Below, piece by piece: positions 1-64,000 of a DNA stretch of 64,000 nucleotides. The translations under genes were made by a program, and so were the position numbers. Under the pieces are notes generated by a model, which ran no database searches, was not told the origin of the DNA, and saw only the letters and a list, made by a program, of their open reading frames with translations. Numbering within the stretch: the stretch's first letter is position 1; the number at the start of each line of letters is the position of its first letter. The DNA comes from Stegostoma tigrinum (taxonomy: Eukaryota): NCBI RefSeq assembly GCF_030684315.1, contig NC_081369.1, forward strand, positions 9,834,035 to 9,898,034, given 5' to 3'.

Positions 1-650
1 GTCACGGAGAGAGTGGTCTCTCCGGAAAGCAGACAGGGGTGGGGATGGAAAAATGTCTTGGGTGGTGGGGTCGGATTGTAAATGGCGGAAGTGTCGGAGG
101 ATGATGCGTTGTATCCGGAGGTTGGTAGGGTGGTGTGTGAGAACGAGGGGGATCCTCTTTGGGCGGTTGTGGCGGGGGCGGGGTGTGAGGGATGTGTTGC
201 GGGAAATGCGGGAGACGCGGTCAAGGGTGTTCTCGATGACTGTGGGGGGAAAGTTGCGGTCCTTGAAGAACTTGGACATCTGGGATGTGCAGGAGTGGAA
301 TGTCGTATCGTGGGAGCAGATGCGGCGGAGGCGGAGGAATTGGGAATAGGGGATGGAATTTTTGCAGGAGGGTGGGTGGGAGGAGGTGTATTCTAGGTAG
401 CTGTGGGAGTCGGTGGGCTTGAAATGGACATCAGTTACAAGCTGGTTGGAGACTGAGAGGTCCAGGAAGGTGAGGGATGTGCTGGAGATGGCCCAGGTGA
501 ACTGAAGGTTGGGGAAGGTGTTGAAGTGGATGAACTGTTCGAGCTCCTCTGGGAAGCAAGAGGCGGCGCCGATACAGTCATCAATGTACCAGAGGAAGAG
601 GTGGGGTTTGGGGCCTGTGTAGGTGCGGAAGAGGGACTGTTCCACTTGAC
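1..650 (-). mobile_element. Penelope-like element fragment (same family as 16786-19482)
   Basis: Near-identical to about 17730-18395 apart from small deletions; continues beyond the window start. Confidence 0.9.
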
Positions 651-1512
651 CCCTACTGTTAATTCTGCTTTCTCTCCAAAGATGCTGCCAGGCCTGCTGA
701 GTTTTTTTCCAGCAATATCTGTGTTTGTTTCTGCATTGTACTTCATCTTCTGGCCAACACAGGAGAACATCCACTGAACTAACACAGCATTTGCATTGTT
801 TCGCGGGCTCGGTTACTCTGAGCTCCCCTTTTTTCCAGCCTACTACCCTCCCTTGGCTGTTATGCAAACCGTCGCTTCCTCTCACCATGTGAGTACTCGA
901 GTCCCCGGCTCCAGGCCTCGCTCACTCGCTCCTTCGTTTTCAACAGTAATGAGTTCAGCTCCGCAAGCTCCCTCTCCTTTAGCTGTCTCTTCCCTCCGAC
1001 CCACTTCGCACCCTCTTGGAGCTCATTCCCAGCCCGTAACAGATGTTCTAAACTCAGAGAATCACCTGCGGTCGCTGTCTCGCCTCGGACTACATTTCCC
1101 GGCAACTCGCGGTTCGCCAATTGAAACTGTTCTTTCCTGCAACAGCGCCACCTGCAGACTGCAGCGGTGTTGAATTCTCCAGAGAGCGGCAGACAGTGGA
1201 GTGGTGAGATAGTGCATTCCTGTGGCAGCAGGCGGGACTGCAGCCACTCTGATTATATTGTCTCTTGCTGCCCTTATTTTCAATCAAACTGTTCAAGTGG
1301 TTATGACACACCTCCGGTGAAGGTGAGATTTGAACACGGAAAGCCAATGCCAGAGGGAGGGACACTACTACTCCATCATGTGCCATTGAAGGTGCTGTTG
1401 AAGGAGCTTTGGTGCATTGCTACAGTGCATGTTAGATAATAAACCCCACAGACACTGTGTGGTTGTCAAAAGACGGACTGTTGAAGGTGGTCGGCAGGGT
1501 GATAATCAAACA

Positions 1513-1828
1513 GGCATGGTAGCACAGTGGTTAGCACTGCTGCCTCACAGTACCAGAGATCTGGGTTCGATTCTAGCCTTGGGTGACTCTCTGTGTGGAG
1601 TTTGCATATTCACCCCATGTCTGCATGAGTTTCTCCTTGGTGCCCTGGTTACCTCCCACAGTCCAAAGATGTGCAGGCTAGGTGAATTGGCCATGCAAAA
1701 TTGCCCATAGTGTTCAAGGAGGTGCAGATTGGGGGTTGGGTTTGGGTGGGATGTTCTGAGGTTTGGTGGGGACTTGTTGGGCCAAAGGGCCTGTTTCCAC
1801 AATGTAGGGATTCTAATTCTAATTCTAT
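1513..1828 (+). mobile_element. tRNA-derived V-SINE (HE1-like)
   Basis: A box TAGCACAGTGG, B box GGTTCGATTC, V-domain-like CTGTGTGGAGTTTGCA..CTCCCACAGTCCAAAGA, (ATTCTA)n tail. Confidence 0.85.
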
Positions 1829-1849
1829 TTTTCCTGGATGATCTCAAAC

Positions 1850-3343
1850 TTGCTGAATGACTTTGGAGCTGCGCTTATCCAGGCAGATGATTTGTCATCC
1901 ATCACACTGTTGCCTCATGCTCCCAACAGGAGGTGGAACAGTTCATCCACTTCACCAATATGTTCCACCCCAACCTCAAGTTCACCTGGACCATCTCCAA
2001 CACATCCCTCACCTTCCTGGACCTCTCTGTCTCCATCTCAGGCAAACACCTAGAAACCGATATCCATTTCAAGCCCACTGACTCCCACAGCTGCCTAGAA
2101 TACACCTCCTCCCACCCACCTTCCTGCAAAAATTCCATCCCCATTCCCAATTCTTTCGCCTCCACCGCATCTGCTCCCAGGATGAGGCACGCCACTCCCA
2201 CACATCCCAGATGTCCTTGTTCTTCAAGGACCGCAACTTCCCCCCCATAGTGGTCGAGAACGCCCTCGACCATGTCTCCCGCATTTCCTGCAACAAATCC
2301 CTCACACCCCATCCCCGCAACAACTGCCAAATTGAATCCCCCTCATCCTCACATACCACCCCACCAACCTCCGGATCCAACGCATCATCCTCCGACACTT
2401 CCACCATCTACAATCTGACCCCACCACCAAAGACATTTTTCCATCCCCACCCTTGTCTGCTTTCTGGAGGGACCACTCTCTCCGTGACTCCCTTGTCCGC
2501 TCCACACTCCCCTCCAACCTCACCACACCTGGCACCTTCCCTGCAACCACAGGAAGTGCTACACTTGCCCCCACACCTCCTCCCTCACCCCATCCCAGGC
2601 CCCAAGAAGACTCTACATCAAGCAGATGTTCACCTGCACATCTGCCAATGTGGAATGCTGCATCCGCTGTATCCATTATGGCCTCCTCTACATGAGGGAA
2701 ACCAAGCAGAGATTTGGGGACCTCTTTGCAGAACACCTACGCTCGGTTCGCACTAAACAACTGCACCTCCCAGTCGCGAACCATTTCAACTCCCCCTCCC
2801 ATCCCTTAGACGACATGCCCATCCTGGGCCTCCTGGAGTGCCACAATGATGCCACCCGAAGGTTGCAGCAACAGCAACTCATATTCTGCTTGGGAACCCT
2901 GCAGCCCAATGGTATCAATGTGGATTTCACAAGCTTCAAAATCTCCCTTCCCCTCACTGCATCCTAATACCAGCCCAGCTTGTCCCGGCCTCCCTAACCT
3001 GTTCTTCCTCTCACCTCAATCCGCACCTCCATTTCCTTCCTACTAACGTCATCCTGCCCCCTTGACCTGTCCATCCTCCCTGGACTGATCTATCCCCTCC
3101 CTACCTCCCCACCTACACTCACCTCTACAGGCTCCATCCCCACCCCTTTAGTTTGTTTGTCCCCTCTCCACCTATCTTCTCCTCTATCCATCTTCGATCC
3201 GCCTCCCCCTCTCTCCCTATTTATTTCAGAGCCCTCTCCCCCTCCCCCTTTTCTGATGAAGGCTGTAGGCCCGAAACGTCAGCTTTTGTTCTCCTAAGAT
3301 GCTGCTTGGCCTTCTCTGTTCATCCAGCTCCACACTTTGTTAT
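1850..3343 (+). mobile_element. Penelope-like element, 5'-truncated (RT C-terminus, GIY-YIG, terminal repeat)
   Basis: EQFIHFTNMFHPNLKFTW and LLYMRETKQRFGD; ends in the CTGATGAAGG..CCGAAACGTCAG terminal unit. Confidence 0.9.
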
Positions 3344-3980
3344 CACACATCTGACTTGTACTTTGTAGATGGTGGACAGACAGTGGGGTAAATTAGCACC
3401 CAATTCAAAGCCGCTGACTCTCTCTTTGCAGCATTCATATGGCTTGTCCAGTTCAGTTGCTGTTCAGTTGAAACCTCCAGGATTCTGATTGTGAGCATTG
3501 GAAATTTCAGTTTATAAATTTCACTCAAATCCATGTATATATCAAAATATACCCAAGTAATTGAGTGAGTAAAGCGTTTAAGGCATGGTGTATCTTGTAT
3601 CGGTCCAACATCTATGCAGGCTTATTTTTTGACAAAACAGCAGGGTCTACTAAACTCAGTTTCAAATTTGTTATACATTTAGTCACCCATGAGTACTGCT
3701 GTTTATTAAAACTTTCCATACAACAACCCACTACATTATCAATGTTCTAATGAGGGAAGAATCAACGTTAATTTTCTCAAGAAGTGTGGGATCAATCTGT
3801 GATGGACCTTCAAAGGGAATGGGCTTTGACTGATGTAATCTTTCCCTGTCTTCTAACTGGTTCAGTTATCGAGGGGTCAATCCTGTTAATTTTGGATGAA
3901 AGAAGCCAAAAGAATTGTCAATGCTGTTCATCAGAAACAAAAATAGAAAATGCCAGAAAAGCTCAGCAAGTCTGGCATCA

Positions 3981-4098
3981 GAGATAATGGGAAATGCAGA
4001 TGCTGGAGAATCCATGATGACAATTCTGGAGCTGGATGAACACAGCAGGCCAAGCAGCATCTTCGGAGCACAAAAGCTGACATTTCAGGCCTAGACCC
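3981..4098 (-). repeat. Solo Penelope terminal unit nested in a second-subfamily terminal unit
   Basis: Flanked by TCTGGCATCA at 3971-3980 and 4099-4108. Confidence 0.75.
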
Positions 4099-4899
4099 TC
4101 TGGCATCATCCGTGGAGAGAAATCAGAGTTAGAACTTCAGGTTGAGTGATCCTCCCTCAAACACTTCCTGTTAATTTTGATTTGTTTTTCTTTCTTACTT
4201 GACTCTTTCCTAAGATAAGATAATGTTTTGTGATGTCGTCTTTGCCGTTTTGTTCTGGAAAGTGGATTCTGTACTGCCATGACCTCATAATCCAAACTCT
4301 GAGCTTGTTTTCACAGTTTTTGCTTAATTGGTAAGGGTTCCTCAATGAATCAAACACCTAATACTGACTATATGTGTTAGAGGCCATTAGTTGGGTGGCT
4401 TATTTATTTGTCTATGTGGTTGTGGTGCCTGGAATGAGTCTACTTATTTTCACAACAGAGGGTATGGTATAAAAGTAAAATTATATTAAACTAATGCAGA
4501 TCACAAGATACTAGTGCAAATTACAAACTGGCTGGTAAAACTTTGCTGAGTGAATTTAAGTCCAAGATGACAGAAAACAGTGCACAAAAGGTGAGATAGT
4601 GAGAAATTCTTATAGATTGAGTCAATACATGGACTTGACTCATCTAAACTAATGAAGGAAGAACAATTTCCAAGCTCATCCTGTAATAATGCAGGAATTC
4701 AGTGATGGCAAGGCCTTTGAATATCAATGAGAGATGGTTAGATTCTCTTTTGTTGGAGACGATCACTTTCTGACACTTCTGTGGCATGAATAATAACTGC
4801 CTTACTTCTGCCTACACCTTGAATATTGTGCAAATCATCTACAAATGGACACAGAATATTTCACTGTCTGAAGAGTGGCATGGTGGCTCAATCATTTAG

Positions 4900-5236
4900 G
4901 GTGGCCCAGTAGCTCAGTGTTTATCACTGTAGCCTTACAGCGCCAAAGACCCAAGTTTGATTCCAACCTTGAGTGACTGTATGTGTGGACTTTGCGTATT
5001 CTCCCTGTGCCTGTGTGGGTTTCCATTGGGTGCTCTAGATTTCTCCCACAGTGCAATGATTTGCAAATTAGGTGTATTGGCTATGCTAAATTGCCCATGG
5101 TGTTCAGAGATGTGTAGGTCAGGTGCATTAGCCACAGGAAAAACAGGGATAGGGTAAGGGGATGCTCTTCAGAGGTTCAGTGTGGACTTGTTGGGTGGTT
5201 GTTAGGTGGAATGACCTGTCTCCACACTGTTGGGAT
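4900..5236 (+). mobile_element. tRNA-derived V-SINE (HE1-like), second copy
   Basis: Colinear with 1513-1810. Confidence 0.8.
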
Positions 5237-6869
5237 GAATGGCACTGAACATTGTACAAAAATCTCCATTTCTAATCCAATGATGGAGTAGAGGTCATTG
5301 ATGAAGCAGCTGAAGTTGGTTGTGCCTAGCACAGTATCCTGAGGAACTTGCACAGAGATGTCCTAAATTATTGGTCTCCAAAACCCACAACCATCTTCCT
5401 TTGTGCTATATAAGACACCAACCAATGGATTGTTAGGGTTCAGGGCTTCAGTAAATGAGACATTTTGGATTGCAAACTTACATAAAAGAATGAGCAAAAT
5501 TATTAAGAAACTATTTTAATTATTTAATATTTTAACTGAAAGGATATGATACCCGATTGAGCTTGAGGCAGATGGGTCAAAGTCCAAAGCATGGATTTAA
5601 ATTTAATCAAAGGCAATTAAAGAAGGAAAGGTTGCCTAAAGAAAATTAGGATATAAGAAGAAAATGTGTAAATCTTGATGAGCAATGATAAATATTTAAT
5701 GTGATTCAATATTTTCAACAAACATGAATTCACTTGAAAAGTAAAATCTCCATAGAGTAGGTGGACAAACTATGGGAAATCAAAAAGGTTACTTGTAGCA
5801 TTTGATGAAATAACTCTTACAGTGTTATTAACAACGGCATTGAGACCCACAATTGGCAAGATGACAAGTTATTCATGAAGATGGAGAAGCAAGAGTAACC
5901 TAGTTTTGAATGTAGTATGAGTTGAAGGAAACGAAGTGTCTAAAGAAGTAAACCTGGCTTCATTCACAATAGTAGTATGAAATATTAAAATTGGAAATAA
6001 AGAAACTGTACAGACATTAAGTGAATGTTTTGTGTCTGTCTTCATCACAGAAAACATAAATAACAAACCAGAAATAACAGGAAAATTGGTTCTAATAAGA
6101 GTGAGGAAATTCAAATTAATTATTATTAGTGAAGAGCAAATACTGGAGAACTTAACTGAAATAAGGGTTAAGTGGAGCAGTTGAGCTTATTGTGAGTCAT
6201 AGGTTTTTAAGAGAGTTGGGTATAGACTTAATGGAAAGATTGGATTTAATCTTTGAGAATTTCCTACAGCTCTAGATTAGATAATACTAAAGATAATTAT
6301 ATTGTTGCAAAAATAAAAAAGAAAGAATGTATTGAATAGAAGGTAAGTTCATCTAACTTTCAGTTTGTTGTAAGGGACATAGTAGCAGGACACTTAAAAC
6401 CAGAGGTGAGACTGTTAAAACGTATTAGTTTTGTCCAGTTTCAAGCTTAATAAATTTTGCTTGCATAAGAAATTGGAACATTATCTCAGGATAAAGGGAC
6501 ATGAATATAAACTGAGACAGGGAATAATATATTCATTCAGAGTGTTAGGAATTTCCACAATTCACAATCCCAGAGGGTCATCAATGTCAATCATTGAGTA
6601 CATTAAAGCCTAAGATTAATAGATTTTTAAGCTCTGCAAAATAAAAAAAAAGTTATCAGGAAAAAAATCTAGTACTATTATAGAAGGTCACTCATCACAT
6701 AATTGAATACTACAGCAGATTTGGCCCGTATCTAAAGCCTATTTATACTCCCATTGCTACAGATGTTATATTGATCAAGAGTACAATGTAAAAAGATGCT
6801 ATTGTTCATTATAGACTATACCTACATTTCTGATGAATTTTAAAGTATTGTTGGACATTTAGAGGGATG

Positions 6870-7930
6870 AAAATTGATTAGGGATAGTCAGCATTGTTTT
6901 TTTGGAGAAAAATTGCGTCTCACACACCAGATTGATTTTTTTTAAGAAAGTTACCGAAAAGATTGATGATGGCAGAGCAGTTCATATTGTTTACTTAGAT
7001 TTTAGTAAAACCTTTGACAAGGCCCCACACATAGACCAATTAGTAAAGTTAGAACTCATGGGATTCAGGGTGAGCTTGTCAATTGGATACAAAACTGACT
7101 TAATGGCAGGAGACGGAGAGAGGTGATGGAGGGTTCTTTTTCAGACTGAAGGACTGACCCCAGTGATGTTCCACAGGGGTCTGTTCTGGGTTCATTTTTC
7201 TTTGTCATTTATGAATGATTCAGGTGAGAATAGTGAAGACATGGTTATTAAGTTTGCGGATGACACCAAAATTGATGGCATAGTATAGATAGTGAAGAAG
7301 GTTTCCTCAGATTACAAAGGAGTCTTGATCAAATGGGTCAACGGGTTAAAAAATGGCAGATGGAGTTGAATTTGGATAAATGCAAGCTATTGCATTTTGG
7401 CACAACAAATGGTTTGGGGGGGGCGGTGTGGGACTTATACAATCAACAGAAGGGCTGTAGAACAGAGGGTTGTAGGAGTTGAGGTGCATAATTCTTTGAA
7501 GCTTGCATATCATACAGATAGGATAGTTAAAAGGGTGGTTAACATGCTTGCGTCCTTTGCTCAGTCCTTTGAGTATGGGAGGTAGGAAGTCATGGAGAGG
7601 TATAGCATATTGGTGAGGCCTCTACTGGAGTACTGTGTCCAGTTCTCGTAGCCCAGTCATAGGAAAGATGTTGCTAAGCTTGAGAGAGTTCAGAAGGGAT
7701 TTACCGGGTTGTTGCTGGGTATGGAAGGTTTAAGTTGTAAAGACAGGATGGATAGGCTGGGATGTCTTTCACTGGAGTGTAAGATTTTGAGAGATGACCT
7801 TTTCAAAGTTCACAAACTTTTGAGGGGTATGTATAGGATTAATGGTAGGTGCCTTATACCTAGGATAGGGGATCTCCAGAGTAGGGGGACATATTTTTAA
7901 GGTGAGGGAAAGAGTTTAAAAAAAATACGA
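6870..7930 (+). mobile_element. Decayed CR1-type LINE RT fragment
   Basis: VYLDFSKTFDK, GTTCCACAGGGGTCTGTTCTGGG, KFADDTK and ERVQKGFT motifs with stops and frameshifts. Confidence 0.85.
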
Positions 7931-8551
7931 GTGATGTCTAGCTCATCAGTTTAAGGGACACAGGATCAATCTCTCAACGGTTCTTAAGGGTGTTCGGCAT
8001 TGACTGAAGTCACCTCCAATTATCTCATAATTCGTTCCTTAAGTTGTCAATTATCCAGACGCCCATCTTCTTCATTAAGTTTTGTTGCAGTGTGCTCATT
8101 AACTTTTGTTGCTGTGTGGGGCATTGACTACGCGTGGCATGGGGTTAACATGTTGATTAAGACAGGAGCTTGCACACAACGTTGGCGTTTAAGCATTGGT
8201 TGTTAGCGAAAGAGAAACCGTGGGATAGAAACTGTGATTGATAAGACTGTTATTGCCAGAACCTTCTGAATTCATGTGTTCAAAAGAAATACGTCGATTT
8301 CTTCAGACTACAGCTACACACGTGAAGTCACTAATCTCTGACACATTTCTCATCTTTTTTTTTTGTAAACACATTTAAACCGAATTGTTGGTTGTCATTT
8401 GCTTAAAAGCGTCTATTTGACTTCCGTCATCCGAAATCGTTCCGTCTTGCAGCTTCCACTCTCGGATTTTAATATTTCAAATATTACTAGCCATGCAATT
8501 CATTTCCAATGTTAATTTATTTATGAGATGTTTATTTGCATTTCACATTAG

Positions 8552-9089
8552 ATTTCTATCAGGGTTTGCGACCAATCCCTCCCTGCAAAACTGCAGTTGA
8601 AAGAAGAAACCACGCTGTGTTGCCCATTGGCCCTCTTTCTTGAGGTTCATCGATGGTGTCATGGTGAAGATGAGTTCCTGAAGAAGCGAACAAGGAACAA
8701 CGGAGGGAATGTATGAAGTTTTCAGCATTTCTCAAGAAACAACGCCATCCCCCAATGCGTCTACATTCAGCTGTCCAATTTCTCAGATTTCTTCAGAGAT
8801 AGTAGGAACTGCCGATGCTGGAGAATCTGAGATAACAAGGTGTAGAGCTGGATGAACACAGCAGGCCTAGCAGCATCAGAGGAGCAGGAAAGCTGACGTT
8901 TCGGGCCTAGACCCTTCTTCAGAAATCTTTTGAAGAATTCTGAACCAATTCGGAAGAAGGGTCTAGGCCCGAAACATCAGCTTTCCTGCTCCTCTGATGC
9001 TGCTAGGCCTGCTGTGTTCATCTAGCTGTGCACCTTGGTATCTCAGATTTCCTTTCAGACTTCTGCCAAAGACAGTTACAACTTTGAAG
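8552..9089 (+). pseudogene. Decayed paralogue: 5' half of a V exon fused to 3' half of a C1 exon, interrupted by an insertion
   Basis: 8570-8680 reads DQSL..TTLCC..EVHRWCHGEDEFL (cf. EVFWWRRNEESFL). 8694-8791 plus 9052-9089 read GTTEGMYEVFSISQETTPSPNASTFSCPISQISFQTSAKDSYNFE-G|GT (cf. KTVDGLYEATSSLEEAQPVQSGVVYSCLISHECLKAPVSVSYTFNR-G|GT). Confidence 0.7.
8792..9040. repeat. Inverted (hairpin) dimer of the Penelope terminal unit
   Basis: Left arm is the reverse complement of the right arm; flanked by TCTCAGATTTC at 8781-8791 and 9041-9051. Confidence 0.85.
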
Positions 9090-9769
9090 GTATCATTTTA
9101 GAATCGTTCCCTCGTTCATCATTTCGCAGAAGACGTGGCTCTGGGTATTAACACATGATAGCAGATGTTGTTTCATTTCTTGGCATTTTGTTTTGAGACT
9201 AAAACAAAATTGTACGTGGTTTGATGATTCCACCACCTCATGCATCTTTGAGTGCTCTAGCTGAATGAATTAGCACTAACACCTGTAGGTCTTGCATTTC
9301 CATTACTCTCTTGCAGATGCTATTAAACCCGTTATTGTTTTATAGCATCCCAATATTAATAAAGGTTTGATGATCATTGTTGGGAATTATTTGAAACTGG
9401 GGTACTGTCAAAGGAAAGGTATGTGTCTATTGCTGCATTGATGTTGGAAGCCAATAAATAACTCCATTCCAGCCAAAAAGATGGGGAAATGAATGTTCTT
9501 TGCAGATGGACATTTAGAACAAAATTTTCACATTGGAAGTGAAAAGCAGATCGTCCCAAGGCAATAACTGCTACAGAATTGCATCCATTACACCTTCACA
9601 ACAAATGTGCCTCCCAAAGGACAACAATCTCCTCTGGCCATTCGGAATTAAATGTTGTGAAGCTATTGGAAATACTTTTTTTTATTCAGGAGGGAACTTG
9701 GCGGCTAAATATGAAAATGAGGTAACTTAATAATTTAAGAGGGACATGAGCAAATATTTCTTCTAAGAA

Positions 9770-12000
9770 AGTGGTACTCTTTGGACTTCCAATGGTAACA
9801 ATGCCGGTTACACCTCCATTTTTGGTGTTATCTGCAAGCTTACTAACCATGCTTCCTATGTTCACATCTAAATCATTTACATAAATGACCAAAAATCAGG
9901 GGACCCATCACTGATCCTTGTTGCACACTGCTGGTCAAAGTCTGAAAGCAACCCTCCAGCACCACACTCTGTCTTCTACCTTCGAGGTAATTATATATCC
10001 AAATAAATACTCCTCCATCTATTCCTCGTGATCTAGAATTGATAACCAGTCTACCACAAGGAATGTTGTGTAACACCTTACTGAAGGCCATGTAGACAAC
10101 TTCCACTGCTCTTTCCCTCCTCAATACTCTTCGTTACTTCTTCCAAAACAAATTATTCTAGTTAGTGAGACATGATTTCCCACGCACAAAGCCATGTTGA
10201 ATTTCCCAAATCAGTTCTGGCCTTTTCAAATACATGTAAATCCTGTCACTCAGGATTCCCTCCAAAAACTTGCATACCACTGATGCCAGGCTCACCAGTC
10301 TGTAGATTCCTGCTTTTCCTTATTGCCTTTCTGAAATAGTGCACCACTTTCGCCAACCTCCAGTCTTCTGGTACCTCACCTGTGGCTGTCAATGATACAA
10401 ATATCAAAGCAAGCGGCCAAACAATCACTTCCCTAGTTTCCCATAGAGTTCTAGGGCACGTCTGATCAGGTTCCAGAGATTTATCCACCTTCCTGAGTTC
10501 AGAAGAAGGGTCACCAGACCGAAAACGTTAACTCTGTTTTCTCCTTCACAGATGCTGCCACACCTGCTGAGCTTTTCCAGCAACTTGGTTTTTGTTCCTG
10601 ATTTACAGCATTCACAGTTCTTTTGGTTTTTAATGTGTTTTAAGATATTTTCTGTAATATGAACATTTTTCAAGGTATCATTACTTATTTCCCCACGTTC
10701 TCTGTCTTCCACACCCTTCTCCACAGTAGACACTGATGTAGAATATTTATTTAGATCTCCCCCTTCTCCTGTAGTTCCACATATAAGTGGCCTTGCTGAT
10801 TTTTAAGCGGCCTTATTTTCTCCGTAGTTACACTTTTGTCCTAAATATATTTGTAGAATCCCTCTGAATGCTCCTTAACCCTGTTTGCCAAAACTATCAC
10901 ATGTCCCCTTTTTGCCCTCCTGATTTCCATCTTAAGTGCACTTCTACTGCCTTTGTACTTTTCCAGGGATTCACTCGATCTTGCTGTCTGTTCCTTCCTT
11001 TTTATTCTTAACTAAAACCTCAAATTCTCTAGTCATCCAGTATTTGTACAGCTACCAGTATTGCCCACCACCCTAATAGGAACATACTGTCTCTGGACTC
11101 TAGTCATGACATTTTTGAGGGCTGTCTTTTTTCCAGTCGTTCCTTTACCTGCAAGCATTTACCCTCAGTCAACTTTTGAAAGTTCTTGCCTAAACTCATC
11201 ACAATGCCCTTCCTTCAATTTAGAAACTCAACTTTTAGATCAGGTCTATCGTTTTCCATCAGTATTTAAAACTAATAGAATTATGGTCACTGGCACCAAA
11301 ATGCTCGCAAAGTCACCTGCCCGGTCTTATTTCCTGACAGTAGATCAAGTCTTGCACCTTCTTTCACAGTGACATCCAAATACTGCATAAGAAAATGTTC
11401 CTGCACACACTTAATAAATTCCTCTCCATCCAAGCCTTTAACACTGTTGCAGTTCCAGTCTATGTTTGGAATTTTAAAATCCCCAATCATCACCCTATTA
11501 ATTTACAAATAACTGTCATCTCCTCACAAATTAGTGTCTCAATTTTCCAATGACTATTGGGGTAGGGATTGGGGTTTATAGAATAATCCCAATAAGATGA
11601 GCACCCTTTTTTTGTTTCTCAGTTCTACCCAATAAACTTCTCTGGAAGTATCCACCGGAATATCCCCCCGAAGTACAGCCACAATTTTATGCTGAATCAA
11701 AAACGTTGCTCCCCCTCCTCCTTGCACCCCATTCTTTATCCTTCCGATAACGTCTATACCATGGAACATTAAACTGCTAGACCTATCCATGCCTGATCCA
11801 CATCTCTGTAATTACTATGATATCCCAATCCCATGTTCCCAACCATGCCCTGAATTCTTCTGCCTTACCTGTCAGGGCTGTTGCATTTGAAATAAATGAG
11901 CATCAATTCTCTGGTGCTACCTTGTTCCCTGCATTTGACTTCCCTGATTATTTGACTTCTTTTCTCAACTGTACCATTCTGAGACTGATCTCTTTCCTCA
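9770..12000 (-). mobile_element. Decayed CR1-type LINE ORF2 (endonuclease to RT) with a nested short element at about 10495-10630
   Basis: IGDFKIPNIDW, WVELRNKK, PEDWRLA and KLADNTK segments in correct order on the - strand. Confidence 0.85.
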
Positions 12001-12657
12001 CTATCTCTCCGGGTTCCATGCGCACCCACAACCCCCAAGAACCTTGCTAGTTTAAATCCTCCTGAACAATGCTAACAAATCTCCCCTCTGGGATTTCAAT
12101 CCCTTCCAATTCAGGTGCAATTGTCCTTTTTATACAGGTCACTTCCATCCCAGAAGAAATTCTAATGATCCAAAAATGTGAATCCATTTTCCCAGCACCA
12201 GCTCCTCAGCCATCTAGTCATCTACATGATCCTCCAATTTCTACCCTTATGTTTATCAAAATAGTTTCCCAGCCACAGATGTTAAACACCAAGGCTATAG
12301 TTTCCGTGTTTATCTCTGCCATTTTTTATTGATAAAACATACCACATCAGCTATCCTCCAATCTTCTGGCACCCCCGTTGAGAGAATATAAACATGAATG
12401 GCAAAGACCCCACAATTTACTCCCTTGCCTCCCACAAAAGCCTTGGGCACTTCTCACAGGGAACTAAGGATTCATCCACTTTCAATAACATTAAAACTGT
12501 TAATACCTCCTCCCTTTCAACTGTAATTCATTGAAATATATGACACTATGCCTTCCTGACCTACATCATCCATCTCTTGTGTGATTACATATGCAAAGTA
12601 CTCATTAAAAACCTCAGCTGTGTCCTCAGGCCCCACACACTGATTGCCATTTTCGTC

Positions 12658-12838
12658 AGAGATAGTAGAAATTGCAGATGTTGGAGAATCTGAGATAACA
12701 AGGTGTAGAGCTGGATGAACACAGCAGGTCAAGCAGCATCATGGCTTCAGGAATACTGTTGATTCGGGCCTAGCTTTCCTGATCCTATAATGCTGCTTGG
12801 CCTGCTGTGTTCATCCAGCTCTGCACCTTATTATCTCT
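12658..12838. repeat. Inverted dimer of the Penelope terminal unit
   Basis: 15-bp TSD ATTGCCATTTTCGTC at 12643-12657 and 12839-12853. Confidence 0.85.
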
Positions 12839-14129
12839 ATTGCCATTTTCGTCGCTACTTTTCCCTTTGCTTGTTCTCTATTTTTTTGTTGAAAATTAAT
12901 AAATTGGTCTGGGGTGTGGGCGTTAGATTTTTTTTAGCGTGGTCATTGGCTCTCTTCTAATGTCAAAATTGATGACCAATGAACTTATCACTGGTCTTCC
13001 TCGGTTTAACCATTTTCCAGGTTCTAAAGATATTTTCCCGAAGTTAAATATTTGGATGTGGATCAGTAAATCTGCTTCCTCATTCGTACACAACAAACCA
13101 TTCCAGATTGGAACTTTCACACTGAGAACATCAGCAGAATCACTTTGGATCCAGGCTCTGCTCAATGCAGCACTCTTGTCAAATCAAACGTACCAGATTC
13201 CACAAATGTCTGGCAAAGTTGTCAAAGCACACTCATACTTCAATTACGCAAAATGATTTGACATTAGAGATACACTGAATCAACCAGGCATGAAGTTTGA
13301 AATGTTATAGAAAATATATTTGTTTACAATCCTGCTGAGGTGAAATGTTGCAGGACTTTACATTGCAGTTTATATCATATGATGATCAGTGTCCCCATCG
13401 AGCATTGATCAAGTTAAATGAATTGGACTGTATTTTGGTGCAGCATTCATCCAAATTTCTGCAATTACTGCAGCAAATAGTTGGTGAATAAACTGGGTAA
13501 TCAGGAAGGTTGGTTACTTGTAGCATTTTCCATGGTTTCACAGAGTTACCACTTATAATTTTACTTTTTTTTAATCTTTGTAAAGTTAATGCATATGGAG
13601 TAGTATGTATCTACAATTGTTTCTTCAGCTGAATTATATGATCAGGAATACAGTACAACATTCAGCCGAAGTATTCTGATTCATCATTTAGTTCAATTAT
13701 GGCTGTTTGCACCCCCACACCATTCATCTGTATGGCTCCCAATTCATGAATAATATCAATGACCACAAATATATTTTCACATCTTGAAAGGGCATATCTT
13801 TAGCCTTTTGGAAAGCAGGTTCCAGATTTCATTGAATCTTTATATGCAAAAAAAATGTTTCCTCTTTTCATTTACAAATGTTCAGCTCAGATTTTGAAAA
13901 TATTCTCCTGTTTTGGATTTGAAAAAAAACTCAGCCCCTCCAGCAGTGGATAGAGAAGTGATGTCGATGAGATGAGTCCAGTAGGAACTCTTCATCAGAA
14001 TTGAAGGGGGCTGTAGAATTGCTTTTATGTTGCTGACCTAAGAGTGTTGGGGTAGATGGGAGCAGTAGGAAAGAACACATTGTGAGGGTGCCCAGAGTGA
14101 TAAATACAAACCACAAGGCCATAACACAT

Positions 14130-15770
14130 TGGAGCAGATATCAGACTTCCAGTTCACCAGGTCTGCTCCACCTTCAGTGAGGTAATGACTTATTTAGTAA
14201 TCTCATTTTCACCGTAACTCTTGATTCCATTAACTATTTAAAAGTCTATCTCAGACTTGAACATCATTTAAAAAGCAGATTTAAAGGTTTCTGTGGAAAG
14301 AAATTCCACAGCTTCACAACCCCCTGAGAGAAGAAGTTATTTGCATCTTTGTCTTAAATGTGCAATCCGTGATTCTGAGATTATGTCCTCTATCTGACAC
14401 TTTCCCTCAAGGGGATGCAACCTTTCAGCATCTGACCTGTCAGGTCCCATTAGAGTCTTTTATCTTTCAATAAGATTGCTTCTCACTCTAAATTCCACTG
14501 ATTAAATGCTCAACCTAATCAGCTTGTCTTCATAAGACACTCCCTCCATATCTGCTGTCAGCTGAGTGAACGTTTCCTGATGGGCCTCCAATGCCAATAT
14601 ATCTTTCCTCAGAATACAGAAATAAAGCTGTCCACAGTTTTACATCTATGATCTGATTAGTGCCTTGTACACTCTTAGCAAGATCTGCCTACAAGTATAC
14701 CCCATTCCCATTGAAATAAAGGGCAGCATTCTATTTACCTTCCATATTAACTGTTGAGTTTGGATTCCAGCTATTTGTGATTCATGGACAAGGACTCAAA
14801 AATCTCTCTGTTCCATAGCTTTTTACAGTCTTTGTTCATTTAAATGGTATTCGGGACCTCTATTTATTTTCTGGCAAAATGTACTCCTTCACATTTTTAT
14901 CAAATGATTGCCTGCTCATGTAACTTTTTGTATTTCTCTGCAAACCCAGTGTCTTGTACCATCTGCATTCCTGGCTGTAGAACGTGCACTTTCCTCATTC
15001 AAGTCATCAATAGATATTGTAAACAGTTGTGCCCACAACACTGAACCCCATCATTCTGCATTAGAGTCAAAGAGTTGTAGAGATGTAAAGCATAGAAACA
15101 GACATTTCTGATCAAATTGGCCATGCCTAAATGAATCTAGTCCCATTTGCCAGGGTGTGGCCCATATGCCTTTAAACTATTCCTGCTCATGGACTCATCC
15201 AGATGCCTTTTAAGTGTTGTAATTGTACCAGCATCCACCACTTCTTCAGTCAGCTTGTTCCATCCAAACACCACCCTCTGCATGAAAGGATTACTCCTAT
15301 CCCATCTCATCGTAAACATATGTCCTCTAGCTTTGGGCTCCTACACCCTGGAAAAATGACATTGGCTCTTCAGACTATCCACGGCCCTCAATATTTATAA
15401 ACCCTTTAATGTCAGCCTTCAGCCTCTGATGCTCCAGGGAAAATAACACCAGCCTATCCATCTCCCCTTATAGCTCAAATGCTCCAAACTTGGCAATATC
15501 CTTGTCAATCTTTTCTGAATTCTTTCACATTAGACAACATCTTTCCTATAGCTGGGAGACCAGAAGTGAACACAGTAAGTAGCCACACTCATGACCTGTA
15601 CTCCTGCAACATGGCTGTTCAAATCTGACTCACAGTGCAATTACCAGTAAAGACAAGCATACAAAGCACCTTCTTTGCTATACTGTTGACTTGTGACTCT
15701 ACTTTCAAGGAACTGTGAGCCTGCACTTCAAGATCTCTTTGTTTGACAAATGTGTCCAGGACTTTGGAAT
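14130..15770 (-). mobile_element. Two adjacent decayed CR1-type LINE 3' fragments
   Basis: FMQRVVFGWNKLTEEVVDAGTITTLKRHLD and QRDLEVQAHSSLKVESQV. Confidence 0.7.
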
Positions 15771-16785
15771 TAAGCGCAGTTGCAGGTCCAATCCTGAACT
15801 GTGGGGAGAGACCGCGGTAAAACATGAGGTTGGTAACCACCACAAAAATAACACTTAATGTTCTGTGGGGTAAGATAAGACAATGTGCCAGAAGGTAGGT
15901 GCTGAATGTATAACAAGCAGAAGAGAACAGCACCATTCTTACCAGCAAATCTGGTAACAGATTCAAGGTTAGAACTGCCATAATTGGACTGTAGCAAATT
16001 TGGAAGGATACAGGTTGTAGTATGTAAGGGGAGCTGGGCAAGTAAGGCATTCAATGTCAAATTGACAATTTTCAAGCTGAATGACCGAGGGAGGGTCCCA
16101 CTAGAGGAGGGTGATTGGAAATGCATAAAAGAGTCCTGGAGTAGCAAGGGATTCCTGGCCCAATGGTCTTAATCATGCTTATCCTGAAATTCATTGAGGT
16201 GGCGTCAAAAAGGCAGAAACTAAATTCTTTGCTGAGTATTGATTGCTGGCATCTGAGTTTAAAAAGTAAGGTCACCATAGTCTTACTAGATCATAGGGCT
16301 GCTCTCCAAATTACACAGAGATGACTGGTGGTGGTTTCAACTTGAGAGTCACATTGATTCAGGCTACAGCAGAGTTTGAGATGGAAAATCTTTAATGGCC
16401 AACGCATAAAGTAAATCCATACCTTTCGTGTCACGCTGCATTGCAAACCAGCCATTCAAGGTAACTGGAATACTGAACACCCAGGCAGTATGGTGAATCC
16501 AGGACAAATTGTGGAATTAGAAGAAGGGATCAAGTACAGTAAATAAGAAGAGAGGAAGAATCCAGAAGGGCACCAGCATCTGTGAATGATTGAAGCTTGT
16601 GTTCCTTAGCAACTGAAAGGAAGAAAAAGTGATTATTGTTTAAGCTGCGCATGAAACAATGAACAAAATGAAACTGGAGCCTAAGACAGTGTGAAGTGGT
16701 GCTGATGGAGAGAGAGAGATAAAAGTGAGCATGTGGTGGCACATGGCACTGGTTATGGGGTGGGATCAGTTGAGTATTGTTGCTG

Positions 16786-19482
16786 TGATAATGGGAACTG
16801 CAGATGCCGGAGAATCCAAGATAATAAAATGTGAGGCTGGATGAACACAGCAGGCCCAGCAGCATCTCAGGAGCACAAAAGCTGATGTTTCGGGCCCAGA
16901 CCCTTCATCAGAGAGGGGGATGGGGTGAGGGTTCTGGAATAAATAGGGAGAGGGGGAGGCGGAACGAAGATGGAGAGAAAAGAAGATAGGTGGGGAGGAG
17001 AGTATGGGTGGGGAGGTAGGGAGGGGATAGGTCAGTCCAGGGAAGACAGACAGGTCAAGGAGGTGGGATGAGGTTAGTAGGTAGGAGATGGAGGTGCGGC
17101 TTGGGGTGGGAGGAAGGGATGGGTGAGAGGAAGAACAGGTTAGGGTCGCAGAGACAGGTTAGACTGGTTTTGGGATGCAGTGGGTGGAGGGGAAGAGCTG
17201 GGCTGGTTGTGTGGTGCAGTGCGGGGAGGGGACGAGCTGGGCTGGTTTTGGGATGCGGTGGGGGAAGGGGAGATTTTGAAGCTGGTGAAGTCCACATTGA
17301 TACCATTGGGATGCAGGGTTCCCAAGCGGAATATGAGTTGCTGTTCCTGCAACCTTCAGGTGGCATCATTGTGGCACTGTAGGAGGCCCATGATGGACAT
17401 GTCATCTAAAGAATGGGAGGGGGAGTGGAAATGGTTTGTGACTGGGAGGTGCAGTTGTTTATTGCGAACCGAGCGGAGGCGTTCTGCAAAGCGGTCCCCA
17501 AGCCTCCGCTTGGTTTCCCCAATGTAGAGGCAGCCACACCGGGTACAGTGGATGCAGTATACCACATTGGCAGATGTGCAGGTGACCATCTGCTTGATGT
17601 GGAAAGTCATCTTGGGGCCTGGGATAGGGGTGAGGGAGGAGGTGTGGGGGCAAGTGTAGCATTTCCTGCGGTTGCAGGGGAAGGTGCCGGGTGTGGTGGG
17701 GTTGGTGGGCAGTGTGGAGCGAACAAGGGAGTCACGGAGAGAGTGGTCTCTCCGGAAAGCAGACAGGGGTGGGGATGGAATAATGTCTTGGGTGGTGGGG
17801 TCAGATTGTAGATGGCAGAAGTGTCGGCGGATGATGCGTTGTATCTGGAGGTTGGTGGGGTGGTGTGTGAGAACGAGGGGGATCCTCTTTGGGTGGTTGT
17901 GGTGGGGGCGGGGCGTGAGGGATGTGTTGCGGGAAATGCGGGAGACGCGGTCAAGGGCGTTCTCGACCACTGTGGGGGGAAAGTTGCAGTCCTTGAAGAA
18001 CTTGGACATCTGGGATGTGCGGGAGTGGAATGCCTCATCGTGGGAGCAGATGCGGTGGAGGCAGAGGCGGAGGAATTGGGAATAGGGGATGGAATTTTTG
18101 CAGGAGGGTGGGTGGGAGGAGGTGTATTCTAGGTATCTGTGGGAGTCGGTGGGCTTGAAATGGACATCAGTTACAAGCTGGTTGCCTGAGATGGAGACTG
18201 AGAGATCCAGGAAGGTGAGGGATGTGCTGGAGATGGCCCAGGTGAACTGAAGGTTGGGGTGGCAGGTGTTGGTGAAGTGGATGAACTGTTCGAGCTCCTC
18301 TGGGGAGCAAGAGGCGCCGGCGATACAGTCATCAATGTACCGGAGGAAGAGGTGGGGTTTGGGGCCTGTGTAGGTGCGGAAGAGGGACTGTTCCTCGTAA
18401 CCTACAAAGAGGCAGGCATAGCTGGGGCCCATGCGGGTGCCCATGGCTACCCCCTTAGTCTGTAGGAAGTGGGAGGAATCGAAAGAGAAGTTCTTGAGGG
18501 TGAGGATGAGTTCGGCTTGGCGGATGAAGGTGTCGGTGGAGGGGGACTGGTCGGGCCTGCGGGACAGGAAGAAGCGGAGGGCCTTGAGGCCATCTGCATG
18601 CGGAATGCAGGTTTATAGGGACTGGATGTCCATGGTGAAAATGAGGTGTTGGGGGCCAGGGAATTGGAAGTCCTGGAGGAGGTGGAGGGCATGGGTGGTG
18701 TCACGGACGTAGGTGGGGAGTTCCCGGACCAAAGGGGAGAAAATGGAGTCCAGATAGGTGGAGATGAGTTCGGTGGGGCAGGAGCAGGCTGAGACAAAGG
18801 GTTCGACCAGGGCAGGCAGGTTTGTGGATTTTGGGAAGGAGATAGAAACGGGCCGTGCGGGGTTGGGGAACAATGAGGTTGGAGGCTGTGGGTGGGAGGA
18901 CCCCTGAGGTGATGAGGTCACGAATGGTGTTGGAGATGATGGTTTGGTGCTCAGGTGTGGGGTCATGATCGAGGGGGCGGTAGGAGGTGGTGTCGGAGAG
19001 TTGGCGTCTGGCCTCGGCGATGTAGAGGTCAGTGCGCCATACTACCACTGCGCCACCCTTGTCTGCGGGTTTGATGGTGAGGTTGGGGTTGGAGCAGAGG
19101 GAGCGTAGGGCTGCCTGTTCTGCGGGGGAGAGGTTGGAGTGGGTGAGAGGGGTGGAGAGGTTGAGGCGGTTAATGTCTCGACGGCAGTTAGAGATGAAGA
19201 GGTCGAGGGAGGGTAGGAGGCCTAGGGGTGGTGTCCAGGAGGAGGACTTGTGTTGGAAGCGGGTGAAGGGGTCAGTGGAGGGAGGGTTAGGTTCCTGGTT
19301 GAAGAAGTAGGCGTGGAGGTGAAGGCGGCGGAAAAACTGTTCTATGTCCAATCGTGACTGGTATTCGTTGATGTGTGGTTGTAGGGGGACAAAGGTGAGC
19401 CCCTTACTAAGGACTGACCTTCGTCCTCAGTCAGTGGGAGGTCTGGGGGGATGGTGAAGATGCGGCAGGGTTCAGTGTGACT
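16786..19482 (-). mobile_element. Penelope-like retroelement (RT + GIY-YIG endonuclease), long copy with frameshifts
   Basis: ORFs 18701-19351, 18613-18966 and 17356-18444 encode TIKPADKGGAVVVW, FYLLPKIHK, MGTRMGPSYACLF, FLRYIDDC and VVYCIHC..LYIGETKR. 12-bp direct repeat GTATTGTTGCTG at 16774-16785 and 19483-19494. Confidence 0.95.
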
Positions 19483-20454
19483 GTATTGTTGCTGATCACT
19501 TTTCTAGCTGTGCCCCTGCATCTAGGAAGGAACAAAATATTATGGTAATTCATCCTTACTCCCCGTCATGTCCACCCTCACACGCATGTGCAGCCCAGGA
19601 ATCAAGACATTGAAATCAAGCCCCCAACGACTCCTAAGTCAAACAGCCTTTCCAGTGCATCCTGGCCAGCCGTTTTTTCCGCAATTTATTTATTCCACCC
19701 TCTCTACTTCGACATACTACGTCTTGCATCATCCATCTGCTTTGGTTAACATCAATCAAAATAGTGGTGACATTCTCTAATTTTGCATATGGCCTCTCAA
19801 CATAATTCGCAGCTTTGTACCAATGGCTACCACGGAACGTTTTGCCGTCTGTTAACTAATTAAAGGTTGCAGAAGACATTTCAGCTCTATTTTTTTGCAA
19901 CAGCCATTCAATTCTTAACCGCTCTTTGCCGCTAGTATTTTCGTCTTCAAGTTCACTATTAGCTTACTGTGCTTGGTCTGCTCTGCGTATCCAGGTATTT
20001 ATGACTGCGTGCATTTGAATATTTGTATGCTCGTACCCACATGCGAATGTGCGTATGACTGTTTATGAACACCTACATATTTATGTATGTCTGTGCACTT
20101 GCGCCATTGAGTCCAACAAATTCCTTTTCAAACATCATCTCCTTGCTGGTTTATCCACATTGGCTTCTGATCTAGCAACGTCTTTATTTTAAAATTCTCG
20201 GCTCTGGTTTACAAATCCCTTTAAAAACTTGTTCTTGCTTTAATTCTGATCTCACGTTCACGTCTAATTTTCATCATATGTTGACTTACTCTGGGATGTG
20301 AAAATTCAAAAGCTCGGCAATTCAATCCACAAAATAACTCTGTTTGTGTGCCCTTTTAGACGTGATATTTCATTAACCACCAGAATCAGATGTTACTCAA
20401 TCGTAAAATAATTGATAACTTTCTCTGCGAAGCGCCTGATGAACTTTGCACGTA

Positions 20455-20685
20455 AAGATGACAGTTTACTTCCCTAAAGGACATTAGTAAACCAAATGGC
20501 TTTTTTTTATTTCCCCAACAATCGAAAATAGATTCATAGTCAGCATTAGGTTCTTAATTCCAGATATTTTATTGCATTCAAAATCCATCATCTGTCGTAA
20601 GGATTCAAACGCGGGACCTCAGAACATGTTCCTGGATGTCTAGATTAACAGTCGAGCCATAGTATCACTCGGCCATTACCTCCGC
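20455..20685 (-). mobile_element. Probable tRNA-derived SINE of another family
   Basis: The - strand begins GGAGGTAATGGCCGAGTG..GCGTTTGAATCC (degenerate A/B boxes); a related degenerate piece lies near 62660-62890. Confidence 0.5.
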
Positions 20686-21742
20686 TTTCCACTAACTGTT
20701 TTACTGTTAAATGCGTGAGTGTGCGCCTGTGTCGCTGTCTTTCTTTAGTTTTGATTTTCTCGCCTCAATTCGTTCTTCTACTTTTAAATTCTTCTCATTT
20801 GTCATTTATTCCATTCTTATTCAAAGTTTTGGCCGCAGAGAATTCTATTTTCGGCATCTTTTCTACCACATTATTGTTGGCGCTCAAGTGTGAACTCTTG
20901 CAACTTATCCACTAAAACAGATTACAATAGATTCCAAATTCTAGCTCGTTTTCATTTTCGTTTGGTTAAGCATTGCAGTTATTTGGAGAACAGAACTTCA
21001 TTGCAGCTAATAGCATGATGGAAACACTTGCGGTTAGACGTTGCTTGCATCTCAGCATAGTGCGAGTTAACACGCGCGCTCATTTTACTTTGCCGCTTGG
21101 CCGAAGTACAATTTAAGGAATGTATTTATAATTTCGCAGCCAAACAATTCTGCAATCGCTCTGCAATGTCCATGTTTAGCAATTCCTAAGCGCGTTGAAT
21201 CTGAAAGGCAATTTGCGAAGCCATTATCCCCGATGTCAACTCAATCATCTTTGTTATTCTGAGTTTGTCCTTAGTTCAATACCCGCTGCCGCTTCATTTA
21301 GGGTGTTTACATTGCAGGCCTTGTCAGTGGCGTTTCATGTCGCCTTACACGTCCATTTAGGGTCAGAAATCCGATTCCAAGTCTCCTTAAAGCAGAGTGC
21401 AAATCCAGCTATGTGATTTACCTAGTATCAACGTTAAATATAATTCGCTTTAGAGAAAAGTATTTTCTTTTAATGTGAAAATATCTAACAGAGAATCATT
21501 TACTTTTTTTCTTCGAGCCAATCACTGAACAGTTGACTACATTCAGAAAACTTAATCGGTCTTTATTAAGTTACATCAAGCCAGGAAAAAAATGGAGGGA
21601 AAATGGCAGTTATACCCAGTCATTATGGAGAATAAAACTATGGCTCAACAATTTCTCGGGGCAATGAATTGTGGAATATTGTAGTTTGCGCATTCCAAAG
21701 GAATGCTCCTGTTGTGGTAGAAAATAGCATAATGCAATTCAC

Positions 21743-21961
21743 CAGAGATAATGGGAACTACAGATGCTGGAGAATCCAAGATAACAAAGTGTGAAGCTGG
21801 ATGAACACAGCAGGACAAGCAGCATCTCAGGAGCACAAAAGGTGACGTTTCGGGCCTAGATCCTTGATCTCTGATGAAGGGTCTAGGTCCGAAAGGTCAG
21901 CTTTTGTGCTCCTGAGATGCTGCTTGGCCTGCTGTGTTCATTCTGCTTCACACTTCGTTAT
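21743..21961. repeat. Inverted dimer of the Penelope terminal unit
   Basis: GCTGGATGAACACAGCAGG arm and its reverse complement around a central CTGATGAAGGGTCTAGG. Confidence 0.85.
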
Positions 21962-23659
21962 AAAGCAAATCACTCTATGATTTTCTGCAGCGAATTTTGC
22001 GGCCACTTGAGCTGCAAAAGTAGCTCAAATAACTTGACATATTTGATACGTCTACCTTTGTCATGTTGTCCCTATTACGCTGGAAATATGGTGCTTACAC
22101 TGTACATAAAAAAGTCCCACAAGCAGAAACATTATAACGAGCAATAAACATACTTCAGTGACGTTGGTTGAGGTATGACTATTAGCCAGGACACAATCAA
22201 TACTGTTAGATATTTTCACTTTAAATACTAAGCAACTTTTATTCACGTCATTTTGAATTTCACAAGAGGATATCGTTATAATAAATCGTGTATAAGTACA
22301 TCACTACTCGACTACTAAGCAACACACAAGCAAAATGAGACAGCGTCGTTTTATGAGGCACTTGCCCCTCTATTTAAACAGTTATTTTCTGCAAAGGGAA
22401 AGAGATGGCCATTCGTCATTAATGTATCCAAGTATCCTTGTGGCTGACAAAGAGCTGAGGCTGCTGTGGCAAGAATGGTGATGTTAGGCCACCTGGGTAC
22501 TGAGAATTAGATGCAGAACTCTCACTCAATGTTTTGAATTCCATAAAAACCCCGACTCTGGATATACATTGGGAAACGGGAGCATTGGGAAGAAACAAGT
22601 TGCAGCTGAGTGCTATTGTCCTGCTGCTATCGCTTCATAATGTTGCATTTCATGCACACTGAGCTCTGTTAGAGTTCTCGAGAAATATTAAATTCTAATT
22701 AATTTTATATATGTCAGATATAACATCTTGGTGAAATAAATATATTTTATTTTATTTGGCACTTATTTGACTCGCTTTTGAACTATCTGTTTGTGCCAAA
22801 GGGAAAAGTGGAAACGCAAAATCTTATTACCAGCAGCAGATAAAAGAAATGACTTGCATATACATGCAACTCTTTGCAAAGGCTTCATCACCATGAAGTG
22901 CTTTTGAGGTTTTGGCAACCGCTGTCGTCTGAATAAATATGAAAGACCAGTGGCAATCTGATGAGTGACATGGACAACGATTAGATAATCTGGAAATACC
23001 ATCTATGTCATAAATTAGCCATACCTCCAGAAGAGCTCAATAAGGCATATGAACAAGACTTATTATATGAGAGCCTGAAAGGCATAATTCAGAGAAAGTA
23101 TGCTTTTGAACATGAGACCTTTTTAAATAAATATATCATTGGCAAGTGGGGCATGGGGTAAATGCTGGCCAGCATTTATCGCCCGTTCATGGCTGCCCTT
23201 GAGGAGGTGGTGGCGAACTGCCATCTTTAATTGCTGCAGTCCATGTGAAAGGATGATTCTCAATGCCCGTATTAAGGGAATTTCCAAGTCAAGGTGGTGA
23301 GTCGCTTGGAGAGCAACTTGAATGTGTTCCCATGTATCTGCTGCCTCTGTCCTTCCAGATGGCAGTGGTCCAGGGTTTGGAATGTACTTTCAAAGGATTT
23401 TTGGTGCATTTCAGCAATGCATCTTTCAGAAGATAGACACAGTTGAAACTGAGCATTGTTACAGTGAAAAGAGATTGTGCTTGTGATTGTGATGCAAATC
23501 AAGTGGGTGAAGTTGTCATGGGTGATATCAAAATTCTTCAGAGTTGTTTGAGATATAGCCATCCAGGCAAACTGAGGAGTATTCCATCATACACCTGCTT
23601 TGCGCCTTGCAGATGGGGAGTCAGGAGGTGAGTTAAGCTCCGCAGTATTCCTGGCCTTG

Positions 23660-24830
23660 AACCATCTCCTCCCATCCACCTTTTTGCAAAAAACTTCCAT
23701 CTCCTACTCCCAATTCCTTCACCTCCACCGCATCTGCTCCCAGGATGAAGCATTCCATTCCTGTCCATCCCAAATGTTCTCATTCTTCAAGGACCGCAAC
23801 ATCTCCCCCTGCAGTAGTCGAGAACACCCTCGACCGTGTCTCCCGCATTTCCCACAACACATCCCTCACACCCCATGCCTGCAATAACTGCCAAAAGAGA
23901 ATCCCGCTTGTCCTCACATGCCACCCCACAAACCTCTGGATCCAACGCATCATCCTCTGACACTTCGACCATCTACAATCTGACCCCACCACCAAAGACA
24001 TTTTTCCATCCCCACCCTTGACTGCTTTCTGGAGAGACTACTCTCTCAGTGACTCCCTTGTCCGGTCCACACTTGCCTCCAAATCCCACCACACCCAACA
24101 CTTTCCCCTGCAACCGCAGGAAGTGCTACACTTTCCCCCATACCTCCTCCCTCACCCCCATCCCAGGCCCCAAGAAGACTTTCCACATTGGGAAACCAAG
24201 CGGAGGCTTGGGAACTGCTTTGCAGAACACCTACGCTCAGTTTGCAATAAACAACTGCACCTCCCAGTCGCGAACCATCTTAACTCCCCCTCCCATCCCT
24301 TAGGTGACATGTCCATCCTGGGCCTCCTACAGTGCCACAATGATACCACCCGAAGATTACAGGAACAGCAACTCATATTCTGCTTGGGAACCCTGCAGCC
24401 CAATGGTATCAATGTGGATTTCACAAACTTCAAAATCTCCCCTTCCCCCACTGCATCCCAAACCAGCCCAGCACATCCCCGCCCCCCAACCTGTTCTTCC
24501 TCTCGCCTATCCCCTCATCCTAACTCAAGCTGCACCTCCATTTCCTACCTACTAACCTCATCCCGCCCCCTTGACCTGCCCTTCCTCCCCAGACTGACCT
24601 ATCTCCTCCCTCCCTCTCCACCTACACTCACTTCCACAGGATCCATCCCCGCCCCTTTAGTTTGTCTGTCCCCTCTCCACCTATCTTCTCCTCTATCCAT
24701 CTTCAATCCACCTCCCCCTCTCTCCCTATTTATTTCAGAATCCTCTCCCCCTCCCCCTTTATGATGAGGGGTATAGGCCCGAAATGTCAGCTTTTGTGCA
24801 CCTAAGATGCTGTGTTCATCCACTTTGTTA
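23660..24830 (+). mobile_element. Penelope-like element, 5'-truncated
   Basis: Colinear with 2110-3340; encodes ETKRRLGNCFAEHLRSV..VANHLNSPSH. Confidence 0.9.
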
Positions 24831-24839
24831 TGTCATTGT

Positions 24840-26710
24840 CCAGATCTTGTTGTGTTTGAACATGGGTTGCTTCAGTAGATGAAGAGTCATAAATGTTGCT
24901 GAACTTATACAAAAATTGTCGAATATCCCCACTTCAGACCTCACAATAGAATAAACCTCAGTGATGAAAGAGCTGAAGACGGTTGGATTTGTACACTTCC
25001 TTGAAGAGCTCCTCAGAGATGTTTTAGAACTGAGATAACTGACCTCCAATAGCCACAACCATCTTCAGTAGTGCCATGTATGACTCCAACCAGTGGAGAG
25101 TTTGCTCCCTGTTGTCCATCAATTCCAATTTTGCTAGGACATGTTGATGCTACATTCAGCCCAATATGGCTTTGATGTCATGGGCTGTCACTCTCTAGTC
25201 CCTTCTCCAATACAGCTAGTTTGTCCATGTTTGGACCAAGGCCGTAATGAGGCCAGGAAATGAGTGGCAGTTGCTGATCCTGTACTGGAAGCAGATAGTA
25301 CTGGTTAGTACGGTCAATAACAACTTCCGTTACTCTAATTATAATTCAGAGTCAACTGTTTCTGCAGTAATTGGCTGGGTGGATTTATCCTGCTTTTTTA
25401 GCACAGGGCATGTCTGGGCAATGTTTCACAATGTCGGATTGATGCCAGGGTTGTAGATGTACTGGAAGATCTTGGGTAGGGCGCAGCAATTTGTAGAGTG
25501 CATGTCTTCAGTACTATAGTTGGAAGGTTGGTGTGGCTCATAAGCTTTGCGGTATCTAGTAGCTCCAACAATTTTCTTGTTATCACGTAGAGTGAATCGA
25601 ATTCACTGAAGAAAAGTGTCTGTGATGTTGGGGACCATAGCAGGAGACTGAGATGGATCATCCACTCAGGACTTTTGGCTGAAGTTTCCTGTGAATTCTT
25701 CAGTTTTACATTTATCACTGGTGTGTTTGGCTCTTCCAATATTGATGGGGATATTTGTGAAGCTTCCTCCTTGTACAGTGTATTGTGTAATTGTCCGCCA
25801 CCATTTATGCCTGGATGTGGCAGGATTGGGGAGCTTCAATCTGATCTGCTGGTTTTGGGATTAGCTAGCACTGGCTATCATTTGCTGCTCCTGCTATATG
25901 GCATGCAAGTTATCCTGTCTGATATCTTCACCAGGTTGATGCCTCAATTTTGGGTATGCCTGGTGTTACTCCTGGTGCGCCCTCCTGCACTGTCCATTCA
26001 ATAGCGCCAATCATGTAGCTTAATGTTAATAACTGAGAAGGAGAATATGCCAGGTCATCGAGTTAAAAATTGTGCTGCAGTACAGTTCTGCTGTTATCGA
26101 CGCCCCAGAGCGCCTCATTGATGCCCAGGCTTACATTGCATGATCTGTTCCATTTAGCACAGTGACAAAGCCACTCAACAAGATGGAGGGCATTATCAAT
26201 GAGTAGATGGGACAGTGTTTACGCAAGGAGTGCGCAGTGGCCACTCATACCAGTACTGTCATGGACAGATGCATCTGCTGCTAGCAGATTGGTAAGGATG
26301 CGGTCAAATATTATTTCCGCCCCCCTTCCCCGACCCTTTTGATTCCTCAAATATGTTCCTCAGCTCAAGACTGGAAGTTATGTCCTTTCGGATCCGGCCA
26401 GCTCGAAAAGTAGTGCTACAACAAAGTCACTCTTTGTGGTCAGCATTGAAATAAATCACCTGCTGTACATTCTGACCCCTTGCCACTCTTACTTCTTCTT
26501 CCAGGCATTGTGCAACATGGAGGAGCACTAATTCATTAGTACAGAGAGGATGGCTTGTGATAAACAGCAGGAGGTCCTTGCCCACTTTTAACCTGAAGCG
26601 ATGATACTTCATGGGGCCCAGAGTCGAACTTGAGGTCTCCCAGGTCAAGTGCACCCCGACTGCATAAAACAGCGCCGCCAACTCTGCTGAGTCTATTCTG
26701 CCAAAATATT
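24840..26710 (-). mobile_element. Decayed LINE (CR1/L2-like) ORF2 fragment
   Basis: SIVRSEVGIF, LLELLDTAKLM..IVLKTC..IAAP segments; heavily degenerate. Confidence 0.6.
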
Positions 26711-26983
26711 TTTCAATTGCAGCCGCAATTGTCATCAGCTGTTGACAACCTGCGCATGATAGAGGCCTACAATTAACACAGATAATTTCCCGATTTTTTT
26801 TTAGCAGTACTGGCTAAGTTCAGAAAGCGAAAAATAACCTTCCTCTTATTCCTTCAAGTGATGGGTGAGATTTTTAAAATATTTGTTTTTATGAGAATCA
26901 ATATCCTGTACAAAGCATATGCTGCATAACATTACTCAACATTTAACCTTGCAATCTTTAATAACGAAAATGCTATTCAACTC

Positions 26984-28230
26984 TAGAACATAGAACATAG
27001 AACATTACAGCACAGTACAGGCCCTTCAGCACTCGATGTTGTGCCGACCTGTCATGCTGATCTCAAGCCCATCTAACCTACACTATTCCATGTACATCCA
27101 TATGCTTGTCCAATGACGACTTAAATGTACCTAAAGTTGGCGAATCTACTACGGGCAAAGCGTTCCATTCCCTTACTACTCTCTGAGTAAAGAAACTACC
27201 TCTGACATCTGTCCTATATCTTTCACCCCTCAATTTAAAGCTATGCCCCCTCGTGCTCGCCGTCACCATCCTAGGAAAAAGGCTCTCCCTATCCACCCTA
27301 TCTAACCCTCTGATTATTTTATATGTTTCAATTAAGTCACCTCTCGACCTTCTTCTCTCTAACGAAAACAGCCTCAAGTCCCTCAGCCTTTCTTCGTAGG
27401 ACCTTCCCTCCACACCAGGCAACATCCTAGTAAATCTCCTCTGCACCCTTTCCAAAGCTTCCACATCCTTCTTATAATGTGATGACGAGAACTGTACGCA
27501 ATACTCCAAGTGCGGCTGCACCAGAGTTTTGTACAGCTTCACCATAACCTCTTGGTTCTGGAACGCAATCCCTCTATTAATAAAAGCTAAAACACTGTAT
27601 GCCTTCTTAACAGCCCTGTCAACCTGTGTGGCAACTTTCAAGGATCTGTGTACACGGACACCGAGATCTCTCTGTTCATCTACACTGATAAGAATCTTAT
27701 CATTAGCCCAGTACTTTGCCTTCCGGTTACTCCTACCAAAGTGCATCACCTTACACTTGTCTGCATTAAACTCCATTTGCCACCTCTCAGCCCAGCTCTG
27801 CAGCTTATCTATGTCTCTCTGCAATCTAAAGCATCCTTTGTCACTATCCACAATTCCACCGACAGTGTCGTCTGCAAATTTACTAACCCATCCTTCTACG
27901 CCCTCATCCAGGTCATTTATAAAAATAACAAACAGCAGTGGACCCAACACCGACCCTTGCGGTACACCACTAGTAACTTGTCTCCAGGATGAACGTTTCC
28001 CATCAACTACCACCCTCTGTCTTCTTTCAGCAAGCCAATTTCCGATTCAAACTGCTATATCTCCCACAATTCCATTCCTCCGCATTTTGTACAATAGCCC
28101 ACGGTGGGGAACCTTATCGAACGCCTTGCTGAAATCCATATACACCACATCAACCGGTTTACTCTCATCTACCTGTTTGGTCACCTTCTCAAAGAACTCA
28201 ATAAGGTTTGTGAGGCACGACCTACCCTTC
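26984..28230 (-). mobile_element. CR1-type LINE 3' end (RT), young, 5'-truncated
   Basis: ORF 27078-28013 has VTSGVPQGSVLGPLLFVIFINDL, KFADD, LEYCVQF and LERVQRRFTRM; tandem TAGAACA tail repeats at about 26984-27004. Confidence 0.95.
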
Positions 28231-30982
28231 AGAAAACAAAAAAAAAGCCGAATATTTTATTCTGAACTCGATCATTCTGGGAAACACAACTGATGTGAAT
28301 GTACTAACATTTGTGAGCATGATTCCCTAACTCACAGCAGCTACCATTTCACTTCTCCACTTGACATTCACACTGATCGCTCTGTGCTCGGTGCGTCGTT
28401 GTGTTCCAATAATGTTCACCGATAGCTGCGCAAAGAGCGTCTTGTGGTTCGATTAGGGTCATTACAGTCTTACGGAGAAAAACACTGAGTTTATCAGTTC
28501 TTGAAAGCAATCTTGCGTTTTTTTTTTGCTCATATTACAACAGTGTACCTTTTCAAGGGTATGCATTCTGTCTCGTTTTTCCTTTTCGCGCATTGCCATT
28601 CTCTTTCGCTATATACGAGTAGCTTTCTGAATGTCCATCACTTGTGTTCCCCATTTCAGAGGCCTCCTTATGCGCCATTTTTAACTCTCTGTCACAACGT
28701 GTCACGCTTTTGAACTTTACGAATGTCTAATGAAAGATTGCTGTTCTTGGAAAGTTACTCGAATTCTTCTTCCACCTGTGCTGTCTGATCTGCTGAGCAT
28801 TTGCACTTTCTGGTACATTGCACGCAGCAAGGAAATGGCACTTGATCACATATCAAGTGCAAGGTGTCCGATTCCAGATCTGTTATGACTTCATTAAACC
28901 GAGAAAAACCTGGGAGTGTTACACAAAGAAGTTTTATTTCTGTGTGACGATGCATAACCAAATCTCCAGTCATTAACCCCAATGTGGCTCATTAAGAGTG
29001 TCAACAGATACTGAAAGATCATGAATGTATTTCAAAGATTTAATTTTTAATCTCCATTTTCGGGTTTTCATTCCACCAATTTAAATTTACCTTTGTATGA
29101 GATCTTACTGACACCTGACCCTGCTATTGCGCTCTTTACTACTTAGTGAGAATTACCCGTTGTAAATCGTCGTGCGGTTGTGTTCTTCAAACACCACAAA
29201 CAATTACGACACACATTTGCGCCTGTGTGTGACGATTTATTTCTGCTCCAGTTTCATCTATATTTAACTTCTTTGGAAGTTATTATTGGAAGTCGGCACA
29301 TGGAAAACAGTGCCGTACATAGATGTCATATACTCGTAAATTATTAGGATATCATGAGGGGGAGCAATTAAAGTGACCAATGATTCTCCTGCAACCAAAT
29401 TGTCAACCGAAAATCGCTGCTTTAGATCAAGCCGAGGCAAAGAGGAATTTCACATGCCCACGGCAATATTAAAGATCTCACAGTTATGATTAGAGAGTAT
29501 AATGAACCATTTATTGGTATAACTTGCAGAACTCTGTCCTGAATCAGTTAAAATGTGAGGTCACCTTGCGTTTCCCGGCTTGACCTGTCACCAGAGGGGT
29601 TCTTGTGCAGCAGTGACAGTTTCCCCATTTCCGAGCCAACAAATCGATGTGAAACAGGTTGTAGTCATGAATCATAACTTCTCTAAACGGGTTGATTGGA
29701 AAATGACAAAACCTGCCGCCTTTCCTGCTCCACACTCCGATGAACAACGATAATTCGCTCAAAGATATTTGGGGATGGAAAACACTCTTACCTTGCTCCG
29801 AATGTTCATAAATGCTAGTTTTAAAAAAAGGCAAACAGACAGAATGATTCACGTTCTAACGATTGACAAGAGAAGAGAAATGGACGTAAAAGTAAATGTC
29901 GAGGGTGTGTTTGCAATATTTCGAAGGTGGGAGACAGGTGGCTCATAAAACATAAGGCAAGTAAATTATATGAAACTAGTCCCAGCCTTGAGATATATGC
30001 TCAACTCTGAGGCATGTCAAGGCCTTAAATTGGACATCAGAAGCTCCTTAGCGGAATGTTATCAGGGCTGAGAAACTTCAGTGATGTGGAGGAAGTGGTG
30101 TTATTTTTGATAGAGGTTGGCGGCATTCAAGATTGTGAAAAGGTTTCGTGGCATAAACTAGCATAAAAGTTTTGAAGACATAAAGTAATTAGGATAAAAC
30201 ATATTCTAGCAGATAACCCAGCAACTGGAAGTCAGATTGTTAAAAGGCCCAGAGGCTTTTGAATTTCACAGTCGCAGTGAGTCCCAGCCTAAACGTTTCT
30301 GCTGAGGAACAAATGTTCGTCCAAATGCGTAGATGTCGGTTACCACCTGGATTCCCGAATGACTTTCGTCTACTAATTCAGGACAAATAGTTCCATTCAG
30401 CAAACTGCCACTTGCAACAAGCTGAAAGTCTATAAAACTTGACCTTACTTTCAGTAAAGTTCTCTTGCTCCGTGAACGCTGTACAAGCTTGTTTCCCCTC
30501 GCTATTCCATCTCCTGGTATCACCAAACACATTGTTGAGATTATTTATTGTGGTTTGAGTGGACTAGTAGCTCCAAAAGAAAACGATTCGGAAATAAGTG
30601 TAATTGTCCTCATCAGTACTGACATAGGAAAAAAAAAGATGAACATAGTTATCAATCCAGTGGTTCCTGCTGGAAACTTGGGTGATCGGAGGATATTACA
30701 TATAATGGTTGCAAGAACCTCAGAGATCCCAGGATAATTAGTTGCTTGCGTGAAGAGGAATGGTTTAGATGAAGGAGCTAGATTACTGCGGCCTGAAACG
30801 GCATTTTCAACATTAAACGAACGATAAAATGTAAATGTTGACAAAGGAGTTCTTTCCGTAACCGTGTCCCTGTGGCGATTGAAAACAAAGGGAAACTGTC
30901 GATCTTCTATGGAAACATTTGAGCAGTAAATTAGGAGGAGACCGCCAACCTTACCGACTCCCACAGGGTAGTACAACCATAT

Positions 30983-31019
30983 CCAATATGCCGCAACAGT
31001 CAAGTGATAAGTTACGTCA
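30983..31019 (+). promoter_or_regulatory. Candidate proximal promoter motifs (CCAAT, GATA, CRE-like)
   Basis: CCAAT 30983-30987, TGATAA 31005-31010, TTACGTCA 31012-31019, 120-160 nt upstream of the ATG; motif matches only. Confidence 0.3.
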
Positions 31020-31139
31020 CAGTCTCACGTTTAACCCACATATTTAGCACTGAAACTCATTTGACCCAACCCAAACCAAAACCAGTCAGAATTCTGCCGT
31101 CGTTGACAGCAAGGAGCTCACTCTCTAATTGTTTGCAAG

Positions 31140-31194
31140 ATGTTATTGAGACCAGTGGTTCTGTTCATGGCTCTTCCGGTTATGACTTGGCCAG
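31140..31194 (+). CDS. IgSF receptor exon 1: signal peptide (MLLRPVVLFMALPVMTWP)
   Basis: ATG at 31140, hydrophobic 18-codon leader, phase-1 donor CAG|GTACTC at 31194/31195; joins in frame to the V exon. Confidence 0.8.
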
Positions 31195-31408
31195 GTACTC
31201 TTAAATGCTACGAAGTGCCCTCTTCGTGTAATTTAGACTGTGTTTCATATTCACAGCTACTGTGCGTTGCAATGTTAGATGCTATGCTTCTCTAATCCGA
31301 TGCGCGTAATTGTTCTCAAAAGTTTCTTCTATTTTAGCCCTCCTTTGTTTTATTTACTTTGTAGTCTGCAGCTATTATTACAATTCCTACTTGTTTTATT
31401 TTTAATAG

Positions 31409-31714
31409 TCACGAAAGTAACTTCGAGCAAAGTAGAACAGTTTCCCAAACACGTAAAGTCGGCCAAAGGTGACAACGTTTCCATGTTCTGCACATTTCCC
31501 ATATCTGAAACTGTTCCTGAAGTATTTTGGTGGAGACGCAATGAGGAATCTTTTCTGGAACCCGACAACAGAAAGCGATTTCATGTCCAGAAAGGAAGCG
31601 GATCACTTCATATCATCAATGTCACTGTTGCAGACTCCGGAATGTATTATTGCAAAATAAAACATCAGCAAACTCTCATTGGAGATGGAAGTGGCTCGAC
31701 GCTGACAGTGTGCG
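31409..31714 (+). CDS. IgSF receptor exon 2: V-set domain with integral J-like G strand
   Basis: Acceptor TTTTATTTTTAATAG and donor G|GTAAGT; 306 nt, phase 1-1. Encodes VEQFP..GDNVSMFC..EVFWWR..GSLHIINVTVADSGMYYC..IGDGSGSTLTVC (B-strand Cys, C-strand Trp, DxGxYxC, GxGxxLTV). Confidence 0.95.
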
Positions 31715-32288
31715 GTAAGTGACACTTGCAGGGGCAGACAACTCTTCAGCTGCTTCGTGTAATTTATGTGGCCTGAGGCTTTATAATTCGATGAAAATCC
31801 AATGATAGCGTATTCACTTCACACCTTCAGGGGCAAATCTTTCCAGCTTTATAGCTTCGCTATACAACGGACTTTGATTCGCTTTCGCCCGTTTTGCGCC
31901 TTTTCTAAAGATCAATTCGACCGCTCATTGCGATCATGACCCTGCACAGTGCCGTTCATGCAGTGAGTGCAGAAACGGTTGCTATAGCGTCAAGGTAGTG
32001 AAACAGAACAACTGTTCAAATCCTACGGCGAAATTAATTGATGAAATACCATGAAATAAAGAACTGCGAATGCTAGAAATCTGAAAGGAAAAGAAATTGC
32101 TGGAGAAATTCAGAATGCCTGGCCCCATCTGTGTGAGTTACGTTTCGAGTCCAGTGATCCTTCTTCAGAAGGGCTCTGAACAAAGGTCCCTGGGCTCGAA
32201 ATATCAGCGGCCTTTTCGCTTCACAGATAGCCTCAAAATAAGGGGGCGGGATTTCGTTCAGTGTCGAGGAAGGATTTCTTCATTCGAA

Positions 32289-32850
32289 GAACAAAGAACA
32301 AAGAAAATTACAGCACAGGAACAGGCTCTTCGTCCCTCCAAGTCTGCAACAATGCAGATCTTCCGTCTAAACCTGTTATCTATTTCCTAAGGCTCTGTAT
32401 CCCTTTGCTCCCTGCCCATCCATGTACCTGTCCAGATACATCTTCGAAGACACTATCGTGTCTGCGTCTAACACCTCCGCTGGCAAGGCGTTCCAGGCAC
32501 CCACCACCCTCTGCGTAAAGAACTTTCCACGCATATCTCCTCTAAACTTTCCTCCTCTCACTTTGAACTCATGACCCCTGGTAATTGAGCCCCCACTCTG
32601 GGGTAAAAAAAGCTTCTTGCTATCCACCTTGTCTATACCCCTCATGATTTTATAGACCTCAATCAGGCCCCCCGTCAATCTCCGTCTTTCTAATGAAAAT
32701 AATCCTAAACTACTCAACCTTTATTCATAGCTAGCGCCCTCCATACCAGGCAATATCCTGGTGAATCTTTTCTGCACCCTCTCCAAAGCGTCCACATCCT
32801 TTTGGTAATGTGGCCACCAGAACTGCGCGCACTACTCTAAACGTGGCCGA
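32289..32850 (-). mobile_element. CR1-type LINE 3' end in intron 2
   Basis: LGLFSLERRRLTGGLIEVYKIMRG..FFTQRVVGAWNALP; GAACAAA tail repeats. Confidence 0.9.
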
Positions 32851-34913
32851 AGAGTTGCGAATCTGTGGAATTCCCTACCCAATGAAGCAGTTAAGGCGTC
32901 ACCGTTAAATGTTATTCAGGCACAGAACGATTTTTGAACAGTATAGGAATTAAGGATTATGGTGAGTGAGCGGTAAGTGGACCTCAGTCGGCCATGATAT
33001 TATTGAATGGCGGAGGTGCCTCAACGGGCTAAATATTCCTATTTCTTATAGTCTTACGTTATTACGTTCCGATGCTGCCAAACCTGCAGAGTTTCTCCAG
33101 CAATTTCTGTTTTTGTGTCATGGCGGAAATTCTCGGTTTACCACTAATCGAAGTAATGGTGCTAAAATGCGAGATTGGAAACAATATTGATAGAAAATCA
33201 AAGTGCTATGGATAGTGGATGTTTGGAATACGAGTACAAATGACTTGAAACGTGTCTGAACATCGACAGAGGCAGTGCGAGCATAAGAATTAGAACACAA
33301 GCCATTCGTTCCTCAACTCTACTCAGCCACTCAATAACATTTTGCCTGATCTGATTGTAGTCAAACGGCGTTTTCCTATCCACCGCGATACCCCTGGATG
33401 CCCTAGTTAATCAAAAACACAATTAACATTTCAGGTCACAATCTTTCTTGAGAACAATTATAACACGTCCCACATTATTTTTATAACAGATTATAAATGC
33501 CGTCCTAATAGGCATCTCCAACATGCATTCACTTTCAATTTAGGTGAATGATATAATACCACAGCAAGTAATATCCCACCAACACAGAGTAAATTTTCAA
33601 CGTGTCAATTGCCGATCGAACCGTTCTAGGCCAAATTGTCCAAACTTTGAGATGCATATGAAGGGAAATTAATCCTGTGGATCAAGGGAATAGAATAAAA
33701 CTGGACAAACTGAGTTGAGTTACAGTACAACCATAACCGAAGTAAATGGCAGAGTAAGTCGTGGTGGTGTGGATTTGATGGACCAAATGTCCTTCTTCAA
33801 CACTGTAGGGATTCTGCAGTTCGATTAAAGAAATGCAAAGCGCTTCGGCTGCACATTTTTTCCAATACTAAGATGCTCGAAACGCTAACTTTAAAAAAAC
33901 GCAAATGAATCGCATGATCCTATAAGAGGGAAATCTTTGATCTTGCCCTTAACATTAGATTCTATCCCCAGTCGTGAGGCTTACAGGACAGTGAAGATAC
34001 CCATTTCGTCTGTGGTTCGCCACACGGACTTTCTGTGATGCATGCACAACTGGGATAGTGAATGAAGGACTGTACCAAGCATACACAAAGACCTTTCTGG
34101 TGTCCTGTGTTTGTGATTTATTTTTCCGATGCAGCGTGATTCGCCACCGGAGACCAAGATAACACTTTTTTTTGTCTAAATGGGATTTCTGTAATATCTA
34201 AAGCAGATCGGCGGGGAAAATTGAAACATTCTCTACCTTTGACGGCAATAAAACCTTGAAACAAATATGGAAATGAATAAAATATCTCACTCAAAATCAA
34301 GCACCATAAACAAGCCGAGAAGGCATGCTAAGGATATTTGAAATAATAAGTAGCAGAACAATACAAACCCAGGATCATTACTTCCAGCTAAGTATGGAGG
34401 GCGGATCGAGAGGGTGCAAGTTTATTTTAGTAATTTGTTAAGGTGGCATTGATATTTCGTTGGGATGTGGGTAGTTCAGGCGAAGGCGGAAATACGAATC
34501 GATTGTTGGATCATGCTCAAAGTGTCGAATAGCCTTTCCATCGGAATGGCCTAGTTCGGCTCCTAATTCCCCTGTTTCCACCAGGGAGAATCTCCTCCAG
34601 GGAAAGGAAAAACAAACATGCCCAACAAATGAATGCACTTTCAGATGGACAAATCCCTTGGAATTATTTTAAATGTTGCACTTTACCAAAGATTTTCCGC
34701 CCGGGTTCATCCTTGCTGTGCATTGTTTGGAAAACATCCTAACATTATGCGGTGTACTTTTAAAAATAAATGCAAAGACCAAGGTCAAAATCGATAACAA
34801 GGAAAATTGTTGTCGCATCATGAATAAAGTGAGATGGGATGGGGATGCGGACGGAGTGGACAGGAGGAAACAAAAGGGATGTTGGTTAATTAAAAAAAAA
34901 CTTTCTGTTATAG

Positions 34914-35210
34914 TTCCCCCGACCGACTTGAAAATCGTTCTCGTTGAAGGAACTTCAGGGAATTACATGAAATTCGAGTGCAAAACGACCGCCTTTTACC
35001 CTGAGGATGCACGAATCTCCTGGCAAAAAGATGGTGTTAAAATTCAGGCTGGAACAGAAACTGTGGAAAACAAGACAGTGGATGGTCTCTATGAAGCTAC
35101 TAGTTCGTTGGAAGAAGCACAGCCGGTGCAAAGCGGTGTAGTTTATAGCTGCCTGATATCTCACGAATGTCTTAAGGCGCCCGTCAGCGTCAGCTACACT
35201 TTTAATCGAG
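34914..35210 (+). CDS. IgSF receptor exon 3: C1-set domain
   Basis: Acceptor CTTTCTGTTATAG and donor G|GTAAGA; 297 nt, phase 1-1. Encodes VPPTDLKI..FECKTTAFYPEDARISWQKDG..DGLYEATSSL..YSCLISHECL (C..FYP..W and YxCxxxH C1 signatures). Confidence 0.95.
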
Positions 35211-36306
35211 GTAAGATTGAACATGTTCCCAAAATGGCGTTTGGGTCCGTGATGGCGGCGGGAGGGCAGTGGGGTAGGAAAGAACTTAAACGTGTATTTT
35301 TAAGGGTGTCCGGTGTTCATTCACAATGCCACAGAAATGGAAACAAAACAAAATATTTTAAGGTCGCTTGGGGATACCGGAGGGTGAATCGATCTCTGGA
35401 TGACCTGAAATGGGAGGTTGATGGGAAAACTGCTCAAACTTTGATAAATCGACAATGTTTAATTGCTGAGTGAAATGAAAGTTCAGATTAAATTGATCCA
35501 TTCCGCCTAAGTACCTTTTACAAGCTGTACACGTATATTGTCTATCCTGTACAGCTAACCTCCGCCAACAACGCCTTCAATTGTCTTTATCCTAAACTTG
35601 GAAAATTCCGGCCTCTCCGTATACCGCTGTGGCTTTCTTTGTTTAAGACGCTTCTTCATCCTTAATTCTGCCTCTCCTAGGACTACTTTATGTATGGCTG
35701 ATAATGCTCTGTGAAGTGTCTTAGAATTATTTTTAACACGGCTGAAGGAACAGTATAACTGCAAATTGATACTGTTACAGGTACTAAAATTTGCAGTCGG
35801 TGTTGTCCGGGAAGGCTGGAGAAGGGCGTCATAAAGCGTACAAAATCCTCTCAGGTCTTGCCAGGCTACATAAGGAAAGGATAGTCTCCTGGTTGATGGT
35901 TTGGAATCTGAAAAAGAATAGTTTCAAAATAAGGGGCAGGTCATTTATTACTGAGGTGAAGACGAATTTCGTGAACCATAAACTTGGGAATTCAGAATCT
36001 CCCTCCCCTGCCCCACGCCGCTCCCTCTCCACAATCCACCACAATGCCGGAAAAGCTGGCCAATCAATTTATAAAATACTGAGATCGACAGATATGCAGA
36101 CGTTAAATGATATGTAAATATTACAAGTCAATAACTGGAAGTTCAACCATGATATAGTCGAACATAGTTGGAGCGTGCTCGAAGATCCCAGTGTTTAACC
36201 CATCCCTGTCGTTATGCTCCTTAGTAACCGCAATTAGGAACAGACAACTTTGCCGGATCTTGCAATTGTTATGCATCTATCTGGTTTAAGACAATGAGTA
36301 AATAAG

Positions 36307-36531
36307 TGCAGAGATAACAAAGTGTGGAACTGGATGAACACAGCAGGCCAAGCAGCATCTTAGGAGCGCAAAAGCTGAGGTTTCGGGCCTAGACCCTTCA
36401 TCAGAAAAGGGGAATGGGGACTTCACCAGAAAAGGGGAATGGGGAGAGGAAGGCTGCTTGGCCTGCTGTGTTCATCCAGCTCCACACTTTGTTATCTCGG
36501 ATTCTCCAGCATCTGCAGTTCGCATTATCTC
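36307..36531. repeat. Inverted dimer of the Penelope terminal unit (intron 3)
   Basis: 12-bp TSD TGAGTAAATAAG at 36295-36306 and 36532-36543. Confidence 0.85.
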
Positions 36532-36845
36532 TGAGTAAATAAGCGTAAATTCCTTTACTCACAGCAAACAACCCTCCTATGCAGCGAGATGTTTCTCTCG
36601 CCTTTAAGTCGTGAAATGTGTCTTCTACATAACATGCATTGCTGAGCTGCTGAGTTGATGTCCACGAATGCACTTTATTGCCCTTGTGTAGTTATTCCTA
36701 TCAAAATTAAAACGCTCCAACTTGGCTAATGGTAGGGTTATCCTGGGAGACATCTTTGTAATTTGTTACCCTGTGCATGATTCTGTGCGCATGTAACTCG
36801 TTGTGTTTCACAATTGTTCACTTCCATCAACTGTTGATCCTGTAG

Positions 36846-36950
36846 GTGAAGACATCAACGTTCCAATGATTGCTGGATGTGCAGGAGGGACATTGGCAAT
36901 GCTGCTATTCATAATATGTTTGATGACATGCAAGTTGAAGGCATGGGCTG
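36846..36950 (+). CDS. IgSF receptor exon 4: transmembrane segment
   Basis: Acceptor ATCCTGTAG and donor G|GTAAGA; 105 nt, phase 1-1. Encodes GEDINVPMIAGCAGGTLAMLLFIICLMTCKLKAWA, an uncharged hydrophobic span followed by KLK. Confidence 0.9.
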
Positions 36951-37349
36951 GTAAGAATCTTTCATATTTGGCTGGGTACATTTTGTTTCCTCAGTTCCAG
37001 CGTAAAAGCATGAAGAGCGTGTGATATATCAAGGGCTGTGACTTTACATTGTGCAAATGAGAACCTAACGCAGATCTGAAATGCAAACATTTCACCTTCT
37101 TATCCGAACTGTACGCTTGGCTTTTTCATGACCATATTGCTACAATCGAAATTATTGTTCAATGCGGATCTAGTTCCTAAACAGGAAAATGTCTGAGTCA
37201 GATATTGACTTTCGGCATTAAAGTGAATGTTTTCGAAATGGCGGCTAGATGCGCATATCTTCAGATTTTATTTCCGATGTATGTTGTGGCGTCAGTGGGC
37301 CGCTGACCCACATTCTGCACTATCACACGGAGATAAACTGTCCATCATT

Positions 37350-38175
37350 TGGTGCAACGCAATGTGAGCAATGAGCTGGTGGAGCTGGTGCGTTTGGCTG
37401 CAAACGTTTCGTCACCCTGCCAGATTATACCGTCAGAGCGCCTCCGCCGAAGAGTCGGGGTTCTGTCCCGATGGTTACTTGTATGCCTCAGTTTGTTGGG
37501 GTGTTTGGTGCCACTTCAGTTTCTCAGTGGTTTGCACACCGGGTCTACTTCAAAGTTTTTGTTGATGGAGTTCTGGTGAGAATACCAGGCCTTGAGGTAT
37601 CCCCTCGGGTGTCTCTCTTTGTCTTGCGCGATTATGGATGTGTTTTCCCCGTCGATCTCGTATCCCTCGTTGTCCGTGTGTAATGAGACAAGTGAGAAGT
37701 ATCACTTGGTGGCTTGAGTATGTGGTCCGTATGTGTGGTCTTTCACATACGCTAGTCTGGAGTTTCCCGTTGTTTTGCGTTCTACCATTGTAGTCAGGAC
37801 GGATAGTCGGTTGTTGTCCTCTTTTTATTGTGTGAATTTTATCCCGGTAAGTAACTTTTTTTACGTGGATGGGTTTTTTTCTAGTTTTGTGCCTTTGATA
37901 ATCTCAAAGGTGTCATCTACGCTTTGCAACTAACATTTAGGTTGTAGCGTGGGGAGCGCTGTCTGTTCGAACATTTTCACGACTGCTTCTGCTATCATTC
38001 CGGATATTGAGGATTCCACTGTTGTGCTGTTGATTTGTTTGTATGTGCCGTCGTTGAAAGTGAAGTGGGTTGTGAGGCACAGATCTCGTAGTTTCATGAT
38101 GCTGTCCTTGTCAATGTTTTTGGCGTCCTGCGGTGCCTGCCTACTTGAATCGTCCGGTAGTGCGGCAGTTGTCAC
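37350..38175 (-). mobile_element. Divergent Penelope-like element fragment in intron 4
   Basis: DLCLTTHFTFNDGTYKQINS..ISGMIAEAVV and a degenerate YVDDTF near 37910-37925; a different subfamily from the others. Confidence 0.75.
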
Positions 38176-38335
38176 TTTGGACAGACGATCTTACTGCAGT
38201 TAATACTGCTGAACACCAGTATACTGTAGATTTCCGTACTAAATTAAGAAAAAAGTTTCTAGCAACGAAGGCATAGCATTAGATTTTCTGATACATTGAT
38301 TGTTATTCACAGTGGATTTCTTTGCTTTCTATTAG

Positions 38336-38379
38336 GCAAACGGATAAATTCGATGGAAACAGGTCAGAATTTCGAGCGG
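38336..38379 (+). CDS. IgSF receptor exon 5: short cytoplasmic exon (GKRINSMETGQNFER)
   Basis: Acceptor TTTCTTTGCTTTCTATTAG and donor CGG|GTAAGG; 44 nt, converts phase 1 to the phase 0 required by exon 6. Confidence 0.7.
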
Positions 38380-39329
38380 GTAAGGCGACATTATTCTTTT
38401 CATTCCTAACAAAAATGGTAGAGGAGGTGGACTCATGGGAAGGATAGTAACGGATTTTATATTCATTCGAAATTATTTAGAATTCATAGAGCACAGAATT
38501 CTGCAGCAAGGGATGCATCGCCTGCGCCTCTGCCGCCTCTGTGAGATGTGTCAATTTGTTCCACTTTCACGTTATTTAGCTGCTTGTCTGATTTTTTTGT
38601 TTCAATCTAATTCCCTTTTGAAAGTTCCAATCGAATCTCTTTCTGTCACTTTCTGTTGATAGACAGCTTACTGCAACGGGGGTGTAGAAAAAGACTCTTC
38701 CCAGACGACAAGGGACCCTTCCAGCAAATCTCTTGTTATACGCCCTCGAAAACCTTGATACCTGCAAAACGTAGTGCCTGCAGTGAATGGTTTATAAGAT
38801 CTCAGCTCTTTCTGTGCTGTATGCTGGCTGCAGTGCGTGTCGGGACTGGGGGCTGGGTAGGAGCAGATGGATGCAATAATGGGTGTGGATATGTTAGAGT
38901 GTCAGGAGGAGAGTTTTTGTCAGGAATTGTTGGTCGCCACTTGGTGGATATAACTTTACAGAAGTGTAACGAGAACAGACTAACGCTTCTCTGTCAGCTC
39001 TTCTATTAGATTTGGCTAACTGCGGAAAAAGAAAACTAGCGTCGCCACAACAACGGCCAAGAGAGTTAGAGATAAATGAGGAAATAATAAATACCTATTT
39101 TTCATTGGCTAAATGTTAGAATGTGGGTAAATACATTAAACGCTCTGCGTTTCATACTTAGCACATTACTCCACACCACATTCGTGACATATTGGGCGCA
39201 AATCATTGAGAATTATCAGACTAAAATTGCGACATTGATTGTCTACTGTCTGCATATTTATCTTCTCAGGTTCAATTCCAATCGATGATGTTTGGCTAAA
39301 AAAAAAATCAAATTCGCTGCTGTTATAGC

Positions 39330-39800
39330 CATGGAGTCACACAACCCGGAAAGAGACCCTTCAGACCAACCAGTCCATGCCAAACGCATTCCTAAACTGA
39401 TCTCCCATCTGCCCTCTCCAGGCCCATATCCCTCCAAACATACTCTATTCATGTACTTATCCGTTGCCATTGTACCCACATTCACCACTTCCTCAGGTAT
39501 TTCATTCCACACGTAAACGATCCTCTTTGGAAATAAACGGCCTCCACTTTATTTTTACATTTCTTTCCTCTCGCCTTAACATGCCCCCGCGGTCTTGATT
39601 TCCCCTCTCCAGGAAGATGACAACTATAATTAACTCCATCTATGCACCTCATTATTTTATAGACTTCTATAAGGTCGCCGCTGAACCTTTTGTGCTCCAC
39701 TGTAAAACAAATCCCAGCCGAGCCACTTTTCTTTATAACTCAAACCATCCATGCCCAGCAATATACTGGTAAATCTCTTCTGAACCTTGTCCAGCTTTAA
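39330..39800 (-). mobile_element. CR1-type LINE 3' end abutting the exon 6 acceptor
   Basis: KLDKVQKRFTSILLGM, GDLIEVYKIMR, WNEIPEEVV. Confidence 0.85.
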
Positions 39801-39824
39801 ATATTTCATTTTTGTTTTCACTAG

Positions 39825-39935
39825 CTTAGACATGAAAGAACTGAAGAAAATGTCGCCTATGCTACCGTAAACTTGACAGATGACAAGGGTAAATCCAAAC
39901 ACGGGCTCAAAGAAGAACACATTGTCTATTACCAG
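39825..39935 (+). CDS. IgSF receptor exon 6: cytoplasmic, ITIM VAYATV plus IVYYQ
   Basis: Acceptor TTTTTGTTTTCACTAG and donor CAG|GTAAGA; 111 nt, phase 0-0. Encodes LRHERTEENVAYATVNLTDDKGKSKHGLKEEHIVYYQ. Confidence 0.85.
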
Positions 39936-40689
39936 GTAAGATGGAGAATTGTGAAATATGAAATATCCATGTTACACCCATCTGAGGTCAACACTGCAAC
40001 AATAGAGTTCTTTTTTTAAAGGCACTGTACAGTGTGAACGCAAGAACTTTTTTCATGTGTTATGGAGCAGGGCGTGCAGTGGTAATTCAGATGCCAAGGT
40101 TAAAAAAATGAGGACACAACCAGGTCAAGTAGAGCTAGAGATAAATGAGGAAATAATAAATATCTATTTTTCATTGGCTAGATGTTAACATGTCGTTGAA
40201 TGCATTAAACGCACTGGATTTCATATTTAGGACATTACTCCATACCACTGGAGCAGCTAATGAAACTTTATCGGAATCAATAGACTTGGAATGTAAAGCT
40301 GGCCTCAGCAGCGCTGATCATGCGAACTGTCATCAATTGTATCAGGGAAAAAAAAATACAGGGCATTGGTGAGAACACATTCGAAGTATTGTGTACATTA
40401 CTGGTCACACTCTTGATGGAAAGATATTAATTCATACAAAGCAGTGCAGAGAAGCTTTACTAGACTAATACCTGGAATGAGTAGATTCTATTACGTGACC
40501 TTACAATGATACGACATGAGTGTGCCAGTGGGCTTCAGGGAACAAAAACGACCATCCTTATCTGGTCTGCACCACATGTGAGCGCAGAGCCACAGCAACG
40601 TGATTGACTCTCAACTGCAATCTGGGCAGTTCGGGATGGGAAATGACTGCTGACCTAACCAGTAATGCTCACATATTTTGAATGAATTA

Positions 40690-43310
40690 ACAAAATAGAA
40701 TAAAGGAGTTTAGACTATCGAGCCTGCTGTACCAGTCCAACGAGTCCGCTCGAGTCCACCGAGATCAAAACTAATCTGACAAACCTCTGCTTCACTTTCC
40801 TGCTTCTTCTCTGTAACACTTTATTTCTTTACTATCTGGAACCACAGAAAACCATAGAGTCATAGAGCCAGACAGCCCGGAAACAAACCCTTTGGTCCAA
40901 CCAGTCCATGCCAAACATAATCCCGAATGAAACTAGTCCCAACTACCTGTTCCTGGCCTATATCCCTCCAAAACATTCCTGTTCACATATCCATGGAATT
41001 TCTTTTAAGCTTTGTAATTGTACCTGCATCCATCACTTTACCATGAAGTTGATTACACACGCGAAGCATCCTCTATGTAATAAACAATGCCACATATATT
41101 TTTAAGACTCCCTCCTCTCACCTTGAAAAAATTGCCCGCATTCTTGAAATCCCCCATCTCAGGAAAAAAAAACTGCCATCACCTCTATGTATACCTTTCA
41201 TTATTTCAAAAACCTCTATTAGTTCACCTCTCAACCTCGTCTGCTCCAGTGGAAAAAAAACATGTCCCAGCTTATCCATCCTTTCCTTACAATGCAAGTC
41301 AACCAATTTAGGCTTGACTATTCTGAAACTCTTAACTAAGACAATCTTTTGTCAGAAATAACTTGACAGATTCACTATCCTCTCGAAGAAAATACATCCT
41401 CATCTGTTTTAAATATGCAACCATTTATTCTGAGATTATGCCCTCTAGATCTGGGCTCTCTCGCAGAGGATGCAATATCTCCATGCCTATTGTCAAGTTC
41501 CCTACAGATGTTATGTGTTTCAATGAGGTTGCCTCTCCTTCTTCAATGAGACCAGGGCCAGCCTCCTCAACCTCTCCTCATAAGAGAGTTCCATAAGAGA
41601 AGAACCTTGTCTGCACTGCCTCTAATATCAGTATATGTCTTCTGAAATCGGGGAAGGAAACAGCTCACAATATTCAGCTATGGCCTAACTAGTACCTCGT
41701 ATACGTTTGGCCTACTTGTATACCCTATTCCCTTTGAAATAAGTCCCACATTTCATTTGCTTTCTCTGATACGTACTCAAATTATGTGCAAGCAATGTTT
41801 TGTGATTCATGCATGAGCAATCCCAAATCCCTCAGCTCCATGGCTTTATGACATCCTGCACTTACATAACATTCAGCTCCTCTACTCCTCCTGCCAAAAT
41901 GCATAATCTCACATTTCCACATTATACTCCATCTGCTAACTCTTTGCCAATTCATGTGTCCTCCCTGTACCCTTCTAAAAACTTTTTGTGTCATTCTCAT
42001 AACTCTGTATGTCACCTACTTTAATGTTATCCATGAACTGGCTGTTGTGCATACACTTTCTGCATCCAAGGCTTCCATATATATGTGTGGAATAAAATAT
42101 GGCCCTAGCACTAGTCCTATTTTCAATTCACAAATTCCATATTTATATTCTGAAAATGCTCTACCCCCATCCCAACTCTCAGTGTTTTATTCATTAATCA
42201 GTCCTCTAACCACATTAATGTACTACCTCCAAGGCCATGGATTTTTACCTTTTAAGTAGCCTAATGTGTGGTACCTTAGCAAATGCCTTCTGAAAATCCA
42301 AATATACTACATCCACTACTTGTCCTTTATCTGTTCTCATATTTACCCCACCACTGAATTCTAATAAAATTATAAGGCATAATTACCCCTGCATGAAGCC
42401 ATGCTAACTGTCCTATTTCTAAATACTTTACAACAAACTGAAGAATTCCGTCCAAAATGGATAATCAGCTAACAGGCCTGTATTTGCATCTTACTGTCTC
42501 CTGCCCTTGCAGATAAGGATGTTGGTTTGGCAAATTTATAACCCTCTGGGAGTCTTTTATTTCAAAATCTAAGCACTTCTAGATTACTACTGGTGCATCC
42601 AGTCTTCTGGTTACTTTCTGTGATATCCTAGAATGCATCCCATCAGGTCCAACATACCTATTAGACTTATGCTCCATCAGCTCATACCCCCCACCCCGAC
42701 AAATGTTTTCTCCAGTGAGAATTATATTTGTTTCATCTCCTCCTTATGTCCTTGAATATCTAATAATTTGGTAAGCTATTAGTGTCTTCTACTCTGAAAA
42801 CTAATTCAAAGTAGTCATTCAACACCTCTACTGTTTCCTGGTTCCCCATTATTCTTCACCTTATTTTTGACTTCTGTCTTCATTTTTGTAGGCTATAAGC
42901 CATAGGATAGGTATCCTCTTGAGCTTAGAAGATTCGGAAGCTACCTAGTCGAAACATACATGATCCTGGCAGACTTGGCCAGGTGGATGTTGAAAGGTTC
43001 ATTCCTTTTTTTGGAGAATCTCAAACTAGAGCTCACAGTTTAAAAATGAGGGACTGTCTATTTAATACAGGGTGAGGGTTATTTCTTTCTCTCATGGGGT
43101 TATGAGTCTTTGGAACTTCCTTCCTTAAAAGTAGATGCAGAAAATTTATTTTTTTTTAAGGCAAGGGTAGATAGCTTCCTGATTACCACGCAGATGAAAG
43201 ACTAGCGGGGTTGATGAGGGGCAGCGGTGCAGAAACGTGGAGTTGAGTATACTACAAATCAGCCATGATCTTATTGAACGAAGGTGTGAGCTTTTGAAGG
43301 GTTGAGTCGT
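40690..43310. mobile_element. Cluster of decayed CR1-type LINE pieces in intron 6 (mostly - strand; + strand piece at about 42900-43310)
   Basis: RLRGELIEVFEIMKG, KCEIMHFGRR and related RT 3' motifs. Confidence 0.7.
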
Positions 43311-44207
43311 CTGCACATATTACTTGTTTGCATGTTGCAGGAAATCTGCTGCTATGTTATTACCTGCCCGACATATGATCCTAGATTTCCAGCCACGTGG
43401 TTGATTTTTAACAACTAAAGCAAATGGCTTAGCAAGGTACTCAGCTCAAGACAATTAGCAATGAGCAACAAATACTGATATTCTTGCTGACATCCTAATT
43501 GGATGACAAAAATGCAAAATAAGGCCACTGTTCGGAAATCAAAACTTCCCTACTGATTTGGTTGGAAAAAGAAATCACGGCAGATGTAAAATGGGCAGCA
43601 AGCATTTACAGACAAAGTACCACACTGAGAACAATTTGCCTTATTCCTGCCTCGTTGACTCCAGCACCAGGAAAAAACAAAAACAAACCCAGGCAGGCAG
43701 GGGAGAGTACTGCCTATGATCACGTGCAACTTTACCACTTACTGTAATACCTTCCATGTTACCTGTACTGCACTAAACTACAGGAATTGAAAGGTCTTTT
43801 GTTTAAGCTGCCAACTGTACTGTGTTGGATCATCTCAACCAATGGTCACTGTATTCACCTAGAGTTCCAGGGATCGTAAGATCAGCTGAGGTGGTGTAAA
43901 AAGACAGTTGGAAACTTTGACTTGAGGCCTCTCCATGGGATAAGCAGATCAAATTGGTGGTCATGTCTCAGAATTTGGGGCTTGAAAGGGATGTTTTGCA
44001 ATATCAGCATTCCAAACACAGTTAACATGCTGGCATTTTATAGTTTTACTGTTTTAAATGAAGTAATTGCCTGTTCACCTAAATGGGAAATATTGATATT
44101 CTAATCCATTTTGAGAGAAGTACATACCAGAGTACCAAGAATTTTTATGGCAAGGCTACAGAGTCGAGAGAAGTCAAAGTTAGAAAACAATACAATCTGA
44201 AATTGGT

Positions 44208-44422
44208 GAGATAACAAGGTGTAGAGCTGAATGAACACAGCAGGCCAAGCAGCATCAGAGGACCAGGAAGGCTGACGTTTCGGGCCTAGACCCGAAGAAG
44301 GGTCTAGGCCCGAAAAGTCAGCCTCCCTGCTCCTCTAATGCTGCTTGGCCTGCTGTGATCATTCAGCTCTACATCTTGTTATCTCAGATTCTCCAGCATC
44401 TGCAGTTCCTACTGTCTCTGAA
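44208..44422. repeat. Inverted dimer of the Penelope terminal unit (intron 6, about 120 nt before exon 7)
   Basis: 16-bp TSD ACAATCTGAAATTGGT at 44192-44207 and 44423-44438. Confidence 0.9.
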
Positions 44423-44545
44423 ACAATCTGAAATTGGTAACTGATGACAGGAAATTTCACTAAAGCCTTTAAAATAAAACATTGACTGCCTTTGGCAATG
44501 AATGGACGAAAGACTAATTTGTGGTGCAAAATTTTGCCTTCACAG

Positions 44546-44686
44546 ACCAAGCAAGAAAACGAAAATAATAAGATGACTTACGCTAACCTGCAATTAGCTG
44601 CTTCCAAGAAAGCATCAAAACCCAAACAGCAGGACAGTTCTGCAGTATATGCAGAAGTAAAGGTGACAAAGAAAGCGAGAACCTAA
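44546..44686 (+). CDS. IgSF receptor exon 7: terminal cytoplasmic exon with MTYANL and AVYAEV motifs
   Basis: Acceptor TTTTGCCTTCACAG, phase 0. Encodes TKQENENNKMTYANLQLAASKKASKPKQQDSSAVYAEVKVTKKART, then TAA. Confidence 0.85.
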   Translation, partial: TKQENENNKMTYANLQLAASKKASKPKQQDSSAVYAEVKVTKKART

Positions 44687-45317
44687 AACGCTAAATACAT
44701 CAGGAAGATGGAAATATTAATGAATGCAGGTCCAGAACATTTTGTTGCGCATCATAAAACGCGCTTCTATCACTATTATCATTCATTACAGTCAGGCTAA
44801 GAACGAGCTATCTGGAATATCTGCGTCTATTAGGAAATGCTACATGGAAGAATTGTTGGCCAGTTCATTACAAAACCCATTCAATGTGACAAGTTGAAAA
44901 CTAATTTCAGACCAAGAGTTCTGGTTTTTGAACGCCCACTTTTATTGTGCGTGTCGACATTAACATTTAGTTTGTACCTAGTTTCATGAAGACAATTTAC
45001 ATTACTTTGGGGGACTGGCTACTGTTGGAACCAAAAGTAGTAATTCACTAAACACGATTTCCTATATGGTCTTCTTGGTCATGGGATAGGCAGGCAAGAG
45101 GAATGCCACTGCATTCAAAACTCCACAACTGACCCTGAAACCGTTTTCTTTAGTTCTTCAAGCTTAGTGCCTTCCATTTACAATAGTGAAACACCAAGCT
45201 CAACAGGCGCAGGGATACAATTAAATTCCACTCTTCAGGCGAAAAAATTACTAGAATGCACCAGCATCCGAGCTTTGATGCGGCCTGCGCTTCCGCGAGG
45301 AGTTCCAACAATTCATC

Positions 45318-46081
45318 TGTCAGGTTCGTTTTCGGAGACCCTCACGGACTTGCTGCAATAACAAGACACTGACCTGTTTAGAAAAACACAAATCCTTTTA
45401 TTACCAAGCAAGTACAAGCTGTGGAGAATCACTGTACTTAAACCCGGCCCAGAGTGCAGAGTCTCGCAAGTAATTCTCCCCGAGCAGTGGACAGTCCCCG
45501 CTTTTAATACCTTACAAAAGACATGATGCATAAAACAGTTTCACATTTTACAATGACATGAATCATGAAACAATTACTACAACAGACAAAAACATGATAC
45601 CAAACAATTAATACATCAACAACATAAAAGACCAGGATATAGTATCGATTGCTAGAGAAGTAGCTGCTAATGGCCGGAGGCAGATTCTGATTTCATGTTG
45701 CCAGTTTGTCTGGCGAGAACAAAGCCGGTGCCCTGGCCCCTTTGTCAGTGACAGAAGTTACATGCTTTAGAGGTTTCACACCTTTACAAATTTTCCCCAC
45801 CTAACCCTATTTGAAGCAGTTTGATTCTAATGTTAATTCAGTCAGCAAGCTTAAGACAGTGTCTGCATACTGATGTGTGAGAAGATAAGGAGTTACAAAA
45901 GCCTTACACTGAATTCTTAGCTGGGCAGTAAGCTTTAGGCAGTGTCTGCATACTTTATGTGTAGTTAGATAAGATTTTACTTCTATAAATTAAAGTATCT
46001 GTATAGGAATCAAATGCAGATAAAAGACTTTAATTTATAGAAGTATAGAAATCAATCGGATGTTATCACGTTAATATCTCA
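45318..46081 (-). mobile_element. Solo LTR (ERV- or Gypsy-type)
   Basis: TG...CA ends with 4-bp TSD CATC (45314-45317, 46082-46085); - strand AATAAA at 45397-45402; internal direct repeat CAGTGTCTGCATACT. Joining the flanks restores a Penelope RT frame EEFQQFINLVNAFHPALKFIW. Confidence 0.85.
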
Positions 46082-47769
46082 CATCAACCTCGTGAACGCC
46101 TTCCACCCCGCCCTCAAATTCATCTGGCAGCACTAGCATAGTCCCGAGAAATGACTGCCTCTTTGTAGGATTGGTAGAACAGTCCCACTTTCATACCTAC
46201 ACCGGCACCATCTCTCACCTCTTTCTCCACTTTATTGATGACTGTGTCGGTGCGAGCGTCATGCTCCTGTGAGATGCTCGAGCAGTTCATCAGCTTCACC
46301 AACACATTCCATCCCGCCTTCACATTGGCTCAGATCCGAGCTACCGCACCACGGTAGACAAAATGTATACATCATATTGTATTCACAAGTGAAATAGAAA
46401 ATTAAATATGGGCCCCATGGATTTTTTAAAATCAAACCTTTACTACTGGAGGCCGAGTGAGTTAGAGAGAACAGATTAGAAACAATTTATTGAAACAGAG
46501 AAGCAATTTAGTTCATGCTTCTCGAAAAGATGCCCATTTAGAGCCCAAACCCCGAGATCCAATCACGTCAAAACGATCCCTGACTGACGTCCGCCTGGCT
46601 GTCGTCCAAAATTGTGCTGTGTTCATTGCCTGTTCGATGAGTGCAACAAGGTGTAGGCACAGACTTCTGCTAAAAGGCGCCATTGCAGAACAGAGCAGAA
46701 CACAGAGGTGTACCCATGGTCCCAGTACTGCGGATCAATTTATTTCAAGCCTAATGAATTACAGGAGCAGAAAATGGTCAAGAGACGTGCCCAGGTCGAA
46801 TCCTCTACAAAGATTAGAGAGAGCTAGTCAAAAAACTTGCACCTGTGTTCAATGATTTAATTGGCCAACAAATCGTCGACATTCCTTTGTAAATAATATA
46901 TGGTCTGGCCAATGTATACGTTGACTTGTTATCTGGTCGGACATCGGCGCCACTTAAGTGTGGGGCTGTGAAGTGTCCTCAGGCATAATATTTTGGGACA
47001 ATTTATTAGGTGATGGTGGAGCAGGTCCGTTGATTTTGAAATTCCATTGCCTGCACGTATCAATTCGCTGCTTCAAAGCCGACAGGCTTGTTTGCCCAGC
47101 AGGGCGGGTGATTAGTCGGAGTGGGTCTGAACAACAGGAATTAGCAGGTGTAAGCCATCACCTATCATTTCATGTGGTTTGTCGAAGTTTCAAGCAGTGA
47201 CCTGTAATGTCTCACTGCATTGCATTTGATCCAAACTTAAGCTATGCTTGCACTTCATTTGCAATGTAAATTAAACTTTTCTTTATTCTCTCTATTAACA
47301 GACATTTCCAACCTGTTACTCACGATCTCTTTACAGATCTCTCGAGATACCAAAAAGCTGTAAAAAACAATGTACATTAAGACATAATTGCATGCATCAT
47401 TTTCAACGAATCTTAATATAAAATAATACATATCCACAGCAAATATTGTTAAATAAACAAAACAATGAACGATAGATGCTGGAAAACTGACTGAAAAAAA
47501 CCCTCAGAAATTACTACCCAAACTCAATAGATCTGGCAACATCTGTGGGGAGAACATGGAGTCAACATTTTTAGTACAGTGATGTTCCAGTCATCTGTCC
47601 TGACGAATACGACCCAGATTCTAAATTTCTCAGTGACATTCCCAGCTTCTGCCAGATACAATGTTCTACCACGCTGTCTCAGCCCAAAACTTAAAAGTAC
47701 ATTGATGTTCAACATCAAGACGTAACAGATTTCTCACTCCCGAAGAGGAAAAAAAAGGAAGAAAAGTTG

Positions 47770-49815
47770 AGATAACAAGTTGTGGAGCTGGATGAACAAA
47801 GCAGGTCGGATACCATCAGAAGAACAGGAAACGTGGTGTTTCGGGTCTGGATCCCTCTTCAGGAATGGGAGAGGGGAAGGAGATTCTGAAATAAATAGAG
47901 AGGAGGAGGAGGATGGAAGATGGATAAAGGAGCAGATAGATGGAGAGGAGGCAGGCAGGTCAAAGAGGCGGGGATGGAGGCAGTAAAGTGGAGTGTAGGT
48001 GGGGTGTTAGTGTGGGGATAGATCAGTCAAGGAGAACAGACAGGTCAACGAGGCATGATGAGGCTGGTAGGTAGGACTTGGGTGTGGGGCTTGAGTTGGG
48101 AGGAGCAGATAGTTGGACGGACAGGGCATGGAGGCGAGGATGAGCTGATCTGGTCTTGCAATGAGATCGGGGGTGGGGAGATTCTGAAGCCCTTGAAATC
48201 CACATTGAGACCATTGGGCTGCAGTGTTCCCAAACAGAATATGAGGTGTTGTGCGTCCAGCCTTCGGGTGGCATCAATGTGGCCAATGTGGTGATTTGGA
48301 GGAGGCCTAGGATGGACATGTCATCCAAGGAGTAGGAGAGGGAGTTGAAGTCATTCACGACTGGGATGGTCATTGTTTGCCATGAACTTAGCATAGCCTC
48401 CACTTGGTTTCCCTGAAGTAGAGGAGACCACGGATTCAATATACCACATTAGCAGTTGTGCAGGTGAACAGCTCCCTAATGTGAAAGGTTTCCTTGAGGC
48501 CTGGAATGGGGATGAGGGGGGAGGTGTAGGGGCAACACTTCCTGTAGTGTCAGGGAAAAGTGCCAGGGGTGGTGGAACAATGAGGGAGTCACAGAGAGAG
48601 CCATCCCTCTGGAAGGCAAATAAGGGTAGGGTGGGAAAATTTTCCTTACTTTTGGGGTCAGATTGGAGGTGGCAGAAGTGGTGGAGGATGATGTGTTGAA
48701 TCTGAGGGTTGGTGGGGTGATACGTGAGGATGAGGGGAAATCTGCCTTTGTTGTTATTGCAGGGAATGGGTGTGAGGAATGAGTTGTGGTAAATGTGAGA
48801 GACGTGTTTGAGGGCATTTTCAACCGCTGTGGAGGGGAAATTGCATTTCTTGAAAAAAGTGAGGACATCTGGGATGTCTGGGAGTGGAAGGCATCATCTT
48901 GAGAGCCACTGTGGTGGAGGTGAAGGAATTGGGAATAGAGGATAGCATTCTTACAGGAGGGTGGGTAGCTGTGGGAGTTGGTAGGCTTGAAATAGATATC
49001 AGTTGCCAGGTGGCAGAGATAGAAACACATAGGTCCAGAAAGGAATGAAAGGCATCAGAGATGGTCCAGGTGAACTTAAGGTTGGGGTGGAAGGTGTTCG
49101 TTAAGTGGATGAACTGCTCGAGCTCCTTGTAGGAGCATGGGGTGGCGCCAATACAGTCACCGATTTACCGGAGGAAGAGGTGGGGAATGATGCTAGTGTA
49201 GCTGCAGAAGTGGGACTGTTCCACGTATCCTTCAAAGAGGCAGGCATAACTTGGGCCATTCCTTTTGTCTGTAGGAAGTGGGAGGAGTTGAAGGAGAAGT
49301 TGTTAAGGGAAAGGACGGGTTGGCTAAGGGTGTCGGTGTCGGGGGCTGGTCGGCCCTATGGGAGAGGAAGAAGCGGAGGGCTTTAAGGCCATCTGCAAGG
49401 GGAATGCAAGTATACAGGGACAGACATCCATGGTGAAGATGAGGTACTGAGGACCAGGGAATCGAAAGCTTTGGAGGAAGTGGAGGGGTGGGTGGTGTCA
49501 ACGGAATAGGTGGGGAGTTCCTGGGTGAGGGGGGTGAAAATTGAGTCTGAGTGGAGATCAGTTCAGTGCCACAGGAGCAGGCAGAGGCAATGGGTCATCC
49601 AGGGCAGTCAGGTTTATGGATTTTGGGACAGAGATAGAAACGGGCAGTGTGGGGTTGTGGTTAGAGGCTGTGGGTGAGAGGTCACCTGAGGTGATGAGGT
49701 TGTGGACAGCCTGGTAGATAACGTTTTGATGATTGTGGTGGGGCCATGATCAAGGGGGTAGTAGGATGACGTGTTGGAGAGTTGGCGCCTGTCCTTGGCG
49801 ATGTACAGGTCAGTG
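47770..49815 (-). mobile_element. Older Penelope-like element copy
   Basis: Degenerate colinear similarity to 16800-19040 (TDIYFKPTNSH, GTLQPNGLNVDF, LYTCIPLADGLKALRFFL). Confidence 0.85.
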
Positions 49816-51074
49816 CAGTTTGGATTGGTACAAATTGAACTAATTTACTAGTTTTGTTCCACTAGAAGACTATGCTTCTTTACATCTCAAACTGCTAAAA
49901 GACGATTGGTTACTGTATTATAAAATCCAACTCCAAAAACCAAATTCTTGTGATTCATATCATTTATAGTCTCTGCAGTATGGTTGGGTATGTATATTTC
50001 AACATGTTCTGGAGTGAGAACCAGGTTCAAAGTCTCTTTCCCACTGTTGAGTGTTTCTATTGACACATATTTGTTATGAATGGAACGTAAAATGGCATCA
50101 ACAGCAATGCCTCTGGCATGAGCAGCCAATGTGAATCGCTTAACATAATTTGAGGCAGCCAGAACTTTTGCAGTATTAAGTGATGTAATGGACTCTGACA
50201 GTGTTGTCTACTTACATTTATTGCTATTCTTTCAGAACCTTGATGGAGTAGCCGCTAAGTACTGAAATTCAGAACAATCTTTCCATCAAATCCATTCATT
50301 CATTCTCCAGTCGTTCTGGCATTTTTCATGTTTCTGCCTTTTGCAAAAGAAATGTATTCTGCTTACGATTCTTGCCTCTTGCCCTTATTCTCATCTCATG
50401 TTAATTGCCTTGGATACTACGAACTCTTAGCGTCTGAACTCGTCTTCGATGTGGGATTTAAAAAATCGTGTAAAAAAATCACCTTGCCGAAGTGCCCGAC
50501 GACCACGTCATCTGCACTATCCTCATTTACACACTCAGTCATATCCTCTAAACATTCAAATTTGTTAAGCAAGCAGGCTATCATGAGTTCTTCCGTTCCG
50601 CAATAAGTAGAGAGTACATCTGCCATTCAGCATTTTTTCTTCTGGGCGTTCAGGAACCTTGAAGGATACTTTGTTGGGGAGTCCTCTGAGAAAGGTAGAG
50701 ATTTTTTGTTCTGGTGGTCAAAAGTTGGAGTGACAATCTCAGTGTAATCGTGGCTCATCAGATAATATGCACGAATGAGACTCAAAATAAGTTGAGAGCA
50801 TTTAAGATGCAACAAGTAGAAATATATATCATGTTATGATATGTTATCATGGGTCTAGTGATACGGAAATGCCATCATGCCAACATTTGCCAGCGGATTG
50901 ACTCTTCTGCAGGGGCATGTAATCAACTCAGAAGTGGAAGCCTATTTTTATGAGAGAGGGAATGTCAGGGTGTACTTTGTTTATACAGATGCTTTACCAT
51001 TCATTTCTTCATCTGGAGACTGCCGTCCAAAATGTTTCATACTGTGAGAGGAGGCGGGTACGCCATTGTAATAG

Positions 51075-51256
51075 AGATAATGGGAACTGCAGATGCTGGA
51101 GATTCCAAGATAATAAAATGTGAGGCTGGATGAACACAGCAGGCCAAGCAGCATCTCAGGAGCACTGATGAAGGGTCTAGGCCCGAAACGTCAGCTTTTG
51201 TGCTCCTGAGATGCTGCTTGGCCTGCTGTGTTCATCCAGCCTCACATTTTATTATC
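51075..51256. repeat. Inverted dimer of the Penelope terminal unit
   Basis: 16-bp TSD TACGCCATTGTAATAG at 51059-51074 and 51257-51272. Confidence 0.9.
51165..51194 (+). ncRNA. Minimal hammerhead-ribozyme-like motif (best-preserved copy)
   Basis: CTGATGA-A-GGGTC-TA-GGCCC-GAAA-CGTC-AG: CUGANGA and GAAA core boxes bracketing a short helix II. Confidence 0.65.
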
Positions 51257-53192
51257 TACGCCATTGTAATAGTTGTTTTTGAATTCTGTCTGACTCTGAA
51301 CTGCCAGTTTGTGCAGAGAACAGTCTGCCAATATCATATATGAGGTATATTGCAGTGCTACCGAAGATCCGTTAATATTATTCGATATTGTTGTTGTAAT
51401 CAGATTGCGTTTGTTGCGCATGACATTTGCAAACCTTGCCTTTGTAGTGTAAGGTAAAAAATGCAATCTTATAATTCAAGGAAAGACTTTCAGATAAAGC
51501 ACTGAAGTATGTCAGGAAGCCAGCAGTGCAGAGCATAGATCGATGCATATTAGGAGATGTTTAGAAATCCTAGCATTTTTCGGCTAAATTTACGCAAAAT
51601 TACGAAATGTAGCAGTGTCTGGAAAAAGCTTTATTTTAGGTTCTCGCAAATGGGGTAAAGAACCCAACACAGAGAGCATTGGGGGGTTTCAAAAGCAAAT
51701 AATGAATTAAGTGTTATACGAGAAGCTATTACTTAATAGCATAAACAGAGGTTTTGGAAATCGAGTATTTAATATAAGATTATTTAGAGATAAGGATACA
51801 TGGGACATAAAGAATGGCAGACTATAATTACTGGGGGTTCACTGCGATTAAAGCTTGGGTCGAGCAATTTACACGGGAAGAATCTGTTGTAACATACCTA
51901 TGCTCACTGATGATAAAACGCTAAATGGCAAAGTAAGTTTTCAGGAGGAAATGAGGTAAATGATGTCACTGAAGATGATTCAATTTCGGAAGGTGCAATG
52001 TGGAACACCACAGCGATTCATGCCACAGTCAAGCAAATGCTGCTTTGATGGCAAAAGCAGTCATTCTCAGGTCAGATCTGATATTCAGAATGTTTTCTCC
52101 ATAAATGGTTGAAAATTTAAATGAGGTCGGGAGCTGGGGGTTCTGTGCTGAAACAAAACGGAACATCAGTGAAGTAGGTTATTGCTAATTAACTGTCTCT
52201 TTGTATTGGTTGCATTAAATTGCTGATGAGTACGTGGAGAATAATGCAGCATCAATGAGCCTATTTAACAATCTGGCGTTTACCATTGATCTGAAACTGA
52301 ACTGGACCAAACATGTAAATACTTTAGCTGTCATGGCGTGTCAAAGGCTAGGGATCCTGCAACAAATAATTGATCATCTGACTCCCCAAACCCTGTCCAT
52401 CATCTGTAAGAGTGTAATGACTCCCAACGGACCTGAACGAATGCAACTCTAATCATACTGAAGAAGCTAGACAACATCAAGCACAAAAAGCACAATAGGC
52501 TGGCACCACTCTCAAAAATATTCAATTACTGAAATAGTATAACTCTTAGTTCACAGTTCAACTCTCAAAAAAATTATCTTTTTGACTATTTGTTCAGTAT
52601 TTCAGGAGACAGAGTGGGTGGTCATTTAGGAAACATTTCGTAAAGTAGTAAGTGATATTTTCCCTAACTTGGCAGTGATTTTGTGGGCTTACGGTGGCTC
52701 TGCGGCCTCGTTTGGCTTAGGATGAACTGTAGTCACCCATATCATGGTGTCCACCACCGCTGGATTTTAGTTTTTGTATAGCAGGCTCTATTCAATTCAA
52801 AGTTTGTGCATGCACCTTTTTTTCACCTGAAGCCTATGATTATTCATTCTTTCCAAACCACATGGCACAGTTTGATCAATGGCATTACTACATCCTGATT
52901 GGCCTCGAAAAGGCGTCTTCCTATGACTTTCACGAATGCATGCTTGGTGTGTGGTTGGTTCTTAAGAGTGATGATTGTACGCCCCACTACCTCGAATTGG
53001 TTCATTTAAGGTCCCTTTTCTAAGATAAGCGGATATTTTGTATTTCCCTTGATGACTTGTCAAAATGTGTCTTTTTATGTATCAGATCATTGTTATTGAC
53101 AATCTAGGCTGACACCTACCTTTTTTTTAGGGTTTTGTGTCTTGTTATCAGACTCACTCTAAATCGAATGTGTGGCCAGTGACTTTTTTGAA

Positions 53193-53428
53193 GATAACAA
53201 AGTGTGAAGCTGGATGAACACAGCAGGCCAAGCAGCATCTCAGGAGCACAAAAGCTGACGTTTCGGGCCTAGACCCTTCATCATAAAATATCTAGGCCCG
53301 AAGGGTCTAGGCCCGAAACGTCAGCTTTTGTGCTCCTGAGATGCTGCTTGGCCTGCTGTGTTCATCCAACTTCACACTTTGTTATCTTGGATTCTCCAGC
53401 ATCTGCAGTCCCCATTATCTCTGATCAC
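53193..53428. repeat. Inverted dimer of the Penelope terminal unit
   Basis: 12-bp TSD GACTTTTTTGAA at 53181-53192 and 53429-53440. Confidence 0.9.
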
Positions 53429-54639
53429 GACTTTTTTGAAAAGACCATTTCTCGGTGCCCATACCAGGTTTCTTCACTTTTAAGGAAGGAAGAAGTGGAG
53501 AGGTATCCCCCAATTCTCGCGACGATTATATTCCACGTGCTTCGTCTGCTTCAGATACCATCCAGCACAACATGAATGGAGAATGAGTCTAAATTGATTT
53601 AAACTTGTAATCTGAGACACCATGTCCTAGAACATGTAATATTATGATTATGAACATTGTTCGATTCTGTGAATCTCTGCCATCGGTCGCTTGGGTCTTT
53701 TTTCCCCATACACTCACGCGTGTCTTGTCTTTTGCAAATAACCTCTCACGACGCATTTCTGTAAATCCATTGTTCTTGTAATTATAAATCATAATATTCA
53801 CTCATAGTCCCAAATCTCACATAAACGATACAAGTGAGTTCGGAATGTTGTGCTCATTCACGGACAATCAATTGCATTGCACGAGAAAGCTGAAACAGAT
53901 CAATGGTCAAGGAACATAATAATTATCTGAGGAATCAATCCAAAAGAATAATTTCACAACTGATTGAACTGGTATAGTTTTTGCATGAAAATTCAAATTA
54001 CCGAATTGATGAATAACATGGCGGTCAGGTCAAACAGACGAAACGGACTCAATGAATGGTAAGAACTCTGCAAATAAAGAAGACATGCAAAGTAAGTTTT
54101 AATTTGCAATTCAATATTCCTTCTCTTTATGAATGCATCAAATTAAACAACAGCCAGAAACATGTCTTTCTTGGCTAATAGCGGTTAGTCTCAAGTTTTG
54201 CGGAGTGATTATCGCTTCTAGGCAGGTTGACTTTTTCCACCAAACTCGTTGCTTTAATAGCTGACTGAACGCTCGCAGCCGGAATCACCCTTAAATCCTT
54301 CTCACCTTAACAGACGCCTCTCCCTGAGCGATTGGTCAATCACCCAGATATCGGAATTTACTAGCATGTCGTGAATTGCACTTGAAAGAATGCTCCGCTC
54401 CGGAGAAAGGACTGTCAGTCCTGAGCTTCCCTGCACGTTCCTTACATATGCCACGAGCGAAAATCTGACGCATTTGTGCGTGTATGGTCCTGCAGATTTC
54501 ACTGAATTGGCGAATGCGCAAGCAGAATTAACTCTGCTCCACGGCAAACAGGGAAGGCCATGGCACCAGGCCGAACATAAAATGTCTTTGCAATATCAAT
54601 AACCTCTTATTCGCTAGTGTCGTCTTCAGTGTAGCATTG

Positions 54640-55480
54640 AAACACCTTGATCAGTTGGACTAATGGCCACGGAGTAGAAGATGGAGTTTAATTTAGCTAA
54701 ATGTGAGGTGCTGCAATTTGGAAAGGCAAGTCAAGACAGGGTTTATGCAATTAATAGGAAGGCCCTGGGGGCTGTTACTGAACAAACAGACCTTGGAGTA
54801 TATTTGCATATTTCCTTCGATTTGAATTCGCAGGAAGATAGGACCGTGCAAAAAGAGCTTTGCATGCTTGCATTCATTGGCCAATGCATTGAGTAAAGGA
54901 TTTTGGAGGTCATGTTGTGGCTGTACAGTACATTGGTACGGCCACTACTGCAATAATGCAGGAAATTGTGGTCTCCCTGCTAAGGACGTTGTGAAATTTG
55001 ATGGGTTCAGAATAGATTTAGAAGGACTTTGTGATGATTGGACGGTTTGAGTTGTTGGGAGAGGCTGAAAAGACGTGGGGATATATTGCCTGGAAATTCG
55101 GGGTAGAGGGGTTACCTTATAGAGGTTTACAAAATCACGAGGAACATGGACAGCATAAAGAAACCATGTCTTTTCCACGACTGAGAGAAGCTAAAACTAG
55201 GGGGAATAGGGTTATGTTGAGAGGGGAAATATTTGAAAGGGATCTAAGGTGAAGCTTTTTCACATAGAGGGTCGTGCGTGTATGGAATGAGCTGCCAGAG
55301 GAAGCGGTGGAGGGGAGAACATTTACAATGTTTGCCATGGGCCTGGATGGGTGTATGAATTGGAATCGTTGGGAGAGTCATGAGCCAAATGATGTTAAAT
55401 AGTGCCGTATTTAATTAGGATACCTGGTCAGCATGGGCGATTTGGGCTGAAGAGTCTGCTTCTGTACAGTACATCTGTAT
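54640..55480 (+). mobile_element. Decayed CR1-type LINE 3' end
   Basis: MEFNLAKCEVLQFGK..MLAFIGQCIE; GTATGGAATGAGCTGCCAGAGGAAG. Confidence 0.85.
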
Positions 55481-56171
55481 GAGTCTGATTGCAGTATCGT
55501 CCTGTCAGTGGATCAGAGATGCATCTCGCCAGAGCCCACGCTTCTTAGAGTTTGGTAGGATTCTTCTCAGTGACACACAATCGTCAATAATGAGGTGACA
55601 AATTTTACAACCCTCAATCAGTTCCCCATCCCCAACCCGTGTGAATATTTCTCAGGTAAAAATCCCACAATTTGAAAACTTTATCGCAGACATAGGATTG
55701 TTTGTATTCAATTGTATTTGACAAATTTTAGTTGGTGCATTTTGCACAATCAATTCTGATGTCTTTGTAGGCGCCGAAGGTGTCTCTGTCAACACGATAC
55801 TTAGGCAAAACAACATTAAGTGTCATTCTTTAGATTGACGTTTGCTCTGTTTAATAAATGGACAAATTATTTAATCTGGTACGGACATAAAGGAAACAAA
55901 AACAATATAAGGTTCCAATCCATACATGGTGATCTCATCTGTCTGATATATTTGGTGAGAAATTTAATTCAATTCTTCGCTACTGAACTTAGACACTGTC
56001 AGAATCTCCTATGTGTTTTGACAAGGTTCAAGAATGTAAACGAATGGAGAGTAAAGGTAAGCAATATAACGGATTACCCTGGTCATAGCTATGTTGTAAG
56101 AGCACTACTCGACCATCCCAATGCATCTACACTCCTTTGCAGGAAAGCTACAAGTTTCTTTTCTTTCATAG

Positions 56172-56465
56172 TGCCCAAGCCAGTTGAAAATTATCCCCAT
56201 TACAAGGTTCTCAGTGGCTTCTCCAAAATTCGAGTGGAGAACAATTGCCTTTTATCCGGAGGATGTTGGAGTCCCCCGATAAGGGATGGTGTCTCAATCC
56301 TGGCCAGAATAAAATCTGTGAAAAACAAAACCGTGGCTCGGCTGTGTGAGGTGTCTAGTTCATTGGAAGAAGCATAGCCCGTATGGAGTAGAGTAGTTTC
56401 TACCCGCTAGGCATCTCATGTCTGTCTTAAGGTGCCTGCCAGTGTCAGCTACACCATCAGTAATT
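56172..56465 (+). pseudogene. Decayed paralogue of the C1 exon
   Basis: Colinear DNA similarity to 34914-35210 (AAATTCGAGTG, GCCTTTTA.CC.GAGGATG, TAGTTC.TTGGAAGAAGCA, TGTCTTAAGG.GCC, GTCAGCTACAC). AG/GTAAGAT ends kept; frameshifts, in-frame stops, and both canonical Cys lost (TGG, CGC). Confidence 0.9.
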
Positions 56466-57284
56466 GTAAGATAGAACACATTTTCAGTGGGGCACCCATT
56501 CTAACCTGCTGCACAGGGGATAGTGGAATAAATCAGAAACGTTTTAGTTGACCAAAAGTTGAAAGGTTTTGCCAGATCAAACATGCCTGTTATGCTTACA
56601 AAGCATCTGCTTTAACAATTTTTGCGAGATTCTCTGTAAAATGTTCAGTGACATCTTTCAAGCACATTCCCTCACTCACTCATATAAGTGAACATGATTG
56701 ATCTGTTTCACTTTCACACATGCCTCCTGCAAATATCTTCAATTGCCTGGAATTATGTCTTTACTGGTTTCCTGTTCTCCTTGTGTTATTATAAATTGCT
56801 CAGATATGAAGACATCTTCCTATCTCAATTATGGTAGCAAGTAAGGTCCTAGGTCCTTTACTCCAATTAATGGGATTCTAAGAATCTTTAATTATTGGCA
56901 CTGCGAGGGCAAACTGTTAGAAAGGCAGAAAATACTTGTCAAAAGTTCATAAGTTGTTCTGGGAAGAGCGAATCAGCTTGGGGGACATCTACTGGGTGAA
57001 AATCGAGAAACATCACTGATATATTTAGCAACCAGACTGCAGCGCCATATACAGAAAGCGAGATTATCGGTCATTTTGATCATAAAGCAACAGGTTGGGG
57101 AGACACAATTGTCCAGTCGTATTTTATGATTAGGGGATTTAGAAGAATACGCGTGCGTTTATTACCCATGGAAAAAAAATGTTGGATGTGACTCGCACGC
57201 TGCCCATTCGTCTCCATAGCGAATGATACCAGCTGAAGACTGCACAAGGTGTAGGTTCGTGGTCGTGGTTCATCAAAAAAAAAC

Positions 57285-58170
57285 TGGTAGAAACTGAAAA
57301 GAAGCCGAAAGAACCGAGGATACTGTAAATCGGGAACAACAACAAATTTGCTGGAAAAGCTCGACGGGTCTGACAGCATCTGTGAAGAAAAAAGTAGAGT
57401 GACGTTTCGGGTCCATTGACCCTTCCTGAGAACTGATGTTGGCTTGAAAGAGTCAGTTTCCATGCAGAAAGAAGTGGAGGGAATTGGGTCGGGAGTAGAC
57501 GATAGGACAGAGCCTAATGTGAGAGAAAAGCAGTTGGACAGACCAAGAATTTATAACGATCAGGCTGGGAGGGTGATTACTTGCTAACGGGGGCTATTAG
57601 TGACTAATAACAGGTAGTGTGTAATGGCAGGATATGTGGTACCAAGGCCTGGTGTGTCGGGTAGGGGGCTGGGACACTGAAGTGTTTAGGCCCTAAAATT
57701 ATTGAACTCTATATTGAGTCCGGAGGCTGCAGGATCCCCAAGGGGAAAATGAGGTGTTGTTCCTCTGGCTTGAGTTGTGCTTTGCTCGAACACTGCAGTA
57801 AGCCAGAGACAGAGATGTTGGCCAGGGAACCGGGAGGTGTGTTAATGTGGCAGGCAAAGCGTAGTTCTGGGTGTCTTATGTGAGAAGAACGTAGGTGTTC
57901 TGCGAAACAATCACCTTGACTACGTTTCATTTCCCCAATGTAGAGGAGACCATATCGTGAGCAGCGTATGCAATAGACTAGATTCTGGGAAGTGCAAATG
58001 AATTATTGCTTCACCTAGAAGATATGTTTGGCCCCTTAGATACTGGGGAGGGAGAAGGTAAATCGGCAGGTATTGCACTTTCGGTGGTTACAAGGGAAGG
58101 TGCCTTAGGGCTAGTCGGGGTGTGGTTATAGGGGTGAATGAAGTGTGGACCAGGGTGTCCCGGAGGGATC
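57285..58170 (-). mobile_element. Penelope-like element 3' part, second subfamily
   Basis: GDCFAEHLRS..ISVSGLLQCSSKAQLKPEEQHLIFPLG, plus a terminal unit shared with 10495-10630, 32060-32230 and 63190-63325. Confidence 0.8.
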
Positions 58171-61100
58171 GGTCCCCGCGATCCCTGCTGTCCCTGGACA
58201 GAATCCAAAACCTCATAAAATAGCGCTAGCTCCAAACGTAGATGATTTTGGTAGTGAATTACGTCTTTGCAGGTGCTGAAATGGTGCTTATTTTGCAGCG
58301 CATATTGTTCGTCTATTATGTAAATGCATTATCAGCAATGTAAATTTGGCCTTCTTGAAATCAGCGTGTTAAGTGACCTATTTCACTTCCATGAACGAAT
58401 CCACGTTGCATCCAATGGCTACTCCTTGCATACATCTATTTTATAAGCTTGTTTTAATTCTACACTGCAGAGAACAGTTTCTATGTAATTGCGATTGCGC
58501 GATTTCCTCTGGGTTCCATCATAATTCTTGGATTGACATGCGTTATTCCGGATCATGGAAAAACAGTTTCAACAGAAGCTGAGTGAACACTTTTCTAACT
58601 TGTAAAATTTCCCCTAATTTTTCAATCAACCGGCTCAGAAATGTTATTTCACACCTTTGACACACGTGTGACTAGGGACAGCACAACTTTTAACTCAGTA
58701 GGCCACATTCGAAGCAAGCTCGCAGGTAGCATAAGTAAGCTGCGATGGGAAAATGTGCTTCTGTAAAAAGTACAGTTTTAGAAATTGACATATATGATTA
58801 ATTGCTTGCTACCAAGTGCTTTCAGCCTGAAAAGTTGATATTCCTGCTACTCCAAAACTGTGCTTTCCCAGCATCACAACATTCGACTCTGGCTTCCAGC
58901 ATCTGCAGTCCTTATGTTCTCCAAGTCAAAGATGATTTAGATATGAGCCTTTATATTTAGCTTGGATGGTAAGATGCCGAATGAAATGTTAACTGTTTCT
59001 CTTTGCAGAGGTGGTAAATATATCCAACGTGTTTGCTTTCGTTTCAGATTTTATTAATTTCAACACTAAGTAAACTTTATCACAAGATAGGTAATAACAG
59101 AATGGAGTGCAATTGTGCGCTTTGGCTTAGTTGGGGCTTCTTTTAATAGAAACGTGTTTTTCAAGTTCTCATTTGATCAAACGGACTTGAGCACAAAATT
59201 TGCACAATGTCAACTAAACGTACTACCAGTCAATCGAGTATCTAAAATCTTCCATCGAGGTTTTTTTCTGCTCTGTGGAATGAATAGAAAATTGGGCGCA
59301 AGGGTTCTATTCGTAGTACTGACCGTTTGTGTACCAAGAATGTACCTCAACCAAACTTCTTTATTTATTTCACTGTTGTTTGCCATGGCCAATGATCCTT
59401 TTCATCTGATAAGTACTATTTGAACTTCCGTGACCAGAAAATTCATTGTTTCAATTCTTTCTTTAAAAAAAGGTTTGTGTGAATGGTTGTATAATCCATC
59501 AGATATGTACTATTTTCCCAGTGCCCTTTGACATTATTCCCTCAATCGCGACGAAAATTGCAAAGATAGTCAACTGGAAGAAGCACTTAATGCGATAGAC
59601 TTCTAACACATTCTCAAGAGATAGCTGTGGCTGGGTATGCTGGAATAACCCATCACGAATTAACCTGTGGGAGGAGGCTGGGAAGCGATTTTCTGAAAAG
59701 CAGTAGCCTTTGCTGTTTGAGGATACCCAATGTACTGTTATGAATGCAGTTCTGGGATACTCAGCTGTTTTTGTGATGCTAGCTTCATAGGGTTCTCCTC
59801 GTATTCCTTTAAGACATGGATACTAGGTGTGGTGCTGTCATGTTTTATTTCTTGTGAACTGTTGGGGTTTAGTGGAAAAGTAAAGATTGGCATATATTAA
59901 ACTGTTGACCTCCAGTACAATTTAAGTAGGGGTCTCTAGATATTGGTCAGAGCAGAACAAAATCCTCATTGCTTACGCATGACAGCTTTGCATAATACTA
60001 TCCTGCACTCTCTGACAGCTCGGGTCAGTTTTAACTTTTTCTATGCAGCTGAATTGATGACATCACAGGAGGATCAGCATAAATTACCACCCTGCTTTGG
60101 AAGTGTATATAGTTTTTCCTTCACTATCGAATGGTCAAATTCCTATACCACTTTTCCAACTAGCAGTATAGGCATACCTAAACCAATTGGATTACAGTGG
60201 TTTAATAGGCGTCACACGACTCAAGAACAATTGGAGATGCGTAGTAAATGCCAGGGAAGCCCAGGTCGCCTGAGCAATTTCTTTTCGAAAAAGTGGAAAA
60301 TGTCATATAGCATTTTCTGACATGTATGGCTCGCTGCTATCCCATCGATTCCTGAAAATATGGCTGTATTTTAAGTGAAAATGTCAGTATTTTTCGGCGT
60401 AACACTATGTTGAATGCAGAAAATACCGACGTTTATGTTACAGTTTGGATTTTTATACATATCTTCAGGGGGAAAATCTGCTTTTTCTTGTGAAGGGGTT
60501 AAATGTCAGGGGATAGAGATTTTCGGTGATGGTTAGGCAATTAAAAGAGACACGAGGGAAGATTTTTTTCCCCCTGAGAGGATGACCTGGATCTAGAATT
60601 CGCATTCAAAATTTGCTGCTTGAGGCAGAAAAAACTCGATTCATTTGAAACGAACGTGAACTTTCAACTGAAGCACTACAATGTTTCATTTTGCTGCTTG
60701 CTGCTGGGAAGTGCGTTTAAAATGACTGACTAGTTTTTCTTTCGATCACTGCAGACACGATCGTCTGATAGGCCAGTTCTGAAGAAGAATCGTACTGAAC
60801 TGGTAAGTTAAGTTCTGTATCTCTCTCCAGTTTCTGCTGAGTTTCTTCATCGCTATATTGTGTTTGTTACACAGACACAATAATCTTGACTCTAAGAGGA
60901 TTCTAAAAATGACAGTTGTGACAAATATAAGCTTAGGAAGCTAATTTTGTATGGCAAGTTAGAGTGTATTTATTTAAGATCAAGTCTTCAGTCCTAGTTC
61001 CACCAAATTTATTGACAGTTTAATAATTATTGTCATGTCAATGGAATGCTATTATTGTTGAAAGTCCCTCCATTTTAATGTTACCTTGATTATGAGCCAG

Positions 61101-61173
61101 TTGAGTGTCTGTCTGCGTATCTCAAACGACAGAGGCAGCACCTGCTAAATTAACTCTTATCTTAACATTCTGG

Positions 61174-61316
61174 NNNNNNNNNNNNNNNNNNNNNNNNNNN
61201 NNNNNNNNNNNNNNNNNNNNNNNNNNNNNNNNNNNNNNNNNNNNNNNNNNNNNNNNNNNNNNNNNNNNNNNNNNNNNNNNNNNNNNNNNNNNNNNNNNNN
61301 NNNNNNNNNNNNNNNN
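61174..61316. other. Assembly gap (143 N)
   Basis: Run of N. Confidence 1.
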
Positions 61317-64000
61317 AGAAAAGTACATCAATTAAAAAAATACTTCTCATATATTTCCTCATAGTCAACTGAACAACTATGATACTCTGCGGCCCTGTAA
61401 TTCATAATTACATGAGGGCAATTTTTATTTTGAAGTAGAAGACAGGGTGTTAAGATCCAGTACAGATGGAAAAGCAAAGAATAAACATACAAACGGGAAG
61501 GACGTGCCCCAGTTACGACAAATGAAGACATCTTAAAATTATTTGAATCAACAAGATTTGGAATTATATTCGGATTGGTTATATAGCGCTTGACTGTCTC
61601 CTTTAATTAACTGTCTATTGGCCAATTTTTGTGCAGGAAGGTCAGATAAAAGTTAATTACAATTTTCTAGTGAACTGGTTCGGATTGATTCCATTAGATG
61701 CTTCAGGCGACACATCAATACTTTTTAGATAATCTCCTTTATGATGATCAGCGGATAGCACAGCATAGTTTCAGATCTTTTGGCTCAGTCTTCAAACACT
61801 TTATTCACGCCACACGATGTCAAATAATGACAGAACACGTTGTTAAATTTGGCGCTGGAAAATCAAAGGAGGTCAGGCAGCTTCCGAGGAGCAGGGAAGT
61901 CAATGTTTTGGCATGAAACGTTGACTTCTCTGCTCCTCGGGTGCTCTCAGACACGCTGTGCTTTTGCAGACCACATTTAAGGACTCTGGCTTCCAGTAAC
62001 TGCAGGCCTTACTGCCTCCAGGTGACTGAACACGTTGGTTGCCAAAAATACCTTGGCAGATTCTTAGATGTACTAATTAAAACTTCTGATTCTGGATCAG
62101 CGACCAGTTTCCAAGCTGTTATCCTATACCTGCACAACTGACAGCAATCTGGTAATGTGTAAAATCATCTGTGTAACCCTGGATAACAAAATTAGGAGAA
62201 CACATGAAAAGAAGATGCCAGATCTGCCCACCAAGCCATTCAACGCAATGACTGCTGATTATACAGTGATCCCTTTCTTACTTTATCTAGCGGCTCCCCC
62301 CTGTTTTTACCCCTTTGTTCTGAGGAGCTATATCTAACTCTGTTGAAAGGGGGCAGGGCGGTTAGGGTACTCAATGGGTACGATTGTACAGAACCAAGTG
62401 AATAGGATGTCAGGTTGGCCAGTAATTTGGTTCCCTTCTCATAAGAATAAATGAGGTGCCAGGGGTAATCATACAAGATTATTGATTGCCAACTGGATAT
62501 GGTGCCACGTGAGTAGGATGACAGCATGCCAGGTACATAAGGGTATCAAATTAATAAGGATTATGTTACCATGTGGACAGCTCCAGAGGAACGAGAATGG
62601 GAGGCAACTTCCAGGCTGCAACTTGGAAACTGGGACAGTTAAATTTACCTTTTTTTTCATTCACAGGATATCAGTATCTCTGGCATTGCAAACATTTAAT
62701 GCCCACCACTAATTGCTAAAAGGGCAGTTGGAACGTCAACCACATTGCTGTGGCTCTGTAGTCACATGATGGCCAGATGCTACTAGCGTTAATTGGAAAG
62801 GTTTAACGTGCATTCCCAGCAGGGGATTTTAACCTTTGTTTCTAAGGATGTCTTGAGACCATTCCATTTATCCAAGTTAACTACGCCATCAGGGATAGAT
62901 CTGCGAGCTGTTTGCAAGTTCTGTGTTACAATTTAAACACAAACCCAATATTACTTTGCTCATTTGAAACTTTAGCAGGAGACAGCCCAGTGCATTTAAG
63001 TCAAGACACTTTACTTCGAAAAAACAGGACGAAATAATTCATGGGCATTCTAAAGCCCTTGCTTTCTGATTCAGTTTAGGCTTCAGTGATGACATATAAT
63101 TTCAGATCTCCCTTGCATGCATGATCTTCTATATTCAACTGAACAGCAGGATAATTTCAATCGTTGCGCATCTTTGTCACTGAAAACAACTAAAACCCAA
63201 AAGAACTGTGGATGCAGTAAATCAAGAACAAAAACAAAGTTGCTGGAAAAGTTCGCAAGTCTGGCAGCATCTGTGGAGGAGAAAACAGAATTAACGTTTC
63301 GGGTCTGGTGACCCTTCCGCAGACCCGTCCACTGAAAACAACTGCTTATTAACTCTGTCCAAGTCACAACCACAACCAGATAAATATCATAACGTACTGA
63401 ATGATCTCGGTTGTGCAGACTTTGTTTTGGTAATTTGTTTAAGAAACATACATTCAATGACTAATTGGCTCTTAAGGATGCTATCACTGGCCTCATGTCA
63501 CTGCCAGCCATCTCCTGATTGGTTCCTTGAGATGCTACTTATACACTACCCAACTTTTTCATTAAGCTTTGTTACTACCATTTTTAGTAAGAAGAGGATA
63601 ATTTATGATACTTTCTTTGTGCATCTATTTAAGGGAAGGAGATGCATCCCATTGAGACTGAATAGTCAAAAGCTGCTCACGACCTCAAAACTATATAACA
63701 TTCATATCGTGTCGATCACAGTGTGCTAATCTAATCAAATTATTACAGACAGTGCAAAAAATGCGAAGTGGTGAAATGTTATTGCACGTTTTATGCCTTG
63801 CGCAATCGTCCATAATTTAAGTTTAAATGATTGCATACGTTCAAACTTCAACGCACATGGTTACATAATTATCTCATACAAAAGTTTTGTTTAGTCTAAA
63901 TATAAGTTTAGTCACTTACGATAGCTACACACATGAAATAAATTAAAACAAAGCAGGGGCACCCCTGCAACCATGATTTCCAGTAACTCTTTGTTGCCTT

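What the first reader, a model, noticed from the sequence alone, without database searches (positions are those of the whole stretch)
31140..44686. Intact non-rearranging VJ-C1-TM receptor with a SIRP-alpha-like four-tyrosine inhibitory tail
Seen: seven exons with GT-AG ends and compatible phases (1,1,1,1,0,0) splice to 1059 nt, i.e. 352 aa plus stop. The V domain carries its J-like strand (IGDGSGSTLTV) in the same exon with no RSS, followed by one C1 domain. Known: V(J) plus C1 is the architecture of antigen-receptor chains; C1 domains are otherwise largely limited to MHC, beta2m, tapasin and SIRP-type proteins; mammalian SIRP-alpha is V-C1-C1 with four Tyr motifs. Inference: a single-C1, TCR-chain-shaped but inhibitory receptor in a probable cartilaginous fish, relevant to the ancestry of rearranging receptors and possibly an uncharacterised family.
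Basis: partly seen in the sequence, partly recalled or inferred. Interest (0 to 1): 0.9.

Follow-up and report, generated by a model that had tools for sequence, protein, structure and literature searches.

The report
Shark SIRP-like V-C1 inhibitory receptor gene
This is an intact shark gene for a cell-surface immune receptor with one antibody-like variable domain, one constant domain and an inhibitory-type tail; it belongs to a large, unstudied shark, ray and chimaera family that resembles mammalian SIRP-alpha.

Summary
Seven open exons with GT/AG ends and phases 1,1,1,1,0,0 sum to 1059 nt. They encode leader, V-set domain with an in-exon J-like strand, one C1-set domain, an uncharged membrane anchor and a tail with four tyrosines.

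No second C1 exon lies inside the gene. In a related species, an RNA-like contig joins the C1 exon directly to the anchor exon at the predicted junction. No RNA of the source animal was available.

The gene is not unique. It belongs to a family of at least 43 named proteins from 15 shark, ray and chimaera species. Pipelines name them inconsistently: SIRP-alpha-like, B7-H6-like, tapasin-related-like, Ig-lambda-like. I found no paper describing the family.

The family includes activating-type partners with a charged anchor. A decayed one lies 11 kb downstream in this window.

SIRP-alpha is nominally the nearest solved protein, only just ahead of Ig light chains, so orthology is unresolved.

Earlier notes of this scan report the same family on other DNA of this genome.

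Verdict: a real gene and a new variant of a known kind, not a new kind of antigen receptor.

The parts
31140..31194 (+). Exon 1: start codon and hydrophobic leader (MLLRPVVLFMALPVMTWP), donor GTACTC, phase 1
   Evidence: 50% identical over 18 residues to the N-terminus of Heterodontus P0152. X1 and X3 contigs give depth in this bin.
31409..31714 (+). Exon 2: V-set domain with DSGMYYC and an in-exon J-like strand GDGSGSTLTV; phase 1 to 1
   Evidence: Pfam V-set 2.6e-11. AlphaFold model pLDDT 91.6 with no C'' strand. Best folds are shark VNAR and TCR V-alpha, with SIRP-alpha V at rank 37. Contigs of three runs of a relative start or stop at the exon borders.
34914..35210 (+). Exon 3: the single C1-set domain (FYP, 13 residues from Cys to Trp, C-L-I-S-H); phase 1 to 1
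   Evidence: Pfam C1-set 7.9e-10. Model pLDDT 89.7. All listed Foldseek matches are Ig light-chain constant or MHC class II beta-2 domains. The hallmark criteria come from PMC2785349.
36846..36950 (+). Exon 4: short stalk, uncharged transmembrane helix (VPMIAGCAGGTLAMLLFIICLMTC) and KLK stop-transfer; phase 1 to 1, so skipping it keeps the frame
   Evidence: X1 record 7 runs from 35208 straight to 36844-36951, which is the e3-e4 splice. Isoforms without this exon are annotated in Heterodontus (P0161), Narcine (P0052) and Callorhinchus (P0185).
38336..38379 (+). Exon 5: juxtamembrane linker (KRINSMETGQNFER); phase 1 to 0
   Evidence: It aligns to P0001 residues 343-352 and abuts the e6 match at 353|354. 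Not tested with reads.
39825..39935 (+). Exon 6: first tyrosine pair, VAYATV(NL) and IVYYQT, with 22 residues between the tyrosines
   Evidence: Not tested with reads.
44546..44686 (+). Exon 7: second tyrosine pair, MTYANL and AVYAEV, with 22 residues between them; stop TAA at 44684-44686
   Evidence: 62-67% identical to the C-termini of P0001 and P0152. Not tested with reads.
45220..45225 (+). First ATTAAA after the stop; a possible polyadenylation signal (weak)
   Evidence: A motif match only.
56175..56461 (+). Context: decayed paralogous C1 exon with two in-frame stops, one frameshift and the B-strand Cys lost
   Evidence: tblastn E 1e-16. 72% DNA identity to exon 3 over 230 nt. Its flanks resemble the intron ends of the intact gene, so it is a genomic duplicate and not a retrocopy.
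58471..58586 (+). Context: open terminal exon of activating type (anchor with Arg and Asp, nine-residue tail, TGA), preceded by AG
   Evidence: tblastn E 5e-5 to the C-terminus of Scyliorhinus P0037. Sequence read.

Best explanation
An intact seven-exon gene for a type I membrane receptor. It is the inhibitory-type member of a V(J)-C1 paired-receptor family found across cartilaginous fishes, and its closest known analogue is SIRP-alpha.

Proposed working:
- The membrane-distal V domain binds an unknown ligand. It is antigen-receptor-like, lacks a C'' strand and carries a J-like G strand.
- The single C1 domain acts as a spacer.
- The anchor has no charged residue, so no ITAM adaptor is recruited.
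- The 115-residue tail carries two exon-encoded modules. Each has two tyrosines 23 positions apart.
- After phosphorylation, each module would dock the tandem SH2 domains of an SHP-1/SHP-2-type phosphatase and damp activation.
- Skipping the in-frame anchor exon could give a soluble form.

Shown here: gene structure, domain identities, family membership, conservation of the four tyrosines, and use of the V-exon borders and the C1-to-anchor splice in a relative's transcripts.

Inferred: phosphorylation, phosphatase recruitment, inhibitory outcome, the ligand, and expression in this animal.
For: - Gene model.
- Domains: Pfam, C1 hallmarks (against criteria), confident models and fold matches.
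- Family: the nearest protein is the Chiloscyllium plagiosum model P0001, 80% identical in V and 76% in C1. The profile search returned 45 hits: 43 named chondrichthyan, 1 unnamed and 1 medaka.
- Tree: the V tree places the window with P0001 at 100/98 support, inside a shark clade sister to a ray clade.
- Exon borders fall where the homologues are continuous.
- Tail: of 27 family tails of 60 or more residues, out of 45 proteins examined, 25 have an xTYAxL-type motif, 20 have YxQ[T/A/N], and 19 have both that and at least two ITIM/ITSM-like motifs under a relaxed pattern. Chimaera members are included.
- The SIRP-alpha peptide printed in PMC5589908 has ITYADLNL..KGKK..TEYASIQT with 23 residues between the tyrosines. 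That paper uses it as a bis-phosphotyrosine docking peptide in its SHP-2/SHP-1 sensor constructs. The window has 22 residues between the tyrosines in each module.
- Paired partners: 5 of the 45 proteins have Arg and Asp in the anchor and short tails. Scyliorhinus P0166 and P0167 are nearly identical through the ectodomain and then diverge.
- Transcripts: in runs X1-X3 of a relative, depth falls on the exons and is zero in most non-repeat intron bins. X1 record 7 joins 35208 to 36844. Three contigs begin or end at 31407 and one at 31713.
Against: - No RNA run of the source organism was on offer, so expression here is unshown.
- The runs of the relative are only guessed to be RNA. Their contigs are 88-95% identical to the window and may come from a paralogue.
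- Junctions e4-e5, e5-e6 and e6-e7 rest on homology alone.
- Only VAYATV is a canonical ITIM. MTYANL and AVYAEV have Met and Ala at position -2, and IVYYQT has no hydrophobic residue at +3.
- The neighbouring family remnants in the window are decayed, so the cluster does lose genes.
- No phosphatase, kinase or ligand was examined.
Confidence: 0.65

Rival explanations
1. It is a true SIRP: a co-orthologue of the tetrapod SIRP genes descended from one gene of the jawed-vertebrate ancestor. The single C1 would then be either the primitive state or a loss.
For: - SIRP-alpha (2wng) is the best non-titin PDB match of the natural homologue P0152 (44 bits). It ranks 7th for the family profile (95 bits).
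- The two nearest ESM Atlas clusters for P0152 are SHPS-1-like and SIRP-alpha, both at 0.96.
- The tail motifs, the 'YxxLNL...KK' context and the Tyr spacing resemble the SIRP-alpha peptide.
- Inhibitory and activating forms are paired, as with SIRP-alpha and SIRP-beta.
Against: - The margin over Ig light chains is tiny (44 against 41.8 bits; about 82 bits for light chains with one C domain fewer).
- The window's V and C1 exons searched alone do not list SIRP among their best 60 PDB matches.
- Pipelines give the family five unrelated names.
- No bony-vertebrate SIRP appeared in the family searches. Those searches are limited by a word index and missed even known members.
- The tail alone gave no Atlas hit.
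Confidence: 0.35
2. It belongs to a chondrichthyan-specific family that arose independently from an Ig/TCR-like V-C1 gene. On this reading it converged on ITIM-type tails and paired activating forms, as KIR, LILR or teleost NITR did.
For: - 43 of the 45 hits in the profile search are named chondrichthyan proteins; the other two are one unnamed ENA protein and one medaka protein at E 3.5e-5.
- The C1 exon's best PDB matches are UrIg2 and Ig constant domains.
- The V model's best folds are shark VNAR and TCR V-alpha.
- The architecture is V-C1, not V-C1-C1.
Against: - The resemblance to the SIRP-alpha tail goes beyond a bare ITIM. It includes the Tyr pair spacing and the LNL and KK context.
- SIRP is the nominal best match for the whole protein.
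Confidence: 0.3
3. It is an intact-looking but silent or dying copy in a gene cluster with high turnover.
For: No RNA of this species was available. Family relics lie at 8.6, 56.2 and 58.5 kb. The protein was not returned from the 5.8-billion-protein collection in the one search made with it.
Against: All seven exons are open, all twelve splice sites are canonical, and every invariant family residue is kept: C27, W40, D75, Y79, C81 and G95 in V, and C22, W36, C79 and H83 in C1. The tail is 62-67% identical to homologues from another shark order. A 95%-identical V-exon transcript contig exists in a relative.
Confidence: 0.15
4. One reading: a relic close to the non-rearranging V(J)-C1 precursor of antigen receptors.
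For: It has a single-exon VJ, a true C1, a V fold nearest to VNAR and TCR V-alpha, and a C1 fold nearest to the Ig light-chain constant domain. The family dates at least to the shark-chimaera split.
Against: - The same features hold for SIRP, which Hatherley et al. could not place before or after the antigen receptors (PMC2785349).
- UrIg and UrIg2, linked to the MHC and to the Ig/TCR complex, are the published candidates (PMC12227049).
- No linkage to the MHC or to antigen-receptor loci was tested here.
Confidence: 0.08

Closest known systems
SIRP-alpha / SIRP family (mammals, chicken, Anolis)
   Same: - N-terminal V-set domain with a J-like strand, followed by C1-set domain(s).
- Single-pass anchor.
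- Four tail tyrosines arranged as two pairs, with an xTYAxL motif and about 23 residues between the paired tyrosines.
- Family partners with a charged anchor and a short tail.
- Nominal best whole-protein match.
   Different: - One C1 domain, not two.
- The V domain lacks a C'' strand and folds more like VNAR.
- Only one canonical ITIM.
- The ectodomain is no closer to SIRP than to Ig light chains.
- The activating partners carry Arg and Asp in the anchor. A single Lys is what I recall for SIRP-beta.
- Ligand unknown; synteny untested.
UrIg / UrIg2 (non-rearranging shark Ig; PDB 9dmx)
   Same: A non-rearranging single-exon VJ domain followed by C1-type domains, in elasmobranchs. It is the top PDB match of the window's C1 exon.
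   Different: UrIg2 is V-C1-C2-C3 (PDB title) and forms homodimers with an Fc-like C2-C3 (abstract). The window gene has one C1, an anchor and a tyrosine tail.
TCR and Ig light chains
   Same: V-J-C1 domain order. The V and C1 folds match these best.
   Different: V and J lie in one exon without an RSS. The anchor is uncharged and the signalling tail is long.
Teleost NITRs (recalled, not tested here)
   Same: Germline V(J) domains on ITIM-bearing or charged-anchor receptors, in large clusters.
   Different: As I recall, NITRs lack a C1 domain. No sequence comparison was made.

Membership tests
SIRP family | N-terminal V-set domain with DxGxYxC and a J-like G strand | tested here: met
   DSGMYYC and GxGSxLxV are present. 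Pfam V-set hit. Model and fold matches. The motif definition comes from PMC2785349.
SIRP family | Two membrane-proximal C1-set domains (V-C1-C1) | tested here: not met
   One C1 exon only. A relative's contig splices C1 directly to the anchor exon. Most family members are V-C1. The bamboo-shark model P0001 has two near-identical C1 copies.
SIRP family | C1-set hallmarks: (F/Y)(F/Y/H)P, 13 residues from Cys to Trp, xVxH after the F-strand Cys | tested here: met
   FYP is present, C22 to W36 gives 13 residues between them, and C-L-I-S-H follows the F-strand Cys. All listed Foldseek matches are C1 domains.
SIRP family | Tail with four tyrosines in ITIM-type motifs arranged as two docking pairs | tested here: inconclusive
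   Four tyrosines in two exon modules with 22 residues between them. One ITIM is canonical, two fit a relaxed pattern and one does not fit. The resemblance to the peptide in PMC5589908 was judged by eye.
SIRP family | Groups with bony-vertebrate SIRPs to the exclusion of Ig/TCR and other V-C1 proteins | tested here: inconclusive
   SIRP-alpha scores 44 bits against 41.8 for light chains. The profile search ranks it 7th. The Atlas top clusters are SIRP. The single exons do not list SIRP in their best 60 matches. No SIRP sequences were on hand for a tree.
SIRP family | Location in the conserved SIRP gene neighbourhood | not tested
The window holds no single-copy neighbour gene. Earlier notes hold none of the seven human neighbour names I recalled.
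SIRP family | Binds CD47 through the V loops; recruits SHP-1/SHP-2 when phosphorylated | not testable with these tools
   Needs binding assays.
Chondrichthyan V-C1 'SHPS-1-like' family (unnamed) | High identity to, and tree placement within, the family | tested here: met
   80% (V) and 76% (C1) identity to P0001, and 60-67% to Scyliorhinus, Heterodontus and Heptranchias members. The V tree gives 100/98 support with P0001 inside a starred 21-row clade.
Chondrichthyan V-C1 'SHPS-1-like' family (unnamed) | Same exon-to-domain layout and conserved four-tyrosine tail | tested here: met
   Exon peptides abut in the homologues. Tail motifs are listed.
Rearranging antigen-receptor chains (TCR, IgL) | Separate V and J segments flanked by recombination signal sequences | tested here: not met
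   V and the J-like strand lie in one exon, with no heptamer or nonamer in or beside it.
Rearranging antigen-receptor chains (TCR, IgL) | Charged anchor residues and a minimal tail (TCR), or a secreted chain (IgL) | tested here: not met
   The anchor is uncharged and the tail is about 115 residues long.
UrIg / UrIg2 | V followed by three C domains, Ig-heavy-chain-like | tested here: not met
   One C1, an anchor and a tyrosine tail. The UrIg2 architecture is taken from the PDB title and from PMC12227049.

The most novel reading that the evidence does not exclude
The family is the cartilaginous-fish branch of the SIRP lineage and keeps its primitive form. That form is one V(J), one C1 and a two-module bis-tyrosine tail, with charged-anchor partners. 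SIRP-type paired receptors would then predate the split of cartilaginous and bony vertebrates, and the second C1 of tetrapod SIRPs would be a later duplication. Earlier notes of this scan describe CD47-like five-pass Ig proteins in the same genome (untested here). Together with these, sharks could carry an expanded 'self-marker and inhibitory receptor' system. That would make the unknown origin of SIRPs (PMC9652883) directly testable.
Probability: 0.3. Interest if true: 0.7.

Novelty: new variant of a known kind. Interest (0 to 1): 0.45.

Why it matters
[quoted passage not shown] The SIRP-alpha structure paper argued that a V plus C1 receptor on myeloid cells may resemble the precursor of antigen receptors (PMC2785349).

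A V(J)-C1 family with SIRP-like bis-tyrosine tails and activating partners, conserved from chimaeras to sharks, is a concrete object on which to test both ideas. The tests are synteny, per-domain trees, phosphatase binding and a ligand search.

This locus adds three things:
- A clean, intact inhibitory member.
- Cross-species splice support for the single-C1 form.
- A decayed activating-type neighbour, showing that paired genes sit side by side and turn over.

On its own it is one more member of a family already visible in databases and already met by this scan.

Tried and rejected
1. Retrocopy idea. tblastn seemed to show V-end, C1 and anchor running on without introns at 56.0-56.5 kb. That would have been a fossil cDNA. 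Three-frame reading showed that the flanks match the intron ends of the intact gene (..LSVIV before the exon, GKIEH.. after it), so it is a genomic duplicate. Rejected.

2. Missed second C1 or extra tail exon. No hit inside the gene with the C1 peptide or with ten family proteins, including Heterodontus P0152, which has an extra 31-residue tyrosine module.

3. Alternative exon 5 donor (38362) and exon 6 acceptor (39829). Rejected because only the 44-nt and 111-nt versions keep the frame and match P0001.

4. Reaching bony-vertebrate relatives. The single-protein and profile searches returned chondrichthyans only, apart from one unnamed ENA protein and one medaka protein at 3.5e-5. The searches missed known members such as P0001 and P0094, so their silence means little.

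5. Tail-only Atlas search: no usable hit.

6. Rfam scan of the window at gathering scores: 0 matches.

7. Column entropy: V 1.79 bits against C1 1.59 bits, with no difference between strands and loops. Uninformative.

8. Literature. Searches for SIRP with shark, ITIM, C1-set, elasmobranch and cartilaginous terms, and for 'signal regulatory protein' with 'sharks', found no paper on shark SIRP-like genes. Searches were badly designed and ranked unrelated papers. Dornburg and Yoder 2022 is not held and may bear on this. No supplement was opened.

Full report
**The observation**

I read 31000-45200 directly and checked the model by script. The seven exons are:
- e1 31140-31194
- e2 31409-31714
- e3 34914-35210
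- e4 36846-36950
- e5 38336-38379
- e6 39825-39935
- e7 44546-44686

Their lengths are 55, 306, 297, 105, 44, 111 and 141 nt, 1059 nt in all. Every donor is GT (five are GTAAG). Every acceptor is AG behind a pyrimidine-rich tract. The phases are 1,1,1,1,0,0.

Each exon is open in the required frame. All searches with window sequence were exon by exon. Whole-protein searches used natural homologues.

The four split codons, read by eye, give Val, Val, Gly and Gly. These match the homologues (..LTVC-V-PP.., ..NR-G-..).

**Domains**

*V domain (exon 2).* It is a V-set domain (Pfam E 2.6e-11). It has the F-strand motif DSGMYYC and a G strand GDGSGSTLTV that fits GxG(S/T)xLxV. In an alignment of 28 sequences the family-invariant residues are G20, C27, W40, D75, Y79, C81 and G95.

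The AlphaFold model built on that alignment is confident (pLDDT 91.6). It shows strands A, A', B, C, a vestigial C', D, E, F and G, with no C''. Its best PDB folds are shark IgNAR variable domains (TM 0.77-0.83) and TCR V-alpha. Ig-beta and SIRP-alpha V follow at ranks 44 and 37.

No RSS heptamer or nonamer lies in or beside the exon. One CACAGTG sits 231 nt into intron 2 without a nonamer, and the window holds 8 such heptamers.

*C1 domain (exon 3).* It is a C1-set domain (E 7.9e-10). It meets the three sequence hallmarks listed by Hatherley et al. (PMC2785349, passages):
- FYP at the start of the BC loop.
- Exactly 13 residues between the B-strand Cys and the C-strand Trp.
- C-L-I-S-H after the F-strand Cys.

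Its model (pLDDT 89.7) matches only C1 domains among the listed hits. These are Ig light-chain constant and MHC class II beta-2 domains, with TM 0.76-0.86.

*Anchor and tail.* Exon 4 encodes an uncharged anchor followed by KLK. Exons 5 to 7 encode about 115 cytoplasmic residues with four tyrosines.

**One C1 or two**

The C1 peptide and ten family proteins find no other C1 exon between 31.1 and 44.7 kb.

Public runs gave further evidence. The runs that hold the V exon are of two organisms:
- B (X4-X7, 2024) matches the window without differences and covers the introns. It is the likely source genome.
- A (X1-X3, 2013 and 2020, 'RNA?' by guess) holds 27-39% of the sampled words.

I laid these on 31100-37000. 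X1-X3 give depth on the exon bins and zero on most non-repeat intron bins.

X1 record 7 (768 nt) lies on 35037-35208 and then directly on 36844-36951. Exon 3 and intron 3 both end in 'ag', so this is the predicted junction 35210|36846. A further 488 nt of the record run on beyond the laid stretch.

X1 record 1, X2 record 8 and X3 record 16 begin or end at 31407, with further letters that do not lie on intron 1. Record 1 also ends at 31713.

So the V-exon borders and a direct C1-to-anchor splice are used in a relative. The caveats:
- These contigs are 88-95% identical to the window and may come from a paralogue.
- The RNA label is a guess.
- No RNA of organism B was offered.
- Junctions 4 to 6 were not covered.

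For junctions 4 to 6, the exon peptides abut exactly in the bamboo-shark protein P0001 (353|354 and 390|391). They align in order in Heterodontus, Mobula and Callorhinchus proteins.

**The family**

A search with the C1 exon returned one protein, P0001 of Chiloscyllium plagiosum. The exon was given inside its surrounding open frame so that full-length proteins passed the length filter. P0001 is named 'tyrosine-protein phosphatase non-receptor type substrate 1-like', that is, SIRP-alpha-like.

P0001 is a flawed automatic model. It reads through intron 1 instead of using a leader exon, lacks the anchor, and has two near-identical C1 copies.

The exhaustive search with the V exon gave 1592 hits. 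Giant multi-Ig proteins headed the list. It also gave a set of single-stretch hits of 40-67% identity, most of them 250-390 residues long. These and two further searches define a family.

The profile search returned 45 hits. Of these, 43 are named proteins of sharks, rays and the chimaera Callorhinchus, 1 is an unnamed ENA protein, and 1 is a medaka protein at E 3.5e-5. Across the named members come from 15 species.

The automatic names are inconsistent:
- SHPS-1-like
- SIRP-beta-1-like
- NCR3LG1 (B7-H6)-like
- tapasin-related-like
- Ig lambda-1 light chain-like
- M1-specific TCR beta chain-like
- HLA-DO-beta-like
- uncharacterized

This is the signature of a family with no curated relative. 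Most full-length members are leader-V-C1-anchor-tail.

In a V-domain tree of 41 rows, the window pairs with P0001 (100/98). The pair sits in a shark clade with Scyliorhinus, Heterodontus and Heptranchias members, next to a ray clade, inside a starred 21-row clade. I dropped the rows whose BLAST match covered under 70% of the V exon.

**Tail and mechanism**

I examined 45 family proteins. In 27 of them, at least 60 residues follow the anchor region. Among those 27:
- 25 have an xTYAxL-type motif.
- 20 have YxQ(T/A/N).
- 19 have both a YxQ(T/A/N) motif and at least two ITIM/ITSM-like motifs. The pattern was relaxed to admit A, P, M and T at position -2.

The usual order is xAYxTL(NL), RTVYAQT, KLTYAAL, then TEYAEL or AVYAEV, in chimaera as well as in sharks and rays. 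The window's VAYATV, IVYYQT, MTYANL and AVYAEV are positional equivalents.

Each coding exon holds one pair, with 22 residues between its tyrosines.

A Nature Communications methods passage prints the SIRP-alpha-derived docking peptide used in its SHP-2 and SHP-1 sensor constructs..ITYADLNLPKGKK..HTEYASIQTS, with 23 residues between the tyrosines (PMC5589908, one passage). A Frontiers paper gives ITYADL and LTYADL as the conserved SIRP-alpha ITIMs (PMC5413580, one passage).

By eye, the family's Y-x-x-L-N-L...K-K context and its spacing resemble this peptide. I did not send the human peptide to any tool, so there is no statistic.

On this basis I propose that each module is a bidentate site for a tandem-SH2 phosphatase. 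This is inference.

**Paired forms**

Five of the 45 proteins carry an anchor with Arg near its outer end and Asp near its inner end, and a short tail: P0037, P0167, P0168, P0177 and P0123. Scyliorhinus P0166 (uncharged anchor) and P0167 (charged anchor) are almost identical through residue 217 and unrelated after it. Such pairs are typical of inhibitory/activating receptor families.

The window holds a remnant of such a partner:
- A C1 exon at 56175-56461 with two stops, a frameshift and the B-strand Cys lost. It is 72% identical in DNA to exon 3.
- Two kb further on, an open terminal exon at 58471-58586. It encodes ..IARFPLGSIIILGLTCVIPDH plus nine residues and a stop, behind an AG.
- No V exon was found for this remnant.

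**Relation to SIRP**

For:
- The homologue P0152 has SIRP-alpha (2wng) as its best PDB match after titin.
- The family profile ranks SIRP-alpha 7th and SIRP-gamma 20th.
- The two nearest ESM Atlas clusters are SIRP (0.96).
- The tail and the paired forms add to this.

Against:
- The margins are small: 44 against 41.8 bits for a light chain. In one search, SIRP-alpha's 95 bits come from three domains, against about 82 for two-domain light chains.
- The window's V and C1 exons searched alone do not show SIRP in their best 60 matches.
- The architecture has one C1.
- I had no bony-vertebrate SIRP sequences for a tree.

I therefore file the gene under the unnamed chondrichthyan family. I call it SIRP-like in working, with SIRP membership undecided.

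**Literature**

- UrIg and UrIg2 are the published non-rearranging VJ-C1 genes of elasmobranchs (PMC12227049, abstract and passages; PMC10751288, passages). Neither text mentions SIRP or ITIM (0 occurrences each).
- A 2022 review says the origins of SIRPs remain unknown (PMC9652883, passage).
- My searches found no paper on shark SIRP-like genes. Subscription journals and supplements were not seen, and Dornburg and Yoder 2022 is not held.

**Earlier notes of this scan**

These are AI notes and serve as leads only.
- They report the same family on other DNA of this genome, 283 kb after and 7.0 and 7.6 Mb before this window, with the same conclusion.
- Notes on other loci of this genome (a different receptor, and CD47-like proteins) call the animal a zebra shark. 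I did not verify the species.
- They also describe CD47-like five-pass Ig proteins in the genome, which I did not test.

**Verdict**

This is a real, intact gene. The family is known to databases but apparently not to the literature. It is a single-C1 variant of the SIRP-type paired receptor design, not a new kind of antigen receptor. Interest is moderate.

Noticed in passing
window 56175-56461 and 58471-58586 (+): Remnant of an activating-type paralogue 11 kb downstream of the intact gene. It consists of a disabled C1 exon plus a still-open terminal exon encoding an Arg/Asp-bearing anchor and a nine-residue tail. No V exon was found for it.
   Followed up: partly
window 8613-8801 (+): A weaker C1-like relic, about 30% identical to family C1 domains (E down to 1.6e-5), with an in-frame stop.
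   Followed up: no
window 30775-30828 (+): A block about 330 nt upstream of the start codon matches residues 7-24 of the bamboo-shark model P0001 at 72%, but contains a stop here. P0001's N-terminus is probably a mis-modelled upstream region plus read-through of intron 1. The match also suggests that the two loci correspond.
   Followed up: partly
window 36222-36615 and 44210-44420: Copies of a palindromic element (..AACACAGCAGGCCAAGCAGCATC.. and its complement). The copy in intron 3 (36222-36615) showed extremely high depth in all four runs laid, of both organisms; the copy in intron 6 lies outside the laid stretch. Rfam found nothing at gathering scores.
   Followed up: partly
window 27081-28013 (-) and 17359-19351 (-): Retroelement reading frames. 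The first has a reverse-transcriptase domain (RVT_1, 3.1e-15). The 362- and 216-residue frames at 17.4-19.4 kb gave no Pfam hit.
   Followed up: partly
window 31711-31713 (Cys codon at the end of the V exon): An unpaired Cys sits at the V-C1 hinge (..TLTVC-V-PP..). It is shared with P0001 and two Callorhinchus members but replaced by Tyr or Phe in most others. It could form an interchain bond. Not examined.
   Followed up: no
window 61174-61316: A run of 143 N (assembly gap or mask). Left untouched.
   Followed up: no
proteins P0161, P0052, P0185 (Heterodontus, Narcine, Callorhinchus): Annotated isoforms that lack only the anchor exon. This fits the phase 1 to 1 symmetry of that exon and suggests soluble forms across the family.
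   Followed up: no
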